Below the pieces are notes generated by a model. The model was not told where the DNA came from. It was given only the letters and a program-made list of their open reading frames with translations, and searched no databases. 64,000 nt of DNA. Source: Savitreella phatthalungensis. Lineage: Eukaryota. Location: positions 62,001 through 126,000 of the forward strand of contig AP039707.1 in NCBI GenBank assembly GCA_051599415.1, in the 5' to 3' direction. A program made the translations under genes and the position numbers. Positions 1 to 64,000 of this stretch are shown in pieces. Numbering within the stretch: position 1 is the stretch's first letter; every line of letters starts with the position of its first letter.

Positions 1-1367
1 AGCGCCTGAATCTTGGCGATCGCCATGTTCTGGATGATCTGCCTGTACGGGCCAGAGAGCTCGTCCTGCCAGTGGAAGGCGATGATGATGAGGGCAACAA
101 TGGCGTCGATCGTCGTCTCTTCCGGCACGGTTGCGAGGATCTCGCGCTTCGCCTCGTCGTACAGCTGTCTGGCGGTGAGCGGGTCGAGCATCGAGTCTGG
201 TCGCTGCGCACTGTATCCGGCGCCGCAAGCCATGATCGTCAACAGCAAGTATCGCGGTAGTGGAGAGGGCATGCAGCATCGGTAACGGAGGAAGACAAGA
301 TCCTTGTCGATGATGGGCATCTGCGGGTGCGTCAAATCCATGTACTCCCGCAGCAGATGGAGTTCCATCTCCGGGGACAAGCCGCTCGAAGGTCGGACGA
401 GCCAGTCGCTTTGCTGGACGGCGCTGCCACGTGACTTTTGTGTTCCTCGGCCGGGGCTCTCGTGATGCATCGGGTGTGCAGAGATGGTCTCGAGGAATTC
501 GCTGCCATCTGCCTGCGAGTCGACGACACTGGGAGGCGCATGTCCATTCATGACGGAGCGGTCGCTGTCGATTTGCTGCTGCAACCCGATGCTGCCATTC
601 GGCGTTGTCGTCGTCGATGGGATGCTCCAGGTGGGCTGCTGCTGCTGCTGTCCCTGGTGCTGCTGCATCACGTGGCCGGTTCCCTGAAGTGATGGCGCCT
701 GATCGAGTCTGGGATCGTCAATCGCAATCATCGGATCGAAATCGTCGAGTTGTCCAAAGTCCTGAAGCATCTCGACGTGTGAAAACCCGTTGAAGCCTGT
801 GGTGTCCATAGAATTCGGGTCCATGCCGAAAGCGTCCTGTGGGTGCATGGGCATGCCATGAATCTGTTGATGTTGTTGCTGTTGCTGGTGGTGATGATGA
901 AGCTGCTGCTGTTGCTGTTGAGCAAGGTTGTTGCCATGCACCGCGTGAACGGGGTACGGCCTCTGTGCTTCATTCGCAACGGTCGATAGTCTGCGAGCCT
1001 GAGCCTCATTACGCTTCGCGTTGCGAATCGTGTTTTTCTGGCTGACGTAACTGAACGTGCACTTGCAATCGTTTTCCTGACATCTTGAGCACTTGTCGCG
1101 GCCCAATGCCTTCTGCTCCCTAGCGTCACACTTCTTCTTGCGCTCTCGACAGAAATCGCACGAGGACCATTGCTTTCGTGCTGTGCGAACTGCGCCGCCG
1201 CTGCTGAGTGATTGCTGCTGTGGGGATGATAGATGCTGTTGTTGCTGCTGCTGTTGGTGCTGTTGTTGTGGCTGCTGCTGTTGTTGGTGCTGGTGCTGTT
1301 GGTGCTGATGATGAAGCTGGTGCTGGTGCTGGTGCTGCGCTTGGGTCGTTTGCGTCTGCTGATCCAT
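1..1367 (-). CDS. Zn(II)2Cys6 fungal transcription factor (3' end runs off the window)
   Basis: Manual minus-strand translation from ATG at 1367: Q/H-rich N-terminus, then CDFCRERKKKCDAREQKALGRDKCSRCQENDCKCTF (six-Cys cluster). The same frame near the window edge gives a fungal-TF middle-homology-like segment, LLREYMDLTHPQMPIIDKDLV...YLLLTIMACGA. Absent from the ORF track because no stop falls inside the window. Confidence 0.9.
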   Translation of the reverse strand, partial: MDQQTQTTQAQHQHQHQLHHQHQQHQHQQQQQPQQQHQQQQQQQHLSSPQQQSLSSGGAVRTARKQWSSCDFCRERKKKCDAREQKALGRDKCSRCQENDCKCTFSYVSQKNTIRNAKRNEAQARRLSTVANEAQRPYPVHAVHGNNLAQQQQQQLHHHHQQQQQHQQIHGMPMHPQDAFGMDPNSMDTTGFNGFSHVEMLQDFGQLDDFDPMIAIDDPRLDQAPSLQGTGHVMQQHQGQQQQQPTWSIPSTTTTPNGSIGLQQQIDSDRSVMNGHAPPSVVDSQADGSEFLETISAHPMHHESPGRGTQKSRGSAVQQSDWLVRPSSGLSPEMELHLLREYMDLTHPQMPIIDKDLVFLRYRCCMPSPLPRYLLLTIMACGAGYSAQRPDSMLDPLTARQLYDEAKREILATVPEETTIDAIVALIIIAFHWQDELSGPYRQIIQNMAIAKIQA

Positions 1368-4300
1368 GGCGCGCTTCGACTCTTTCAGTCCTTTGGAGTG
1401 AGCTTGTGTTTAATCCTTGTACTCTGTCCGTTGAAGCGTCACTCTAGACTGCGGACGAGACGCGTGTCTTTGACAATGTATTTGCTGTTGTGCGGCACTG
1501 CGTGTCACAACTCCTGCCACGAGTGATAGGCTTTCCAGAACTGTTTCTTGTCCAGCCCGACGAAACGAATCGTTGCAGCGACAAAGCACCCTCTGCGCCG
1601 ACGTAGCCTGAACTGCCGCTCGTGCGAGAATCACCAGTCGGGTGTATGAAGCGTCGACCGTCAGCAATTGGCAATTCAGGGATATCAATGCTAGTGATCA
1701 CCGCCCGAAATGTTGCGTTTGGTGTGTGACAGGGCTTGCGCAGTGCAATAGGATAGCTCGTCGAAGGACAGCTCGGGGCCTGAATGTGTTGGTGATTGAC
1801 GGCAGAGCGATACCTGTGTGGGAGGAGGGTGTAAGGGCGAGCTAGCGATGGATTGCGATTGAGAGAGTGACTCTGTGACCTGTCCTGTTCTTGCTTCAGG
1901 TCGCCTGTCGCGCTTTTCCCCGGGGAAAGGCAGTGAGGACAGTGAAGGCAGTGAAAGCAGGCAGGCGAGTCGAAGGGAAAAAGCGAGAGCCTGTATAAGA
2001 GCAGGTAGGCTGGTCAAGGTTAGGAAGAGCAGGCCAGGCGAGAGCAGGCGAACGTATATTGAATGGCAGTGAACGGTGTGAAGGGAGCGAATGGTAGCGA
2101 ATGGCAGCGAATGGTAGTTAGGGTGAGGATAGCTGTTGGAGATGAGCAGCTCAGGCGAATTAGAAAAGGCAAGGAAGCTGGAGTCTGAGCATTGACGACT
2201 GAGCATTGAGCAGGAAAGAGGAAGAAGGGATGTGGGGGAGACATACAAATCTTGCCTCGCTGTGACAGGTTAGATTGCCAGGCTGCTAGGCTTCCAGATT
2301 GATGATTAGGCGCAATTTTCGATCATCCACGCATGTATGTGCATGGATGTTAGTTTCCTAACCGGTCTCAGACTCACGAGTTCCTGCCCGCGCCTTTGTT
2401 GCCGCTCTTTTTTGGCTGTGCTGCTTCGCTGCCAATCCTCGCGGGTTCAGGTTGCGTGACGAGAGTCCTGGTTGGTCATGGCTCCCACTTTGGCCTTTGG
2501 GGGGCGTGTAGAATCACTATTTGCTTGGACCCTTTCTGGTTGATCTACTGGTGGTGCGAGTAGCTGACGTGTTCATGCTGAATGGGGCTGCCACTGCCGA
2601 TTCTGATTCGGCTTCAACAGTTCAGTATCACTGCAGTAAGGCTGATTCAGGCTGTTTGTGACAACTCGACATTCGGAATCTGACCAGGAGTGATTACCTG
2701 CTCAGGTCGTCGAAAGGCCCGTTTTGAGGCACATGTAGTGCTGCTGCTGGAGCTGGAGCTGGTGCTGCTCCTTCTGCTCCTGCTACTCCTTCAATTGCCC
2801 AGAGTCCAGCCTGTAGCCGAAGCCAAACACATTGGAAAAGCGAGTAAAGGATGAGCAGCAGACTGTGTGGAGGATGATGACTGGTACAGGTCTGATTCGT
2901 TCAATGTGTTAAGTCGTTCTGCCGTCGGTGAGATATCATCCTCGCTAGAATTCAGAATCCCGAATTGGGCTGAATTCAGCCATCAGGACTCGCAAGTTAG
3001 TATCGTAATCAATACTGGGAGCTGGGAGCTTGACAAGTAAACCTATTCGGTGGAATACCCTGCCGAACTTGCTCTCCAAGTCACCCATTTCCTCTATCCC
3101 ACAATAGAGAAGCCGAAGTGCGATCTTCCCAGTACCTCCGAAGCCACCGAACACCCGAAGCCTGATCGAACATATTGTCAGAGCATCCGAGTGACTGTTG
3201 TCAGAGGATTTCTTCCCTTCTGGAATAGAACGAGTGAATGAGGCTTTCTGACTGGACGCAGGTATGCATTTGTTGGCCAGTGACACGGGGGTTGTTGACC
3301 AATTACACAGGTCGTTTACTCGGCATCTGGAGAATAAGAATCCGTGGTAGACGGGAGCATAATCCCTCAGAATTTGAACTGAATTCAGCAGGAGCTTTCA
3401 AGGATAGAGCTGTTGTCAAACCGTGACTCTGAGAGGCATCAGAAACGAGTTACCAGGAGGTGATCAGTCACCCTTCGTACATCATCCACAGGTAATCTTT
3501 CCTGAGTATCGCATTCTAGAGGTCGACAGGTCGACACGCATCAGTTGGTGATTTTGCAGGATGCTCAGATCTTTGCTTAGCTGGATCCGTAGAGGGCACC
3601 CGACAGTGATAGCTAGACAGACTTTGATTTCCGACAAAGGTGAGTGAAATTGTCTAGTGGAGCTAGAAGCTTGATACATCGTTGCTGCTTGGCTGTATGT
3701 CGTCTGACCTAGCTATTGACTCGGGCTCTCGCAGTCTGGATCAAGTCGATCGACAGTATTCTTCAACATCCTATGGCTTTGACCAGGAACATTGACTCGG
3801 GACGGCCAGCAGTCGAGCTTCCATCACCAGGAATTCGGGACATGAATCGTGGACGTTGAGTGATCTGCAGCTGCAGCCAGGACAATGAATGGGATCATTT
3901 GACTCTGGACCTCCGATGAACTGGATATATGCAATATTCGCCGGACTTATTTTCTACTTTTGTTTTTTCTGGGAAAAGATGTGCAGGGAAGAGGAAAAGA
4001 GTGATATCCCGTGCAGCAAGTCAATCGACAATCCTGCTTCCGAGACTCGATTTAGTAGAGGCGTGTGGATCGGATAGGTCGGCACAGCCTCGGAGTCAAG
4101 CGTCAGACTCTATCGAAGGATGGCGTAGAGCGTCACGTCGAAGGAAAGTCAAGAACCCAGTACACGAAATCAATGTCAAGATTGTCGGTGTGATTGGGGA
4201 CCCAAAGTTGCAGAAGTGAATCGAAAGTAGCTTCGATGCTAGGTGAGCCAGGGATGGAAAGGTAGTTACAGCTCATGGACTGCAGTATATCGGTGTACAG

Positions 4301-4571
4301 TATATCGACTGGGTTGACTGACGAAAGTTGAAGATCACGTGTTATAAATCGGTCAGTCTAATGCATGTGTCAATGAGCTTGATTCGATCTTTATGAGAAG
4401 TTAGACAGTTGTTGATGCGGTGTATCAATCAATTGGTATGAGGATGTCGTTGGTGGACCTATGGTCTCGGTGGCGGATCAGGCGTCTGCGTGCATTGGTG
4501 GAGGAGAGTTTCAATTGTCTGGAGAAATATATATATCCAGCTTGACTCAGGTATAAGATTATCATCATCAC

Positions 4572-4618
4572 TCTGCGTTTCATTCTGCGTTTCATCCTAC
4601 GTTTCATCCTGCGTTTCA
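4572..4618. repeat. 12-bp minisatellite, about 4 copies (TYCTRCGTTTCA)
   Basis: tctgcgtttca ttctgcgtttca tcctacgtttca tcctgcgtttca seen directly. Confidence 0.8.
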
Positions 4619-4701
4619 AGAATTCATAGACTTTGATTGAACTTTTCGTGACTGATCAAAGAGAGTTTCCTGAATATTATATCTCTCTATTGAATTGATT
4701 G

Positions 4702-4841
<140 letters not shown>

Positions 4842-5373
4842 CGACTTTACCTGTTCGTCTTTCCTCCACAACCTCCCACACTCAACTTTCTAAGCTGGAG
4901 GGAGAGACAAAGAGAGAGAGAGAAAAGAGAACAAATTTGATCAAATATGACGGTGTGGGTGGCGCGGCCCGATATTTTATTCAACTTCAGTACAGACTGA
5001 CTGGACTCACTCAACTGACTGCACTGATCCAGGGATCATCACCAGGTCAGCGTAACTGACTAGAGCGACAACACAAGAGGGGCACATCTACAACCTTTGA
5101 AGGGTATACTATTGTGTAGATTGTAGTACATCATCCCACTCTACACCACAGACAGTCATACGTTCATCCACAGTACAGATCTGAGGATATCAATTTCCTC
5201 CTGTTCTCTAGCAAAAGTCACGAGCAACAGGAATCTATTAAGTCAAATTCACGCTCAAGCCTATCGCTTGCAGCACTAGCAACAGCAACAGCAACAGCAC
5301 GAGTCATCGCACGAGCAGTAGCAGCAGCAGTAGCAGCATCAACAGCAGCAACACTAACAGCAACTGTAAAATC

Positions 5374-7380
5374 ATGGCGTTCAAGATCACAAAGGACGAT
5401 CCCTATCTTGCACCTTACGAACAAGCTATCGCAGCAAGGCATAAGCTATGCTCATCCTGGATAGCACAGATTGAGAAAAACGAGGGAAGTCTGGACAATT
5501 TCTCAAAGGGATACGAACGATTTGGATTCAACATTGTCGGTGACAAGCTCATCTACCGGGAGTGGGCTCCAAACGCTTTCAAGGCATCCCTCATCGGTGA
5601 ATTCAACAACTGGGACAGAGATGCACACCCAATGCAGAGAGACCCTTATGGCGTCTTCTCCATCGAACTACCAAAGCACATAATCCCACATGGCTCAAAG
5701 GTCAAGGTGAGCTTCATCGCAGACGGTGCAGGCAGAATTGATCGTTTGCCAGCATGGATCACCTATGTGACACAGGACCTCAGCGTCTCCCCGGCATACG
5801 ACGCGGTCTACTGGAACCCGCCACAACCCTATAAATTCAAGAATGCCAGACCACCAAAGCCTTCCAGCGCGCGCATCTACGAGGCACATGTCGGCATTTC
5901 CTCCCCAGAACCACGTGTGGCTACCTACCGAGAGTTCACAAACAATACCCTGCCGCGCATTCACAAGCTCGGTTACAACGTCATCCAGCTGATGGCAATC
6001 ATGGAACACGCGTACTACGCAAGTTTCGGATATCAGATCAATTCCTTCTTTGCCTGTTCGTCTCGATATGGTGTACCTGAAGATCTGATGGAGCTCATCG
6101 ACACTGCACACGGCCTCGGCATCACAGTCCTGCTCGACGTTGTCCATTCGCACGCTTCTAAGAACGTCCTGGACGGCTTGAACGAATTCGATGGCAGCGA
6201 TAGCTGCTACTTCCACGCCGGTGGCAAGGGCAGACACGACCTTTGGGACTCCCGTCTCTTTAACTACGGCAGCTACGAGGTCCAGCGCTTCCTACTCAGC
6301 AACCTCCGATTCTGGATCGAACGGTACGGCTTTGACGGCTTCCGCTTCGATGGTGTCACATCCATGATGTATCTACACCACGGCATCGGCACAGGCTTCA
6401 GCGGCGACTATGGAGAATACTTCGGCTCGGACGTGGACGTCGAAGCGGTCGCCTACCTCATGATGGCCAATGAGCTCGTACACAAGGTCCTGCCTGACGC
6501 CATAACCATTGCCGAGGACGTCAGTGGCATGCCGGGAACGTGCGTACCTGTGCCCGATGGCGGTCTCGGCTTTGACTACCGCCTCGCGATGGCCATCCCG
6601 GACATGTACATCAAGCTGCTGAAGGAGAAGCGTGACGAGGACTGGGACCTAGGCAACATCGTCTTTACCCTGACAAACCGGCGGCACGGAGAACCGACAA
6701 TCGCCTATGCGGAGTCTCACGACCAGTGCCTTGTCGGTGACAAGACCCTCGCCTTCTGGCTCATGGACGCCGAGATGTATACCAACATGTCGAAGCTGTC
6801 TGCCTACACACCGGTCATCGACCGCGGTATGGCATTCCACAAGATGCTCCGCCTCCTCACCCACGCACTTGGTGGAGAAGGATATCTCAACTTCGAGGGC
6901 AATGAGTTCGGACACCCGGAATGGCTTGACTTCCCACGCGAGGGCAATGGCAACTCCTTCCTCCACGCACGCCGTCAATTCAACCTGCCTGACGACGGCT
7001 TGCTCAGGTACGGACAGCTGGAGGCCTTTGATGGAGCCATGCAACACCTAGAGGCCAAATACGGCTGGCTTCACTCGCCGCAGGCGTATGTGTCACTCAA
7101 ACACGAAAGTGACCGTGTAATTGCATTCGAGCGGGCTGGTCTGCTCTTCCTCTTCAATCTCCACCCGACCAACTCCTACACAGATTACAGGTTTGGCGTC
7201 GATGTGCCGGGCAAGTACAAGGTCGTGCTCGACTCTGATCGCGAGGAGTTCGGCGGCCACAACCGCGTCTCACCCGACGGCGAGTACTTCACTGAGCCTC
7301 TCGAGTGGAATGGACGAAGGAATTTCCTCCAGGCCTACCTGCCTACCCGAACAGCCCTTGTCCTTGCCAAAGTCGAGTAG
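5374..7380 (+). CDS. GLC3: 1,4-alpha-glucan (glycogen) branching enzyme, GH13
   Basis: 668 aa intronless ORF with [47 protein letters not shown] motifs. Confidence 0.97.
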
Positions 7381-7532
7381 ACATTGGCCAGCTACACGAA
7401 CAATCGCAGCGTCCTTGAACGACGAGAAAATTATAGTATATGCATGCTAATAGACCCCTGCGCGTCCCACTGGTTTGCCTTGGCCTTGTCGTGTGCTCAA
7501 ACTGACCATGATCTCGGCGCTGCTTGATTCAT

Positions 7533-10412
7533 CTATCGTGTCGAGTGCAGGGCGAGTGCTGCCCTACGGAGCGTCTGCCGCAGGCCCTGACCTCGCTCGC
7601 TGTGCTGTTCGAGCCAGTCCTCCATCATGCTCCTGCACTCTGCGAGCCTCGGTGCGGGTCCACCATTCAACAGGACGTCAAACAACTCGCCCCAGAAGCC
7701 GGCCCAGTACCGTCTAAACCCGGCCTTCAACACCTCCCTCTCGACCCCGCTAGCCGTCACGACCCAGACAGTCTCGATAAACCTGCCAAAGAGGAGTGTG
7801 TGTGCGACATTGGCGATCCCATGGTAATCGATCTCGAACGTCCACGGCTCGCCATTCCTGATCTGCGAGCAGTCGCCATTGTCTGGTTTCCAGTCGGCCA
7901 TGAAAGAAGCGTCTCCTGGGAACGCCCTTAGATCGACGCCCCTCCCAAAGTCGCACAGGCAGACACCTCTGCCACGCCAACCGTCCCCACCGTCGCGTCT
8001 GTACCTGCCTGTAACTGGGATATCCGGGAGCCTGAGCAGGATATTGTCAGCCTTGATATCGCCATGCAGGATACCTTTTGCGTGTAAGTTCTCGACTGTC
8101 CTGAGAAGCTCAGAAACGAGGAACACAGCCAAGGTCTCATCGACGCCTTCGATCGAGCCCGTCGTGCTCGTCAGGTCACTCCCAGCCGCGTGCCACACAT
8201 TCACAAGGTCGAGCACAGTCCCACAGCCGTGCATCTCCATCGCCAGCACCACCGCGTCCTCAAACACCTCCACACGGTGGACCTTGACCACGGACGCTGC
8301 TGCTCGAGCGGCCGCGGGCGTGCCCGCAGCGAGCCTTCGGGCGGCCCTGTTGAGGATGTGAGACTCCCACAGATCCGGCGGCCTGAGTACCTTGAGTGCG
8401 AGCGGGTGCGGCACGTTGGTGACAGTGGCCTGGTACACGGGCGCGAACGCACCCTCGCCAACCTTCCCACGAACACCGTACACCACACCACCCCCGACAT
8501 CCACACTCCCACCCTCGCTCAGCGCCCCACCAAGCACTTGCCCCTCGTGTCTGTACACCTCACCGCCCACATCCGCACCGGCAAGAATGGCAGACCGGAT
8601 GGCCTGGTCTGTCGGGGTGCAGAGCTTGTGTGGGATGGTTGGTGTGCGCCTCAGGAACGGTTGGTGTGGTCGGAGTGCGAGTGTCGGTGGTTTGTGGGTG
8701 TGTGGTGGGGGTGGAACGTCTTCGATGAATGGTGAGCTGAACGGTTCGGTCGGGGAGTCATCCTCGTCCACCTCCCCACACACGGCTAGCTGCTTAGACG
8801 GCGTCGTCTGTCCACCACGCAGCGCCGTACCGTGCTCACCGGTATCCTCAGTGATCGGCGTCATCAAATTCAACGCGTCCCGTCGCTCATCACGCACACC
8901 CCCTCCCACACCACGCTCGTCCTCCTCCTCATCGACTTCGTCACATCCGCCTGCACCGTCCTCCACAACCCCAATATCCTCATCATCGTCGCTCTCGGAG
9001 CTGTCCGTCTCAACCTCAGACGCGACAGTGTCGGCAACTGCGGAGGATGAGACTTCTTGTGTAAGCGCGTACGTCGAGTCGTAGTCGGCCTCGCTGTCGT
9101 CATCGTCGTCGTCGGATTCGCCTGAGGACTGCTCGCACTTGAGCGGTTGTGAGAAGAGGTCTAGGATGTCGTTCATTGCATTCTTGGTGTTGATGGTCGG
9201 GCTCGCTGGGACGATGCTTCGCTTGCGTGGTCTCATCATCGGGCTGTCTTTCAAGGGCGATGCGTAGTCTGTGAGTGGTGCGGTCTCTCCTGCCGGGCCC
9301 TCCTCCTCGTCCTCCCCGATCGACACATCCACCACCCCACGCACAGGCTCATCTGCTTCCGCAGGCCAGCTCAAATTCAGCCGCCGAGCCTTCAGCTCCT
9401 CGAACGAGAACTCCTCACCCCCAGCATACACGGCCTCTAGGTCGCACGCAACGCGCTCACGCCGACCGCCTGTCGCCCCACGCGCCCCGGTGTCCTGGAA
9501 GATCTGAAGCTTCGGCGCGGTCGTCGACGGCGCCGTTGGCTGCGACATCTTCTCACCAGCCATCGTCCTCACACTCACAGTATTCTCCTTCCTTCTACCG
9601 CGCAAACTCCCAATCGAAGCCCATCCACCACTCGTCGTACCCCCACTCTCACTAGCCTCACCTTGGTCCACAAACACCTGCATCTTCGGCTTCCCCACCA
9701 CACCGATCGACATCGTCGGCGGAGCGACTGTCGTTGTGGCAGGCGTGATAGCGCCTCCGGCGCCGCTGAATTTGGTTGTCAAGGCTGCCCTGACAGGTGC
9801 GATTGGTGGGGATGAGGGCTCGTCATGTGCCGGTGGGTTTTGTGCTAGCCTGAGTGAGAACTCGTTGTACTTTCGCCTTAGCCTGGTTGTTGGTCTGGCG
9901 CCTGCTGCGAGACCCATCTGGTAGATCTCGTCTGCCTGACCCTTCCTGCCACGGGACTCCAGCCACGCCGCGTACTCCTCGTAGAACAGCGCGAGCCCTG
10001 CGCCGACCCGGTTGCGAGCGAGGAAGCAGAAGAGCTCACGAGCATCGTCGCTGTACCGCGCATACTCGATCCACACCTTCAGATACCGCGGGTCGTCCCT
10101 GTAGTGCGCGTGCGTCAGAAACGCCGACGCACAGCGCTCAAGCACCTCAACGTACCCGGACGTCGCACTCGATCCACTGGGGAATTGCTCGTGCGTCCAG
10201 GCGATATACCGCAGCCAGACTTCCAGTGGGTCATCGCTCTCAAGTGATTCAGAAACTTCCTTCTCAAATCGAGCCTGCTCAATCTCTCGGTCTGTACGGT
10301 CCACAGCAAACGCCTTCACAAGCGCACCCGCTCGGCGACCTCCGCGCACAGGCTCGATGTTCTCCTTCTGAGCCTCGAGCGCGTCCATCTCCACTGGCCC
10401 TCCCATCGTCAT
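7533..10412 (-). CDS. BUB1: Spindle checkpoint kinase, Mad3/Bub1 (MadBub) type
   Basis: N-terminal KEN box (QKENIEP), TPR (DDPLEVW...YRDDPRYLKVW), second KEN, GLEBS (EEFSFEELKARR), CD1-like SPTINTK, kinase motifs GEGAFAPVY, HGDIKADN, DFGRG. Confidence 0.95.
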   Translation of the reverse strand: MTMGGPVEMDALEAQKENIEPVRGGRRAGALVKAFAVDRTDREIEQARFEKEVSESLESDDPLEVWLRYIAWTHEQFPSGSSATSGYVEVLERCASAFLTHAHYRDDPRYLKVWIEYARYSDDARELFCFLARNRVGAGLALFYEEYAAWLESRGRKGQADEIYQMGLAAGARPTTRLRRKYNEFSLRLAQNPPAHDEPSSPPIAPVRAALTTKFSGAGGAITPATTTVAPPTMSIGVVGKPKMQVFVDQGEASESGGTTSGGWASIGSLRGRRKENTVSVRTMAGEKMSQPTAPSTTAPKLQIFQDTGARGATGGRRERVACDLEAVYAGGEEFSFEELKARRLNLSWPAEADEPVRGVVDVSIGEDEEEGPAGETAPLTDYASPLKDSPMMRPRKRSIVPASPTINTKNAMNDILDLFSQPLKCEQSSGESDDDDDDSEADYDSTYALTQEVSSSAVADTVASEVETDSSESDDDEDIGVVEDGAGGCDEVDEEEDERGVGGGVRDERRDALNLMTPITEDTGEHGTALRGGQTTPSKQLAVCGEVDEDDSPTEPFSSPFIEDVPPPPHTHKPPTLALRPHQPFLRRTPTIPHKLCTPTDQAIRSAILAGADVGGEVYRHEGQVLGGALSEGGSVDVGGGVVYGVRGKVGEGAFAPVYQATVTNVPHPLALKVLRPPDLWESHILNRAARRLAAGTPAAARAAASVVKVHRVEVFEDAVVLAMEMHGCGTVLDLVNVWHAAGSDLTSTTGSIEGVDETLAVFLVSELLRTVENLHAKGILHGDIKADNILLRLPDIPVTGRYRRDGGDGWRGRGVCLCDFGRGVDLRAFPGDASFMADWKPDNGDCSQIRNGEPWTFEIDYHGIANVAHTLLFGRFIETVWVVTASGVEREVLKAGFRRYWAGFWGELFDVLLNGGPAPRLAECRSMMEDWLEQHSERGQGLRQTLRRAALALHSTR

Positions 10413-10556
10413 GATGTGGCTCTTTTGTGATGCAAAGTGCTGGCAGAGAGGATCACACTTGACTGATCTTGAGTATGAAGAGATGAAGAGTGTGCTTGTA
10501 CGATGATGGCTGGAGGTGGTGCGATTGATGCAATCTATCTTTTTGTGAGGGTACGT

Positions 10557-10598
10557 GTAAACAAATCGACCAGAGTCACGTGACTGGAGTAAACAAAT
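10557..10598. promoter_or_regulatory. Two forkhead-type sites (GTAAACAAAT) flanking a palindromic E-box (GTCACGTGAC) upstream of BUB1
   Basis: GTAAACAAAT at 10557 and 10589; GTCACGTGAC at 10575-10584; about 150-190 bp upstream of the BUB1 ATG. Confidence 0.6.
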
Positions 10599-11214
10599 CT
10601 GCAGTACACGTGATCATTAGACTTACATCAAGAATAACACGTGTCCACAGCCTAATTCTTGTCTGATGCATGTGAGACATTCACCCGGATGCACAGTTAA
10701 TCAGCACGTGCAGTGTATGCACCTTCACGTTGGCGGAGGTGATGCCTTCTGGCAAGCAGTCGACATGAAGAGCTCTGTCTTCATCTGCCAATGTCTACAT
10801 CGATTCATGCAGGAGTCCTGGTCATATCACTGGCCTGTTTGACTCACTATGTCATTCGCCGGCGCAATTGTCAAACCCCTACAGAATGATCAAACGACTT
10901 GCGTGACGAGGCGGCACCGAAAGATGAAAGCACGCTTGTCGCTCTATGTTCCTTGTACGAAAGAATATGGTCTCACCCTGCGGCTCCCTTGCTCTTTCGA
11001 GAGTCGGTCTGCGAAAGTCCTCTTTCAGAGTTTGCTGGCTGACTATCCCTCCACCTAACACATGTGCATAATCTACGTCATGCCTCGTCGGCAATTTCAA
11101 CCGAATTTTGAAAAGAGAACAGATAGAGAGAGACATAACAGCCGCGGTCAAGGTCGTAAAAGGAGCCCCGATACCCCTTGAAAGAGGCTCTCGTTCGTGG
11201 CTGGGCTCGAGATC

Positions 11215-13059
11215 ATGCTTTCGCTACGTCGACTCACTCCTGCTCGTCGACAATTCGTCAGGGCAATTTCTACGGGCCTGTCAACCGAGGGACCGCTCAA
11301 GTGCGCCTTATCCGGTAAAGCTCTACTGAATGCACCTGCTTTCAACAAAGGCAGCGCATTTACACACCAGGAGAGGCGAGACTTCGGTCTCGAGGGCCTT
11401 CTGCCAGATGCCGTGCATACACTCGAGGACCAGATTGAGCGAGCCCACCACCAGTACAACTCTCTCCCGAGTAATCTGCTCAAGAACACCTTCATGACCT
11501 CCATGCACGACCAGAACCAGGTCCTCTTCTACGCTCTTTTTGAAAGGTACTTGAAGCGTATGATGCCGATCGTCTACACACCGACGACCGGTGATGCCAT
11601 CTCGAGCTACTCCCGCCTCTTCCGGCGGCCCGAAGGGTGCTTCTTGACTGTGGAGGACTCTGCAGACGATATTGACGTCAAGCTTGCCCAGTATGGTGGC
11701 GCAGAAGACGTGGACTACATCGTTTGCAGTGATGGCGAGGCGATCCTGGGTATTGGCGACCAGGGTGTCGGCGGCATCGGCATCAGCACTGCCAAGCTCG
11801 CGCTCATGACGTTGTGTGGCGGGCTCCACCCATCTAAGGCACTTCCCATCGTTCTCGATGTCGGCACAGACAACCAGTCTCTGCTACACGACGAGCTCTA
11901 CCTCGGTCTCCGCAGAGAACGGACGCGAGGGCAGAAGTACGATGACTTCCTCGATCGTTTCGTCAAGGCTGTCCAGCACCGCTTCCCGAAGGCTCTACTC
12001 CACTTCGAGGACTTTGGAACGTCAAACGCGCGCAAGCTTCTCGATCGCTACCGCGGTGATATGCTCTGCTTCAATGACGACTCTCAAGGCACGAGCGCCG
12101 TCGTCCTCGCTGCTCTCACAGCTGGATCTTGGGTCACAAAGCAAGACCTCCACCAGCAAAAAGTCGTCATCTTTGGAGCGGGCACGGCAGGCATCGGCAT
12201 CGCCGACCGGATCAAAGAAGCCATGCAGTCCGAAGGACTCTCAGAAAAAGAAGCGCTCGGACAAATCTTCCTGATCGATCGACCGGGCCTTTTGCTCGAG
12301 TCTCACGACGTCTCACCCTACCAGAAGCCGTACATCAAGCAGGATGCAACATTCGAGGAAGACAAGGACAAAGATGGGCGTGTAAATCTGCTCGCGACTG
12401 TTCGAAAGGTCAAGCCTGATGTCCTCCTAGGTGTCTCTGGCCAGCGCGGGAGCTTCACGAAAGAGGTAATCGAGGAGATGAGCAAGCACGGGAAAAGACC
12501 GATCGTATTGCCGCTCTCCAACCCGACCAGCCTGATCGAAGCATCCCCCGAAGACATCAATACCTGGTCAAATGGCAAAGCACTGATTGCTACTGGCTCG
12601 CCCTTTCAGCCAGTCGAGCACGACGGCAAGCGATACGAGATCGGTGAGTCAAACAACGCGCTTGTGTACCCCGGGCTCGGATACGGTGCGGTACTTGCTC
12701 GAGCTTCACGAATGTCAGACGGTATGATCATTGCCGGTGCGAAGGCGCTTGCCAGCAGGGCTCCGGCTCTACAAGATCCAGATCTCGCCCTCCTGCCAGA
12801 CATCAAGTATGTGCGAGAGACGTCGACCCATGTCGCTGCGGCGGTCATCAAAAAAGCTGTCGAAGAAGGTCTGGCAAACACAAAGGATATTCCGGTCCAC
12901 AACGATGACGTTCTCCTCGAATGGGTCACCAAGCAGCAGTGGAAGCCAGTCTACAGGACCCTCGAGAGAGTACCCTTGGAAGGCGCAACCTCGCAGCAAA
13001 AAGGAGCTACCGGTATCGGCGCGCTCACACTCGATGCTGCCAATCGCGAGTTTCTATAG
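11215..13059 (+). CDS. MAE1: NAD(P)-dependent malic enzyme, probably mitochondrial
   Basis: FNKGSAFT, PIVYTPT, DGEAILGIGDQG, FEDFG, FNDDSQGT, GAGTAG, PLSNPT motifs. First ATG at 11215 gives an Arg-rich presequence (MLSLRRLTPARRQFVRAIS). Confidence 0.95.
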   Translation: MLSLRRLTPARRQFVRAISTGLSTEGPLKCALSGKALLNAPAFNKGSAFTHQERRDFGLEGLLPDAVHTLEDQIERAHHQYNSLPSNLLKNTFMTSMHDQNQVLFYALFERYLKRMMPIVYTPTTGDAISSYSRLFRRPEGCFLTVEDSADDIDVKLAQYGGAEDVDYIVCSDGEAILGIGDQGVGGIGISTAKLALMTLCGGLHPSKALPIVLDVGTDNQSLLHDELYLGLRRERTRGQKYDDFLDRFVKAVQHRFPKALLHFEDFGTSNARKLLDRYRGDMLCFNDDSQGTSAVVLAALTAGSWVTKQDLHQQKVVIFGAGTAGIGIADRIKEAMQSEGLSEKEALGQIFLIDRPGLLLESHDVSPYQKPYIKQDATFEEDKDKDGRVNLLATVRKVKPDVLLGVSGQRGSFTKEVIEEMSKHGKRPIVLPLSNPTSLIEASPEDINTWSNGKALIATGSPFQPVEHDGKRYEIGESNNALVYPGLGYGAVLARASRMSDGMIIAGAKALASRAPALQDPDLALLPDIKYVRETSTHVAAAVIKKAVEEGLANTKDIPVHNDDVLLEWVTKQQWKPVYRTLERVPLEGATSQQKGATGIGALTLDAANREFL

Positions 13060-13782
13060 ACTGGAGCAGTCTGATCACTGATACCTGTCCATCGACACAG
13101 GTGCTCATACTGGACTGTAACCCCTTTCGCCATCCTTTATTCCGTCATGCGGATCGGATTGCATTCTCTTGTGGCGCATTGCCTGGCAACGGTGGCTCTG
13201 TCTCGGTTTCCCAATTTGGCAGCGTCACACCCTCACACTCGCACAAAAACTTTTCTCTTTTTGTTTACTCTTTACCAAATCGAGCTTTTCACAGTCGCCA
13301 GATATCCAACCTGTCAAGTTTCACATATACACAAACCATTTTGACAGTCTCCAGATTAAAAATCATCAACCCTGTCACAGTCAAGACAAAAGGCTTCAGA
13401 TGACGGAAGATGCCAATGCACGACAGCAGGAAAGCTCGATCTACAGCATTCCTCAGGCGACCACGCTCACGCTTACGGTCATATCAAGTCAAGGCAAGTC
13501 AATTCAAGTGAGACTCGCTGAACGTTCAACCACAACAGTCAAGCATGAAGCCAGCAACGGTAAACACTTCGTTGGCCTAGAGGATACACAACATCCAAAC
13601 CTCTCACCTGTCTATCTACCTATACACATACGTACATATACACAAATACAAACACACATATACACACTCTCTCTCTCTCTGTCTCTTGTCAAACTCATCC
13701 ACTCTCTTTCACCCTATCTGGGATACGCTCTCTCTCTCTCACTTGTACATCTGTCGTCCACACTCTCCTCCTCAAGCACGAT

Positions 13783-15177
13783 ATGGCCTCGGCAGTCTCC
13801 GGATCGACCGGCCTTGTCGATAAATCCCTTTCTCCAACCAACGGCAATTCTCAACGTCGTCCCATCTCTTCCACATTCGTCAAGACTCCAGCCCGAGACT
13901 CAGTCCGTGGAGAAGATGTATTCGCCTTCGACCAAGCACTGGACGGGGTCTCAAGTACAGCCGCAACTCTCCAGTTCGGTGAAGACCTCCGGCCACCTAG
14001 CGTAACCAAAGTCGGTGGCTACAAAGCGACCGTCGTGCATGCTAGCAGGCTTGACCAGCACCGGCTCCCACCAAAGCCTGGCAATGTACTTGCCCCGCCA
14101 TTCCGGCGCCCATCACCTTCAAGTGGCCACCCATACTCACGCCCGTTCCTCTACCAGTCGAATGGTCGTGTTGGTGGGATGCGCGACTCGGTCTCATCGA
14201 CTAGCTTGTCCCTGCGCAGTCGCACGCCCGACCTCATCCAGCCCGACAACCCATACGAGCGCGACCACGCGAGAGCTACCTGGGCGACCATCTACTCTGC
14301 CTCAGGCCCACGGCGCTCCAACCGCGCGCTCGTCAACGTCTGGCAGGACCAAGATGGCGAGACTTCCACCACTCACCCCGCCCCTCAGCGGACCGTCTCT
14401 GCTGCAGACACGACAGCCGCAGGCCGAATCTACGACGCCTACAACTCGACCTCGTCTGCTGGCCGCCCTGCCTCCCGCGCAAGCGCGGCCAGCGGTATGA
14501 CGGACGTCAGCCTCGGTGACATCGAGGCTGAACTCGCCTCGATGCTGCAGCCGACGCAACCACTCCCGCGGATCGTTCAACTGCCATCGTCCCCACCTAA
14601 ACCCCGGACGACGACGTCGTCCCTGCCTTCCACGCCGGCGGCGCAGCCACGGAGGGCGACGGCGCACCTGCGTGCTGACTCGACCGATACACGAGCGGTT
14701 CCGCTGTCGCTGAAAGTGACGCGGGAAGTGCAGGTGACGTTGTCGCCGTTCGCTAACGACATCGGCCCCTCCTGCTCACCTACCTACGCCACCCTCCCGC
14801 CGCCACCAGCAGCGAGGACGCTCCAGACACCTCACCTCACATCCGACCGCCCGCCCACAGACGACGCCGGAGGCAAGATGCTGACGGCGCCTGGAAGACG
14901 TGGCGTGCTGGTGTTGTTGCTGGGGTTGGTGTGCCCTGTGGTGTGGCTGTGTGTGGGGTTGGGTTGGTTCGATAGGGTGATCTGGGGCGGTGAGTACGTG
15001 GGCGGATCGGCTAAAGGGTCTGTCGAGGTCGACATCGCAGCAGGCGATCGGGAATTGGCAAAGCGCAAGTTGAGACAGGTTCACACGATCAAGCGCCTTG
15101 CGCTCGTCCTTGGAGGACTTGTCTGGATCGCTGCGGGCGTAGGCTTCATCGCAGGCATAGCACTTGCCATCGTCTAG
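13783..15177 (+). CDS. Hypothetical S/P/T-rich protein with C-terminal transmembrane segments
   Basis: 464 aa ATG ORF; low-complexity body; two hydrophobic stretches (GVLVLLLGLVCPVVWLCVGLGWF; LALVLGGLVWIAAGVGFIAGIALAIV). Confidence 0.7.
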   Translation: MASAVSGSTGLVDKSLSPTNGNSQRRPISSTFVKTPARDSVRGEDVFAFDQALDGVSSTAATLQFGEDLRPPSVTKVGGYKATVVHASRLDQHRLPPKPGNVLAPPFRRPSPSSGHPYSRPFLYQSNGRVGGMRDSVSSTSLSLRSRTPDLIQPDNPYERDHARATWATIYSASGPRRSNRALVNVWQDQDGETSTTHPAPQRTVSAADTTAAGRIYDAYNSTSSAGRPASRASAASGMTDVSLGDIEAELASMLQPTQPLPRIVQLPSSPPKPRTTTSSLPSTPAAQPRRATAHLRADSTDTRAVPLSLKVTREVQVTLSPFANDIGPSCSPTYATLPPPPAARTLQTPHLTSDRPPTDDAGGKMLTAPGRRGVLVLLLGLVCPVVWLCVGLGWFDRVIWGGEYVGGSAKGSVEVDIAAGDRELAKRKLRQVHTIKRLALVLGGLVWIAAGVGFIAGIALAIV

Positions 15178-15441
15178 TAAAAGACAACCCCCGACACTAT
15201 TCACATACCCACTGTAATCTTAATGTATACGCCAGTGTAGGCTTTTTAGTTCAAAAGTGTGGAGGTGGCGTAGACACGCAGCTAGGTGATGGTGACAGAT
15301 GGATTGGGGACTAAAGGTGACTAGATAAATAAACAATAACGCCGTGCGTGAAGATGTGATGTAACATCATGCCGGAGGGAGAGGATGAATCGTATGCTTA
15401 AGTGCGTGCGTGGGTGCGTGCGTGCGGACGAATGTGCTCGC

Positions 15442-18400
15442 TCAGCGGCCATCGCTGTAGCGAGTTGGTGCATGGGTGGCTGCGGCAGGACCGCTGTGGC
15501 CTTGCGGGGCTGCAGCCTGCAAGGGTGGCAAGTAGGGGGACCCGCGTTGCTGCTGAGGCTGGGGCGCCGAAGGGTGCTGGTTGTGGTAGCCGAATGAGGG
15601 TGGTCCGCGGTATCCCTGCTGCTGGTGGTGTGGGGGGTGTGGTTGGTGGTAGTAGCTGCCTGAGGGATGTGGGCCAGTCTCGTGGTGGGAGCGCGGATAC
15701 TCTGACGACGGACCGGTGCGCTGACTAGCCAGCAGGCCTGACGCTGGAGGCAGCGGCAGCGGCCCGCCGAACGCGTGGTGACCACCAGTGACACTCTGGC
15801 TGTGTGCGGACGGAGGGGGAGAGGTTGTGCCCGGCGACCGGTGAGGTGAGCCGCCGTGGTTGCTGTGTCCATTCACGCCATACTGGGCCAGACTGCTGCC
15901 ACCGCCGGTATTCGAGCCCCGGACAGCACCATTTGGTGGCGATCCTGACCCACTGGACCTGCCAGAAGGCGACACGAGAGGCGGCAGGATCGGTCTGCTG
16001 CTAGCGTGGTACCCCGGATTGTGGCTCTGTGAATGGGTGAGAGGGTGGGCGAGTGGATGCTGCGGTGGATACGGATGATGGCGGGTTGAGTCATCGATGC
16101 TGCCGCGCCGACGACCTTCGAAGAGATCGGATGGCGACGGGAGCGCATACGCCGACCGCGACGTCTGCTGTGCAGGGTGCGACGGGTGTGCAGGTGGGAG
16201 TGCGCCCTGTGGCTGATGATGATGATGCTGCTGGTGAGATAGCGCACCCTGGCCGTTGCTGTTGCTGTGGCCGTTGATCGATCGGCCTCCGTCGCTGGAA
16301 TATTGAGAGTCGCGGTCGTGCGAACGGGAGCGCTCTCGGTCGGCAGTGGCATACTCTGGGTGAGGTTGGAAATTCGGGAAGTGGGGCATGCCGTGAATCT
16401 TCGGATTGGGCTGGTGGTAAGGGTGGTAGGGAATCGCGCCTAGATGTTGTCCGGGCAGGGTGTGATGACGCTTGTGAGCTGAGGCGCGGTGAATGCGAGA
16501 TTGAGCTTCGTCGTCGATGGCATGGAAGACATGCTCGGGCAGCTCTCCGAGGACGCATTCTGCCCGATGCAGCGCGATTCCTTCCATATAGCTCATCTGC
16601 TCCTGGACAATCTCGAAACTGCTCATGAGCAGATCACGTCCGATCGACGTCGTCAACCGATACAGCATATTTGCCAACTCCTGCTCTACGCGTAGTTGCT
16701 CCAGCCGGATGCGCAGATGTTCTGGCAAGGCATGGGCACGCTCGCACGCGACTGCGAGCCGAGCTTCGTTGACGCGTTCACGCGCGAGGAACGCCAAAGT
16801 CTCTGCGCTTGTGACACCAACAGCCTGATTATTGCTTTCACTGTTCGCCCTGCCGTTGACACCACCTTGTGCTCCGATGGCTGCGCCAGTGCCGGCGGAA
16901 TGAGGCGCAGACCCATTGCTCGTGCTATGATTGCCGTTGCTCGAGGAGGTCTCTGCGGCACGAGCCGCAACCGTTGCTCGCTGGTGGAACATGGCCAGTC
17001 GACCATCGATCTGCACCCAGGATGGTGGCCTGTAGCTCGCAACGGCGTGGAGTCTGCGCATCTCGTTCTCCGGCAGCTGGGTCTCGTCGAGGAACCGACG
17101 GAGTCTGGCGACAGCGCCGTCGAGTTCTACACAGGCCGCACGCTCTTCACTGCCTACTTGCCCGGACATCAGTCGCATCCTGACGGCCCGCGCAAATTGC
17201 CAGATCTTGAGATATAAAGGTAGGAGGATTCCGAAGTGGATGTTGACGAATTCGCGGTCGGGCGAGAGACGAGGGAGATCGAGCGTTGTACGCTCCTCCA
17301 AGGAGAGGAGAGTGCCGTCGGCGTGGCGCGGATTGGTGATGCGGCAGATGCGTGCAACGCGGATGAAGGATTCAAGCGTGTGGCAGACGGAGTTGATCGC
17401 AAAGGCCGATCTATCTGTTTCTTCGACAGGTGCGAGCCAGGACATAAGCGCTCCAAGCTTGAGGTCGTTCGTGAGGCTGGCAGTGCAGACGCCGTGGATG
17501 ACGCGCATGTCAGGCGCAGCCAGCTGGATCGCCAGCTGCATCAGCTGTGCGAAGCAGGTGTCTGCGTTGTCACGTCGGGGTGCGGTCGAGTCAGGATCAA
17601 AGCCAGTGGCGTGCATGTACGCCTGAGTGCGTTCGATCAGCCGGAGAACGGTCGACCGCAGCAGAGAGGTCTGCTCCGATTGATCAAGCCAGCCACGATG
17701 GCTGCCGGCTCCCGGGGCGTTCCTTTGAAAGCGGAGAACAAGCACCTGGGATGCGACGTGTTGGCTGATGAGGTGAGCAAGGACTACAGCGAGCAACGTC
17801 AATCCGAGCATGTCAATGTCCTCCGGGATCGTTCCCTTTTGCGTCAGGTCGGAGAAAAGGTCGAGCAGAGGTGCACGGAAGGATTTTCGATCCTGGACGG
17901 CCTTGCGAGCGGCGTACCACTCTTCTGGTGTTCGGGCCTCCCACATCTCCAGTGGGTCTGGCAGATCGTGCTGGAGCTCTGTCAGGTAGAGAGATCGCGG
18001 CTGTGCCCAGATATAAGAGACAAAGTTGTCGAGGTGGACGATGATGTAGTGGAGTCGCTTCCAGGACTCTGCGCGTGCCCACTCCGTCCACTCACCTCGG
18101 AGTGAGAGACGACGTCCGCCACGCATGCCGGAGGTGTCTAATGGGCGATTGAGTCCTGCCAGTCTGCCGAAGTGGACGACCTCGTGGAAAAGCTCTCTTG
18201 CGCCAGTGTCCATGGATGCGTTCAGGTGAACGGCACTGACGAAGCAGAGGATGACAGCCTCTGCGAGCACGTCAAAGGTACGTCTGTCATCGGGCTTGAG
18301 TGAGCCGAGAAGTTTCCGAACTGCGAGAGATTCCTCGTAGTAGACTGCCTGGATCATCTGCCGCTGCTGCTCCGACCTGCAGGCAACGAAGCCTCCGGTG

Positions 18401-18837
18401 CATGCCATTGCGCGGATCAGGCCTGGATGATGGGAGTCGAGATCAAAAGTGGGCTCATGGATGAAGTACAGATCGACCTTGACGAGGTCGAAACATGCTC
18501 GTAGAAGAGGTCTGACCATGTCACTTGGGATCTGCGTCTGAGAGGTGCCTCTTGACTTTGATGTGGCTGAAGGTGCGACGACCATGCCGTCGTCCGCCGG
18601 ATTTCGGACCTGCGGAACGGCTTCCTCAGGATGGATGTTGCGTTCATGCCGGTCGCGGAGATCCTTTCTACCGAAGCGCTGAGCGCAGAAAGCGCATGCG
18701 TATGGCCGCTCGTTCTCGTGAGTGCGTTGGTGTCGAGCCAGATGTTCTCTTCTGGTGAATGCGCCAGGGCATTTGTCACACCGGAAGGGATGGTCGGCGG
18801 TCTCTGCCTTGCGCTTGAGCGATCCTGGCGGATTCAT
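15442..18837 (-). CDS. C2H2 zinc-finger transcription factor with fungal-specific TF domain
   Basis: Two fingers (CDKC...HQRTH; CAFC...HERNIH) with an ENERPY linker; FIHEPTF and WTEWARAESWKRL motifs; H/P/Q-rich C-terminus; 1131 aa. Confidence 0.92.
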   Translation of the reverse strand: MNPPGSLKRKAETADHPFRCDKCPGAFTRREHLARHQRTHENERPYACAFCAQRFGRKDLRDRHERNIHPEEAVPQVRNPADDGMVVAPSATSKSRGTSQTQIPSDMVRPLLRACFDLVKVDLYFIHEPTFDLDSHHPGLIRAMACTGGFVACRSEQQRQMIQAVYYEESLAVRKLLGSLKPDDRRTFDVLAEAVILCFVSAVHLNASMDTGARELFHEVVHFGRLAGLNRPLDTSGMRGGRRLSLRGEWTEWARAESWKRLHYIIVHLDNFVSYIWAQPRSLYLTELQHDLPDPLEMWEARTPEEWYAARKAVQDRKSFRAPLLDLFSDLTQKGTIPEDIDMLGLTLLAVVLAHLISQHVASQVLVLRFQRNAPGAGSHRGWLDQSEQTSLLRSTVLRLIERTQAYMHATGFDPDSTAPRRDNADTCFAQLMQLAIQLAAPDMRVIHGVCTASLTNDLKLGALMSWLAPVEETDRSAFAINSVCHTLESFIRVARICRITNPRHADGTLLSLEERTTLDLPRLSPDREFVNIHFGILLPLYLKIWQFARAVRMRLMSGQVGSEERAACVELDGAVARLRRFLDETQLPENEMRRLHAVASYRPPSWVQIDGRLAMFHQRATVAARAAETSSSNGNHSTSNGSAPHSAGTGAAIGAQGGVNGRANSESNNQAVGVTSAETLAFLARERVNEARLAVACERAHALPEHLRIRLEQLRVEQELANMLYRLTTSIGRDLLMSSFEIVQEQMSYMEGIALHRAECVLGELPEHVFHAIDDEAQSRIHRASAHKRHHTLPGQHLGAIPYHPYHQPNPKIHGMPHFPNFQPHPEYATADRERSRSHDRDSQYSSDGGRSINGHSNSNGQGALSHQQHHHHQPQGALPPAHPSHPAQQTSRSAYALPSPSDLFEGRRRGSIDDSTRHHPYPPQHPLAHPLTHSQSHNPGYHASSRPILPPLVSPSGRSSGSGSPPNGAVRGSNTGGGSSLAQYGVNGHSNHGGSPHRSPGTTSPPPSAHSQSVTGGHHAFGGPLPLPPASGLLASQRTGPSSEYPRSHHETGPHPSGSYYHQPHPPHHQQQGYRGPPSFGYHNQHPSAPQPQQQRGSPYLPPLQAAAPQGHSGPAAATHAPTRYSDGR

Positions 18838-20070
18838 CTTCTCGTCGAGCGCTCTAGACGGATCTTGAGCCGAGCTGTCAAAGTCCGAATTGTGAAGTGT
18901 GTGACTAGCGGTTTGCTCAAGTCCTAGGTGGATGTGAAGCCAGTCATTGGGAAGAAGGAACGGTGAGAACGGCGATAGCTAGATGCTGCAAAGGTGTTGC
19001 GCGGAGAGAGTGGATAAAGCGGATTGAGGATGAACCGATGAGCGCGGAGTCTATGCTTTGTAGTTCGGGCGTAAGGGTTGACGAGTGACGAGTGACGACA
19101 AGCGAGACGACAGTGGGAAGCGAGGGTCTCGCAAGGGTAAGATCAGGTAAGATCGATAGTGTCGAGCTAGCTCAGAGTCAGGGTCGAGTGGGGGCCGAGT
19201 CAGAGTCGAGTCAGAGTCGAGCCGAGCTCAGAGTCAGAGTCACGAGGGAAGATGGACCTCACACCCGACGATCAATGTGATAAGTCGATGGAATGGAGGG
19301 CGTGACGATGATTTGTGGTTGCAGTTGTAGTTGTGGTGGATTCGATTGCCCGAAGCTAACAAACACAAGGCGCTTGACTTGATCTTCTTCTGCCACCTCA
19401 AGATCTCGAGCAACTTAAGCTTAGCTTTTTGAATCTCTCGATGTCTCTTAGCGTTGTCTCTGATCCAGGGTCATGTCTGACCCGAAGAAACGGATAGAGA
19501 GAGCGCTTAGGCTTACGCCCACGCTTCGGCTTAGTCTGGCCTCCGAGGGTGAGGAAGTTCCCTGACTTTCTGGATTAGATTCAAAAGGCTTATGCCGGGC
19601 TTGTTTCCCTTATGGCGACCGCAACAGGTGTGTGTGTACCTGCAGCCTGCACGTTTTGACAGGTCGGCTCTGGGGACGCCTGTGGAGGAGATGCCGGTGA
19701 TGCCGGTGACGACTGAACCTGTGTAGATACAAGGTCTCACTTTTCTTGTCACTCCGGCATTATTCACCACCCCTTTGAACTTAGGACTTTGACCTTGGAC
19801 GGCGTGAGATGGGTGAGCTGGATGATTCTTGGGTGCGGACTAGAGCGAGCGAGATCTGGTAGCCTTGTCGGTTTCGGCTTCGGCTTCTATAGAACGGAGC
19901 GGCTTGTGAATAGAATATGAAGAGCAGCGTGGAAAATCCAGCGGGGCTTCCGCGTGAAAGCTCGGTCGATCCTCTCTCGTTTGCAATCTGGGTTCTTCTA
20001 GTTTAGATACCGGGTCAGTCAATGACTCGTTCGCGCTACATTGCTCAAACTCCAGAGCAGATCTTGGAAG

Positions 20071-20382
20071 ATGGATCTGATAGAGGTGAATGAGGAGGTG
20101 GAAAGGCAGCGGCTTGGGAGAGAGAGCTGTCTTAGCAGTAGTGAGAGACCCAGGATAGTGGAATATCCAAGTTCAACTTCAACTTCCGTCTATCCGCTTG
20201 ACCTTGACCTATGGCAGAGTCACGGGGGAATGGATGATGGATTGTCTCCGATGCTGACCTCCCAAACAGTCGAGAGAAGCCCAGCTGCTGGAGAATTGAG
20301 AAAGAAGGAAGCATTGAGAAGGAAGCTCTTCAGCCTAGAAAGAATCAAGCAAGAGCGAGTAAATCCTGCGAAAGGCGAGTGA
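20071..20382 (+). CDS. Possible small orphan protein (103 aa)
   Basis: ATG-initiated ORF with protein-like composition and a charged helical C-terminus (ELRKKEALRRKLFSLERIKQER), inside a 5-kb gene-free gap; no recognisable motif. Confidence 0.2.
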   Translation: MDLIEVNEEVERQRLGRESCLSSSERPRIVEYPSSTSTSVYPLDLDLWQSHGGMDDGLSPMLTSQTVERSPAAGELRKKEALRRKLFSLERIKQERVNPAKGE

Positions 20383-21104
20383 ACTCTGAGGAGGGTGAAA
20401 AGACATAGGACTTGGACATTGGCCTTGGACATAGGCCTTGGACATTGGCGTAATAGCTACAGCTTGTAGCAAAAGGCAAGGCCATGGTCTGTAGCTGCTA
20501 TTGATAGCGTAGATGGACGGGAGCGCTTCCCTTTTACAACCCGCTCATCCTTACTTTTCAGGCCGCTCTAGGTTGAAGACGGCTTCTTGACATTCATGGC
20601 ATTCATGGCATTGATGGCTTGGAAGGGCGGCTCCCAGACCGACGTCACCCTTCCTCGCTCATCTTCTTTCGCCATGTTTTCTTGGTATTTGGTAAAGAGT
20701 GGAAGCTAGGAGGGAGATGTGACGTGTGTCTTGTTGGTCGTTGTAGCTGACAGAGCACATTTGTCTTTTGACCTTACCCGAAGCCATACTCAACATACTT
20801 TTTCCAGATGAAAAACAAAAAACGCCACACTGGGTCTCGACCATGAAGATCTACAGACAAGCTTCACCGTTGATGGCATGGATGATGAAGATGTGAAGCT
20901 GGAAGGGACTTTTCGACTCGGATAAGCTTTTCTCAATCTTCTCAATCTTCAGACGGTCAATCAAGTCAAACACTCACCTGTTTGGAAGTTGTGAAAGGGT
21001 TGGCCAAGCAGTGACTGCAGCTCCACCTAGCCAGGTGGTCCAATGTCCCCTCTTGTCGATCCTCACTCAATCCCAAGAAGAGCTTTTCACCACGGCCTCG
21101 CCTC

Positions 21105-21180
21105 GCTTTGCTTTCCTTCACTTCACTTAGCTTTACTTTGCTTCACTTTGCTTCACTTTGCTTCACTTTGCTTTGCTTCT
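21105..21180. repeat. Degenerate pentamer repeat (CTTTG/CTTCA)
   Basis: gctttgctttccttcacttcacttagctttactttgcttcactttgcttcactttg... seen directly. Confidence 0.75.
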
Positions 21181-23903
21181 CTTGACTTGACCTCGCCTCC
21201 TCATCTTTCCACAATCGAATAATCTTCTTGGCTCTTCACCTCGTGGGCAATCCCCTGCTCCGATCCACAGACAATGTGAGATATGAGACGCGTGCGTTAC
21301 AAAACGAACCCATCCCATGCACCGCCAGCCTCGATATTGGGAAACGTAACGCGGTCTTGGACAAGGGATCGACCAAAAGTAAACGCTTCTCGACCCTCGC
21401 TCACGCTAATGCTAATGCTCACGTTCCCGTTCACGTTCACGTTTCTCGATCTCGATTCTCGTTCTGCGACTGAGACACGCCAGAAAAGCAAATGCCGGAA
21501 TTCGGACCTCTCCGTCATGCTAGTATTGATAGATCTCTGGAATCTCCCGTCAAGCCCGACAGAGTGCTATTGCAGCCGACAGCAGTGTTGGTTGACGACC
21601 CTTTGCCTCGCTTTAGTGGAGCGTTTTTCTCTCCTCTGTTCCCATCCGTACTCGTGTCGATGACCCTCGCACTCACGGGACACTTTCTTTTTTTTCCCTC
21701 ACCCGCTCTACCGGTCCGCCCCACTGACAAGGCAGATCGACCTAAACTGGACTATTGCCCTCGGCCGGCACTCAAAAACGCCACCCCCGTCTCACCTGCT
21801 CCTCGCCCGAAAACACCATCAACGGGTAGTCCTTGGGGTGGGCGCGAAAGTTTGAATCTCGGATGCTGAAAAGGCTCCGAAGCGAAGAGTTACTTGATTG
21901 GACGCCACATCTTCTATCAAGCTGAAAGCAGAGAGACTGTCAAATACTGGATGACGAAGACTCCGTGTAGGCGCCGAAGCTCTGGTCGATGCTTTTGACC
22001 AAGTCCCATGACGCGAGCAAGGACTTTGAGTTAGCGGCTCTTGAATACCATGATTCCCGCCACGTTGTCAAAAGAGTTCTTCCTTTCGTCCGACCATCCC
22101 AATGGACCGTGTCTCGCTGATGTGACATGTCCCCCTTCCAAGGATGATATCCTCCCGCGGCAGACTTTTCTTCGTCCGGACAATTACAAAAAATGCCGAG
22201 CTCGCGAGCGTTCGAGCGAGAGCGAGTCCCATCATGAACGCCTTAAAAACAGTTCACGCACTTGGTGTTTCGCATGGTCTGACTTGTACCGCGTTTGTGA
22301 CGATGCATCCATCTCCTTCCGCGCGAGTTCGTCGTCGACATGACCCTTTTTCTTCGCGTCTCTCGGCATCACGAACCTCATCTTCCTCTTACAAAGCTCT
22401 GCTTACCTAGGCGCTCTGTAGTTTGGACGGAATGACCTGACTCGAGTGTACTTTTGATCCGAGGATGCGGATAGGATGACGCCTGTCACACCTATCTCGT
22501 CCGAACTTTTTGGGAGTACAGTTCTGACACCTGCCAGATTTCGAGGTCTTCACTGTTCTCGGAAATGAGCTCTAAATGAAGAGGAGCAGCCTGTAGAGGG
22601 ACCTCCGAGTGGGGCGCCTCGTCACCTATACCGACGTGTTCATCTGCCTCATCGATCTGACCTGTCACCTCCCATCACTCCTTAAGCACCGCTCCAGCTT
22701 CACATTCCCAATCCACACTCCCATCGGTCTATTTTGGCACGCCGAGTGGCGTTTCCTTCTGGCCACCGTAAATCTGTAAGAGGCCAACACCATGTCCAGA
22801 AAGGGAATCAAATCTGACAGCCTTCCAGGCTACTCCTGCTTCACGGTCGTCGTATCAAGGCGGCTGCCGAGACATTCCTGCTAGCGTTGCCCCAATCTTC
22901 ACATCCTTATTTGCCGTAGGTGTCCTCGCCTTCTGACCCCTTTCATCGTCCAGGCACCTAGTCTCATACGTCCCTTAGAGGTGAGGTGAGACAAGGGCTA
23001 GACCCTACAGCGCTTGCATGCATGTTTGCCCTAGCACACGACGTCGGTGATGGGTTGTGAAAATTTGTTGCAACTGCACCTGATACCAGGCAGACCCGCG
23101 GACGATGGTGTGATGGTACCATGCTCGATGCTATTGCGTAGCGTCGATCAAAGGGCGCGAGGGCGGGACCTTGAACGTGCCCCGCCTTATCGCAACGTCC
23201 AGTATGACAGAGAGGCGTGAAGGCATGAACCATCCAGACTTCACGGAATCGGCTCCCGGAACTCCCTAAGTGATCGACATCCCTCTTCTCCAGATCGGGA
23301 AATCCCTCTTTTCTCCACAACCTCACCTCGTGCGTCGACGGGCGATACGGTGGAATCGGACGATGTGACGAGTCGATTAGATGAGATCGACAAGGTATCC
23401 GCGGATGGCTGTCGATCTTTCAGCCCGCACGCACACACGCCTGCTCGCGTGCGCGATCGACAGAGAAGGGATCGTCCGATTGGGCCTTGCGAGAGATACG
23501 ATAAGATGGATGAGATCATGATCCCCCAGACTCACAGCCCGGTGTCTCAGGATGTTTTAAGACCTGGGGGGATCGAGGTCTGTTTGACGAGCGAGAGCGA
23601 TGGCGCCATCGGGGACGATCCATCGTTCTAGGCTACCGAATGACCAAGAGCGATCTCGAGATAGAGTGCGCTTTCCTCGATGACCAGGGGTGGTTCAGAA
23701 GAGGGAGACGAGGGTGTAACATGTGCTTGTCGGTAGTGGCGACTTTCTACGTGCACGGTTCCTGGAGGATAAGTGTACTCTATTTTTACTACAGAGGTGA
23801 GAGAACGCACAGTGAGTCTGCGTTCGTAGAGTGTTGTCATCCAGGTCTCTGTCCATGCGGGTATGTGTGTGTGTCTGGGAGTGTGTGCCCTAGAGTGTGT
23901 GCG

Positions 23904-26381
23904 CTAGAGTGGGATTGGGAATCTGCCTGCGAGGACGCCGTTGGAGCAGAGGTCGACAGCGTCTCCGATGACTGCTGGTGTATCGAGATGTGCAAAGAAC
24001 TTCATGGAAGGTCGTTCTAGGGCTTCCTGGTCTGTGACTTTTGCCGGGTGCATGGCGAGCTCCTCGACGCCGACAAAGTCGACGATGAGATGTGACTGTT
24101 GTGGCTGGTGGAGTTTGAAGGTGAGTTGCATGGTGTGGATGTCGGTGCCGAAGGCTGCTGCCTGTCGGATGTGTTGCCGCCGGAGGCCTGGTTCTGGGAG
24201 CTCGGACAAAGACCAGGCGACGACGTCCGCGTCGAATGCGATCACCGTCCACAGGAGACCTGGGTGGTGGGTGGTGAGCTCGATGGTGGCGGTGTTGGCT
24301 GTTCGGTCGCGCGAGATCACTCGGCCGACCACGTTTGGCAGCTCGATCGCAGGCTGAATCTTGGCCGTCGCCGCATCCACCTTCCACGACTGCAGGAACT
24401 GAGAGAACGGGTAGAGCGTGTCCCATTCAGGCGCATCGTCCGACGCGATCCACCGTGTGGGTTTCCCTAGATCGAAGGTGTTGGTGATACCATCCACGTA
24501 GGCTTCGAATCCAGGCGCACTGTCTGCGGCGGCAAAGTGAATCGACGTCGCCCCATCAGTCAGATTGTACATGTGCTGGACGAACAGTCTCCGGGGGTGG
24601 TCTGCGTCCCACACAGGCCGCTGCGATAGGACAGCCAGGGATGTCAGGGCAAATGCAGCAAGGAGGACCATCAGACGGTTTTGTGCAGGTCGTGATAGTG
24701 TCAGCACCCAGAGAGGGTACCCTGCGAGCGCGCCGAAGCTCACGAGACCGACGATGGTCGACATGATGTTCTCGGCTGGGGCGTCGACACCCAATCGACC
24801 GGTCAAGGGCACAAAAATCTCCAGGACTGACCAGTGAGCTTCGGAGCCGAGGAACATGCCTGGTACAGAGACGAGGATGAGCTGGAGGAGTGCGCTGTCC
24901 GCGAGGGTGCCTAGGAGGACGCCGAGGGCGGTGTAGAAGAGGATGAAGGAGGAGCCGACCGGGAGGAGACTGAGGGTGGCGTAGTGGAGCAGGAGGGCCA
25001 GATGCATGTGCTTTCGATCCGGACGGAAGTAGAGGTGGGGTAAGGTCCAGCCTAGCATGGCTGTCGGTATGTACAGGAACAAACAGCTCATCTCGTGCGT
25101 GAACCAGCGCATTTGCAGTCCTGTCAGAGTGAGCAGAGCAGCGACCGCGTTGTTGACAATCAGGCCAGACCAGAATGCAACATTGATACAGCCGATAGCG
25201 CCGGCCAGCCGCCTCCAAGACGGACCTGCCCAGCCGACGTATCCTAGGACGAGTGTGAAGACTGCGCGGGCGATGAGTTGGGCGGTGCGCTTGCTGTAGT
25301 TGGCAAAGTACTTTTGGGCAACGCTGAAGAAGATGCGGTCTTGTGACTTTTCGATGCCGACGGTGATGTCCATCCCCGGCTGCGTGAGGTACTCGACGAT
25401 GGCGAGGGTGTTGTCGCCAAAGTGCTGCGCACTCCCTCGCTCGATCCTGTCCGTGCTGTCGAGCCTGGTGTGGTAGGCGTATGAGTTGCCGACGACAGCC
25501 ATGTCAAGCCCTGTGAGGCCAGCGTATTGCTCGAATTGCCGGAAATCCGTATCACTCAGGATGAGACCCGTCGAGAAGACGTCTGAGGCGACGACGCTGC
25601 CGTAGGGGTGTGGCGTTGCACCGTAGGCGTCGAGGAACTTGTTGCTCGTGGCCTGGAAGAGGACTGCAGAGCCAGTGTTGCCCGCAGCCTCTAGGTTCAC
25701 CACTCCCCGAACAGTCGACGCCCAGGGATGTGGCTCGTTTGCAAACAGGTGGGATGCATCTTGAAGGGACTCTTCGGCGTCGTTGAACAGCAGGATCAGA
25801 CTGTTGTCCATCAATGGATCCGTGCCGTTCTTCGGCTTGCGCGACGTGATGATTCTGATGAGCTCGAGCTGGATGGCTATTCCGAGGGCGTCGTCTGCCG
25901 CGCCTGGCGAGGGCAAGGTTGAGTCGAGATGAGCGTTGACGAGGACTGCATTCTGCTTCGAGGAAGGGTTTCGCTTGGATGATATTCTGACGACGACATT
26001 CTCGATGTCGGCGTACTGCTTCATGACGACCTTGCCCATCATGTCGAACCTGTGTGAGCCTGTGCCCTTCTGATTCAGAACCTCGATCTCGTACAGGTCT
26101 CTCCGCCACGGGTCAGCGTCGTTGGCCGACTTGAGACGTGCAATCTCCTGCTTCAGCCAGTCACGCGACGCAACGTGCTCGCGCGCACCAACGACTCTGT
26201 AGCCGTAGCTGTCTGCTAGCGTGCTCACGTACGCCAGAGCCTGCTTCTCTGAAAAGTGCGGATTGCCATTACCATCCTGGAGCGTGGTTACTGGCTCTGG
26301 TAAGGAGAAATGAGTCAGATAGGTCCCAAGTGCGACCAGTCCAAGGACGATGCCGTAGATACAGTGTTCTACGGGCCGCAT
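23904..26381 (-). CDS. M28-family membrane metallopeptidase (ERMP1-like)
   Basis: NAHLDS, GAADDALG, AEES, NLEAAG, SDTDFRQF, YHTRLD motifs followed by a multi-TM region; 825 aa. Confidence 0.93.
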   Translation of the reverse strand: MRPVEHCIYGIVLGLVALGTYLTHFSLPEPVTTLQDGNGNPHFSEKQALAYVSTLADSYGYRVVGAREHVASRDWLKQEIARLKSANDADPWRRDLYEIEVLNQKGTGSHRFDMMGKVVMKQYADIENVVVRISSKRNPSSKQNAVLVNAHLDSTLPSPGAADDALGIAIQLELIRIITSRKPKNGTDPLMDNSLILLFNDAEESLQDASHLFANEPHPWASTVRGVVNLEAAGNTGSAVLFQATSNKFLDAYGATPHPYGSVVASDVFSTGLILSDTDFRQFEQYAGLTGLDMAVVGNSYAYHTRLDSTDRIERGSAQHFGDNTLAIVEYLTQPGMDITVGIEKSQDRIFFSVAQKYFANYSKRTAQLIARAVFTLVLGYVGWAGPSWRRLAGAIGCINVAFWSGLIVNNAVAALLTLTGLQMRWFTHEMSCLFLYIPTAMLGWTLPHLYFRPDRKHMHLALLLHYATLSLLPVGSSFILFYTALGVLLGTLADSALLQLILVSVPGMFLGSEAHWSVLEIFVPLTGRLGVDAPAENIMSTIVGLVSFGALAGYPLWVLTLSRPAQNRLMVLLAAFALTSLAVLSQRPVWDADHPRRLFVQHMYNLTDGATSIHFAAADSAPGFEAYVDGITNTFDLGKPTRWIASDDAPEWDTLYPFSQFLQSWKVDAATAKIQPAIELPNVVGRVISRDRTANTATIELTTHHPGLLWTVIAFDADVVAWSLSELPEPGLRRQHIRQAAAFGTDIHTMQLTFKLHQPQQSHLIVDFVGVEELAMHPAKVTDQEALERPSMKFFAHLDTPAVIGDAVDLCSNGVLAGRFPIPL

Positions 26382-27575
26382 CCTCGATATGGATCACGAT
26401 GGTCGATGACTTTGAGCTCGTCTTTCAGCACCGACAAGTACAAGCAGAAGAGCTTTCTTTACCTAGGGCAGCAGCAGCAGCAGCAGTAGCAGGAGCTCGA
26501 TGGCAAGGAACACAAGTTGGGGGAGAGAGAGAGGGAGAGAACGAGAGGATTGGAATGGGGCTACGGAGGACTTTGCTAGGTTCGTATGGAAATGCTGTCG
26601 TCTGACCATGATGGAAAGGTAGAAAGGATGTCATTGAACGGCGTCAGAGTCAGTCACTCCTGACTGTGCTCTCTCCAGCCCACACCTCACCAGGACTCCA
26701 CTGGACTGGGGTGGACTGGACTACACTGGGTTGGAGTGGAATGACCCAATGGACCGACGATCTGCCTGTGGGGCCGCCCTGTACTGCACCAGTGACTTTG
26801 GCCGTGCCCCGGGGGTGATTGCCCAGGCTGGACAGTGCTGGCTGTAGTACTGAGGATTAGGAGCCAGGTCAGACGAGTTAGAGGTCTCTGAATACTCACA
26901 TTACTCACTAAGTCACTCACTCAGTCACTCCTTCCTTCCCTTCTCTGCTGACTGTGCTTCATCTGCTTGATGGCCCTCCTCCTCGGGGAAGCGCTTGCCT
27001 GTGCATCTGCCTGTCGCTCAGGCTCTCCCTCGTCGTAGCTTGTGCGAGGGGTGGAGTTAGTTTGACCTCGCACAGAATTTACAAAATTTTGTATTTTGAC
27101 TTGTGTCAGATTGATATTCATAAAATACCTCGATAAAATCATCCTCCGATGCACAAAATAACCGCAACTCACTCACCCACGCACACGTGCACACTCATAC
27201 TCTACCTAGCTGCAGAGACCTGTTACAGAACACGTGCATCTGGCTGGTGGCAAAACAGCTTACCTTCACCAGGCATCTTCCACGCTTTCAGGTAGATTGT
27301 GATGGATGTCTCCTTTGATGAGCTCTGGCCTGTCATATGGCAGACTTGAACAATTAGAATCGATGATTTTCCACGCGTGAGCGGGATTCTACCACCCCGT
27401 GACTTGTTATCGGCATGGCAATTACACGACGCACGCAGCGTCTGCCATTCGGGTCAGCTGAAACCACAGCTGACAAGAGCGATTGCGAACCCGCTTGATT
27501 GATTGTTGGACGTGGTGGATAGGGGACGATACCGGCGTGTTTGTGTGAACGTGTGCTTGTGGGTTACCAGGATTG

Positions 27576-28436
27576 ATGGTTGATGAGTTCGTGGAGAGAG
27601 AGAAGGAGGATTTGACATTGTCACCACGGCGGGTCCGAAGAGGTATGACGGCTGATCCTGATCCTGAGTATCAGCTGCCATTGGACGAGTCTGATGATGA
27701 CAGGTCGCTTGATGGAGGGGAGCCCTGCTCAGACGATCTCCTGGACATCCGCCTTTGGGGGGATTACGCGGATGACGGGGGCAGTGAGGACGTGGAAGAC
27801 CTTCGTTATGCTGACGATGACAAGGACGACGGTGACTACATGGACGCTGGAGACGTGAGCGATGATTGCGACATTAGTGACAACGATCGGCCACGTAAGA
27901 GATCGCGGAAGCAGCCAGGCAGCCAGAAGAAGAAGAAGAAGCAGCAGCAAAAGAAGAAGATCAAGAAAAAGTCGACTTTCAAGAAGACTGAGATCGTAGA
28001 GCCGGCAATCCTCAAAGAGGAACCTTGTGACGACGCTGGTTCTGGTGGAGATCCACTGCTCAAAACACCGCAATCAGCACCGACGCCGCGGACGACGCCG
28101 CGGTCACGCCCACGCCCACGCAGGAAGTGGGTGTCTCTTTGGAGGGTTGTGAATCCTGAATGGCCAGTGACTGTGGGTGACAAGACTGGTACTCCTGATG
28201 GTCGTAGTCTCATCCCGCGTCCTCCCGTCAGACAGCTCGTTCTGCGCAATGGGTCCGATCACGTGCGCGTGACTTGGGAGAGTGACGAGGCGGTCGCGTC
28301 ATGGCGAGCGAGATGTACCGCTGCCGAACGACCGGCTGCGTCTGCTGGAGAGACGCAGGAGGAAGCACAGCCGAGCGAGGTCGAGGCAGAGGTTGCTACG
28401 GTAGACGTGCCTGCAGGCGTGACAGAATCTGACTGA
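27576..28436 (+). CDS. Hypothetical acidic/lysine-rich (probably nuclear) protein
   Basis: 286 aa from ATG 27576; D/E-rich N-terminus, basic NLS-like KRSRK...KKKKK; its 3' end overlaps the SET gene. Confidence 0.6.
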   Translation: MVDEFVEREKEDLTLSPRRVRRGMTADPDPEYQLPLDESDDDRSLDGGEPCSDDLLDIRLWGDYADDGGSEDVEDLRYADDDKDDGDYMDAGDVSDDCDISDNDRPRKRSRKQPGSQKKKKKQQQKKKIKKKSTFKKTEIVEPAILKEEPCDDAGSGGDPLLKTPQSAPTPRTTPRSRPRPRRKWVSLWRVVNPEWPVTVGDKTGTPDGRSLIPRPPVRQLVLRNGSDHVRVTWESDEAVASWRARCTAAERPAASAGETQEEAQPSEVEAEVATVDVPAGVTESD

Positions 28437-29707
28437 TCGCCGCGTGTTCATCGCTCAAGATAGCCTTGATACACTGGTGGCGAGCAGTGAGCTTGTGTTT
28501 GTGGTCGGTGAGTTCTGTGATGGCCTGATTGATGCTGTCACACCTGGATGTGAGTTCGTGTATGAGGAAGTTGGCGACTTGGAGTCTGCGTTCTGGTCCA
28601 CCATCACAGCCACTCTCGCCGAACAAGGTGAAGATGGCGTCGTCCTGGAGCAGCGTGGGCTCGGTGGCCAGGTAGACGGCCGCGACGTGCTCATCATCCG
28701 GGATGATGTCCGCCCAGTAGTCAGCCTCCTGCTGCTCCGCGGCATCTGATTGCTGTGAACGCACCTTGAATGTCACTCTTGGTGAGAGACCAATGGTGTG
28801 TGTGACGTTGCGCCAGAATCCTTGGATTGCATTACCGTCGTGCTGCGGGTCTGGCAGCTGGAGTGTGTACGTGTGGGATGGCTTGCGGGAATTAGCGTCG
28901 AGGACGAAGCCGTAATTGAAAAAGAGCTCTGCGTTGGTCTTGTCGTTGCCGTAGGACAGCGTGAGCTCGTCTCCCTCCTCTAGTGGCCGCTTTGCGTGGA
29001 GGATGACGTTGTCGTGGGAGTCGATGTCCCAGACGACGGTGTGGTCGTCGGCGTGGTTGCACATGTCGAGCAGGGGCACTAGCAGGAGGTCACACACCTC
29101 CGGCAGACCTCGCTCGATCAATCCACCTACCACCTCGTCCGCTTCTGTAAGACTCACATCCGCTTCACGAGCATCCCCGACACCGATACTCCGAGAAGAC
29201 ACGATGCTCTCAGCCCATGCCCACACTTCGACCGACCCGACCTCCGGGCATCGCAGAATACCATGCCCTCACCACCCGCTGCTTGGCCTCGATCGCTGCG
29301 CCGATCGAGGTCGCCTGGAGAGAGCGTTGTGCGAGGTGGTCGTGGTCCCAGACGCCTGACTGCGGGTGTGGTCCCGGGAGCGATCTCGCGTATACTTCCC
29401 ATGGGTGTGAGCTGTCATTGTGGGAGGAGGAGATGGCGAGGACGAGAGCGAGTGAGAGGATCCATTTCTCCCACCGTGCGTTCGGGTTGTCGAGTTGGGA
29501 GGAGAGGAGCCGGCGAAGTGGGGGGTATGTCTTCACTAGGGAGTGCGCACTGAAGTAAGCGTCCGGCGGAAATGACGCCATAGAGTCACCAACGTCAAAG
29601 GTCGCGTTGGCGAAGAGCGCGTTGCCTGCATCGATAGCGGTAGGCGTGTCATCTGCTGTTGCTGCTGCTGCTCGCACGATGACCTTGGGATGGTCATCGG
29701 CGTGCAT
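28396..29707 (-). CDS. SET-domain protein-lysine methyltransferase (Rubisco-LSMT/RKM-like), split by a +1 frameshift near 29210-29270
   Basis: ORF 29210-29707 supplies the N-half (SHPWEVYARSLP); ORF 28396-29226 supplies WAWAESIVSSR, LVPLLDMCNH, GDELTLSYG and NAELFFNYGF. Confidence 0.85.
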
Positions 29708-29921
29708 CTGGTGTCTACGTCAGTGTGTACTTGGTCGAGCAAATGCACAATGATCAAATGGTACCGTGTCACGGTGTCACAAAAGACCAAGATGCAGCAC
29801 ACGTCAAGGTGATGAGATCAACATGGTTCAGACAGACAGGCACACTCACACACGACAGGAGTGATTGTGTTGGGGAAAAAGTGTCATTCATAGGAGGGTT
29901 GACTAGATCGACCCGTCTAGT

Positions 29922-30989
29922 CTAGTCGGAGTGAAGGGTTGGGAGGTACTTTGAAAGGTCCTGCTTTCCCTTGCCCTCCTCAATCTTCTTGTGCTCTGAG
30001 CCCTTGAAGGCCTTTGCGTAAGGGTTGAGACGGAGCTGGAGCTGCTTGTTCTTGAGCGGGTTCTTCTTCTGGACGTGGGTGCGCTTGTGTGTCGCGGTGC
30101 CCTTGTTTGGCTTGAGGATGCTCTGGATCTCGTCCGAGTTGATGATGCGTGAGACGTCCGAGTTGGACATGATGTGCTGTGGGAGGGTGTAGTCTGACTT
30201 GAGCTCAGATGACCACACGCTGTCGAGCAGGTCGAATGCTGCCTGTGACCAGATGCAGAATCTGCCGAGGTGACCTCCAGGGGCGAGCTGGAGGAGGTTG
30301 AGGGAACGCACGTTGGCGAGCTCGACACCTGGGATGTTGCGGAACGCCTTGACGATACCGTCGTCCTTGTCGTAGATGACGAGCGGTCCGCGACGCTGGG
30401 TGTGACGGCGGTTGCGGAGCTTTCCCTTGCCTGCACGGATCTTGCGTGAAGAGGAGACCTTGACGACGTCCGCGTACGCCTTGTGCTCCTTCAGCAGTGC
30501 CACGGCCTCCTTTGTCTTCTTGAGAGACTCAACGTTCGAGCCAACGACGAGTGGGACCTCTGCCACCTGCTCGACGCGGTGTCCGCGTGCGAGGACGAGC
30601 GAGGGGACTGCGGTAGCTGCGATGGCAGATGCAACGGCGAACCGCTTCTGGTTCTGGTTCACCTTGACGTGCCACTTACGCCAGACCTTTGTCGGTGCAA
30701 ACATACGTCCGCCACGGCACATGTTACCGAAGGCGGCCTGACCGGCGCGGTGCGTGCCACCACCGGACACACGAGGGATACGTGCGACGGCACGTCCAGT
30801 TCCCCAGGACTCTGCGGATGTCTGTGCACCGGCCTTCTCAGAGACGGCGTACGCCTGGCGTTTGTTCTTTGCCATTGACGTGTGGACCTGCTGGACGACA
30901 TCTGGGCGGATAGGTGCCTTGAAGACGGCTGGGAGGGCGACCGACTTGTCGGATCCCTGGACCTTGACCTGAGGACGGTGAGTGGCCAT
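29922..30989 (-). CDS. RPL4: 60S ribosomal protein L4 (uL4)
   Basis: [43 protein letters not shown]; first ATG at 30989. Confidence 0.98.
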
Positions 30990-31592
30990 TGTTGTCGATG
31001 TGTGTATGAAGAGTGTCACAGAGTCTTTTTACTCGACTTGTAGCTCGAGGTTGGACGGTGTATCCTAGGTCCGGCTACCGAGCACGTTGGCTGAGCACGG
31101 GAGGTACACTAGCTAGGCTGGATGGATCGACTATGGCCGGTGGAGTGACCCTGGGCTTGGAGGATGGAGACACTGGCCGTCTGGCTGTCTGGCTGTCTGT
31201 GTGTCTATTCCTCCGTGTCTGCCTGTGCGAGGGGTGGATACCTGAGAGTGCGTTTGCAAGTGTCAATGCACGTGCCCAGGAATCCATGTCTCTCGTAAAA
31301 TAATTTGGATGCAAGAGCAATGTAATAGATCTCACGCTGAATTTTCTCTGATCACTTTTTGGAATGCTCCTATCTTGTGGCTGGAAAAAAATCATCAGCC
31401 ACAAATTTTGCATCGAGCTACACGTGACCTGGGTCAATCATCAAGAGAGATTACCAGATGCACGAACTACCCTCTTTCCTGCTGGGGGAGGTCTTCTTCG
31501 ATGTTAGCTCTCTGACTTTGCTTGCTAAGGCCATCTTCCCGGCCTGTTCCCAGGCTGCAGTATACATTCGTCTCGAAGTCTAGCTACGAGGC

Positions 31593-32912
31593 CTATACCT
31601 CTTCGTACATGGCTGACATTGGACTCTCCATCAAGCTTCTCATCAGCTCTGGTCCTCCTGGAGCTTGTAAGCGCATATGGATGTCATCTACTGGCGTTCT
31701 TGGCTCCGGTTGAGGAATTGCTGCTGATGGCGCTGGTGCTGCTGCTGCTGTTGCTGCTGCTGAGACCGACACAGGGTTGTGACGAGATTTAGCCTTACTT
31801 CTGAGCCATGCGTTGAGAGCCATGATGAGGAAAGCTTGACCTTCGACCGAGGTACCTTGACCGTCGAGATTGTGCTCGTGGGAGTCCTTTCTCGCGAGCA
31901 CACAGCCTCGCAGGTAGCCGTACTTGTCGACCCGTCCAACGACGGCTTCGCGCATCCTGTCTGCTGCTGCCACCTCCTCGCTCTCCGGCGACAGAAGATC
32001 GAGCAGGACGAGACTGTAGACGACGTATGCATACATGACTGCTGATGTCGTCTCCACAAACGATGTAGGGTCCTCGAGCTGGAAGTGGAAGAGTCCGTCA
32101 TCGCGCTGGTACTTGAGTGATGATCTGAGTGTGTGGAGGACGTTCTGACTGACGATGTACGCCTCTTTCTCCCACCCGATTGGTGGGAGGAGTGCGAGAA
32201 CGCGGACGCAGCCTGCCATTGCCCAGCCCTGACCTGTGGACAGGTGTTCTGGACGGACGACTGTGTGGTTGTCAATATCCCAGGATTGCGACCACAGACC
32301 TGTCTGGGCGTTGCGCAGGTACCGCTGGTAGCCATCGATCTGCTGGAAGCCTTCGAAGATCAAAGAATCCTGGTTCCAGGAGGCGCCGCACGCCACAAGC
32401 GCTCCGGGCAGCATGTACAGCGCATCTACCCAGAGCTCCCCTGCCCGATGCTCAAGCAGCCCTTCGAATGACCGGGACGCGGTACGGCGGATGTAACCGA
32501 CGAGCGACCGCGCTGCCGTCAGCCACACCGTGTCGCGCTCCTGCAAGTGGAGAAAGACGAGGCACTCGCCGATAGCGCAAAAGTCGAGCGATGATGGGTC
32601 TACACCGTTCAGCAGCACACCCAGACGACCGAGCTCGTCACTCCGAGCGATCATGTCGAATGCCAGACCCCGGATCAGTGCCAGGTTACCAATCGGGTCG
32701 AGCTCGTACAGTGCCTGTGCGCACAATCCTTGCTCCCAGGACGCGCGCTGCATCGCCAGAAGGACCAGCTTGACGCGGTCGAGGAGTGCCTGGACGGCGG
32801 AGGAAGAAATGGCAGAAGGAGAAGAAGGCGTGGTGGATGACTCGTGGCTGTGCCCATTCGGAGCGTTTGCCGAAATGGCGGCCTCATCCGCGCTCAACGC
32901 TGTACCGTTCAT
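31593..32912 (-). CDS. GH105/GH88-like (alpha/alpha)6 unsaturated glycuronyl hydrolase homolog
   Basis: QRASWEQG, LWVDALYMLP (catalytic-Asp region), TGLWSQ, GQGWAMAG, YQRDDGLFH, FVETTS, EGQAF motifs; 439 aa. Confidence 0.8.
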   Translation of the reverse strand: MNGTALSADEAAISANAPNGHSHESSTTPSSPSAISSSAVQALLDRVKLVLLAMQRASWEQGLCAQALYELDPIGNLALIRGLAFDMIARSDELGRLGVLLNGVDPSSLDFCAIGECLVFLHLQERDTVWLTAARSLVGYIRRTASRSFEGLLEHRAGELWVDALYMLPGALVACGASWNQDSLIFEGFQQIDGYQRYLRNAQTGLWSQSWDIDNHTVVRPEHLSTGQGWAMAGCVRVLALLPPIGWEKEAYIVSQNVLHTLRSSLKYQRDDGLFHFQLEDPTSFVETTSAVMYAYVVYSLVLLDLLSPESEEVAAADRMREAVVGRVDKYGYLRGCVLARKDSHEHNLDGQGTSVEGQAFLIMALNAWLRSKAKSRHNPVSVSAAATAAAAPAPSAAIPQPEPRTPVDDIHMRLQAPGGPELMRSLMESPMSAMYEEV

Positions 32913-35006
32913 TCTGAAAGCTCGAGCTCTGTATATACGCGCGAGATGACTTGAATCGGGATCGAAGAGAGGGTGCCCTATGTGAATGACATGCCTTGCG
33001 TGTTTACCCAGCTGCGTTCAGACGAGATAAGAAGGATGTCGGAGGATTTGGGCGCTGCTCCGTTGCCCTGAAGCAGGATATGATGAGATGGAAATGCTTG
33101 ATACACGCGTGTTTTCTCCTGACGCAATGCGTTGTCCGGCTCAGACAGCTAGATTGATTGCTTGTCTGCCAGGTAGTTCACTGTTTCTGAAGCTGCGAGA
33201 CTCCCAGATTGACTTGCTTCGTTCTTGTGAGCCGAGTCCCGGCGACGTTGTGATGGATAGATGAACTTTCAATGCGGGGTACGGGGCAAAGGATACGGCA
33301 AGTGGTTGGTTTGTGAGAGGTTGAAACGATCACAAGGGTCGTACAAAGGCAGGTCCCGTGATGCGTGACCCTGATTGACTGATTGATTGATGGGAGGTGG
33401 TAAAGGAGAAAGATGCAGAGATCAGGAGATTCTGCGCGTACTTCTGACTGCGTATTCTAAAAGGACGCTGAGCAACCGAGTCCGAGCAACCGAGTCCGGT
33501 AAGGTGTGCGTGCGTGCTTATTGAGAGTAAGATATGATATGATATCTTCACAGTAGGCTTACTGCTGGGATGATGTTGTCATGATATTCCATCCAGTGCA
33601 TTTCTACATGCGCGTGCTATGGAAGCGTTCCTGTAAGCTGAATAAGGCGTAAATCCATTAGAAATTTCAGTACGTGCTGTTACTCATACTCACTGCACCT
33701 GTACTACACTGCAGACCGAGTTGACCATTGTTGGCTCGAGCGACCGTCAGGCTCAGAGGCTCAGGGTCAGGCTGGAGATGGAGGGTTGACTTGCCGTCCG
33801 TTCTCGGTATCGGCTTCACTGGAAGAAGGTAAGCAGGCAGCAGAACTGGAAGAAAGTAGGCAGGCAGCAGATGTATGGTTAAGCACCTTGAGCATCCTGC
33901 AAGTCGGTAACAGGAGGCAGATGGGTCAGATGCAGGTGACAGCGTGTAGAATTCAGTCGATGCAGGTGACAGGATTTAAAATTCCACTCGATTCAGCTAG
34001 GAATTCGGGAATTTGAATTCCAAGTTCAATTTCCACCTCCTCTAGATAGAATCACGTGATTATCCTTACAATTTATAGCTCATCAATTTGAAACCGAATT
34101 CCACCTCAAGATGACCGCATTCGATCAACCTGAAACTCGAATTTTCAAACTCTGAAACGCGAACGGGTTTCAAGTTGATGTCCATACTCCAGTAATCACC
34201 ACCCGCACAACTCACATATCCTTCATCGGTCAAGGCGCTTTGGAGGGTCAGTCGCGTTCGGGGTCTATGATGATCACTGATACGATGACAGTCGTAGACC
34301 TTCCGCCGATTAGCGTTAGACTTACTCTGCGCGCAGAGCAGAGTAAACTACCTTGAACGCTCGATTTGTAGTGCCACAAAATGGGTATCTCGATTCCGAC
34401 TGATCTATGCGCTGTGAAATGAACTGGAGAAGCATTCCAGACTTGTCAATGGACGAATGGGAACGTTGAGGGCAATGAAGCTCTACGATGACTCGATTTC
34501 GAGAAGCCGATAGATCAATGGAATGACATGAGCAAGGCAGGTGGCTCAGCACTACTGACTACATGCCTGACAGTCACTGGAGCTAGACACCACCCAAAGC
34601 GAGCGCCAACCCACATGAACAGATGGTCAGAGCACGCATGTATCAGCAGCCAAAGCTCTTCTTACTGACCTTATCGGTGTAGAGAGTCAGCACAGCCAGT
34701 CCGAGAACGACAGCTGGATGCTGATAACCTGCATCGTATGTAAACCCAGATGGGGATCCGACCAGCTAATAGTGAGCCAAACCACAGACACAAGACTTTT
34801 CAGATCAACACATATTTTGCAAGGAGTTAGGAGCGTCTCAACGGACCTTCATGAAGCCGAATGCACCTCTGCAGACGTACGACCTGAAGAAGAGAATAGA
34901 CTGGAGAGACTCGGTCAGGAGGCAAAGTCTAAAAATAGATTTCAGCTCAACATCGGCCTCGAAATGCACGCTGGTCTAAATTCATTCTCACGTGCATCTT
35001 CCAAAG

Positions 35007-35060
35007 ACGCGTCTATCTTTCTCTTCATCATTACACTCCTAATACCTCTTACTGACGCGT
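35007..35060. promoter_or_regulatory. Two MCB elements (GACGCGTC) upstream of ASF1
   Basis: ACGCGT at 35007 and 35055. Confidence 0.6.
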
Positions 35061-35181
35061 CACACCACCACTACTCGATCAAGCGGGACTTCAGCAGCTA
35101 TCTGATCCGGATCAGGCATCTCATATCATCAGAGACACCCAGCAAGCTTCACATCCAATAGGACTCTGACCGAGATCCAAG

Positions 35182-36227
35182 ATGGCGCTCATCAACGTCC
35201 TTGACATTCGTTTCCTCAACAATCCTGCCCCAATTGACGCTCCTTACGAGATCGAAATCCAGTTCGAGTGTCTAGAGGCGCTCCAGAACGATCTCGAATG
35301 GAAGCTCATGTATGTCCGTCCCCATCTACCCATGCAACACAGAACTTTCGACTGACAAACCCATTCAGCTACGTTGGCTCTGGATTCGAGCATGACGTCG
35401 AGCTAGACTCCCTTCTCGTCGGGCCGATCCCAGTTGGAATCAACAAGTTCGTCTTCACTGCCGACGCGATTGATCCCTCACAGATCCCAGCAGCCGAAGT
35501 GCTCGGTGTCAGTGTCATCCTCCTGACCGCTTCGTACGACGATCGCGAATTTGTCAGGGTCGGCTTCTACTCCAACAACGAGTATGCGGATGCAGAGCTG
35601 CGTGAGAAGTACACTCGGTTGCTGGCCGAGGGCTCAGACGAGGAGAAGGCAGGATTCAAGTTCGAGGGCGTGCGGAATGTGCAGGTGCAGCGGAACATTC
35701 TGACGGAGAAACCGAGAGTGACGAGATTCAACATCAAGTGGGACAACGACAACTTCACAGACGCACCCCCAGTGCAGGAGGAAGACGATGAGGAGGCAGG
35801 CGAAGTTATCGCACTCGACCAGCTCGGCGAAGGCCAGGACGAGGAGGAGGAAGACGATGACGAGGCAGGCGCAGATACAGTCGGAGCGACCGAGGCAGCT
35901 GGAGCCGGAGAGCTTGCTCCTGGCGCTGCTCCTGGCGACGATCAGAACGCCAGCGCGTCCGCTGATGGTGCTGCTCCTGCAGACTCACACACAGTACCGG
36001 AAGATGAAGATCTCGAGGACGAGGACATCGAAGATGAAGAGGACGAGGACGAGGATGACGAGGAGGACATCGAGGACGAAGAGGAAGAAGACGACGGCGA
36101 AGGAGAAGGAGAACCTGAGCCCGAACTGGAGACCCAGGCTGCTGAAGGGGAAGCTGCGGTCGAGGCCAAGTCAGAGACGATTGATGTCCAAGATGAGCCG
36201 ATGCCAGACAAGCCTGCTGAAGCATAG
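35182..36227 (+). CDS. ASF1: Histone H3-H4 chaperone ASF1; exons 35182-35309 and 35369-36227
   Basis: Exon 1 [17 protein letters not shown]...DLEWKL; 59-nt intron GTATGT...CTGAC...CAG (35310-35368); splicing restores LEWKLIYVGS; then [28 protein letters not shown] and an acidic tail. Confidence 0.95.
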
Positions 36228-36559
36228 ACCGAAAAAGAAGATGGCCGATGATGTACAATAGCACTACCAACTGTTACTACCAAGAGACAATGCATGACGG
36301 AACACAAGCATTCAACAATCACTAGAACCCCCAAGGGCGTGACGTGATGATTTTGATTATGAGTGATGATGGTGATGTCCTTGCTGTCGTTTATCCTGCC
36401 TTGGTGGTCCTCATACGAAGTCACTGTGCAATCTGACGATTTTACTGATCACTTTTGAGATGTCTAGAAGTTCGGTCGTGCAAACAGAATAAAATCATCG
36501 ACGACACCGACGACGACCTCAGAGCGACGCATCGAGGTAGTCCTTCAAAGTTCATAGCC

Positions 36560-38894
36560 ATGGCAGACTACGATGACGATGATCTTTTTAAAGACCTGTA
36601 CGGTGACGAGGACAAGAAGGATGCTCCGGCGCCAGTAGCAGCAGCGCCCTCAGCAGCCGCAGCACCTGCTCAGGCTGCAGCACCGGCAGCTGCACCTGCG
36701 CCTACGCCTGTGCCGAATGCTGCACAAGCCGGGTCTGCTCCTACAGCTGTAACGACATCGGCTGACAAGTCGAACGACATCCTCGCGCAGCTTCAGGCAG
36801 CCGCGGCTCAAGGACAAGCTCGTGACCCGCGTCTCGGCGGCGCTGCACCGACACCTGTCTCTGCAGAGTACAACAGTGCGCCTGCAGGGCCGCCAGCGCA
36901 AGCACCTACGCCTGTGCCACCGTACATGGCCCAGCAACAGCAGCAGCAGCAGCAGTACCAACAGCCTCAGCAGTACCAGCAGCCACAGCAGCAGATGCAG
37001 TATGCACAGCAGCCTCCGCAGGCACCGAGCTACGGTGGCGGTGCTCCGGCCGGCGGCAACGGTGCTGCACCTGGAGCTTACGGCGGCGGCGGCAACAGCA
37101 ACTTTGTTCAGCAACCACGTCGTGATGAAGGGTATGTACCATTCCGTGTGACGAGACTAACGCGTAGAAAGAGCAGAGAACGAGGAACGAGAAAGAGAGC
37201 ATGTGTCCATATCCAGCAGAGATCTTGTTGTCGCTCAGAAAGAGAAGGCTCGCAATGGCGAAGCGCTAGATATACCGTACCAGGTCGGAGAAGACTGTCA
37301 GGGCAGTGCAATTGTACGCCTTATAGTCGCTCGGAAGCTAGAGAGAGAAAGAGAAAGAGAAAGAGACAGAGAGAGATATACCAAGACAGACCAAGAGACA
37401 GACAGAGAGCTCCCTCGTGCAAGCACAACCACTATCTACCATCCTTCCTACCTACCTATCTACCTTCATACGGTGACACAGACAGAGAGAACAGAGACAG
37501 TCAGACAAACACTTCTTACTCGTCGTAGCTGGAAGCACCATCGCTTTGTGGGTCTCGTCAAGTGCGACTGAAGGATCGGAGCGTGTTCATATCGGGCCAC
37601 TGCCTTCGACGAGCGCGTCCCAATCCTAGGTCACAGAGTACACTCTCTCTCAAGATAACATCTCTACAGACACACTCTCTATAACCTTCCTGAAGACCAT
37701 ACACCTCTCTCTGCCACGCTCACTATCGCTCGTTCCTCTCCTTGTTCTACTTCCCTACCGTCACAAGCCGACTCACAAGACAGATCCACAGAGACTAACG
37801 CGTTTACTGATAGAAAGATGTTTGTCGGCGGTCTCAACTGGGAGACGACCGACCAATCGCTCCGAGAGTACTTTGAGCAGTTTGGCCGTGTTACAGATGC
37901 GATGGTGATGCGTGACGGTGCTACGGGGCGATCTCGCGGGTTCGGATTCCTGACGTTTGCGGATGCGAGCATCGTGACTGGTGTGGTGCAGAAAGAGCAC
38001 TTCCTCGACGGCAAGATCATCGACCCTAAACGTGCGATCCCGCGTGACGAGCAGGAGAAGACTGCGAAGATGTTTGTGGGTGGTGTTCCGAGCGACTGCG
38101 ACGAGGACGCTTTCAAGGACTTCTTCACGCAGTTTGGCAACGTGATCGACGCAACCCTCATGATCGACAAGGACACAGGCCGACCTCGAGGCTTTGGCTT
38201 CATCACGTTTGAGCGTGACGACGCGGTCGAGCGGTGCATGCAGGTCCGCGACCTCGCCATCCACGGCAAGGTGATCGAGGTCAAGCGCGCAACCCCGAAA
38301 GGCCAAGACGCCAACCCAGGACGCTTCCAGCGAACAAACGCTCCACCACCGTCCGGCTACGGCGCACAAAACTTCTACGCACCATCCCCAAACGCCTACA
38401 ACCAAAACACCTCCTACCAGCAGCCACCGCCCACCCAACAACAACAGCAGCAGCAGCCAGCAGCAGCAGGGGCGTACGGTGGCATGACCCCGGCCATGAT
38501 GGCGCAGTACTACCAGCGGATGCAGCAGTGGATGGCGTCGATGCAGTCGCACATGAGTGCTCCGCAGGCGCAGGCGCAGAGTGGCATGACTCCTCAGATG
38601 ATGCAGCAGTTCGCTCAGTGGCAGGCGTCCCAGCAATCAGCCGGCACTCCTCCCCAAGGACCCAAAGACGATACCCAGGCCGACGCAAGGCGATCTTCAC
38701 ACCGTCGCGATCGATCACGGACCAGATCAAGATCACCAAATCGAGCAACGCAGGGTGCAAACAACGACTTCAGGAGGAGGTTAGATGATCGGCTTGACGG
38801 TGGAGGTCGATCCGGAGGAGGAGGAGGAGGTGGTAGACGTGATCGAAGGAGTGGTGGTTCTGGAGGTGGCAGATTCGAGCCTTATGGTCGGTGA
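36560..38894 (+). CDS. HRP1: Two-RRM hnRNP, Hrp1/Msi2-like; exons 36560-37131 and 37814-38894 (550 aa)
   Basis: Intron GTATGT (37132)...ACTAAC...TAG (37813); splicing gives [17 protein letters not shown]1 motifs RGFGFLTF and RGFGFITF; C-terminal PY-NLS-like GRFEPYGR. Confidence 0.9.
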
Positions 38895-38952
38895 ATTACA
38901 ATTTGAAGATGTTTAAGAGAGTATGCTGCTAATGCAGAGAGTTTTTCTATTA

Positions 38953-40905
38953 TTATCCCTTGTTGTCGTCGATGCATTTCTTGACGTCGTCTGCAGTCTG
39001 CTTGTCTGGGAAGCGGATTAGGGATTGTCTTATTTTGCGACCTTCGTCGAACCAGAAGATTCGGAGCGTTGTTTGATTTTGGACAATGTCGTAGTTGAAT
39101 TGGTGGTGAAGGTGGGTGTTGAGTCTGAGTTGGCCTAGGCCGCCCTGCTGGCGAGCGAGTACACGGACTTTGTCGGTCGCGCTGTTGCGCGATACCTTGA
39201 CCGCCACAGGACCAATCACCTGGTATGCCTTCGTGTCAGGGTCCAGGTGATACAACTTACCAGTCGAGGTGATCAGCGCAGTCTCGTCCTCCTCACCGGC
39301 ACCCGTTGCTGTGCCCAGGTCAGCACCTACCTCCGAGCCGTCCTCATCATCATCATCCTCGTCGCCTTCACCGTTGTCGTCGCCGTCCTTCTTGTCACCC
39401 GATGCAGCACCATCATCAGCCTTCTTCGGCGCAGCGAAGTTGAATGTTGGCGTCGTGGATGAAAATGCAGGAGCTGGTGCACTGCTTCCAAAGGAGAATG
39501 CGGGCTTGGGTGCGTCGCTGGACTTTGCTGCAGTCGCTGACCCGAAACCGAATGATGGTGTGGTCGTCGATGACGTTTGACCAAAGCTGAACGTCGCTGG
39601 CCCGGTCTTTGCACCAGTCGCCGCAGGTGGGGCCGCTTGGCCGAAGGAGAAACCAGTCGATGCTGCAGAGCCGCCAGAAGATTTGCCGAAAGAGAAGCCG
39701 CCGGTCGTAGAAGGTGGAGCAGAGGTGGTGGTCGCGGCGGAACCAGAATCCTTCTCGCCGCTAGCAGGCGCACCTGCTGGACTTGCAAGAGGATTCTGGA
39801 AGGAGAAGCCACTGCCAGATGCGAATTTGATTGGCTTATCCGGCGTCCAGGTGTGGTCTTTCTTCTCGTCTGGCTTCGGCGTGGCTGTAGCTGCCTCTAT
39901 TTTCTCGTCCTTCTTTTCTGATGATTCGGTCGGCTTTGTCTCCGCGGGCTTGCCGAAAGCCGGTACCTGTGCTCCTCCGAAGGAGAACTTTGGAGTCTCT
40001 GTTGCTGGTGCTACTGGCTTGGTAGCCGCAGCCCCAAAGCTGAAGGATGGCGCTTGTGCGTTGAAGGAGAATGAGGGCGCTTTGGGCTCTGCCGGCTTGT
40101 CTGCTGGCTTGTCATCAAGCTTGGGATACAGACTTGTTGTAGCTGTCGTGGATGGAGCGAAGGACGATGTCGAAGTCGACGTCGCACCGTCGACCGAGGT
40201 TTTTGGAGCTTCCATTGTCGATGATGGCTTTTTGTCAGGCCGCTCGCTCTTCTTACTCTCGTACTGCCCGCAGAGTTTTGTCAGATCAGCAAATGGATCA
40301 TTGTCAAGACTCCGTTGCACAGCCTTGAGGAAGGCTGTATTGACGGAGCGCGTGTGTAGCAGGTCCTGATATTCCGCATCATCGACATCGTTTCCTGTCT
40401 CGGTGTTGGAAGTCTGCGTCCCGGTATTCGCCGGCGCAGGCGTGGGTGCTGGCGCTTGTCCAAACAGCGACGAAGTCGATGGGGTGGTGGCAGCCTGTGC
40501 TGGCGCACCAAAGCTGAAACCAGATGTCAGCGCTGGCTGTGTCGAGGCCGGCGCGCCGAAAGAGAATGGCTTCAAGGCTTGACCCGAGGAAGACTGTGTA
40601 GAAGATGTGCCGAATGATACGTTGGCAAAGGGATTCGGCTTACTCGCGGGAGCGTCTCCACCCGAAGATGAAGTCGCGCCAGTCATACCAAAACTGAATG
40701 GGTTGGCTGCTGGCGCTGGTGCAGTCGAGCCTGATTCACCCTGTTCACCGGCTCTCCGCCGTGACTTGGGCATTGCGAGTTTCCGTGTGGCCATGACTTC
40801 TGCACTGGCCTGAACTGCAGGTTCTGGCGGTCCATCCCTGTCATACTCCGGATCATCCTCCAGATTCTCTCTGGTGATTTGCAAACCTGCCTGTCGCTTC
40901 GACAT
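38953..40905 (-). CDS. NUP2: Nup2/Nup50-like nucleoporin
   Basis: N-terminal KRQAGLQITREN...ASAEVMATRKLAMPK, many FSFG repeats, C-terminal Ran-binding domain (GEEDE...GKLY...RVLAR...LRLN). Confidence 0.88.
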   Translation of the reverse strand: MSKRQAGLQITRENLEDDPEYDRDGPPEPAVQASAEVMATRKLAMPKSRRRAGEQGESGSTAPAPAANPFSFGMTGATSSSGGDAPASKPNPFANVSFGTSSTQSSSGQALKPFSFGAPASTQPALTSGFSFGAPAQAATTPSTSSLFGQAPAPTPAPANTGTQTSNTETGNDVDDAEYQDLLHTRSVNTAFLKAVQRSLDNDPFADLTKLCGQYESKKSERPDKKPSSTMEAPKTSVDGATSTSTSSFAPSTTATTSLYPKLDDKPADKPAEPKAPSFSFNAQAPSFSFGAAATKPVAPATETPKFSFGGAQVPAFGKPAETKPTESSEKKDEKIEAATATPKPDEKKDHTWTPDKPIKFASGSGFSFQNPLASPAGAPASGEKDSGSAATTTSAPPSTTGGFSFGKSSGGSAASTGFSFGQAAPPAATGAKTGPATFSFGQTSSTTTPSFGFGSATAAKSSDAPKPAFSFGSSAPAPAFSSTTPTFNFAAPKKADDGAASGDKKDGDDNGEGDEDDDDEDGSEVGADLGTATGAGEEDETALITSTGKLYHLDPDTKAYQVIGPVAVKVSRNSATDKVRVLARQQGGLGQLRLNTHLHHQFNYDIVQNQTTLRIFWFDEGRKIRQSLIRFPDKQTADDVKKCIDDNKG

Positions 40906-41915
40906 GGCTATGACAGGAGGATAAAATTAAGGATAAGGAGACAGACGATGAGAGACTTTTCGGTTTCAGAAGTGAGGTATCGCTGATTGAGGTGAGGACC
41001 GAGGTAGTGTAGCAGATGATTGTAAGGAGGATGGTGCTGTGATAGGGTTGACTTGGAGGTTACGCCATGGGTTGTGTGAGCTTGTGCGGTACGAGTGAGT
41101 CCTGCACGGGAATCAAGCCGAGCACGGGATTGAAGATGTGGTCCACTATTCGGAGCCCTGGTCAGTCACTGTACGGTGTGTACTGCACAGGTAGGTCGAT
41201 GTCAATTAGGGTGATCTGACGCCACAGATTTTGTATCATGTGGCGCTATACAGAATCCCAAGTTCGAATGATTTGCACGGGTTTTTTACCTGTTACCAGG
41301 CCTGATAGACAGACTACCAGCGCTTAGACAACTGTTGACGCCCCAGAGCACACTGATCACGCACGGCCATGCATTCGACCTCTAGACTGGATCTGGAGCC
41401 AGAGTAGAGTTGCCGGTAAGCCGTACAGGTCGCTGAAGTAGAGGTCAGCCAGCGGACGCGCGGCCGTAAATCACTGAAGAGATATGCAGGTAAATAGACA
41501 GTCAGACAGAGAAGTGCTGCCGGTAATGAAGTGATATTTCTGCCGAGACGCTTCCAGATGACGAGTTACCGGAGGAAGGACAAGCAGCAAAGTGACTCAC
41601 AGCAGCGACTCAGAGAGCGCGAATCATGCTGCTTGAGGAGACTTTGTCCACGGCAATTGACGTGGGTCTGCGTTCTAGCTTGGAAGATATAGTCAAGTCA
41701 AGTGATGTCGGTGGAGAAGATGATTTCTATGGAGGCGGATGATTGATCACATCTGAACATGAGGGCAGACTTGGGATTGTGTATCTGGGCCCTTGAACTA
41801 GACCGACAAGTGCGTTAGGGATGACGATGACGACATCGGTGTGTTTCATCCGTCTCTATGTGTGTCTATGAGACTTCACATAGGGATGTATATGTGCATA
41901 TGAGTGTGCATGTGC

Positions 41916-41979
41916 GCATGAGCATGAGCATGAGCATGAGCATGAGCATGAGCATGGGCATGTGCATGGGCATGTGCAT
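41916..41979. repeat. (GCATGD)n hexamer microsatellite
   Basis: Six perfect GCATGA units followed by GCATGG/GCATGT variants. Confidence 0.9.
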
Positions 41980-42015
41980 TTACATACACACATATGTACA
42001 TATGTTAATGGTGAT

Positions 42016-43735
42016 CCCTATGCTCCCTGAACCTCCGAATTAATTCGGTGAAAATTCGGTGAATATTTAGTGGTCTAAATTCGGTGAAAATACGGGGGTT
42101 TTGGCGACCGCGGTTTTTCGGAGGTACCGAATTTCCGCCGAATTTCAGATTTGGAGGTAGTATCATTTGTAAAAACTGAATTTGACGACTTGAGTGATTT
42201 TAGCAATTTATTTGTATCTAAACGCGCTAGAAAGATAATCTGTGAAAAGTCGGAGGTTGCACGTGATCGGCCAGAATCGTAGCAGGTAGACGAGATTGTT
42301 TCAGATTGACGAGGATGTACCAGATAGAGTGCTCTTCAGGTCGTGTCTGCTGTGACACGGCAAATAGATGCCAATGACAGCTGTGCAGCGCCGGAGAAAT
42401 CCTGTACCGGGTATGTCAGCATGTTTCAGGATGGACAGGAGCGAGTCCCTACCGCTTGACATGTTTGAAGTAGAAAGTGAGTTTCACATAGATAGTCTGT
42501 CGTCTTGGCCTGTGAGACTGTCAGTACTGTGCAATGGCAATAGGCTATTTTGGATAGACGCACCCTGTAATGGTAGTTGAAACCACGAGTCTGTGATAAG
42601 GTCAGTCAGTCGGAATGAATGTGATTCAGGTAAACAGACCTTTGTTTCAGATTGACGGGTCCAGTGACAATTCTGCAACGGTGTCAATGATCTGGTAGAA
42701 GGGTGTTTCAGATAGACGTACCTTTGTATTGTTTCTGGAAGTAACGAGTCTGTCATTGTGTCAGTATAGTGCAGATAAGGGCATGTTTCAGGTAGACAGA
42801 CCTTCGCATTGACCTTTGCCATGAGATTGTCAAAGAGTCAGTGTCCAGTAGAGTCACAGGAATGTGCGTACCTGACTTGTCTTGTCTCAGATAGACGAGC
42901 GTCAGACAGATGAAGTGTTCCAGATAGATGAAGCGTGCCTGTGACAGCATCAGTAGAGTAGGATGATGAGAGGTTGTGGACCACTCGTACCTTGAGTGTA
43001 TGATTTAGATGATCGCAAACACACTGTGTTGAGTCAGCAGGCAGCTAGACAACCGTCTTGTCCTTACAGTGAAGTAGTTGTTTCAGGTTGATTAGACACG
43101 CGAGTCTGACAGATGATATGTAACAGATTGACGGCACATGTGTCGATTCCTCAGTGAGGTGCTCCATACATGCAGCTGGACAGACACTCTTGTTGCGCGT
43201 GGAAGTAGCATGGTCACCACTGTCATAAGGTTGTGAGTGAGTGACTAGTGTCGGACTGTCTACCTGAAACACGTCGATTGTCTCACTTATATAAGCTACA
43301 GAGGAACACTGAAAGAAACACTAATCTACTGTAGGCTGTAGGCGCCAGAAAAGCCTCCACATTATCGATTTAGCAATTACGCACTGCTCTACCTCTTGCC
43401 TCATTGAAGCAGCAAAGTTGAATTTGTCTAAGTCCGTTAGAAACTCCGGGGTAAGTCTGAGGTTGATTGCAAGGTCTGAGATTGATTGCTGCGTTTCAGA
43501 CATCACGTGATTCTAAGTACACAAAATCGGTCAGAATTCGGAGGTGACACTAAAAATCGGTGATTTCTCGGAGGTAAATTCGATCTGAAAGTCAGATTCG
43601 GTGATTTTCCGGAGGCCGCCAAATCTGCTGCGAGAAATCGGTGATTTATCTGTGACTTTTCGGAGGTCAACTTTCGCCCTTCATAGTAAATCGGCGATTT
43701 TTCTGCGATTATTCGGAGATCGGGGATTCATAGGG
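42016..43735. mobile_element. Putative non-autonomous TIR DNA element (1.72 kb) with subterminal and internal repeats
   Basis: Left end CCCTATGCTCCCTGAACCTCCGAATTAAT versus reverse complement of right end CCCTATGAATCCCCGATCTCCGAATAAT; AT on both flanks (possible 2-bp TSD); TCGGWG repeats at both ends; no transposase ORF. Confidence 0.6.
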
Positions 43736-44027
43736 ATGATCTCCATTCGAGCAGTAGATATATATAACTTTACAGCGTACACTCATACGTGGGTTTCATG
43801 TATGGACGTGGCTGGGTTCAGCATGCATTGGCAGGTGGAAGCAAGATCAAGTGGTGAAATAATTCGAAAGGATGATCACGTTCAACCTTGGATAGATTAG
43901 AGTACGTTCTCTAGATCCATCCAAGCTACGTGCTGTTGTGTGCATCCGCTGTTTCGAATTGATGAGAAGGGATAAAGCATGTGCGAGAATTGTGTGTACG
44001 GGATTGATCCAAAGGGATGCACGATTC

Positions 44028-44080
44028 GGTCATGAATTGTATGAGATAGAGTAGGTGGGTCATGAATTGTATGAGATAGA
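44028..44080. repeat. 23-bp direct repeat, 30-bp period
   Basis: GGTCATGAATTGTATGAGATAGA at 44028 and 44058. Confidence 0.9.
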
Positions 44081-45609
44081 ATCGATGGGTCAGTCAATCA
44101 TACCTGACGGAGATGAATTCAATGGATGAGAAAATCCTCCAATCTGAGCGTGGATGGAAATTGTATTCAATAGATGATCCAAGAATAGATCTTCTGTACG
44201 TGGGTGTACGCGTGGTTGATTTTCTCTCTGAATGCACTTTCAATCTGAGACAGCGAGTGCAGATCATTTGACACTACTACTGCTACCACTACTACTGTTA
44301 CTGCTACTACTACTACTAAAATCTCCAGATCCATAAAATTTATACATTTTCATAATCGAGTGAAATCGTATCAGGATACTTTCTCAATGTGGAGACCGTG
44401 ACCGTGGAAATGAAAATGGGAAGGAGATATGACATTCATATCTGACTGCGGTCAGATCAAGCTTCCACTCAGTGAGCATGGGGTCAAAGAATTATTATTG
44501 TTGTGAATATAGATTAAATTCTCTATAGATCCGGATTGAAAATCAGCTGAAAATCACTACAAGTACTATATACACAATTAATCATAGAATCTACACCCAT
44601 GTTCACATATATTCACACACATATACTGCATGGATATACACGATCCTCAGCTGTCCAATACACACACACGTTCATCCCTCTTCCAGATATTCTCTTCTTC
44701 CTCTCTCTCTCTTCTCTCTCTCTTTCTCAGCCATCCACATCCACATCCACACATCTCCCTACCAGGATACACACTCATACACACACACACACACACACAC
44801 TTCCCCAATACACACACACACCCACACACACACATCCCTCCACCTTCAGCAAACATCATCATCTTCATCACCCTCCTCTCTCCACTCTCCTCTCCCTCCA
44901 AGTGTCAAACTCAAGCTCACGCTTACGCACAAAACGAATCCAGGTCGACTTACATACAGTTACGACCGTCCAGAAAGCGTAATCGTTGACCTATACAGGA
45001 ACCTTTGACATTAGCACCAAGGTCATCCGCCAGGGGTCACAGACACTGTCAGAAGCAGACACACAGTCTAGGTACGTGTAGGCGCAGATACAGGTACAGA
45101 GGCAGAGAAAACAAGCGCAAAAAGCAGTTGCAGTGACCTTGTCAAAAAGTCATTCTTCAGCATTGGCATCTACGCTTGTTTACGGAGATCATTATTTCCA
45201 AATCACTGGATTGATTATTCACGCTCAAGAGGCAGCAGCAGCAGCAGCAGCAGAGAAAGAGCTTCCAGATTCCATTTGCGTCTTCTCACTCAGTCTTCTT
45301 ATCTACACGAAAGTAGACTCCAACGACAAATTGACGCAATCTCTTCCAGTCTCATCCTGATCTCCCTCTGAGCCAGTGGACCCAAAGGATCTTTCAATTG
45401 ACTGCCCTCATCGCATCTGGCTATATCACTCCTCCCTTCAATCCAGCTCCACCGTCTAAGCTTTGCTTTCTGCGCGTCATTCACTTGTCGCGTAGCAAGC
45501 CTCTGTACGCTAGTCTTCCTTTCAGCGTTCCTTTTCTCTTCTACCAACACACATCTTCCTTTCAATCCTCTATCCTGGCTTCCTTCGCATAGAGACCAGG
45601 AGCTAGCGC

Positions 45610-48600
45610 ATGACGAAGCGCAAGACTCCTGAATCACCAACCGTCCATGGCGGCAATACCACTGCCGGGACAAAGCTCAACCACGGCACTTCTGGCGGCT
45701 CCCAATGCAAGACACCGACACACGCAAAGCTGCGCTCTCCATCTAAGTCCACCCACAATGGAAGAGCAAACTCCTCGTCCTCCTCACACTCCGAGGATGA
45801 ACCCATGAGCGACGTCACCCCAGATGCAGATCAAGACACGAATCCGAATGCAGATGCTCTCAGCGCGACTTCATCTTCAGAGCAAGAATCGAGGTGTCCA
45901 AGGTGTCCTTCTGAATCGTCCACTGCATCAACCGATCCAATAGCTGCAAAGTCAGCTTCTAAGGCTGCCGAGTCAGACGACACCGCAGTCGCCTGGCTAG
46001 GATGTGACAGATGCAAGACATGGTTCCACGCAGGCTGCGTCGATCTGAGACCCCAATCAGTCGTGCGGTATATCTGCAAGACGTGTGAGGTTGCCAATCC
46101 GCACGACCGTACTGTCACCCGCGAGGAACGACCGAAGCGCGCGAAGTTGGGCGGCATCGACTACAACGCGCTCAACGGTGGAGAACATGTCAACAACCTT
46201 CGTCACCTCTACACGACCGCCATCGAAACGAGACCTTTTGCAGCGCGACAAGTGGTCGAATTTGACGACGGCACTCCCCTGACAAAGGCTTACATTGATC
46301 AGAACGGCTTTGACAAGCCAATCGTCATCCACAATCAAGACGGCCTCGACATGGTCATCCCATCCGATCTCACCGTCGACCAAGTGGCAGACAGTGTGGG
46401 CAGGGAGGAGCCAATCGAGGTGTTGGATGTGCCAACTCAGGAAGGATGCAAGGGTTGGACACTCGGCAAGTGGGCAGACTTCTACAACGAGTCGACCCCA
46501 ACGCGTGTTCGAAATGTCATCTCTCTGGAAATCTCTCACTCTGATATCGGCAAGCAGATGAGCCGACCAAAGCTCGTGCACCAGCTCGATATTGTTGACT
46601 CGTTCTGGCCGAAGAAGCGATTCGCTATCAGGGACTATCCCAAGGTCCAACTCTACTGCCTCATGTCCCTTACAAACTCCTACACAGACTTCCACGTCGA
46701 CTTTGCCGGCACATCGGTATTCTACCACATTGTTCGCGGGCGCAAGACCTTCCTCTTCATACCTCCCACACCGGCGAACCTCAACAAATATCGAGAATGG
46801 TGTTCCTCTTCGAACCAGTCCACTACCTTCCTCGCAGACGCGTGCAAGGAGACATTCAAGATCGACCTCGGCCCTGGGGACACGATGATGATTCCCTCTG
46901 GGTGGATTCATGCAGTCCATACGCCAGAGAAGTCCCTCGTCATTGGTGGCAATTTTCTCTCTCTCGTCGGCATGACGAAACATCTCGGCGTGGTCGAGAT
47001 CGAAGACCGCACGAAGGTGCCTACCAAATTCAGGTTTCCAAGCTTCGGCAAGCTGATGTGGTATGTGGCTGTGGGCAGCCTGACGCGACGCCCCTCCCTG
47101 AGCACGGAAGAGCGACGTGGACTTTTCGCCCTTTGCCGCTACGTTCTGAGACTGGCATTGTTTGCGGAGAACAAGGAGGACCTTCTTGGAGATCGAACAC
47201 CGACAAAGGCCGAGGTCGAGGACGCTAAAGAAAGCATTCCGCGCGACATCATCCGTGGCTCACCGATCCTGCTCGCTAAGATGGCCGTCGCTTACGCGTA
47301 CACGCAACTCGCGGATGATTCGGATCGTCAGGCAGTCGGAGATCTCGATGACCTCGCCATCGACGCGAGCGACCGGAAGGCAGAGGTCCTTGTTCATTAC
47401 GATATTGAGGAGAGCAAATGGGAGGCGCTCGACCAGGCAGATCGATCAGACTCATCATCCTCAGATGGACCTGTCGAGCTTGATGGCGTGGCATGGCACG
47501 AGCAGTGGCACAGACTTCGCCTTTCGCCCAAAAGTGGCAGTCACGATATCCTCCGTTCCTTTCTGCGGATCCCGATCGAAGATCAGCGCAGGCTCGAGCG
47601 GAAGCGCGCGCAGGCGGCCGTCAAAGACAGGACGGAGCAGAAGATGATCACGACGCCTCCAGTGAGTCAAGCACAGCTGCCGCCTCCCCAATCACCATCG
47701 GAGCAGCCCTCTCAGCAACAGCCACAGTCACAGCCACAGCAGCTCAAGCAGGAGCAGAAGGAGGAGCAGCATCAAGAAGCTGTCAATCATCAGCTTCCTG
47801 TCAGCTCGCCAACCTCAGTCGAGACCGGTTCGAATGATCAGGACAACTCTGATGACTCAACCGTCACGTCTGGCTCCGACTCAAACACGCCCGATGACGA
47901 AGACATGGACATGATGGAAGACCCTCTGCCCCCACCGACAGTGATAAAGACCGATCCAAATGCACCGAGCCGAGCGCTCGACGACATTTACGCCCACAAC
48001 ACGTACTTGCCGCCACTCGACCTCGCAGTCGCCTACTCGGACCCGTTCAGCATGTTCCCGCCTGCGCCTGCATCGCAGGCCTCTCACGCACCTGCTGTGT
48101 GGGAGTCCCAGATGGGCTGCATGCGTTGCAAGGCGATGCGGAAGAAGTGCGACAAGGCTCAGCCGTGCTCTTCCTGTATCGAGGACGGGTGCACGAGCGA
48201 GTGCCAGTCGTTCATGCCAGCTGCTGGGGCGAAGCAACAGGCGGAAGCGTTGTGGGCGGCGCAAGCAGCTGCTCAACACGTGGCCGCGCGTGCGATCGCA
48301 ACTGCTACTGCCGGTGCAGCTGGCGCGATGACGACCTCGACCTTGACGTTTGACCCGACTGCACAGCTCGGGCATCCGCTCCAGGCAGCTGTCGGCGCTG
48401 GCATTCCCGGTCTGCCGCTGCCGGTGACATCGGCGGCCGTGGCTGCTGCCGCCGCCCTCAACGGGACGATCAACGGAACGATCAACCCTGCAGCTCCTGC
48501 GCAAGCAGGCAACCTGGCGAGTGCTCAAGGAAAGCCGCGAAAACAGAAGCAGTACGGTCGTCGGTGTCTCCGTTGCACGAAGGACAAGAAGCCCTGTAAC

Positions 48601-49419
48601 CTGGAGAAGCCGTGCGACCGATGCACGAAGAAGGGTCTGAAGGCGGACGAGTGCATCTATCAGTGGGAACTGGACGGCACAGCGCCGCCGCCGCCGCTGA
48701 CGAAGGAGGAGAAGGAGAGGAAGCTCCAGCAGGACAGAGATCGCGAACGTGAGAAGGACGGAAAGAAAGAAGCGGCACGACTTGCTGCGGCTGCAGCCGC
48801 AGCAGCTGCCAAGAACGGTGGCACGCCTGCATCTGCCCCTGCATCTGCCCCTGCGGCTGCGACTGCTGCAGCCAACGGTATCGCCGTTCCAAGTGGGCCT
48901 GTGACACCTGGCGTGCCATCTGCCGTGCCATCCCTCGTTCCCTCGACATCAGGAGCTAGCACTGGCACCCCTTCACCAGCTCCATCGGGCGCAGTCACTC
49001 CAACAACGACGACAACAACAACAGCAGCAACGACGACGACCCTACCCCAACAGACCGCAGGCAAGCCTGTCCTGGTCAAAAGCGAAAGTTCTCTGAGCAG
49101 CGTCAGTTCAATCCCGATCGACTCACTTTCTACGAGCGACCCATCGGACGGAGCTAAACTTTTACCACCTCTGCCGCCACCATCGCAATCAGCGACAAAC
49201 TCATCGGAAAAATCGAGCAACCCTAAGGCCAAAACCAGTACTACTACCACTACCACTGCCACTACTGCCGCGACACTTCGAAGCTCGCCACAGAAAGCGT
49301 CTGCCTCCACCTCTGCAGTTTCAGTCTTTAGCCCAACATCGGCCTCGAACAAGACAAACAGCGCTAGCAGTACAGAGAGGAGTGCAACGGCCACACCAAA
49401 GCTCGTGTCGCTCAAGTGA
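45610..49419 (+). CDS. JHD1: PHD-JmjC histone demethylase (JHD1/KDM2-like) with two C-terminal Zn2Cys6-like clusters
   Basis: PHD CPRC...WLGCDRCKTWFHAGC...YICKTC; JmjC NVISLE, YPKVQLYCLMS, TDFHVDF, IPSGWIHAV (HxD...H intact); Cys6 clusters at 48118-48204 and 48565-48660. Confidence 0.92.
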   Translation: MTKRKTPESPTVHGGNTTAGTKLNHGTSGGSQCKTPTHAKLRSPSKSTHNGRANSSSSSHSEDEPMSDVTPDADQDTNPNADALSATSSSEQESRCPRCPSESSTASTDPIAAKSASKAAESDDTAVAWLGCDRCKTWFHAGCVDLRPQSVVRYICKTCEVANPHDRTVTREERPKRAKLGGIDYNALNGGEHVNNLRHLYTTAIETRPFAARQVVEFDDGTPLTKAYIDQNGFDKPIVIHNQDGLDMVIPSDLTVDQVADSVGREEPIEVLDVPTQEGCKGWTLGKWADFYNESTPTRVRNVISLEISHSDIGKQMSRPKLVHQLDIVDSFWPKKRFAIRDYPKVQLYCLMSLTNSYTDFHVDFAGTSVFYHIVRGRKTFLFIPPTPANLNKYREWCSSSNQSTTFLADACKETFKIDLGPGDTMMIPSGWIHAVHTPEKSLVIGGNFLSLVGMTKHLGVVEIEDRTKVPTKFRFPSFGKLMWYVAVGSLTRRPSLSTEERRGLFALCRYVLRLALFAENKEDLLGDRTPTKAEVEDAKESIPRDIIRGSPILLAKMAVAYAYTQLADDSDRQAVGDLDDLAIDASDRKAEVLVHYDIEESKWEALDQADRSDSSSSDGPVELDGVAWHEQWHRLRLSPKSGSHDILRSFLRIPIEDQRRLERKRAQAAVKDRTEQKMITTPPVSQAQLPPPQSPSEQPSQQQPQSQPQQLKQEQKEEQHQEAVNHQLPVSSPTSVETGSNDQDNSDDSTVTSGSDSNTPDDEDMDMMEDPLPPPTVIKTDPNAPSRALDDIYAHNTYLPPLDLAVAYSDPFSMFPPAPASQASHAPAVWESQMGCMRCKAMRKKCDKAQPCSSCIEDGCTSECQSFMPAAGAKQQAEALWAAQAAAQHVAARAIATATAGAAGAMTTSTLTFDPTAQLGHPLQAAVGAGIPGLPLPVTSAAVAAAAALNGTINGTINPAAPAQAGNLASAQGKPRKQKQYGRRCLRCTKDKKPCNLEKPCDRCTKKGLKADECIYQWELDGTAPPPPLTKEEKERKLQQDRDREREKDGKKEAARLAAAAAAAAAKNGGTPASAPASAPAAATAAANGIAVPSGPVTPGVPSAVPSLVPSTSGASTGTPSPAPSGAVTPTTTTTTTAATTTTLPQQTAGKPVLVKSESSLSSVSSIPIDSLSTSDPSDGAKLLPPLPPPSQSATNSSEKSSNPKAKTSTTTTTTATTAATLRSSPQKASASTSAVSVFSPTSASNKTNSASSTERSATATPKLVSLK

Positions 49420-50720
49420 GGGGTGACTGGGCGATCGATCGATTGGTTGGACGTGATTAGTCTGGTAGCATCGATAGCACTTTGACGCGTGCGTACTCAC
49501 GTACGTAAGCACGTCTGTCACTTTAATCTTTATGAATGACCTCTCACTCATACGTAGTCTACCTAGCCTTTTCTATGCCTCTGTGTCTGCAATGAGGATG
49601 TATCCTGCACGTGGTAGGCTGTTGAGAATATGCATGTGATTATGACATCGTCTGTAGAGACACGTGATCTTTGCAACACACACCCACACCCACACACGTG
49701 ATTTCTGTACTGTTCTTCTGTCGGCTCCTCGGACTCGGCCAATTTTCTTCTAATAGAAATTCTTATCAGAATCAGATAAATAATCTAGAAAATCAACAAA
49801 ATACTAATGATCGACCCAGCCCAGATCACCACTCAAATTTCAAGTCTGTTTGTGTGACCTAGCACGAATCAATGCCAAACTAATTCCTCGGGGGGTCAGA
49901 ACAGGCTCCACCGTCGGCTTCTATCTGAGAGCTCAGAACTGCGAGTACACAGTACAGACTACAGTAGCTCGGCATACGGTCAAAACCCAGAAGGTCTCTT
50001 CATTCTCACTTTCGCCCTCTCCTGTGTAGCCTAACCCGAAGGCCCGGAAGTCTTGGTAGTCGCGGTGGGGAGCCGCCATCGCCCCGAGTTCAAGTGGAGA
50101 AATAGACTCGAGCTCATCCTCAAACCCGTATCAGATCCAAGAGAGGAATAGGTCAAAGGAAGATCTATAGCGTATAGCGTATCCCAGCCGCCAGCCGTCA
50201 GCACCAGTACCATAACCAAAGTCAGAGCCAGTGAACCAGATTCAGACAGCTGTTCTAGAGTACGTAGTCCAGATCCTTGGGAGGGTTCAAACTGCTGAAC
50301 TTCCCTGGGGAGCTTCAGTAGTCAAGTTGTCCAAATCACATTCATTTGATCCTCCATCGGCATACCCTAATCAAACTCCGGTCAAGCAGCTGTAAGCGTC
50401 ACCGTCACACTCACCCGCCTCCCCCGCAGAAACACTCACCTCTCTCTCTCTCACTCACTCTCTCTCTACTACACCTACCGACATACCCTCACGACCGATC
50501 GCCTCTCTCTCACTCACACTCGCACCCACACACGCTCACGCTCACGCTCACACCTACACTCACAACTCTCTCCGGGCCGACGGATCTGCGTCCTCGACAA
50601 CCGACGCACGACACCTGGTCCCAGACTACAAAACCAACCAGAACCCCTCCAACTCAAACATCTGTCACAGACTTACATCTACCCAAAAACCCTTTCTACC
50701 CCAATTACACATATACAACC

Positions 50721-51080
50721 ATGCCTTCCGCAAAGGAGCTCTTCGGACAGATCAACGACGGCCTCAAGGACGAGGGCATCAAGAAGCAGGCTCTGAAGAA
50801 GGGTAACGCGATCTTCTCGTTTGACTTCAAGGGTGCTGGCAAGTACTACATCGACCTGAAGCAGACCGGTGTTGCTGGTGAGGGTGCTGCGCCACAGGGC
50901 AAGAAGGCCGACATCACGCTGACGATGGACGAGAAGACGTTCCTCGACCTGGCAGAGGGCAAGGGTAACGCCCAGAAGCTCTTCATGCAGGGAAAGATCA
51001 AGATCAAGGGAAACATGATGCGCGCTACAGCCCTCGGTGACATCCTCAAGATGGCACAGACCGAGAAGGCAAAGCTCTAA
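50721..51080 (+). CDS. SCP2 sterol/fatty-acid carrier protein, peroxisomal
   Basis: 119 aa from ATG 50721; ADITLTM...AQKLFMQGKIKIKGNMM SCP2 signature; C-terminal PTS1 AKL. Confidence 0.92.
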   Translation: MPSAKELFGQINDGLKDEGIKKQALKKGNAIFSFDFKGAGKYYIDLKQTGVAGEGAAPQGKKADITLTMDEKTFLDLAEGKGNAQKLFMQGKIKIKGNMMRATALGDILKMAQTEKAKL

Positions 51081-51314
51081 ACACACCTATCGCTCCCCCT
51101 TCACCCTCCCATCCCCCCCACAAATCTTCTCCAAATCAGATCCCGTGTGTAGGTAAGTTAGGCCTATGCAATTCTGATGTCTATCCTATCTCATCGGCGT
51201 GGACAAGTATACTCACTCTACTTGACCTGACTTGACCTTGGACTCGATTATCGTTCTGATTTACGTGATGTATGCGTGTACGTGTATGTGTGTGTGGTAG
51301 TAGACGTAGATGCT

Positions 51315-52175
51315 TTACCGACGACGTGACGAGGTACCTGGTTGACCTGCGCCGTTGAGTTTGGCTGCGAAGAGGGCGGCGGAAGTGTTTGCTGCATGGA
51401 CTGCTGTGCGCTTGGGTGGTAGGTACTTGCCGACAGATGGCATGATCCCAACTGCCTGTGCTCTGCGGATTGCCTTTGCGAGCTTCCTCTGTGTCTTGTG
51501 CCTCAATCCTGTGTCTGCACGCTGCTTTATCCTCCCGAGGTCAGTGACAAACTCGTTGAGCAGCGTCGCGCACTTGTACTCCCCCAACGGCGAGATCCCA
51601 CACTCGTGAAATCCATCGTGCATCATCCCAAGCCGGATCTTTCCAGCCACAGGTCGCCGAGCATCAAACGACAAATCCTCACCACCATACACAGTACCAG
51701 CACGGTCCAGCCGAGTCTCATACCGAGAAAGCTCACCAGGACGAAGCCCGAGCTCGCTCATCATCGCAGCCGTCTCACTCAGCGGTCCATTCACCTGGAA
51801 ATCCTCAGCAACCCGACCTCCAGAACCACCAGCACCACCAGATCGACCCCAACCGCCGTTGTTGTTCGAACCACCGTTGTTGTTGTTGTAGTTGTTGTTT
51901 GAGAATCGGCGACCACCGCGACCACCTCCACCGCTGAGGAATCGAGTTTGCATCTCACTCCAGTCCTTGAGGATGTCAGCGAGCGGCGTAGCAGCAGGTG
52001 GTGAGCTCGATGCGTTACTCCCTGCACTTGCATCTGTGGATGTCTGTGTCGACGTGGTGGTGGTGGTGGTGGTGGTGGTGGTGGCCGGTGCTCCTGCTGA
52101 CGCAGGCGCCGAACCAATCTTGCCACCACTGTTACGCAAGCATCTAACCGTCGAGAACAATCTCCTCGAAAGCAT
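51315..52175 (-). CDS. RSM18: Mitochondrial ribosomal protein bS18m
   Basis: Presequence MLSRRLFSTVRCLR from ATG 52175; S18 core SPLGEYK...LLNEFVTDLGRI...TGL...QRKLAKAIRRA. Confidence 0.88.
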   Translation of the reverse strand: MLSRRLFSTVRCLRNSGGKIGSAPASAGAPATTTTTTTTTTSTQTSTDASAGSNASSSPPAATPLADILKDWSEMQTRFLSGGGGRGGRRFSNNNYNNNNGGSNNNGGWGRSGGAGGSGGRVAEDFQVNGPLSETAAMMSELGLRPGELSRYETRLDRAGTVYGGEDLSFDARRPVAGKIRLGMMHDGFHECGISPLGEYKCATLLNEFVTDLGRIKQRADTGLRHKTQRKLAKAIRRAQAVGIMPSVGKYLPPKRTAVHAANTSAALFAAKLNGAGQPGTSSRRR

Positions 52176-52365
52176 CCTCAAGCAAATATACTGTCTGGAG
52201 TCTTCGTGGGATGTTCGTTGTCTTGACGTCCTTCGATCCTCAGTAACTTTTGTGCAAGGTCTCACAAAGTTTCCAGCAAGTCACGTGTACTTTCACGTGA
52301 TGCTCCGAGGACGCGATGTACAGTCACGTGATTCCAAATTGTAATTCATACGCGCAGCATTGAAG

Positions 52366-52371
52366 ACGCGT
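52366..52371. promoter_or_regulatory. MCB element upstream of RPA1
   Basis: AAGACGCGTCTT palindrome, with further ACGCG half-sites nearby. Confidence 0.6.
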
Positions 52372-52536
52372 CTTTCATCAACCCTCGCACACACACTCAC
52401 AGAACGACGTTCATCTATACCGTCACCCATCTACACCTCTCTCCTCCCTTCTCCCTGGTCTCTAAAGGCTACCAAAAAGCCCTTGTTTTCAAAGTGAACC
52501 TTCCTCTCTGTTGTTCCTCCTAAGCGCTCCCTCCAG

Positions 52537-54360
52537 ATGGCTTCAAAGCTGAAGCCAGAATCCCTCAGAGCCGTCGTAGACGCTCCAGAAGGCGCTCAAC
52601 CAACATCTACAATCCTACAGGTTCTACAGATCAAGCAACTCACCTCTGCATCAAACAATCAGGATCGCTATCGACTCGTCCTTAGCGATGGCGTCAACTT
52701 CATCCAGGCCATGGTCGCTACACAGCTCAACGATCTCATCAAGAAAGATCAGCTGGTCAAGGGAGTCTTCATCAATCTCACATCCTACTCAATCACGATG
52801 ATGAAGGAGCGCAAGATCCTCATCGTCCTTCACTGCACTATCGAGCCAGACGCACCTGCAGAAAAGGTCGGCATCCCCGTAGCATTTGAGGAGAACAGAC
52901 CAGCAGACGGAACTGGTGCTGGTGCCGTCAAGTCGGAATCCTCACATGCGGGTAACGGTGCTCCAGGCAGACCTGCACAGGCCAGATCTGCCGTCTCAGG
53001 CGGCGCAGGCACATCCTCAAATGGTCCTCCCGGTGGCGGCACTGTTTACCCGATCGAGGGCCTTTCACCCTACCAGAACAAGTGGACGATCAAGGCGCGC
53101 GTCGTCCAGAAGAGCGATATCCGACAGTGGCACAATCAGAAGGGTGAGGGAAAGTTGTTCAGCTGCACGTTCTTGGACGAGTCTGGCGAGATCCGAGCTA
53201 CAGGATTCAACGACCAGGTCGACGCACTGTACGACGTGCTCCAGGAAGGCCAGGTGTACTACGTGTCCAAGTGCCGCGTCAACATTGCAAAGAAGCAGTT
53301 CTCCAACGTCAACAACGAATACGAGCTCATGTTCGAGCGAGACACGGAGATCTCAAAGGCGGACGACGCAGGCGCCGTCCCAGACATCAAGTACCAGTTT
53401 GTCGAGCTAGCAGACCTCGAAAAAGTAGACAAGGACGCAGTCGTCGACGTCATCGGCGTCATCAAGGACACAGGCGAAGTCGGTCAAATCACCTCCAAAA
53501 CCACGAACAAGCCGTTCGACAAGCGAGAGCTCACAATCGTCGACAAGACGGGGTACTCTGTCAGGCTGACGTTGTGGGGTAAGCAGGCGACAGCATTCAA
53601 GGGTGACCTGGACTCTGTCGTCGCGTTCAAGAGTGCCAGAGTATCCGATTTCGGTGGTCGCTCACTCAGTCTCTCGAGCGGTGGCACGTACCAGCTCGAC
53701 CCGGACATGCCACAGGCGTTCGCCCTCCGCGGGTGGTACAATCAGGAGGGTGGTAGCTCGATTGCCGCCTTCCAGACGCACGCCAATATGGGTGCAGCCT
53801 CTGTGGGTGCGGCGGCAGGCGGACGCGTGCAGGAACGTCGGACGTTTGGTGACGTGATCGCCTCGAATCTCGGCTCGTCCGACAAGGCCGACTTCTTCAC
53901 GGCGAGGGCGACAATTGCGTACATCAAGCAGGACAACTTCTGCTACCCTGCCTGCCCCTCACAGGGCTGCAACAAGAAGGTCACAGAGGCAGACCAGGGC
54001 GACTGGCGGTGTGAGAAGTGTGACAAGTCCTACCCAGCACCAGAATACCGCTACATCATGACCGTCTCAGCACTAGACCACACTGACCAAGTCTGGCTAC
54101 AGCTCTTCGACGACCAAGGCAAAGTCATCATGGGCCAATCCGCAGGAGACCTCGTCAAGCTCAAAGACGAAGACGAAGCAGCCTTCACCGAAGCCTTTGC
54201 AGCAGCAACCTCAAGACCCTACATCTTCAGAGTCAAGGCTAAGCAGGAAACCTACAACGGCACTACCAGAGTCAGATACTCAGTCACCTCTGCAGACACC
54301 CTCAACTTCAAATCAGAACTTGAGGTCCTCCAAGCACAGATCGAGTCCTATAACCAGTAG
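52537..54360 (+). CDS. RFA1: Replication protein A large subunit
   Basis: RYRLVLSDG, PIEGLSPYQNKWTIKARV, DESGEIRATGF, DFGGRSLS, zinc ribbon YPACP...CNKKV...CEKC. Confidence 0.97.
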   Translation: MASKLKPESLRAVVDAPEGAQPTSTILQVLQIKQLTSASNNQDRYRLVLSDGVNFIQAMVATQLNDLIKKDQLVKGVFINLTSYSITMMKERKILIVLHCTIEPDAPAEKVGIPVAFEENRPADGTGAGAVKSESSHAGNGAPGRPAQARSAVSGGAGTSSNGPPGGGTVYPIEGLSPYQNKWTIKARVVQKSDIRQWHNQKGEGKLFSCTFLDESGEIRATGFNDQVDALYDVLQEGQVYYVSKCRVNIAKKQFSNVNNEYELMFERDTEISKADDAGAVPDIKYQFVELADLEKVDKDAVVDVIGVIKDTGEVGQITSKTTNKPFDKRELTIVDKTGYSVRLTLWGKQATAFKGDLDSVVAFKSARVSDFGGRSLSLSSGGTYQLDPDMPQAFALRGWYNQEGGSSIAAFQTHANMGAASVGAAAGGRVQERRTFGDVIASNLGSSDKADFFTARATIAYIKQDNFCYPACPSQGCNKKVTEADQGDWRCEKCDKSYPAPEYRYIMTVSALDHTDQVWLQLFDDQGKVIMGQSAGDLVKLKDEDEAAFTEAFAAATSRPYIFRVKAKQETYNGTTRVRYSVTSADTLNFKSELEVLQAQIESYNQ

Positions 54361-54515
54361 TAGTAGCAGCAGCACCAGAAGCAGCAGCAGCAGCGGAAGC
54401 AGTATGTCTTATGCTCATCATATTCTTATCCTATCCTATCCACAGCCAGCGACCCCGATGGAGATTCAACTAACCGTGTCAGCTTGTCCTTGCGCAACAA
54501 ATCCAAAGTAGAAGA

Positions 54516-55391
54516 TCACTCGGTTCTGGACGCTGCTGGCGACGTTGTGGCTGTCGATGTCCGATTTACTGAAGCTAGACCGCCAACCTTGCCATTAAGC
54601 CCGAGTCCTTCTACTGCGCGAGTGACGAGGTCCAAGTGCTGAGGGTAAGTCTTGCGAGCGAGATGACCATCGAAGCCTGCAAAGACTCTGTGTCCGTCAT
54701 CGCCAGGCGTCGCAGACAAGTATCCAGCGATATCCCCTTCCTTCACCTTTGACTCTCTCAGCGCATCTTCCAATCCGATACTCCGAACGCCCTTCCCCTC
54801 GTCACCTTCCACATCACCCTTCCGAGGTTTAGGCATCCGCAAGACCTCATTCACCCAGCGAAGCAATCCAGCGTGCTCCTTCACTCCAGTCTCAGGCCCG
54901 ATCGCACCAGCTCCACTGCGAAGCAACCGCGCCTGGATAGTTGATACCTCGGGCGTCTGCTCTAGGTCTTCCAAAACGACCCGTCGTCGTTGTAAGGAGG
55001 TCTCTGTCTGAGTGGATGCGGTCTTCGGACCGGAGGTCTGTGGGGCATTGCCGAGCGGTCTTGCAAAGACGCGTGTGAGATCTTGTAGAATCTCTCCCTT
55101 TGTGTGCCTGACGAAACCTTCGCCGAGCTGTTTCCGTCGCAGGTGCTCCTCCCCACCATCGTTCCCATTCCCATCCTCGAGCGCGATCGGTGGGAAGGGC
55201 GTCGACAAGCATCGCACAGCATCCTCACGCCTCACAAAGTGCACTCGGCCACGGCCCACCTGGCCGCGCAAGTACCGTCGAGACGGACGAAACTCAGAGA
55301 CACCTCCAAAACTCTCAAAGTGTCGAAGCAGTCGTAGCGTATCCCCCAATGTCACATCCTCCCAAAGCACTCGCCACTTCAACGTCGCCAT
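54516..55391 (-). CDS. Hypothetical protein with possible degenerate RRM-like N-terminus; start uncertain (first ATG 55391, frame open to at least 55463)
   Basis: Long ORF filling the gap between RPA1 and DPB2; LRHFESFGGVSEF...GRGRVHFVRREDA resembles RRM secondary-structure spacing. Confidence 0.55.
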   Translation of the reverse strand: MATLKWRVLWEDVTLGDTLRLLRHFESFGGVSEFRPSRRYLRGQVGRGRVHFVRREDAVRCLSTPFPPIALEDGNGNDGGEEHLRRKQLGEGFVRHTKGEILQDLTRVFARPLGNAPQTSGPKTASTQTETSLQRRRVVLEDLEQTPEVSTIQARLLRSGAGAIGPETGVKEHAGLLRWVNEVLRMPKPRKGDVEGDEGKGVRSIGLEDALRESKVKEGDIAGYLSATPGDDGHRVFAGFDGHLARKTYPQHLDLVTRAVEGLGLNGKVGGLASVNRTSTATTSPAASRTE

Positions 55392-55626
55392 CACAGCAAC
55401 CCACTTGACTGATTCACCAACAGAATAGCTCACTGACTCCTTGAGTGACCGAGCTGTAGACAATAAACCAAGGACGACGCTGATAACGTCGGAAGGAAAG
55501 CGTAGAGAGTAGACTAGCCTGTTTGTGCGAGCAGGTTTTTTTTCTTTCTTCGTTCACCTGTCACAGAAAGATCAGATCAAATTCTCAAAAAGACGTGTAC
55601 GACCTCTCACACCAAAAAAGTCTAAG

Positions 55627-55632
55627 ACGCGT
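55627..55632. promoter_or_regulatory. MCB element upstream of DPB2
   Basis: AAGACGCGTC about 105 bp before the ATG. Confidence 0.55.
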
Positions 55633-55734
55633 CACAAGAAGCCCTCAACAACATCCTCCAACTACATCCCTTCCTCTGTACACTTGGTCCTGCCGTCTCT
55701 TGACCTGTGTCTGAGTCGCATTTTGTGAGGGTCA

Positions 55735-57768
55735 ATGACCAGTGTAGCGCCTATCTTCGCTCGAAGGCAAACAGACGCTCATGAGGATGGCAATCACGCG
55801 TTGACACAGGGTAGACCAGCTGCTGGAGGGCTTCCAGTCGCTGTTGCTCCACGGCCAGCGCTTGCAGTCAAACTAGAACCTGCACAGCTTCGTCCACTCG
55901 CATTCCGCGTCTTCACAAAGAAGTATAATCTCACGTTACGCTCAGATGCGCTTGTAGTGCTCGCCACACATATCGGTACGCGCTGCGGTCAGGCATGGCG
56001 CACAACAGCAGAACCCATCCTTGACGAAATTGCACGATCGTGGAAGCGTCTCCGGTCTGCAGAACCTATCGTCGATGAGGCAAACCTCCTGCCGATCATA
56101 AAGTCACTTGATATCCCACATCCAGCCAGACCTGCAAGTCTAGTGACGCGAGAGGATTCTATTGCCGCAGCCGCAGCAACGACAGCAGCAGGTACAGGCG
56201 ATTCAGCAGATGCATCGATCACAGGAGCTTCACTCGCCGTCGACCCACGTCAGCACCTCCGTTGCATCGACGCCTTCACCCAACCGGCCATTCGATTTGA
56301 TCATGTCCGTGGCGTGTTTGAGCATCGCCCGAAACTCCTCAAGACTTCTCTCGCAGGGCCAGAAGCGAGGACGGACAACTTGAGAGAAAGGTACCACTAC
56401 CTGCTAGCCCGCGTCAAGCGACACGAATCCTTCCAGCGTCCAGCTGTCCTCTCAACCCACCTCCCCTCATCCACAACGACCCCGAGATCCACGCAGGAGA
56501 CCGGCTCATACCACCGGATCACCTGTATTAAGAATCTCCTAGGCAGGCAAGGCGGCAGGTTCATGCTCTTCGGTCTCCTGGCCCGTGCACCTGACGGCGG
56601 TCTCGTCCTCGAAGATCCAGACGACTGTGTGAAGTTGGACCTCTCGAAAGCTCAGCTCGGTGGCGGCTGGTTTGTACCGGGGTGCTTTGTGCTCGTGGAC
56701 GGAGTGTACACGCGAGAAGAGGTGCTACGCGTGGATGCGATCGGGTTGCCGCCTGCAGAGCCGAGATCAGAGTCGCGCGACTGCTATGCCGGCTGCGATT
56801 TCCTCGGCACGGCAATCGAGCGGTCTCACGAACGCCATCTCCGCCGCACAGAGCTCACCCTCACACACTCGAAAATCGTCATCTGCAACACCTGCCACCT
56901 AGACGACCCGCGTCATCTCGCAGCCCTCCGCAAGTGTCTCACCCACTACGACGCCCTACCGGACATCCAGCAGCCCCTGGCGATCGTCCTCGTCGGTGAC
57001 TTCTGCACCACCGGCTTCGCAGGCCTCGCTGCAGACACAGCCGCAGGCATCGAGGTCGCTGGATCACCAGCCTACAAGCGGCTCTGGGACGACTTTGCAG
57101 CACTCGTCGAAGCATCCTGCCCTAAACTCATCAAACGTACACGCTTCATCTGCGTCCCAGGACCCAACGACCCTTGGACCGTCCCTGGCTCACCAGATCT
57201 CCATCCTCTCCCGCGCAGGCCCATTCCACAGGCCTTCACCACCAGACTTGCGAGAATCCTGGGACCGTCAAACTTCACAAGGGCCAGCAACCCTTGCAGG
57301 ATCACTTACTTCACCCAGGAGCTCGTCATCCTCCGCGACGACGTCACTGCCAGACTCCAGAGACTTAACATCAGTGGTCTGTGTGCTGGTCCTGCCGCTC
57401 CGATCGACCTTGGTCCAGGCGTAGCTCCCATCTGGCCGGCCCTGAACGACACAGCGAGGACGTTGATCTCTCAGGCATCCCTGTCTCCTTTTGCTGACGC
57501 AGGAGGGCGGACGCACGACCACGCTTTCGCTGCAGACGCACTCCGCCTGATGCCACTCCCGACAACCCTGATCCTCTGCCAGGGCGGCGTCATGGGCGAC
57601 GTCTCCGGCAAGCTCCTCCAGACCACCGGCGTCGCCCTCCATGCACGCACGCAGACATGCTTCCCACAGACACTCCTCCCCACAGCAACCCAGCAGGGCA
57701 AAGAGGCCAGATGGACACAGCTCACCCTCCACGACAACTCGATCGACTACATGTCAGAATACATTTGA
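55735..57768 (+). CDS. DPB2: DNA polymerase epsilon subunit B
   Basis: LRPLAFRVFTKKYNL, PGCFVLVDG, VPGPNDP, SNPCRITYFTQELVILRDD, LRLMPLP motifs; 677 aa. Confidence 0.92.
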   Translation: MTSVAPIFARRQTDAHEDGNHALTQGRPAAGGLPVAVAPRPALAVKLEPAQLRPLAFRVFTKKYNLTLRSDALVVLATHIGTRCGQAWRTTAEPILDEIARSWKRLRSAEPIVDEANLLPIIKSLDIPHPARPASLVTREDSIAAAAATTAAGTGDSADASITGASLAVDPRQHLRCIDAFTQPAIRFDHVRGVFEHRPKLLKTSLAGPEARTDNLRERYHYLLARVKRHESFQRPAVLSTHLPSSTTTPRSTQETGSYHRITCIKNLLGRQGGRFMLFGLLARAPDGGLVLEDPDDCVKLDLSKAQLGGGWFVPGCFVLVDGVYTREEVLRVDAIGLPPAEPRSESRDCYAGCDFLGTAIERSHERHLRRTELTLTHSKIVICNTCHLDDPRHLAALRKCLTHYDALPDIQQPLAIVLVGDFCTTGFAGLAADTAAGIEVAGSPAYKRLWDDFAALVEASCPKLIKRTRFICVPGPNDPWTVPGSPDLHPLPRRPIPQAFTTRLARILGPSNFTRASNPCRITYFTQELVILRDDVTARLQRLNISGLCAGPAAPIDLGPGVAPIWPALNDTARTLISQASLSPFADAGGRTHDHAFAADALRLMPLPTTLILCQGGVMGDVSGKLLQTTGVALHARTQTCFPQTLLPTATQQGKEARWTQLTLHDNSIDYMSEYI

Positions 57769-57810
57769 GCTCGACCTCCACTACGTAGCCCCCCCTCCCG
57801 CCCGTAGCGC

Positions 57811-60750
57811 CTAGCTAGGTAAAAGTTTCGCTGCAGGGTGAATTACCGGCGGCGGCTGACCGAGCGGTGGCAGCACCTTGACAAACTCCTCGATGATCGC
57901 CATGAATCGTGTCTCCCTGTCTACCCCACCCCGCACAACCTCCTCCAGTGCCGCCTCCCGATCCACATCCGCCTCTACCCACGCCGACCACAGAACTCCC
58001 TCCCATCCGCCACCCCGCAACCCATCCAGCCACCCGCGAACCACATCTGCCCCTTCCGTATCACCCTCAGGCAACCCTTTCACCCACACGTACAAGTAAC
58101 CCCTGATATCTCCATCTGCAGGTGCGGCGTCGATTGCCCTGGCGAACCAGGCGCGGGCTTTGGCGATCTTGGTTGGTGATCTGTCGATGTCTGCTGCGAA
58201 GACTCTGGCTACTGTGGCGAGTAGGGTATGTGATGATGCTGGGGTGTTGGCTGTGGCCTTTAGGGCTTGCGTGGCTGTTGGCAGGCGGTTTGAAGGTTTC
58301 GGGGCTAGGTCGATTGCGAGTGCCCAGAGTTCCTGGGAGAGTGGAAGGGCTTTGAGTGCGGCGGCGAGGAGGAGTGATGCTTGCTTGTGCTCGCCCGCAC
58401 GAGCTTCCAGCAACACACCCTCAAGGGCCACGGCCGCAAACCCAGGAGTGCCACCGACTGCGGTACGTCCACGCTCACACACAACCCGAGCACGAGAAAC
58501 CGATCCAACACTCTCCTCAAACCTGCACCAACTCACCCACACACCCGCGTCACCGCACACCCGCACCCCAGACGCGTACGTAGCGCGCGCCCCACCGATG
58601 TCCGCCAGATCGCACTGGATCGCGGCTTTGGCCGTGATGAGGCGGGATGCGTGTGGGTGGTGGGTGAGTGCGTCGTTTGCGTAGGTGAGTGCTTTGGAGG
58701 TCTGTTTGGCTCTGCGGAGGAAGGTGATGATGCGCAGGTAGAGTTGCTGGTCTGGTGGTTGGTGGCGTGGGTCTGTGATGGCGCGAGCGAGGATGTCAGT
58801 GGCCCGGTCCTGGTCGGCCGCGCCCAAGGAAAGCTCAGAGAGTGCGACCCAGAGCGTGCCGGCGCCGGAGCGAACAGCGGACAGGCCGTCCTCGAGCACG
58901 CGTGAGGCCCCGGCAACGTCTCCGAGTGACGCACACAGCTGCGATAGGGACAGCCACAGCGACGAAGCACGGGGGCATGCAGTGCAAGCACGATCAAGAA
59001 TCTCCCGAGCGTCCACAGCAGCACTAGAGGTCTTGTGCGACAGCGCAAACTCGGCGTAACGCTCCCAAACGCTCGCCGTGTCGATTTCCCCAGCGGTCGT
59101 ATTTCCGCGAGCGAGCACAGCCTCATAGACTGCAGCAGCAACGGCAGGGCAACCATCTGAGTCAGCGGTGTCAGCGAGCGACAGGTCTGGTGGGGGTGTG
59201 CCGGGGTTTTGGAAGAGGGCTGTGACGATGGCGGCTGCTGTCTTGGGGGCGTCGCCGTCACGCTCACACTTGCGTGCGTCCTCGAGCCAGTCTGAATTTG
59301 GTCGAGCCTGAAGGGTAGGAAGTGCTATTGCCCTGGCGACGATGCCGTTGATCCGGGTTTTGTCGCCACCGGATCGCTCCTCGAGCTTGGCGGCCTCGAG
59401 CCAGACGTCAAGGTCGTCAGGGCAAGCTATCCTTGCGCGGTTCAGCACCTTGCGAGCGTTCGCGACAGTCTCCAATCGGGCCAGCGCCAGCCACAGCGCC
59501 GTCGACCCAGGCACCACCTCGACCGCCCGCGCCAACAACAGTCGAGCGTCCGCACGGTCATTCTCCAGATTCACAGCTTCCTTCCATAGCTCGACGCTCT
59601 CAGGCACAAACTCAAGCCCACGACGGACCACACGGCGCTTCCCAACCACGGTCTCCTCGAGCCGGATCGCCGCCATCCAAATCTCGACTGCTCGAGGATT
59701 CAGCGATGCGGCCTGGGCTAGGATCCGCTTCGCGTTTGGTGGGGTGTTCAGTCGCGCTCGTTCTAGCCAGATGTCGGTGCTGCGCGGGCACGCTTCACAC
59801 GCGCGCTGCATGATGTCTCGTGCAGCCACAATCTTGCCGGCGACTTCCTCGAGGCGCGCGGCGGCGATCCAGCCTGGCGCGTGCGAAGGGTTGGTTTGCG
59901 TGACTGAGGAGAGGAGAAGTCTAGCTTTCTTCACATCGGAGATCTGGCCTGCGTCACCAACGGTTTGGGAGGCCATGGTGGTCAGATACCGCTGTGCGTC
60001 GATCGCTGTGGCGGTGCCGCTCGACGCCTGGTCGATCTGAAGACCCAGAACCTTGTCCCGCTCGAGAGACGTTTTGACGAGAGAATCCTCGGTATCGTCT
60101 TCCTCCGTCACTGTCTTTTCGAACTGCGTCGACGCGAGTCCGCTCGCCAGTAGACTGTCAGGGACAGCGTAGAAGCGCTCCGATCGAGCAGCAAGACGTG
60201 CACGTTTGTTCTTCCGTGTCAAGTCACCGACCTCTGGTAAGTTTGCCCACTCGTCCTCAGTCACCGTGCTCAGGCTAGAGCGGACGTCCTTGAATTGCTC
60301 TGCGATGCTAGGTACCACCTTTCCCTGACTGTCCCGCTGGGTCGTGGCTTCGCGCTCTTCAAGCTCGCGCTGAGCGTCCTGTGTCTTCCTCCGCCGCCGC
60401 CGACGGAGCTCGATCAGGTCATATGTTCGATCTGCATCTGCATCCTCACGGTCATAAGGTAGCCCTGCAAACAATGCCACCTCGTTATCAGGATCTCTGT
60501 CGCCATCGCCGGGTGCGTCGGCAAATCTCTCAGCGTCTCCACCATCAACCCCATTCCCGTCATCATCATCGGCGTCACCACCCTCGGCTTTCGCCTTCAA
60601 TGCACTTGCAAGGTCCTCGGCACCGATCCCGACGGTGCCACCGAGGTCAGCTCGTGTTGTGAACCCTGTAGCGCCTCTGCCAATGCCTGCAATGTAGTTT
60701 GGCGGCGGGTCCTGCGATAGAAAGGCCAGTCTAGACGACGGCGGAGGCAT
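57811..60750 (-). CDS. PRP6: U4/U6.U5 tri-snRNP protein Prp6 (S. pombe Prp1), HAT/TPR repeats
   Basis: FLSQDPPPNYIAGIGRGATGFTTRADLG, EWANLPEVGDLT, KKARLLLSSVTQTNPSHAPGWIAAARLEE. Confidence 0.95.
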   Translation of the reverse strand: MPPPSSRLAFLSQDPPPNYIAGIGRGATGFTTRADLGGTVGIGAEDLASALKAKAEGGDADDDDGNGVDGGDAERFADAPGDGDRDPDNEVALFAGLPYDREDADADRTYDLIELRRRRRRKTQDAQRELEEREATTQRDSQGKVVPSIAEQFKDVRSSLSTVTEDEWANLPEVGDLTRKNKRARLAARSERFYAVPDSLLASGLASTQFEKTVTEEDDTEDSLVKTSLERDKVLGLQIDQASSGTATAIDAQRYLTTMASQTVGDAGQISDVKKARLLLSSVTQTNPSHAPGWIAAARLEEVAGKIVAARDIMQRACEACPRSTDIWLERARLNTPPNAKRILAQAASLNPRAVEIWMAAIRLEETVVGKRRVVRRGLEFVPESVELWKEAVNLENDRADARLLLARAVEVVPGSTALWLALARLETVANARKVLNRARIACPDDLDVWLEAAKLEERSGGDKTRINGIVARAIALPTLQARPNSDWLEDARKCERDGDAPKTAAAIVTALFQNPGTPPPDLSLADTADSDGCPAVAAAVYEAVLARGNTTAGEIDTASVWERYAEFALSHKTSSAAVDAREILDRACTACPRASSLWLSLSQLCASLGDVAGASRVLEDGLSAVRSGAGTLWVALSELSLGAADQDRATDILARAITDPRHQPPDQQLYLRIITFLRRAKQTSKALTYANDALTHHPHASRLITAKAAIQCDLADIGGARATYASGVRVCGDAGVWVSWCRFEESVGSVSRARVVCERGRTAVGGTPGFAAVALEGVLLEARAGEHKQASLLLAAALKALPLSQELWALAIDLAPKPSNRLPTATQALKATANTPASSHTLLATVARVFAADIDRSPTKIAKARAWFARAIDAAPADGDIRGYLYVWVKGLPEGDTEGADVVRGWLDGLRGGGWEGVLWSAWVEADVDREAALEEVVRGGVDRETRFMAIIEEFVKVLPPLGQPPPVIHPAAKLLPS

Positions 60751-61181
60751 CCTGTTGTACCGCTACACCCCTTATAGATTCCTCCTGACTTCTCCTGCTT
60801 CACTGGAACACGAATTCGTTAGCATCGACTTGAGGATGAGATTCGTAGCATCAAGAGAAGCATCGTTGACCTTCTACACAGTGTACTCTTCGAACACCGA
60901 TGACCTTGATGATGTCTTCGTCGTCGTTGTAGTTAGAAGTTAGAGGACGTTCTCTTGGTGTAACTCTATTGTTGTACTACCCCGTGCATTCAATCATACT
61001 TCGTGACAGGGTAGTACAACACAATGACGAATGACAACATCCTCGCACGCATACAACACTGCAGACTACTCCAAGGACAACAACATTCACATTCTTATAG
61101 GTGCTGGCCTTTCATCATATCCTCTGAGTCTGACGTTGACACTAGATCAAGTCGCTAGACGACCGCAGTTGTCCATACAGG

Positions 61182-63053
61182 ATGAAGCAGATGGTTCAGC
61201 TGCAGGCGGGCACAGGCCGCAACCATCCTGGCAACGACGGTTCATCCACGTCAAGTACCAGCCCTTCTATCCTTGGAAGGACTCCTCCAGTCGCTGTTAA
61301 CGCTTCAAACACTGCGCCGCACACAGCTGGTTCTACTGCGCCGATGAACATCTCTAGACCTGGCTCTGCATCTAGTCTGAAGCGCGCGGTGTCGATGACG
61401 CTTGGCTCAGGACCTATTGTCAAAGGTGCCTCGTACTCGCACACTGATCTGCTGTCACTGCAGTCTCGATCGTCTTCGCCTATTCCGCAGGGTGTGGGTT
61501 CTGGTGGCGGTGGAGGTGGGTCATCTGCACCTCGAGCTTCGTTGACGAAGCACGACCGGTCTTCGAAGCTGACGAACCTGCTGAATGCTACGGACGACGA
61601 CTGGGCTTCCGACATGGACGACTCTCACCGTGCGGCTGCGCGCAGGCAGGCATCCACCCTCATCAAGTCGATCGAGTACCGCCCACAGCGCACTCCCACA
61701 GGCCTCTCCAGTCCAGGCGGCTCGACAACCAGCCTGAACCGTTCAGCACATCCCGCTGGAATGATGACCAATGCACAGACACAGACGACAATCAACGCTC
61801 AAGGAGCGAATACCTCATCAGCAGGTGACCTGGAAGGCACCTCCTTTGCACCACTCAAAAAAACACATTCATTCCCACAGTACCCGGCTGGTGTACCCCA
61901 GGGCGGTGTACGGACCGGGTGGAGAGATATCTTGGAAGATCCAGTCCGGTTACTGGACAGTCGATTTCTGCCTGTGTCTGCGGTGGCGGAGGAGTCCGGA
62001 GGTGGTGGTGTTGGTGGAGAGAGTGACAGTGTGAGTGTGAGTGAGGAGGCGCTTTCGCGGCAGACGCGGATTGGTCGGTTTCGACGTATTCTGAGCGCTG
62101 CACATGTGGATCTGGGTGCGCTGCGGAAGCTTGCATGGAACGGTGTGCCTGAGGAGCTGCGAGCGTGCGTGTGGCCAGTGCTGCTGGGTCACGTCGCCAC
62201 GCATGCGGATCGGCGGAAAGGCGCGCTTGCACGAAAGCGGCAGGAGTATCTGGACGGCGTGGCACACTGCTGGCGGCACGGTGTCGACGGACTCGACCCC
62301 ACCATCTGGCACCAGATCCACATCGACGTCCCCCGCACCAACCCACTCATCCGGCTGTATCAGTACCCAACCACGCAGCGCGCGCTCGAACGGATACTCT
62401 ACCTCTGGGCAGTCAGACACCCGGCCTCCGGCTACGTCCAGGGCATCAACGACCTCGCCACCCCGTTCTTCCAGGTCTTCCTCTCGAGCTACCTCCGTCC
62501 AGGCGACGCCCCCGAACTCGTCGACCCTGCTACCTTCCCAAAGGAGTGCATCGACGCCGTCGAGGCAGACACCTTCTGGTGTCTCTCGAAACTGCTCGAT
62601 GGCATCCAGGACAACTACATCCACGCGCAGCCTGGGATTGTCCGGCAGGTCGGTAACCTGCGTGAGCTGACATCCCGGATTGACATGCCGCTCGTGAGAC
62701 ACCTGGACGGTGAGGGTGTGGAGTTTATGCAGTTTGCGTTCAGGTGGATCAACTGCCTGCTGATGCGTGAGCTGTCTGTGCGGTGCACGACTCGGATGTG
62801 GGACACGTACATGGCTGAAGGGCCGTTGGCGTTCTCGGACTTCCACCTGTACGTGTGTACGGCGCTGCTGGTCAAGTACTCAAAGGAGATCCAGGCCAGA
62901 GACTTCCAGAACATCATCATCCTCCTCCAAGCACTCCCGACAGCGGCCTGGACAGACAAGGAGATCGAGATGCTTCTCTCGGAAGCGTACCTCTGGAAAT
63001 CACTCTGGTCAAACTCGCCACAGTTCACAACACAGGCACGCAGCGGCAGGTAG
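61182..63053 (+). CDS. GYP1: TBC-domain Rab GTPase-activating protein
   Basis: LRKLAWNGVP, Arg finger IHIDVPRT, Gln finger YVQGINDL, FAFRWINCLLMRE. Confidence 0.93.
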   Translation: MKQMVQLQAGTGRNHPGNDGSSTSSTSPSILGRTPPVAVNASNTAPHTAGSTAPMNISRPGSASSLKRAVSMTLGSGPIVKGASYSHTDLLSLQSRSSSPIPQGVGSGGGGGGSSAPRASLTKHDRSSKLTNLLNATDDDWASDMDDSHRAAARRQASTLIKSIEYRPQRTPTGLSSPGGSTTSLNRSAHPAGMMTNAQTQTTINAQGANTSSAGDLEGTSFAPLKKTHSFPQYPAGVPQGGVRTGWRDILEDPVRLLDSRFLPVSAVAEESGGGGVGGESDSVSVSEEALSRQTRIGRFRRILSAAHVDLGALRKLAWNGVPEELRACVWPVLLGHVATHADRRKGALARKRQEYLDGVAHCWRHGVDGLDPTIWHQIHIDVPRTNPLIRLYQYPTTQRALERILYLWAVRHPASGYVQGINDLATPFFQVFLSSYLRPGDAPELVDPATFPKECIDAVEADTFWCLSKLLDGIQDNYIHAQPGIVRQVGNLRELTSRIDMPLVRHLDGEGVEFMQFAFRWINCLLMRELSVRCTTRMWDTYMAEGPLAFSDFHLYVCTALLVKYSKEIQARDFQNIIILLQALPTAAWTDKEIEMLLSEAYLWKSLWSNSPQFTTQARSGR

Positions 63054-63087
63054 GTAATCGAATTCCGTCATGACCTTTGGCCGATTT

Positions 63088-64000
63088 CTAGTACATCTGC
63101 GTGATGGTTCTGAAACGAGCATCGTTCCTATCGACCACGCCAATCACCACACACCCGAATTCGTCTTTGTCATCGTCGTCGTCGTCGTTGTCATCATTGT
63201 CATGGTCGTGAGTGTTTTCGTCAGTGTCTGTGAGCGGTCGGGGTGATAGACGAGCGTGGATGGCTGCTTGTGCGTGTGGGAATGAGAAGCACTTTGCGAT
63301 CTGAACGTCTAGGAAATTTTGGTTGTCGACGAGGTTGTACGCGAGTGCTAGCTCTCTGACACAGGCTATATCCTCGTCTGTCATATTCTGGGTGACTGGA
63401 ACGGCATCGCCGGTGTATGCGGAGTAGGTGGTTTTGGAGTGGTCGTCGTGGACGTCGAGGTAGAGTCTGGGGGAGGCTGTGACTCTGTTTCGGAAGACGG
63501 CTTTCCAGGAGATGCTTTGCGGGGTGACTGTGATGAAGCGTGCTCGGTCGGTGGTGAATTCGTCGACGTGGTCGTACACAGAGGTGTCGTCGCCGAGGCA
63601 GTCGATGACGAGGTCGAAATTCCGTTCCTTCCTCCCGCGCACCGCACCCAGCACCGCACCTGCAGAGCTACCCTTCACACCCACCACATCCACAAACTCA
63701 TCCACCCCAAACTCGACCAGTCGATCCCTCACCCCCCTAACCATCGGCGCACTCCCTTCCACCACACACCCGAATGCCTTTGCCGCCTGGGTTGCGAAGA
63801 GGCCGAGTGGCGTGTGGAGGCCGTGTATGAAGATGCGCGGGTGCCCTGCGGATGGCAGTTGTGCTAGTTGGAGTGCTCTGCAGGCGAGGACGCTGTAGGC
63901 TGCAACTGCTGCGTTCTCCTCGTCCGTCAGCGAAGTCTTTGCCTTGTGGAGACGGTGGAGGGCGATGGTGATGACTTCCGCAAGACCGCCTTTCCCGCGT
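63088..64000 (-). CDS. MDR-superfamily (quinone/enoyl reductase-like) oxidoreductase homolog, 5' end beyond the window
   Basis: Frame open from the window end: GGLAEVITI...LTDEENAAVA...RIFIHGLHTPLGLFATQAAKAFG...FDLVIDCLG. Confidence 0.7.
   Translation of the reverse strand, partial: RGKGGLAEVITIALHRLHKAKTSLTDEENAAVAAYSVLACRALQLAQLPSAGHPRIFIHGLHTPLGLFATQAAKAFGCVVEGSAPMVRGVRDRLVEFGVDEFVDVVGVKGSSAGAVLGAVRGRKERNFDLVIDCLGDDTSVYDHVDEFTTDRARFITVTPQSISWKAVFRNRVTASPRLYLDVHDDHSKTTYSAYTGDAVPVTQNMTDEDIACVRELALAYNLVDNQNFLDVQIAKCFSFPHAQAAIHARLSPRPLTDTDENTHDHDNDDNDDDDDDKDEFGCVVIGVVDRNDARFRTITQMY

Follow-up and report, generated by a model that had tools for sequence, protein, structure and literature searches.

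A duplicated branch box and acceptor in the long, conserved intron of an HRP1-type gene from Savitreella phatthalungensis

The intron of a predicted HRP1-type RNA-binding-protein gene from Savitreella phatthalungensis carries its branch box and 3′ acceptor twice, once at the presumed productive 3′ end and once close behind the donor. The gene model and the duplication were observed in the 64,000-nucleotide stretch of DNA that was analyzed (hereafter the window), and the position of the intron and its unusual length were found to be conserved in distantly related fungi. The duplicated module itself is peculiar to the window among the 18 relatives compared. We favor, with roughly even confidence, a lineage-specific duplication within an ancient long intron, the proximal site having been crippled by its spacing and being used rarely or never. 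In this lineage, the branch box and acceptor, perhaps together with the first exon bases, would have been duplicated inside the intron, so that one copy now lies near the donor and the other was left at the productive 3′ end. The distal copy would carry out productive splicing. The proximal copy, which would be transcribed first and offers an identical branch box, would act at most as a weak decoy that adds inefficiency to an already slow intron.

Gene model and splice junctions

The coordinates of the gene and of the features within its intron are collected in Table 1. The exon 1 product opens with an acidic N-terminal motif, followed by a low-complexity A/P/Q-rich region. This motif also opens the Pneumocystis and Schizosaccharomyces relatives, and its form ...D(L/F)..(L/I)YG(D/E)E ahead of the low-complexity linker is common to the named orthologues from Protomyces, Pneumocystis, and Schizosaccharomyces, the Schizosaccharomyces counterpart being DDELFKDLYGEE in a protein named "mRNA cleavage factor complex subunit Msi2". 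At the N-terminus, 21 of 29 residues are identical to Protomyces P0124, which was also the single match (E = 8.5e-3) when the exon 1 protein was searched for closer relatives. Several of the protein matches carry the source name "heterogeneous nuclear ribonucleoprotein HRP1". The Pfam family RRM_1 matched the HRP1-type protein over two stretches (E = 1.7e-34), giving two RRMs in tandem, both of hnRNP A/B-D-Musashi type. The best solved relative was S. cerevisiae Nab4/Hrp1 (2cjk/2km8, "Nuclear polyadenylated RNA-binding protein 4"; E = 1.1e-60, 209 bits, residues 1–162), followed by hnRNP A2/B1 with 146 bits. The C-terminal R/G-rich tail resembles the ends ...RFDPYSR and ...FHPYRR of the relatives, and its end may be a PY-type nuclear import signal. 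From this homology, the gene is predicted to encode an Hrp1/Nab4-type hnRNP with two RRMs; binding to (UA)n efficiency elements and a role in 3′-end formation are putative for the protein encoded here. The public ORF call at the locus covers exon 2 only (358 aa), and the window's own ORF forms a singleton cluster with no close relative in the protein collections searched.

Table 1. Features of the HRP1-type gene and its intron (positions are those of the window)
Feature	Position	Strand	Remarks
Exon 1	36560..37131	+	572 nt, 190 codons plus 2 bases; from ORF and translation
5′ splice site	37132..37137	+	GTATGT; phase 2, within a Gly codon; identical hexamer in the ASF1 intron
Proximal copy of GAGACTAACGCGT	37153..37165	+	CTAAC at 37157-37161, branch A at 37160
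Proximal AG	37166..37167	+	An in-frame mini-intron of 36 nt would end here; first AG, 7 nt after the branch A
Purine-rich tract	37168..37200	+	A or G at 29 of 33 bases; adjoins the proximal AG; GA-rich repeats
Intron interior between the copies	37168..37790	+	5′ half purine-rich, 3′ half richer in pyrimidines
First in-frame stop (TAG)	37526..37528	+	Ends the frame of the retained intron as well as that read after proximal splicing; upstream of both RRMs
Distal copy of GAGACTAACGCGT	37791..37803	+	CTAAC at 37795-37799, branch A at 37798, 15 nt before the acceptor G
Eight bases present only in the distal copy	37804..37811	+	TTTACTGA; from the gapped alignment and motif list
Distal 3′ splice site (AG), predicted productive	37812..37813	+	Junction protein matches named relatives and 19 metagenome loci
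Exon 2	37814..38894	+	1081 nt; two RRMs, Q/M-rich region, R/G-rich tail to ...RFEPYGR

Joined together, the two exons give 550 codons and a stop. Homology confirmed this two-exon model, as the peptide formed across the distal acceptor matches that of the named Hrp1/Msi2 relatives, and the relatives end exon 1 as the HRP1-type gene does (...GA(T/C)GAAGG|GT). The distal acceptor is predicted on this basis to be the productive site, and the GAGACTAACGCGT copy in front of it is likely the productive branch site. An earlier note on this DNA had stated that splicing to the distal site removes 682 nt and yields a 550-aa protein with two RRMs, which exon arithmetic, homology, and Pfam all bore out. 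Its parallel statement for the proximal site was reproduced by translation: with 36 nt removed, the frame is kept and runs to the premature stop that ends at 37528, giving a predicted isoform of 310 aa that contains no RRM.

The repeated module and its spacing

The earlier note had also reported the identical 13-mers, each leading to TAG|AAAG; these were reread in the sequence and recovered by repeat searches. When one mismatch was allowed, GAGACTAACGCGT occurred just twice in the 64 kb, compared with 0.11 occurrences expected, and a count of two was reached in one of 100 shuffles. When the last 37 nt around the acceptor were compared with the intron upstream, the longest stretch of exact identity was 13 nt. 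Across 1000 dinucleotide shuffles, such a stretch averaged 7.7 nt and never exceeded 12 nt, and because none of them reached 13 nt, a chance origin of the repeat is excluded. A gapped alignment of the two copies extended the likeness to 12 plus 8 identical bases (GAGACTAACGCG and TAGAAAGA) on either side of the distal-only octamer, with a score of 31.5 that no shuffle of 1000 attained. As the heptamer AGAAAGA occurs six times in this GA-rich intron, the likeness past the 13 nt should be read as suggestive. The distal-only bases create a second branch-like box, TACTGAT, whose A stands only 3 nt before the acceptor. About 625 nt separates the copies, and the proximal one begins 15 bases past the donor hexamer. 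The exactness of the 13-nt identity, which includes flanks that are dispensable to a branch site, points to common descent over convergence.

Only two introns in the window, those of ASF1 (35310-35368) and HRP1, have coding support, and the window is to this extent intron-poor, in agreement with the earlier description of an intron-poor genome. Motif scans for local introns returned many candidates, and coding support was required for acceptance; an intron-like stretch of 37 nt (2335-2371) that had none was set aside. A Pfam search of 162 ORF pieces from gene-poor stretches added just a SET fragment and an SCP2 domain. The ASF1 intron is 59 nt long, with its branch A at position 46. In the HRP1-type gene, the proximal branch A is base 29 of the intron, with 7 nt from it to the acceptor G, a small correction to the earlier note. 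The short introns of S. pombe average 49 ± 11 bp (PMC4675715), the mean intron of T. deformans is 78 nt (PMC3648899), and the shortest intron of S. cerevisiae is 52 nt (PMC4712674). The 36-nt spacing, set against the 59 nt of the other confirmed intron, argues against efficient use of the proximal site. Since GT-AG introns of 30 and 35 bp have been validated in animals (PMC4675715), an intron of 36 nt is nonetheless physically possible, and introns of the fission-yeast type also have a short distance from branch point to acceptor, with a median of 12 nt (PMC4079972). Use of the proximal copy would destroy the RRM reading frame, so it cannot be the main site, and its spacing is likely the reason that it loses. 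On these grounds we infer that the proximal site is weak and that it goes largely or wholly unused.

The same spacing weighs on the autoregulatory switch that the earlier note had put forward, a reading that we consider doubtful. Excess Hrp1 would in this case favor removal of the 36-nt mini-intron, or use of the further AGs that follow the proximal acceptor at 37171 and 37176, placing the transcript in the RRM-less frame. The resulting mRNA would have a 3′ untranslated region exceeding 1.3 kb behind the 37526-37528 stop and would be removed by NMD. Identical branch boxes, acceptors that both read TAG|AAAG, and a frame and stop that are as first claimed speak for such a switch, and S. cerevisiae Hrp1 is reported, going by a title (Goguen and Brow 2023), to be autoregulated, though transcriptionally. 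The mini-intron is, however, well under both the 59 nt confirmed here and the sizes typical of related fungi. Moreover, a competent site that is met first in transcription would be expected to dominate, an outcome that the need for the RRM protein would forbid.

The intron interior

Between the two copies, the purine fraction is 0.60 in the 5′ half and 0.45 in the 3′ half. The purine-rich tract that adjoins the proximal AG is a candidate exonic enhancer that may favor a weak acceptor; it would assist the switch and would speak against a relic duplication, as it would favor the proximal acceptor. Branch-like boxes of the form YTRAY are absent from the interior, compared with 3.7 expected (P = 0.016). 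An interior free of further boxes suits the switch, and the presence of a perfect, strong branch box next to it could mean selective retention, which again counts against a relic.

A further point against the relic is the frame behind the proximal AG, which remains open for 119 codons (as long in 2–6 of 2000 shuffles), probably as a result of low-complexity repeats. It is highly improbable, in our estimation, that this stretch is an alternative coding exon, giving an RRM-less isoform made up of the N-terminal domain and an R/K/E/S-rich tail. Open frames of 119 and 133 codons occupy two of the three phases, and stop triplets number 4 against 17.8 ± 2.5 expected, but the shortage falls in CTAC/CTAT and GA units that recur, and the shuffle test therefore overstates it. 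Codon scores were −0.14 for the frame of exon 1 and +0.05 for the other open frame, compared with 0.10–0.35 in 12 real genes, and third-position GC was 0.44–0.45, compared with 0.64–0.72 in six genes. The stretch matched no Pfam family, and a search of 1.84 billion representatives returned no matches.

The arrangement of direct repeat, insert, and direct repeat, in which the repeat may extend over the first 5 nt of exon 2, also resembles the footprint of an insertion, as does an interior composition unlike that of the exons. About 620 nt would have entered beside the 3′ end of a shorter intron with duplication of a 13–28-nt target, after which the downstream copy would have rescued splicing and the upstream copy would later have lost 8 nt. 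We regard this origin as quite unlikely. The intron appears to have been long already before the lineages split, so a short ancestor is unneeded; the interior has no second copy in the 64-kb window, where only GA-rich low-complexity matches were obtained, or in the 28 metagenome loci described below, and neither terminal inverted repeats nor a poly(A) end were listed for it. An insertion concerns only how the repeat arose and would be compatible with the relic reading.

RNA-level features of the intron were also considered. No Rfam family reached its gathering score in the intron; the one match below threshold, to isrG on the minus strand of exon 1, had 19.3 bits where the gathering score is 100 and was taken as chance. 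A global structure was rejected, the minimum free energy of −184 kcal/mol being that of 20 shuffles (−184.0 ± 7.5 kcal/mol, z = 0.00), as was a "zipper" stem between 37169-37223 and 37707-37749 (−42.2 kcal/mol), which 136 of 500 shuffles equaled. Nor was support found for a duplex in which the copies pair at the palindrome ACGCGT in their core (−10.1 kcal/mol, with 750 of 1000 shuffles as good, and a summed pair probability of 0.011). In the predicted fold, the distal box is unpaired (P of at least 0.99 for TAACGC) and the proximal box is mostly paired, to which we give no weight since the z-score of the whole fold is 0. No (UA)n-type Hrp1 site was found near either copy, which stands against the switch. 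The only AUAUA stretches in the intron are two AGATATACC 9-mers, at 37269 and 37373; by our own estimate, chance would provide about 0.9 such 9-mer repeats per intron, and no clear set of (UA)n or A-rich signals was found within it.

Orthologous introns and known systems

Orthologous introns were sought in 28 distant metagenome loci. In 21 of them, an acceptor is found at the same phase-2 place before A-AAR-ATG-TTY-GT, and in 19 of these exon 1 also closes with ...DE[G] or ...DS[G] and a GT comes next. A donor could be placed in 19 of the 21 loci, and 18 distinct introns were measured, all from distant relatives (34–56% protein identity). The position of the HRP1 intron, phase 2 in the Gly codon before KMFVGGLNW of RRM1, is conserved across these distant fungi and, judging from this comparison, appears to be ancient. 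Its length is conserved as well: the 18 distinct examples of intron 1 measure 128–589 nt, the gene's second intron measures 55–161 nt, and intron 1 is the longer in 11 of 12 loci, by 3.6–6.5 fold, with L025 as the exception. The intron is therefore much longer than ordinary introns both in the relatives and in the window (682 compared with 59 nt). By analogy with other fungal RNA-binding-protein genes, such conserved and unusual length would be a signature of unproductive splicing or intron retention. Regulation of some kind through the conserved long intron is plausible. The switch is also favored by the fact that this intron falls into a class of conserved, long introns that typifies RNA-binding-protein genes with unproductive splicing (PMC4379411).

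The module repeat does not share this conservation. It was found in none of the 18 distinct orthologous introns, a weak test given the distance of these relatives; the result counts against the switch, and the conservation of the proximal branchpoint in relatives that the earlier note had raised was not observed, although at 34–56% identity this is no refutation. The longest repeat of the last 40 nt elsewhere within the same intron is 6–9 nt in all 18 relatives, compared with 13 nt here, and the duplication is presumably recent. A branch-like box with an AG near the donor was seen in one of the 18 (L023). In L003, the branch A lies 8 nt before the acceptor, which is a further sign that the short spacing of the proximal site is physically possible. 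Branch-like boxes are also present at +8 to +13 in L003, L014, and L026, where they look incidental.

That last observation bears on the possibility, which we hold to be unlikely, that the proximal box remains unspliced and serves as a decoy. It would bind the branch-point-binding protein or U2 unproductively and slow commitment to the distal site. More of the transcripts would then retain the intron and the in-frame stop that it holds at 37526, and expression would be tuned in the manner of YRA1. A box of strong consensus placed too close to the donor, in a long intron conserved across the family, would fit this role. Precedents include YRA1 and DBP2, each autoregulated by way of an unusually large intron in a manner described as "not fully understood" (PMC12458251), and the proposal that suboptimal alternative branch sites act as a feedback device for MSL5 (PMC4712674). 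The relatives have the long intron with no such decoy, so a decoy is not needed for the long intron's role; if the boxes near the donor in three relatives are incidental, the same may hold here.

A wider proposal, which we offer tentatively and ourselves rather doubt, is that the fungal HRP1 intron is kept slow (being long and, for most lineages, with its branch point far off and ~100 nt free of AG) as a feedback lever, and that the lever was rebuilt here with a decoy or with a 36-nt poison splice that diverts to the stop at 37526. Hrp1 is a core mRNA 3′-end and termination factor. If the intron-bearing orthologues use the long intron to control Hrp1 dosage, they would add to the cases in which unproductive splicing has been kept across very large distances, and a single dosage problem would have been met by two different routes, transcriptional in budding yeast and intron-based here. 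The duplicated branch site offers a clean, easily mutated handle for telling whether a box too near the donor does nothing, acts as a decoy, or works as a switch; in the first case, it would be an ordinary relic and mainly a warning for gene prediction. Conserved long introns of this kind are known from fungal RNA-binding-protein genes that are autoregulated. Our literature search found no paper on the fungal HRP1 intron or on duplicated branch sites, which is no proof of absence.

A related system is S. cerevisiae HRP1 itself, which Goguen and Brow are said to have found, in 2023, to be autoregulated by transcription attenuation. The family is the same, and Hrp1 dosage is under feedback control there; the budding-yeast mechanism is transcriptional, in a gene that is not known to have an intron, whereas a route through the intron here would differ from it. 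Hrp1 binds (UA)n repeats (PMC12458251).

For the repeated branch box, the closest comparison is with S. pombe, in which second branch points were detected in 89 introns among 1236 with well-supported branch points (LaSSO, PMC4079972). In that study, these second sites are weaker, have far fewer reads, and are located nearer the 5′ end. Unlike them, the proximal site here repeats the main one exactly over 13 nt, has an AG to itself, and stands more than 600 nt away.

For the intron as a whole, PMC12458251 describes negative autoregulation of YRA1 and DBP2 in S. cerevisiae through an unusually large intron. As in these genes, the genome has few introns, the gene for an RNA-processing factor combines a long first exon with a very long intron, and inefficient splicing is the presumed lever. 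The YRA1 and DBP2 cases were established by experiment, whereas a regulatory role of the HRP1 intron is suggested by its architecture. The mechanism proposed for them, intronic poly(A) sites (PMC12458251), likewise contrasts with an HRP1 intron that has no clear (UA)n or A-rich signals.

The fungal srp2 gene encodes an SR protein rather than a member of the Hrp1 family, and it has no known counterpart to a candidate site that is an exact duplicate of the module 15 bases past the donor hexamer, a feature known here from the DNA. Its retained intron is an NMD target and belongs to the longest 1–3% of introns (PMC4379411). As in fungal srp2/SRSF5 (Lareau and Brenner 2015, PMC4379411), the HRP1-type intron lies in an RNA-binding-protein gene at a position that has been kept across very large distances, greatly exceeds its neighbors in length, and would lead to an in-frame stop when retained or alternatively used.

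Gene model and surrounding features

The second exon of the HRP1-type gene codes for two RRMs. The best solved relative of the exon-2 protein is the Nab4/Hrp1 RRM pair of S. cerevisiae (2cjk, E = 1.1e-60, 209 bits), followed by hnRNP A2/B1 (146 bits), and the closest named relative is the 560-aa Protomyces lactucae-debilis protein P0124, with 64% identity across 68% of the exon-2 protein. The N-terminal motif encoded by exon 1 also starts P0124, as well as Pneumocystis and Schizosaccharomyces proteins named Msi2 or HRP1 in their source. When exon 1 is spliced to the distal acceptor, the junction peptide can be compared with those of relatives. The relatives read alike across the junction, which shows that the 550-aa model proposed in the earlier note is correct and that splicing to the distal acceptor is productive. 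The public ORF call at this locus comprises the 358-aa exon-2 frame only and forms a singleton cluster, meaning that it has no close relative in that protein collection.

Coordinates of the HRP1-type gene, its neighbors, and other features in the window
Feature	Position	Strand	Basis
ASF1 histone chaperone gene	35182-36227	+	neighbor
ASF1 intron, 59 nt	35310-35368	+	Pfam: exon 1 = profile positions 1-42, exon 2 = 44-154
HRP1-type exon 1	36560-37131
HRP1 intron, 682 nt, donor GTATGT	37132-37813		sequence reading
Proximal copy of GAGACTAACGCGT	37153-37165		sequence reading
Distal copy of GAGACTAACGCGT	37791-37803		sequence reading
HRP1-type exon 2	37814-38894
NUP50/RanBP1-domain nucleoporin gene with FG repeats	38953-40905	-	neighbor
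Intron-like, 81 nt, GTATGT ... ACTAAC ... CAG	54402-54482	+	motif scan
Intron-like, 37 nt, consensus signals	2335-2371	+	motif scan
Intron-like, 118 nt, consensus signals, overlapping the preceding	2377-2260	-	motif scan
Gene-poor stretches (4-5 kb each)	1368-5373, 18838-23903, 40906-45609

The 81-nt intron-like stretch lies 42 nt past the stop of ORF 52537-54360, between two convergent genes, and may be a 3'-UTR intron; no coding support was found on either side of it. Coding support was likewise absent for the two overlapping stretches, which sit within 4 kb of sequence that lacks long ORFs and Pfam matches. The three gene-poor stretches contain no ORF of at least 200 aa and, among the tested ORF pieces of at least 60 aa, no Pfam match above the curated cut-off, which is unusual in an otherwise gene-dense, yeast-like window. 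A sub-threshold SecD/SecF match at 4690-4881 was taken as chance.

Duplicated branch site and acceptor in the HRP1 intron

The coordinates given in the earlier note for the duplicated branch/acceptor module all agree with a direct reading of the window. The proximal copy of the 13-mer abuts AG 37166-37167, AG 37812-37813 closes the ten bases 3' of the distal copy, and the acceptor context is TAG/AAAG (slash, splice junction) at both sites. The pair was also recovered by a repeat finder (family D20). Chance is ruled out for this duplication: allowing at most one mismatch, a pattern search found the 13-mer at only two places in 64 kb (0.11 expected), and when the last 37 bases around the acceptor were compared with the upstream intron, none of 1000 dinucleotide shuffles reached an exact match of 13 nt (mean best match 7.7, maximum 12). 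In a gapped alignment, 12 + 8 identical bases flank an 8-base piece, TTTACTGA, found in the distal copy alone; the extended likeness is no more than suggestive, because AGAAAGA occurs six times in this GA-rich intron. The productive acceptor (37804-37813) reads TTTACTGATAG/, and the eight bases missing from the proximal copy are exactly those that hold the TACTGATAG motif. Many relatives carry this motif as well, roughly 100 nt 5' of their acceptor, which may reflect either homology or coincidence. An origin by insertion with target duplication, which would overlap with the other readings, appears improbable; no second copy of the intron interior was found within the 64-kb window.

As the earlier note predicted, splicing to AG 37167 would remove 36 nt, keep the frame, and end at TAG 37526-37528, giving 310 aa without RRMs. 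The next AGs, 37171 and 37176, would give introns of 40 and 45 nt that are unproductive as well, and an unspliced transcript would read into the intron in frame and meet that stop too. The switch proposed in the earlier note, autoregulation by choice between alternative 3' splice sites, would require the proximal site to be used. The mini-intron is probably weak or dead, because 36 nt is well below the sizes in related fungi (introns average 78 nt in T. deformans and 81 nt in S. pombe, PMC3648899; 49 +/- 11 bp for short S. pombe introns, PMC4675715) and because its branch A is intron base 29, only 7 nt before the AG; in the ASF1 intron, the other one confirmed in the window, the branch A is at position 46 and 13 nt from the end. 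Moreover, a competent proximal site, transcribed more than 600 nt ahead of its twin, would be expected to win, and the cell presumably needs the RRM product. Still, the site is not to be written off, since validated GT-AG introns of animals include some of 30-35 bp (PMC4675715), the branch-to-acceptor distance in fission yeast is short (median 12 nt, PMC4079972), the branch A of one related intron (L003) lies 8 nt from its end, and the tract 3' of the proximal AG is 88% purine by our own count, like a possible exonic enhancer. In addition, the 623-nt interior (37168-37790) contains no YTRAY box (3.7 expected, P = 0.016), so the perfect box near the donor stands out; YTRAY boxes are few in the long introns of relatives as well. 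On balance we regard the switch proper as unlikely, and as slightly less likely still a decoy role in which the proximal box is not spliced to but slows splicing of the intron.

The sequence behind the proximal AG could also be a real alternative coding exon. Its frame stays open over 119 codons and another frame over 133, lengths matched by only 2-6 of 2000 shuffles, and 37168-37525 holds four stop triplets where 17.8 are expected, although this stop-poor stretch consists of GA and CTAC/CTAT repeats, so that the shuffles exaggerate the effect. Codon scores are -0.14 and +0.05 (0.10-0.35 for 12 window genes), third-position GC is 0.44-0.45 (0.64-0.72 for six window genes), the open frames contain no Pfam family, and they match no protein among 1.84 billion representatives. 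These frames do not look coding, and such an exon is very improbable.

Searches for RNA structure gave a whole-intron fold at z = 0 against shuffles and no Rfam family at gathering score; a zipper stem between the 5' and 3' ends and pairing of the two copies via ACGCGT were no better than shuffles. The 9-mer AGATATACC occurs twice (37269-37277 and 37373-37381, 104 nt apart) and contains AUAUA, recalling the (UA)n sites to which Hrp1 binds; chance alone is expected to produce such a repeated 9-mer within 682 nt.

Orthologous introns in distant relatives

Scanning metagenome contigs with the exon-2 protein as query gave 28 loci (L001-L028), all distant (34-56% identity). In 21 of these, all except L005, L007-L011, and L016, an AG lies one base before AAR-ATG-TTY-GT, the phase-2 position of the window's intron. 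Requiring at least 40 open codons upstream of it, we placed the donor in 19 loci; L021 and L027 are cut off. The exon-1 frame ends in ...DE[G] in 18 of the 19 and in ...DS[G] in L025. For L003, L004, and L023, each with two to three candidate donors, the one with the conserved exon end was chosen, and as L003 and L004 are identical, 18 distinct introns were counted. These are 128-589 nt long, mostly 330-540 nt, whereas intron 2, placeable in 12 loci, is 55-161 nt; intron 1 is the longer in 11 of the 12 (3.6-6.5 fold; exception L025), and the window shows the same contrast between its HRP1 and ASF1 introns. The conserved position and the long lengths together indicate an ancient intron that has been kept long.

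The duplicated module did not share this conservation: in 18/18 relatives, the longest exact repeat of the last 40 intron bases elsewhere in the intron is 6-9 nt, compared with 13 in the window. L023 alone combines a branch-like box with an AG close to the donor, which would define a 40-nt mini-intron; by a rough, uncomputed estimate, chance would produce one or two such arrangements among 18 introns. Given the large distance of the relatives, this result is not decisive, but it shows that the long intron performs its role, whatever that is, without a proximal duplicate.

In 14 of the 18 introns the acceptor is preceded by an AG-free zone of 88-169 nt, and 13 of these introns carry a TACTGAT/TACTAAT/TACTGAC box 85-165 nt upstream of the acceptor; the fourteenth, L015, carries TGCTAAT at a distance of 93 nt, and in L023 the box occurs without a long zone. 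A block, ATACTGATAGCA, is conserved in intron 1 of the relatives with zone and/or box (L006, L012-L015, L017-L020, L022-L026, and L028). Zone and box together imply a distant branch point, which would be unusual for fungi. The window and L001-L003 do not show this trait, their AG-free stretches being only 13-21 nt. No published description of a family-wide long HRP1 intron with a distant branch point was found, an absence that is not proof, and we judge this architecture more interesting than the duplicated module.

Several local features accompany these introns. In L002, GGTAGCTCACAC (intron ~95-106) lies ~40 nt upstream of the branch region GGTAGCTGACAC (~137-148) with 11/12 identical bases, and L001 keeps TGGTAGCTCAC ~400 nt from the acceptor; these could represent a second, independent duplicated branch region. 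The intron of L003/L004 ends in GATACTAACGCGGCAG/AAAAATG, which is similar to the proximal copy in the window, GAGACTAACGCGTAG/AAAG: both contain GA.ACTAACGCG and place the branch site very close to the AG, despite a protein identity of ~50%. Donors in all 18 relatives are GTGAGT/GTAAGT/GTGAGC/GTAAGC in phase 2, so a retained intron stops at once (GG/G TGA or TAA); in the window, with GTATGT, the frame of a retained intron is open for 131 codons up to TAG 37526.

We favor, at about an even chance, a reading in which the HRP1 intron would belong to an ancient long class of HRP1-type introns, plausibly regulatory as a whole, and the proximal copy would have arisen by lineage-specific duplication and be disabled, fully or nearly, by its spacing. 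As the insertion reading bears on origin and overlaps with the others, the likelihoods attached to the several readings need not add up to one. The pattern of an ancient intron that is kept long has been described for the fungal srp2 intron, which is retained and targeted by NMD (PMC4379411), and for the introns through which YRA1 and DBP2 are autoregulated (PMC12458251).

Follow-up and report, generated by a model that had tools for sequence, protein, structure and literature searches.

The segment at positions 42016-43735 of the window (the whole stretch of 64,000 nucleotides that was analysed) is a real, well delimited, non-coding element of modular build. It is probably a low-copy, non-autonomous class II transposon, that is, an element with terminal inverted repeats (TIRs) moved by a cut-and-paste reaction. 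Read over positions 41800-43950, the sequence has the anatomy and the exact coordinates given in a preliminary description of this region, starting with CCCTATG and ending with CATAGGG. The features of the element are as follows; X1 and X3 are public sequencing runs described below.

42016..43735, no strand: whole element, 1,720 bp, non-coding, 45% GC; limits of similarity in X3 at 42016 and 43736
42014..42015, no strand: AT outside the left terminus, adjoining the tip; candidate for a possible 2-bp target-site duplication
42016..42058, plus strand: left TIR, first letters CCCTATG; length 27 nt without gaps, about 43 nt with gaps
42016..42260, no strand: left subterminal block with six TCGGWGR (five on the plus strand, one on the minus strand)
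42042-42095: tandem run of the 11-bp unit AATTCGGTGAA in the left block
42127 and 42138: two CCGAAT in the left block, minus-oriented
42260..42265, no strand: CACGTG where the left block meets the core; chance level
42261..43499, plus strand: core, with 8-11 dispersed copies of a 15-nt motif, seven of the eight best on the plus strand
43455..43492, plus strand: 19-bp unit, twice in tandem; a third unit in X1 (19 letters inserted behind 43454)
43500..43735, plus strand: right subterminal block with seven TCGGWGR or nine WTCGG, all on the plus strand
43504..43509, no strand: CACGTG within ATCACGTGAT, a palindrome, where the right block meets the core; chance level
43695..43735, minus strand: right TIR, ending CATAGGG; found by repeat finder and gapped alignment
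43736..43737, no strand: AT outside the right terminus, adjoining the tip; candidate for a possible 2-bp target-site duplication

The repeat finder detected inverted arms at 42014-42040 and 43711-43737, with a length of 27 nt and 74% complementarity. When the left end was aligned locally, with gaps, to the reverse-complemented right end, the match extended over about 43 nt and scored 30, a value reached by none of 300 shuffles (mean 16.7, maximum 24). These values confirm the imperfect inverted termini that had been noticed earlier, and inverted repeats are thus present at both ends, as in class II transposons. A third terminus-like string, CATAGGGATG at 41879, was rejected, as the scores of its surroundings against the two end blocks were reached by 36 and 75 of 300 shuffles. 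The element had also been called symmetric, a term that we do not retain: the inversion is confined to the terminal 43 nt or so, the blocks are not mirrored and their motifs lie mostly on the plus strand.

The preliminary description had further proposed a 2-bp target-site duplication. An AT does adjoin both tips, but this pair is indistinguishable from chance: a match at 2/2 positions is expected in 1 of 16 cases, and AT is also self-complementary. Shifting the borders gives direct repeats that are equally good (TGAT, 4/4; TGATC, 5/5; GGTGATC/GATGATC, 6/7), and the 3-bp flanks, GAT on the left and ATG on the right, do not match. No significant direct repeat was found at the borders over the 169 offsets scanned. 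Since no offset is significant and shifted borders do equally well, the copy in the window does not fix the size of a target-site duplication.

The sequence TCGGWGR matches 60 times in the 64-kb window, and 13 of these matches fall within the element, six of them in 42016-42260, none in the core and seven in 43504-43735. Given a rate of 0.75 per kb outside the element, the enrichment is significant in both the left (Poisson P 4.7e-8) and the right block (P 8.6e-10), which bears out the earlier view of two subterminal blocks of about 240 bp packed with this motif. The shorter WTCGG occurs four times on the plus and three times on the minus strand of the left block, and nine times on the plus and never on the minus strand of the right block. 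In the latter it is possible to recognize about five composite units, made of AAATCGGTGA, a short spacer and TCGGAGGT, at a spacing of 30-41 bp. When the two blocks were aligned in direct orientation, a score of 24 was obtained, which was reached by 6 of 300 shuffles.

The core carries a different repeated motif, as first noticed from the sequence alone. Its consensus, TGTTTCAGATAGACG, was derived from 11 aligned instances whose flanks are unrelated. Allowing at most one mismatch, TTCAGRTWGAC was found 13 times in the window, a count reached by none of 100 shuffles, and eight of these instances lie at 42300-43268 (seven on the plus strand, one on the minus strand). Their spacing is about 80 bp at 42546-42811. 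The two CACGTG sequences are indeed placed at 42260 and 43504, as had been reported, but their number fits chance: the window contains 24 of them, one per 2.7 kb, often clustered in other promoters or intergenic regions, and a Poisson estimate of the probability of finding two in 1.72 kb is about 0.14.

We found 36 stop-to-stop frames of at least 30 amino acids in the element, the longest of 117 amino acids. A Pfam search with the ten longest of these frames gave no match above the cut-off (best E-values 0.094 and 0.15), in agreement with the absence of coding capacity noted before. A search of Rfam returned three sub-threshold matches only (E 0.31-0.87), all of them within the neighbouring microsatellite, and a tRNA scan of the window was negative. 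The microsatellite itself adjoins the element, at 41916-41970. A non-coding unit of 1.7 kb within an intergenic gap could also be the gene for a long non-coding RNA. This explanation seems to us exceedingly improbable, as there is no Rfam match at threshold and as RNA genes are not characterized by TIRs, by motif arrays near the ends or by copies in other surroundings.

Evidence for such copies came from public sequencing data. Within the 64-kb window, blastn revealed no second copy of the element; matches outside it were at most 33 nt long, with E-values of 1 or more. Four public runs, all in the form of contigs, were then compared with positions 38000-48000 at a likeness of at least 80%. Runs X1 and X2 come from one sample and contain 0.89 and 0.81 of the sampled words, respectively. 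X3, an unrelated sample that carries another organism label and belongs to another study, contains 0.09 of them, and X4, from another sample under the organism label of X1, 0.00. The five contig pieces obtained from X4 are all simple repeats (at 38436-38834 and in the microsatellite at 41916-41970); with no piece on the element and none on the genes alike, this run says nothing of the presence or absence of the element.

Run X1 amounts to 12.7 Mb of contigs. Both flanks of the element are present without any difference, 38000-41945 in a contig of 26,289 nt (record 1) and 44845-48000 in another (record 7). Unlike the long flank contigs, those of the element are broken inside it. Two of them cover the same interval, 42196-42545: record 3 (350 nt, depth 45.5) is identical to the window, whereas record 4 (332 nt, depth 81.9) departs from it by 34 substituted letters and 18 gap letters. 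A single sample of small genome size thus contains two versions or more, which diverge by about 10%. Records 5 and 6, at 42516-42843, have depths of 94.6 and 80.8, as compared with 47.2 and 48.4 for the flank contigs. Such values would be compatible with a left part of about 800 bp in some three copies and a right part of about 900 bp in one, and those of records 3 and 4 with one copy plus about two others, bearing in mind that contig depth is not equivalent to copy number. The extra versions concern only the left part, up to about 42843, and the right part of about 900 bp is single at a likeness of at least 80%. A further contig of 201 nt (record 2, 41927-42127) runs through the left tip without interruption, so that the extra versions of X1 need not begin at the TIR.

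In X2, contig depth was about 387-423 on the gene flanks and 3.5-12 inside the element. These values would fit an RNA-like library and a nearly silent element, although the kind of library is unrecorded and depth cannot rank the parts of the element.

Run X3 contains sequence of a close relative of the host, as pieces of the neighbouring JmjC gene show 4-11 differences in 213-825 nt, that is, about 98% identity (records 20-22). Five contigs of this run together span 42016-43736. In the leftmost (record 15, 379 nt), letters 1-324 are matched and the match ends at 42016, with 55 letters beyond it. In the rightmost (record 19, 357 nt), letters 1-308 are matched and the match ends at 43736, with 49 letters beyond. 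That the end contigs run on past the ends of the match suggests a copy with different flanks whose limits lie at the TIR tips, the unlikeness of the flanks being read from where matching stops and not from their letters. A break within one base of both tips is what a copy at another site would predict, and we take it to be the strongest single argument for what is probably a discrete mobile unit with the exact limits proposed in the preliminary description. No empty site or excision joint across 42016-43735 was seen in the four runs, although this does not prove that none exists.

The main sober rival draws on the incompleteness of the extra versions in X1. It is a dispersed or segmental repeat of low copy number, duplicated by recombination, which never was a transposon or has ceased to be one; expansion of short repeats inside it would have given rise to the inverted ends and the motif arrays as by-products. 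The restriction of the extra versions to the left 800 bp, the contig that crosses the left tip, the lack of a demonstrable target-site duplication and the largely direct orientation of the motifs at the two ends would all agree with such a history. We nevertheless judge it unlikely, since the TIR is significant (0/300 shuffles) and since segmental duplication does not predict that similarity in X3 should end at most one base from both TIR tips.

Comparison of the window with X1 also revealed an uneven distribution of differences. Identity extends over about 7 kb of flanks and over the ends of the element (42016-42127, 42196-42545 and 43534-43735). In the core (42516-43533) there are 23 substitutions, eight in records 5 and 6 and 15 in record 7, together with three indels: one additional base behind 43224, a loss of three bases at 43244 and the extra 19-bp tandem unit. 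Nine of the 23 substitutions are common to X1 and X3 against the window, and so is the 3-base deletion at 43244. Differences in the core amid identical ends could reflect gene conversion between copies or strain polymorphism. Among the 15 substitutions of record 7, 13 are transitions, without CpA/TpG context, and none of the 40 differences listed for the runs against the window has this context. RIP-type mutation was considered and rejected: the indices of the element, 0.76 for TpA/ApT and 1.09 for (CpA+TpG)/(ApC+GpT), lie outside the range typical of RIP.

We also looked for relatives further afield. A full-text literature search for a transposon with CCCTATG inverted repeats gave no match that appeared relevant from its title or abstract. 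Metagenome contigs scanned with a pattern made from the TIR consensus yielded six loci, which were rejected as chance matches since none of the six resembled the element by blastn.

The window is fungal, gene-dense and populated by ordinary housekeeping genes, among which we recognized the following:

branching-enzyme-like amylase, BUB1/Mad3 kinase, malic enzyme, zinc-cluster factor
M28 peptidase, RPL4, GH88, ASF1
RRM protein, NUP2/RanBD1-like protein, JmjC-PHD-Zn2Cys6 protein
mitochondrial S18, RFA1, polymerase B subunit, PRP6-like protein, TBC GAP

None of the 24 open reading frames of the window that were scanned contains a transposase domain. The best named relatives of the RFA1 homologue are those of Saitoella (51%), Protomyces (50%) and Schizosaccharomyces (48-49%), and the best named match of the NUP2-like protein is from Saitoella (31%). 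These similarities suggest that the host is an ascomycete from a deep branch, to which no named species in the database is closely related.

Two divergent genes, NUP2/RanBD1-like and JmjC-PHD-Zn2Cys6, flank the element with their 5' ends towards it; the start codon of the former is 1.1 kb away and that of the latter 1.9 kb. This location between two divergently oriented genes raises the question of a host cis-regulatory module of the NUP2-like/JmjC promoter region, possibly an exapted transposon, in which zinc-cluster factors would bind the clustered CGG-containing sites and a bHLH factor would bind CACGTG. Clusters of CGG-type motifs and CACGTG are typical of fungal promoters; clusters of CACGTG are also found in other intergenic regions of the window. 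Against this, the start codons are more than 1 kb away on either side, CACGTG is not enriched in the element, related versions occur in the X1 sample and the copy in X3 seems to have different flanks. As the primary nature of the element, a regulatory module thus appears improbable; as a secondary, exapted role it is possible.

The gap without open reading frames around the element, which had been put at 4.7 kb, is real (40906-45609) but not unique, as two other gaps of at least 4 kb without an open reading frame of at least 200 amino acids are present in the window, at 1368-5373 and 18838-23903. The GC content of the gap is lower (42-50%, versus 55%). This composition, the inverted repeats on both sides of the core and the small number of versions in a genome of about 13 Mb would suit a chromosomal element defined by its sequence, for instance a centromere core, a replication origin or a boundary, of which each chromosome would have about one; the terminal TCGG arrays would then be the target of a host protein and the 15-nt core array that of another factor. 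The preliminary description had considered a centromere or boundary of this type on account of an echo of the budding-yeast CDEI and CDEIII sequences. In point centromeres, CDEI and CDEIII are about 80 bp apart and separated by DNA of about 90% AT. Strings of CACGTG and CCGAA are indeed present here, the latter being simply the reverse of the TCGG array motif. Unlike a budding-yeast point centromere, the element has CACGTG sites that are 1.24 kb apart and at chance level, and no CDEI-CDEII-CDEIII arrangement with an AT-rich CDEII: no 80-bp window reaches 85% AT, the highest values being 72.5% (element) and 76.2% (whole window). Moreover, the GC dip is not unique (the bins 4001-5000 and 44001-45000 are both at 0.419), the extra versions in X1 cover just part of the element and diverge by about 10%, and the host belongs to a lineage distant from yeasts with point centromeres, its relatives Saitoella, Protomyces and Schizosaccharomyces standing at about 50% in RFA1. 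The centromere proposal is therefore not sustained, and we regard any chromosomal element of this sort as very improbable.

The non-autonomous DNA transposon that had been suggested from the outset thus remains our preferred reading, on the strength of the TIRs, the subterminal arrays, the versions in X1 and the copy in X3 that ends at the tips. Binding of a transposase to the motifs, a target-site duplication of a given size, the superfamily and mobility at the present day are inferred. In the proposed reaction, a transposase supplied by another genomic locus would recognize the inverted termini of about 27-43 nt (CCCTATG...CATAGGG) and bind cooperatively to the TCGG(T/A)G(A/G) arrays in the terminal 240 bp or so of each end. 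It would then pair the ends and cut at the CCC/GGG tips, and the excised element would be reinserted with a short target duplication. The 1.2-kb core, which encodes nothing, may be a family-specific filler that carries a second array, that of the 15-nt motif. If confirmed, the element would represent a new family of non-autonomous DNA transposons in a deep-branching and poorly sampled lineage of ascomycetes, and its two-tier architecture, TIRs plus dense subterminal arrays, would be of help in the search for its transposase and in the typing of strains. Beyond annotation it would matter little, unless the element is active or serves as a chromosomal landmark.

The organization of the element was finally compared with that of known superfamilies. 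According to passages of PMC5381638, piggyBac elements have CCC...GGG termini, short TIRs and a TTAA target duplication, with subterminal repeats in some groups. The element resembles them in its termini and in its short TIRs. This assignment was rejected, as there is no TTAA duplication: the flanks read GAT|CCC and GGG|ATG, the closest TTAA being 7 bp beyond the left tip.

If the element is a transposon, a hAT-like affiliation is a somewhat doubtful option. The CCCTA terminus presumably does not follow the hAT terminal consensus. Whereas hAT elements have 8-bp target duplications, the 8-bp flanks here, ATGGTGAT and ATGATCTC, agree at 4/8 positions, no 8-bp match was found at the 169 offsets, and the best repeat is 6/7 after shifting both borders by one base. 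The likeness lies in the arrangement of the ends: short motifs are concentrated within about 200 bp of each tip, as putative binding sites. In the portion of PMC3260210 that deals with Ac/Ds, multiple transposase-binding hexamers (AAACGG in Ac) are described within the terminal 200 bp, and Ds2-type derivatives have filler interiors. The element likewise combines short TIRs with about 200 bp per end packed with a CGG-containing motif, here WTCGG, and its non-coding, filler-like interior and size of 1-2 kb recall the Ds2-like elements covered in that portion.

On the same condition, membership of the CMC superfamily, in the group with a CCC core, is a tentative assignment, hardly more likely than the hAT-like one, and the remaining probability falls to another or unclassified superfamily. 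Passages of PMC5751038 place fungal CMC elements mainly in Basidiomycota and Mucorales, unlike the early-diverging ascomycete studied here, and credit Taphrinomycotina with very few DNA transposons, from only five superfamilies; as far as these passages go, both observations lower the prior for a CMC assignment. The CACTA/CMC-like character suggested in the preliminary description is plausible from the CCC termini, whereas the 2-bp AT repeat cited with it is at chance level. According to the relevant sections of PMC1636069, CACTA-related elements with a CCC core make 2-bp duplications, 2-bp direct repeats flank 7 of 14 copies of SmTRC1, and an insect relative has a TIR of 27 bp that starts with CCCTAG. 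The 2-bp direct repeat outside the TIRs here is one AT pair, no more than chance would give. A passage of PMC8978399 ascribes to CACTA elements in general blocks of subterminal repeats that extend over a few hundred bp. CMC termini begin with CACTA or with a CCC core, and 5'-CCCTATG has the latter; target duplications in this superfamily measure 2-3 bp, and its autonomous members encode a Transposase_21 (Tnp2) transposase. The element thus shares with SmTRC1 and its insect relatives, as portrayed in those sections, a CCC start and a TIR of about 27 nt, and its CCCTA is one base from CACTA.

We compared the window with the contigs of a public sequencing run, X1. The end regions of the element and about 7 kb of its flanks were identical in the two sequences, and all the differences (23 substitutions and three indels) fell within the core of the element, at 42516-43533. 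One of the indels corresponds to a 19-bp unit at 43455-43492, present in two copies in the window and in three copies in X1. The core substitutions were rich in transitions, and no RIP-like context was found for them.

A second run, X2, was obtained from the same sample as X1, its library kind not being on record. Contig depth in this run reached 387-423 over the genes (37813-41945 and 44573-49480), as against 3.5-12 within the element, and a 321-nt contig at 43769-44089 had a depth of 63.8. This pattern resembles that of an RNA library with almost no transcription of the element, a near-silence that contig depth by itself cannot establish. If X2 is read in this way, the flanking transcripts appear to extend close to both tips of the element, which contig depth is equally unable to establish.

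The following features were also observed, around the element and elsewhere in the window:

41875-41888, third terminus-like string, TTCACATAGGGATG, 128 bp to the left of the element and in the orientation of its right end
41916-41979, (GCATGA)n microsatellite of 10.7 units, adjoining the left side of the element
44028-44092, 2.2 copies of a 30-bp unit (GGTCATGAATTGTATGAGATAGA...), in the right-hand part of the gap
44690-44894, long low-complexity tract rich in CT, CATCCA and AC, about 0.8 kb upstream of the JmjC-PHD gene
45610-49419, JmjC-PHD gene, a single ORF of 1,269 aa
10577-10705, 49608-49695 and 52282-52325, clusters of three to four CACGTG sites each, in other intergenic regions

The 10-mer CATAGGGATG is common to the third terminus-like string and to the element's right tip taken together with its flank. 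The repeat finder paired the string with the left tip as outward-facing sequences around the microsatellite (I5). Alignment of its surroundings with either end block did not rise above shuffles. The string may be what is left of another copy, or a footprint, or it may have arisen by chance. Microsatellites comparable to the enclosed one were found at several further loci in all four runs, and contigs were broken there (loose ends at 41916-41970).

On the other side of the element, a 127-aa ORF (44599-44982) is probably not a gene, since it spans the low-complexity tract and has no Pfam match. The CACGTG clusters suggest that a bHLH-type promoter element is in wide use in the S. phatthalungensis genome. 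The protein encoded by the JmjC-PHD gene combines a PHD finger, a JmjC/Cupin_8 domain, a Jumonji helical domain and a fungal Zn2Cys6 cluster, a domain set that is unusual for a histone-demethylase-like protein.

What the first reader, a model, noticed from the sequence alone, without database searches (positions are those of the whole stretch)
45610..49419. JHD1-type PHD-JmjC demethylase fused to two Zn(II)2Cys6-like DNA-binding clusters
Seen: in one uninterrupted ORF, after PHD and a catalytically intact JmjC, come CMRCKAMRKKCDKAQPCSSCIEDGCTSEC and CLRCTKDKKPCNLEKPCDRCTKKGLKADEC, both fitting the Cx2Cx6Cx5Cx2CxnC pattern. Established: S. cerevisiae Jhd1 has only PHD+JmjC, animal KDM2 uses a CxxC DNA-binding domain, and Neurospora JmjC protein DMM-1 works with the Zn2Cys6 protein DMM-2 to limit heterochromatin spreading. 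Inference: a sequence-specific, self-targeting histone demethylase. Some filamentous-fungal Jhd1 proteins may have Cys-rich tails, so novelty needs checking.
Basis: partly seen in the sequence, partly recalled or inferred. Interest (0 to 1): 0.7.

Follow-up and report, generated by a model that had tools for sequence, protein, structure and literature searches.

The report
Histone demethylase with GAL4-type zinc clusters
In this yeast and its Taphrina-like relatives, the histone demethylase Jhd1/KDM2 carries its own fungal transcription-factor-type DNA-binding zinc clusters, which may let it find sites on DNA by itself, much as its animal counterpart does with an unrelated domain.

Summary
One intact 1269-aa frame encodes PHD, a JmjC core with every KDM2A catalytic residue checked, and two Zn2Cys6 clusters, each above the Pfam cut-off. 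The fusion is neither unique to this genome nor common in fungi. Of 356 listed relatives, 10 have a full cluster; the 9 placed in the tree lie in one Taphrina/Protomyces clade (100/100). Protomyces keeps one cluster. Pneumocystis, Saitoella, Neolecta, Lipomycetales and non-ascomycetes have none. Most filamentous-ascomycete-type relatives carry three-Cys half-motifs at similar positions, with no provable common origin. Non-Cys cluster positions stay 54-57% identical against 16-20% in flanks. The nearest solved structure is Pho7, which binds DNA as a monomer. Best reading: an H3K36me1/2 demethylase tethered to DNA by tandem clusters, a convergent stand-in for the CxxC of KDM2. DNA binding, specificity and substrate are inferred, not shown. 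DMM-1 belongs to a different JmjC group. Set9 of the same lineage also carries a six-Cys cluster. Self-targeting demethylases are known (Rph1/Gis1, KDM2), so this is a new variant; no description was found in eight literature searches.

The parts
45610..49419 (+). Single ORF, 1269 aa, Jhd1/KDM2-type demethylase with two Zn2Cys6 clusters
   Evidence: only Jhd1-like match among 6 JmjC matches in the own genome
45895..46086 (+). PHD finger (C96-C159) with an insertion of about 20 residues relative to relatives; W129, W138, H140 and all Cys invariant in 9 of 9
46495..47049 (+). JmjC catalytic core (296-480): H362, D364, H434, T359, K379; KDM2A substrate residues S305, Y349, F365, Y372, N448, K473, F474
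   Evidence: 74% mean pairwise identity among 9
46984..47118 (+). Jumonji helical domain, Pfam JHD match (459-503)
47998..48015 (+). Short conserved motif NxY(L/I/M)PP in the disordered linker before cluster 1; function unknown
   Evidence: N, Y, P, P invariant in 9 of 9; low pLDDT in the model of relative P0002
48118..48204 (+). Zn2Cys6 cluster 1 (C837-C865); R844 at the Gal4 K18 position; more drifted here than in relatives
48565..48654 (+). Zn2Cys6 cluster 2 (C986-C1015); D992 matches Pho7 D298, K993 Gal4 K18, K994 Pho7 K300
48661..49416 (+). Low-complexity C-terminal tail with a charged stretch; not conserved
   Evidence: 18-20% identity; alignment

Best explanation
The lineage's single Jhd1/KDM2 gene encodes an Fe(II)/2-oxoglutarate demethylase, most likely for H3K36me1/2. 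The PHD probably reads H3K4me3, as in yeast Jhd1. Two Zn2Cys6 clusters on a flexible tail bind DNA directly, probably at CGG-like triplets. With no conserved dimerisation helix, each acts as a Pho7-like monomer or the pair replaces a homodimer. The enzyme is thus brought to a subset of sites by DNA sequence plus histone mark: the job that ZF-CxxC does for animal KDM2, reached with a different domain. Shown: architecture, intact catalytic residues, conservation, lineage range. Inferred: zinc binding, DNA binding, sequence preference, substrate, targeting.
For: Both clusters pass Pfam. The model of the two-cluster segment (cluster 2 pLDDT 86-89, cluster 1 65-75) has Zn2Cys6 chains as 23 of the 24 Foldseek rows shown, Pho7 first, although none reaches E 0.001. 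Non-Cys positions are 54% and 57% identical across relatives against 16% in the linker between them. The Gal4-K18 position is K or R in 11 of 11 cluster-1 and 9 of 9 cluster-2 sequences. The invariant Asp of cluster 2 matches Pho7 D298, whose main-chain carbonyl contacts the cytosine of CGG (PMC6265462 passages). 15 of 15 KDM2A catalytic and substrate positions checked are identical, including the K323-F324 flap, which the aligned PHF8 lacks. The genome has a Set2 (AWS-SET-SRI).
Against: No binding or activity data. Two Protomyces-type proteins lack cluster 2 and P0121 (475 aa, perhaps a cut gene call) has none. CGG/CCG occurs 35 times per kb in long ORFs and 21 per kb elsewhere in the window, 4 per kb just upstream of this gene, so a bare triplet gives little specificity and does not mark promoters. 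Cluster 1 of this protein has Met where 9 of 11 have Arg. The KDM2A Q181-M191 substrate loop is 8 residues shorter, and the best whole PHD-JmjC match is PHF8, an H3K9/K27-type enzyme. The clusters on Set9 are more degenerate and below the Pfam cut-off, which fits a loose anchor.
Confidence: 0.57

Rival explanations
1. The clusters bind DNA or nucleosome linker DNA with little sequence preference. They raise residence time on chromatin but do not choose sites; the PHD and partner proteins do.
For: CGG triplets are very frequent. The linker between clusters is 57-129 residues and unconserved (starts 86-158 apart; 16% identity). A second enzyme, Set9, carries degenerate clusters in 7 of 20 proteins returned.
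Against: Each cluster keeps its own distinct recognition-helix sequence across the clade; a purely electrostatic anchor would not need an invariant Asp there.
Confidence: 0.22
2. It works like fission-yeast Epe1 or Neurospora DMM-1: it limits heterochromatin spreading, and the clusters place it at boundary sequences.
For: Epe1 is described as the JHDM1/KDM2 homologue in the same subphylum (PMC2442719, PMC6077249 passages). The genome has a Pre-SET/SET protein, a chromo plus chromo-shadow protein and a methylase-SNF2 (DNMT5-type) protein.
Against: The PHD and the KDM2A H3K36 residues are kept. A separate KDM3/DMM-1-like gene exists (assigned by eye). Epe1 itself was not among the named hits and was not compared here.
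Confidence: 0.11
3. The clusters are zinc-folded protein-interaction modules or carriers of a nuclear localisation signal, with no DNA role.
For: Filamentous relatives keep only a three-Cys-plus-His half-motif, which cannot form a binuclear cluster, yet conserve it strongly.
Against: The positions that contact bases in Gal4 and Pho7 are the conserved ones.
Confidence: 0.08
4. Artefact: two adjacent genes, or a misassembly read as one frame.
For: No RNA evidence for one transcript could be obtained.
Against: Stop-free frame; contigs span it without difference; the same fusion stands in 9 other proteins that hold both the HxD motif and a cluster.
Confidence: 0.02

Closest known systems
S. cerevisiae Jhd1p (KDM2, H3K36me1/2 demethylase)
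   Same: N-terminal PHD plus JmjC; T, H and Y cofactor-site residues present (PMC8329514 passages).
   Different: Jhd1p is 492 aa with no DNA-binding domain described; this protein adds two Zn2Cys6 clusters.
Mammalian KDM2A/B
   Same: Same catalytic family (E 7e-70 to KDM2A); a zinc DNA-binding domain lies C-terminal to JmjC; its site contains CpG, as CGG does.
   Different: KDM2 uses ZF-CxxC on non-methylated CpG and has F-box and LRR. None of these is found here.
S. cerevisiae Rph1p / Gis1p
   Same: A JmjC demethylase with its own DNA-binding zinc fingers and defined elements, STRE and PDS (PMC8329514 passages).
   Different: KDM4 class with JmjN and C2H2 fingers, not KDM2 with Zn2Cys6.
S. 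pombe Pho7 DNA-binding domain (6E33, 6O19)
   Same: Best sequence match to both clusters (E 0.004 and 0.09) and top Foldseek row; Asp at the same position as in cluster 2; no dimerisation helix.
   Different: Pho7 is a transcription activator with one cluster. The matches are weak and show fold type, not orthology or the same site.
Pezizomycotina Jhd1 (Aspergillus and others)
   Same: Two Cys motifs at like distance: 315-400 residues after HxD and 75-169 apart, against 340-501 and 86-158 here.
   Different: Only Cx2Cx6CxH half-motifs; no Zn_clus hit in 6 of 6 such or related proteins scanned; no closer to these clusters than ordinary clusters are.
Neurospora DMM-1 / DMM-2 complex
   Same: A JmjC protein proposed to be placed on chromatin by Cys-rich domains (PMC9023284 passages).
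   Different: DMM-1 is a separate JmjC group. That DMM-2 is a Zn2Cys6 protein is recalled; the paper was not held.

Membership tests
KDM2/JHDM1 (Jhd1) demethylases | JmjC of the KDM2/KDM7 branch with HxD...H, Thr and Lys cofactor ligands | tested here: met
   nearest named proteins are fungal JHD1
KDM2/JHDM1 (Jhd1) demethylases | H3K36 substrate-channel residues of KDM2A | tested here: inconclusive
   S145, Y199, F215, Y222, N298, K323, F324 kept; Q181-M191 loop 8 residues shorter
KDM2/JHDM1 (Jhd1) demethylases | Demethylates H3K36me1/2 | not testable with these tools
   needs an assay
Fungal Jhd1 | N-terminal PHD finger | tested here: met
   Pfam PHD 25.7 bits, cut-off 24
Animal KDM2A/B | ZF-CxxC, F-box and LRR | tested here: not met
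   no such Pfam match up to E 1
Zn2Cys6 (GAL4-type) domain | Six Cys in Cx2Cx6Cx5-12Cx2Cx6-8C spacing (consensus recalled) and Pfam Zn_clus above cut-off | tested here: met
   27.0 and 24.3 bits; the last spacer of cluster 2 is 9, one more than the recalled consensus
Zn2Cys6 (GAL4-type) domain | Two-helix binuclear fold | tested here: inconclusive
   two short helices per cluster; Foldseek best E 0.09; VIA Z 3.1-3.5 for cluster 2, 1.2 A over 32 residues to 1cld
Zn2Cys6 (GAL4-type) domain | Basic residue at the Gal4 K18 position | tested here: met
   R844 and K993
Classical dimeric Zn2Cys6 transcription factors | Dimerisation helix and fungal TF middle domain after the cluster | tested here: not met
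   no such Pfam domain; sequence after each cluster 16-20% conserved; no coiled-coil predictor was run
Zn2Cys6 (GAL4-type) domain | Binds CGG-type DNA sites | not testable with these tools
   needs a binding assay
DMM-1 (KDM3-like) group | JmjC of the DMM-1 group | tested here: not met
   hits are JHD1/KDM2/PHF8; the two groups are distinct
Epe1 | JmjC without further targeting domains, acting at heterochromatin borders | tested here: not met
   PHD and clusters present against the description; localisation not testable

The most novel reading that the evidence does not exclude
Taphrinomycetes repeatedly grafted GAL4-type clusters onto histone-modifying enzymes (Jhd1 and Set9), so that chromatin marks are placed by DNA sequence. 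On Jhd1 the tandem clusters read unmethylated CGG sites in a genome that keeps a DNMT5-type methylase: a convergent re-invention of the CxxC logic of animal KDM2. The half-motifs of filamentous Jhd1 would be an overlooked DNA-binding zinc finger of the same purpose.
Probability: 0.15. Interest if true: 0.8.

Novelty: new variant of a known kind. Interest (0 to 1): 0.5.

Why it matters
How fungal Jhd1/KDM2 enzymes are targeted is open; the literature read here calls them minimal, without the targeting domains of animal KDM2. A KDM2 orthologue with fungal DNA-binding clusters is a natural test of whether this family has been coupled to CpG-containing DNA more than once. It also points to conserved, unannotated three-Cys-His motifs in Jhd1 of tractable filamentous fungi. 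The reach is limited: the full form is confined to one small class, and self-targeting demethylases are already known.

Tried and rejected
Expression: no RNA holder listed. Contigs of run X2 differ widely in depth and its contig over this gene ends 60 bases after the stop, which looked RNA-like; the run type is only a guess ('DNA?') and comes from one study, so it was not used. Common origin with the filamentous half-motifs: profile scores z -2.5 to +1.1 against 43 ordinary clusters, no support. DNA of the Protomyces-like relative P0122: 0 confirmed loci from 329 candidate stretches, so loss of cluster 2 was not checked at DNA level. The second metagenome scan kept 80 of 118 loci, none close (first rows 42% or less); 0 of 46 with 2 kb or more downstream had a full or half motif, 29 were too short, 5 lacked the anchor motif, and introns could hide motifs. 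ESM Atlas: no usable hit for residues 790-1030. CpG depletion in 5 chromodomain-retroelement loci as a trace of methylation: none, o/e 0.98-1.13. Promoter enrichment of CGG: the reverse in this window. VIA-align rows were mostly the unconserved Ala-rich helix. Earlier scan findings: none in 3 look-ups. No complex prediction was sent, as no protein-protein binding is claimed.
Full report
Observation. The frame 45610-49419 is stop-free and gives 1269 residues. Pfam finds PHD (123-159), JmjC (349-449), the Jumonji helical domain (459-503) and two Zn_clus stretches; alone, the clusters score 27.0 and 24.3 bits against a cut-off of 21. The pattern arose in 0 of 100,000 shuffles of the tail, and a strict intron scan found 0 candidates. 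One contig each of runs X1 and X2 spans the frame without difference, but these are one sample and may be the source of the window. No run is on record as RNA, so one transcript is not shown directly.

Organism and gene identity. A Set9 protein identical to one in this genome is labelled Savitreella phatthalungensis by NCBI, a genus of Taphrinomycetes near Protomyces and Taphrina (abstract of PMC8877625). The genome search gave 6 JmjC matches. By eye the other five are a Jarid1 type, an Rph1 type, two small JmjC proteins and a Cys-rich KDM3/DMM-1-like protein, so this is the only Jhd1/KDM2 gene found. The best solved relatives are PHF8 (E 4e-75) and KDM2A (E 7e-70). All 15 KDM2A positions that I checked are identical: H212/D214/H284 = H362/D364/H434, T209, K229, N142, I144, S145, Y199, L201, F215, Y222, N298 and the K323-F324 flap. 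Passages of PMC4197961 tie S145, N298 and the flap to H3K36 activity; the aligned PHF8 lacks the Lys of the flap. The Q181-M191 loop, also used for H3K36, is 8 residues shorter here. H3K36me1/2 is therefore likely but not certain.

Distribution. Three searches listed only their best rows: 120 of 983, 120 of 532 and 150 of 4829. They gave 119 + 120 + 117 = 356 distinct relatives, scanned by pattern. Eight have two full clusters (Taphrina deformans CCG80979.1, six unnamed proteins and the fragment P0248). Two have one (Protomyces lactucae-debilis ORY84320.1 and P0122, which end at the same motif). 169 have one or two Cx2Cx6CxH half-motifs and 177 have neither. Named proteins without either include three Pneumocystis, Neolecta, Saitoella (a second PHD instead), Lipomycetales, basidiomycetes and Mucoromycota. 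In a tree of 53 selected JmjC cores, the window protein, the Protomyces pair and the Taphrina-like proteins form one clade of 11 (100/100); the window protein joins the Protomyces pair (97/89). The simplest reading is two clusters in the ancestor of this clade and loss of cluster 2 in Protomyces. One member, P0121 (475 aa), has none and may be a cut gene call; I could not see its DNA. P0248 was not in the tree. The backbone of the tree is unresolved and was not used to order events. S. cerevisiae Jhd1 and S. pombe Epe1 were not among the named hits; their architectures come from papers.

The clusters. Across the relatives, non-Cys positions are 54% (cluster 1) and 57% (cluster 2) identical, against 16% in the linker between them and 18-20% in the flanks. 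The Gal4 K18 position is K or R in 11 of 11 and 9 of 9 sequences. Cluster 2 has an invariant Asp where 24 of 30 ordinary clusters of this genome have Arg. This is the position of Pho7 D298, whose main-chain carbonyl contacts the CGG cytosine; Pho7 binds as a monomer with no dimerisation helix (passages of PMC6265462). Pho7 is the best PDB sequence match of both clusters, at weak E-values of 0.004 and 0.09. A model of residues 824-1027 gives two short helices per cluster; 23 of the 24 Foldseek rows shown are Zn2Cys6 proteins, none at E 0.001 or better, and VIA-align gives Z 3.1-3.5. Cluster 1 of the window protein has drifted (38% to the others; Met for Arg). An NxY(L/I/M)PP motif before cluster 1 is kept in 9 of 9 and is unexplained.

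Half-motifs in filamentous ascomycetes. In 31 representatives with two motifs, the first starts 315-400 residues after HxD and the second 75-169 later; in the Taphrina clade the figures are 340-501 and 86-158. The half-motifs look like the first half of a Zn2Cys6 domain followed by an invariant His. Several gene calls read through an intron inside the second motif, so one-motif counts understate two-motif genes. Profile scores give no special likeness to the full clusters (z -2.5 to +1.1 against 43 ordinary clusters). One old origin with several losses and two separate gains both remain open.

A second case. Set9 of this genome carries a Cx2Cx6Cx9Cx2Cx6C motif. Of 20 proteins returned, 7 have a full six-Cys pattern, including Protomyces Set9; T. 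deformans Set9 has a weak Zn_clus hit; the five named Pezizomycotina Set9 proteins and Saitoella have none. Of the 10 scanned, 3 have a Zn_clus hit and none reaches the cut-off. The lineage thus seems to have put such clusters on two histone enzymes, which raises the interest but also fits a loose DNA anchor.

Mechanism. Most likely (0.57): an H3K36me1/2 demethylase whose PHD reads H3K4me3, as yeast Jhd1 does in vitro (PMC8329514 passages), and whose tandem clusters bind CGG-like sites without dimerising. This parallels KDM2A/B, which reach non-methylated CpG islands through ZF-CxxC (PMC6753492 passages). The genome has Set2, a Pre-SET/SET protein, a chromo/chromo-shadow protein and a methylase-SNF2 protein of DNMT5 type, so a methylation-sensitive reading is possible. 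Against a CpG-island-like logic: CGG/CCG is commoner in coding than in other DNA of the window, and five retroelement loci show no CpG depletion. Rivals are a non-specific anchor (0.22), an Epe1-like boundary role (0.11), a protein-binding module (0.08) and artefact (0.02).

Comparison and novelty. It belongs to the fungal Jhd1/KDM2 family by sequence, and its clusters are Zn2Cys6 domains by HMM. It is not an animal-type KDM2, not DMM-1 (a separate group in PMC9676040, passages) and not a classical dimeric transcription factor. That DMM-2 has a Zn2Cys6 domain is recalled; the paper was not held. Demethylases with their own DNA-binding fingers are known: Rph1 and Gis1 and KDM2. Eight searches of the open library (listings and abstract starts only) showed no description of JmjC fused to Zn2Cys6; subscription papers are not covered. 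Passages of two papers describe fungal JHDM1 proteins as PHD plus JmjC or minimal. Passages of PMC2579438, PMC9023284 and PMC7544195 added nothing on this fusion. No supplements were read; the JmjC domain figure S3 of PMC9676040 could bear on the claim. The architecture is visible in automatic annotation of public proteins. Verdict: real, lineage-wide, apparently undescribed; a new variant of a known kind; interest 0.5.

Noticed in passing
L059:2181-4991 (-), G000:C1: Set9-type SET protein with a Zn2Cys6-like six-Cys motif; 7 of 20 returned Set9 proteins have the pattern, none of the 5 named Pezizomycotina ones.
   Followed up: partly
P0025 and other filamentous-ascomycete Jhd1 proteins: Two conserved Cx2Cx6CxH motifs with no Pfam annotation in the proteins scanned; the second is often split by an intron in gene calls.
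   Followed up: partly
window 47998-48015: NxY(L/I/M)PP motif kept in 9 of 9 relatives inside a disordered linker; possible docking motif.
   Followed up: no
P0016, P0025, P0128 C-termini: Lipomyces, Aspergillus and Pneumocystis Jhd1 end in a shared A-x-FG(L/I)R-type motif that the cluster-bearing proteins lack, by eye.
   Followed up: no
L159:1390-7638 (-) and L156:829-2352 (+): A 2082-aa cytosine methylase-SNF2 protein (DNMT5 type) and a second methylase-domain frame of 508 aa in the own genome.
   Followed up: partly
L060:2131-5133 (+), G000:C27: Cys-rich JmjC protein that looks KDM3/DMM-1-like by eye.
   Followed up: no
L070:2869-4212 (-), G000:C6: Low-complexity protein with one C-terminal Zn2Cys6 cluster; the best match to the cluster-2 profile among 43 clusters of the genome (score 19.8, next 8.7), perhaps kin to the donor.
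   Followed up: partly
P0139 (Saitoella complicata): Its Jhd1 has a second PHD at the C-terminus, and Saitoella Set9 (P0370) also has PHD hits: a different appended reader on the same two enzymes.
   Followed up: no
L074, G000:C27:118500-125000: The Pre-SET/SET gene lies next to an STE3 pheromone-receptor gene.
   Followed up: no
window 38953-57768: Neighbours are ordinary genes: Nup50/RanBP1 nucleoporin, SCP2 sterol carrier, ribosomal S18 protein, RPA1, DNA polymerase epsilon B subunit.
   Followed up: yes
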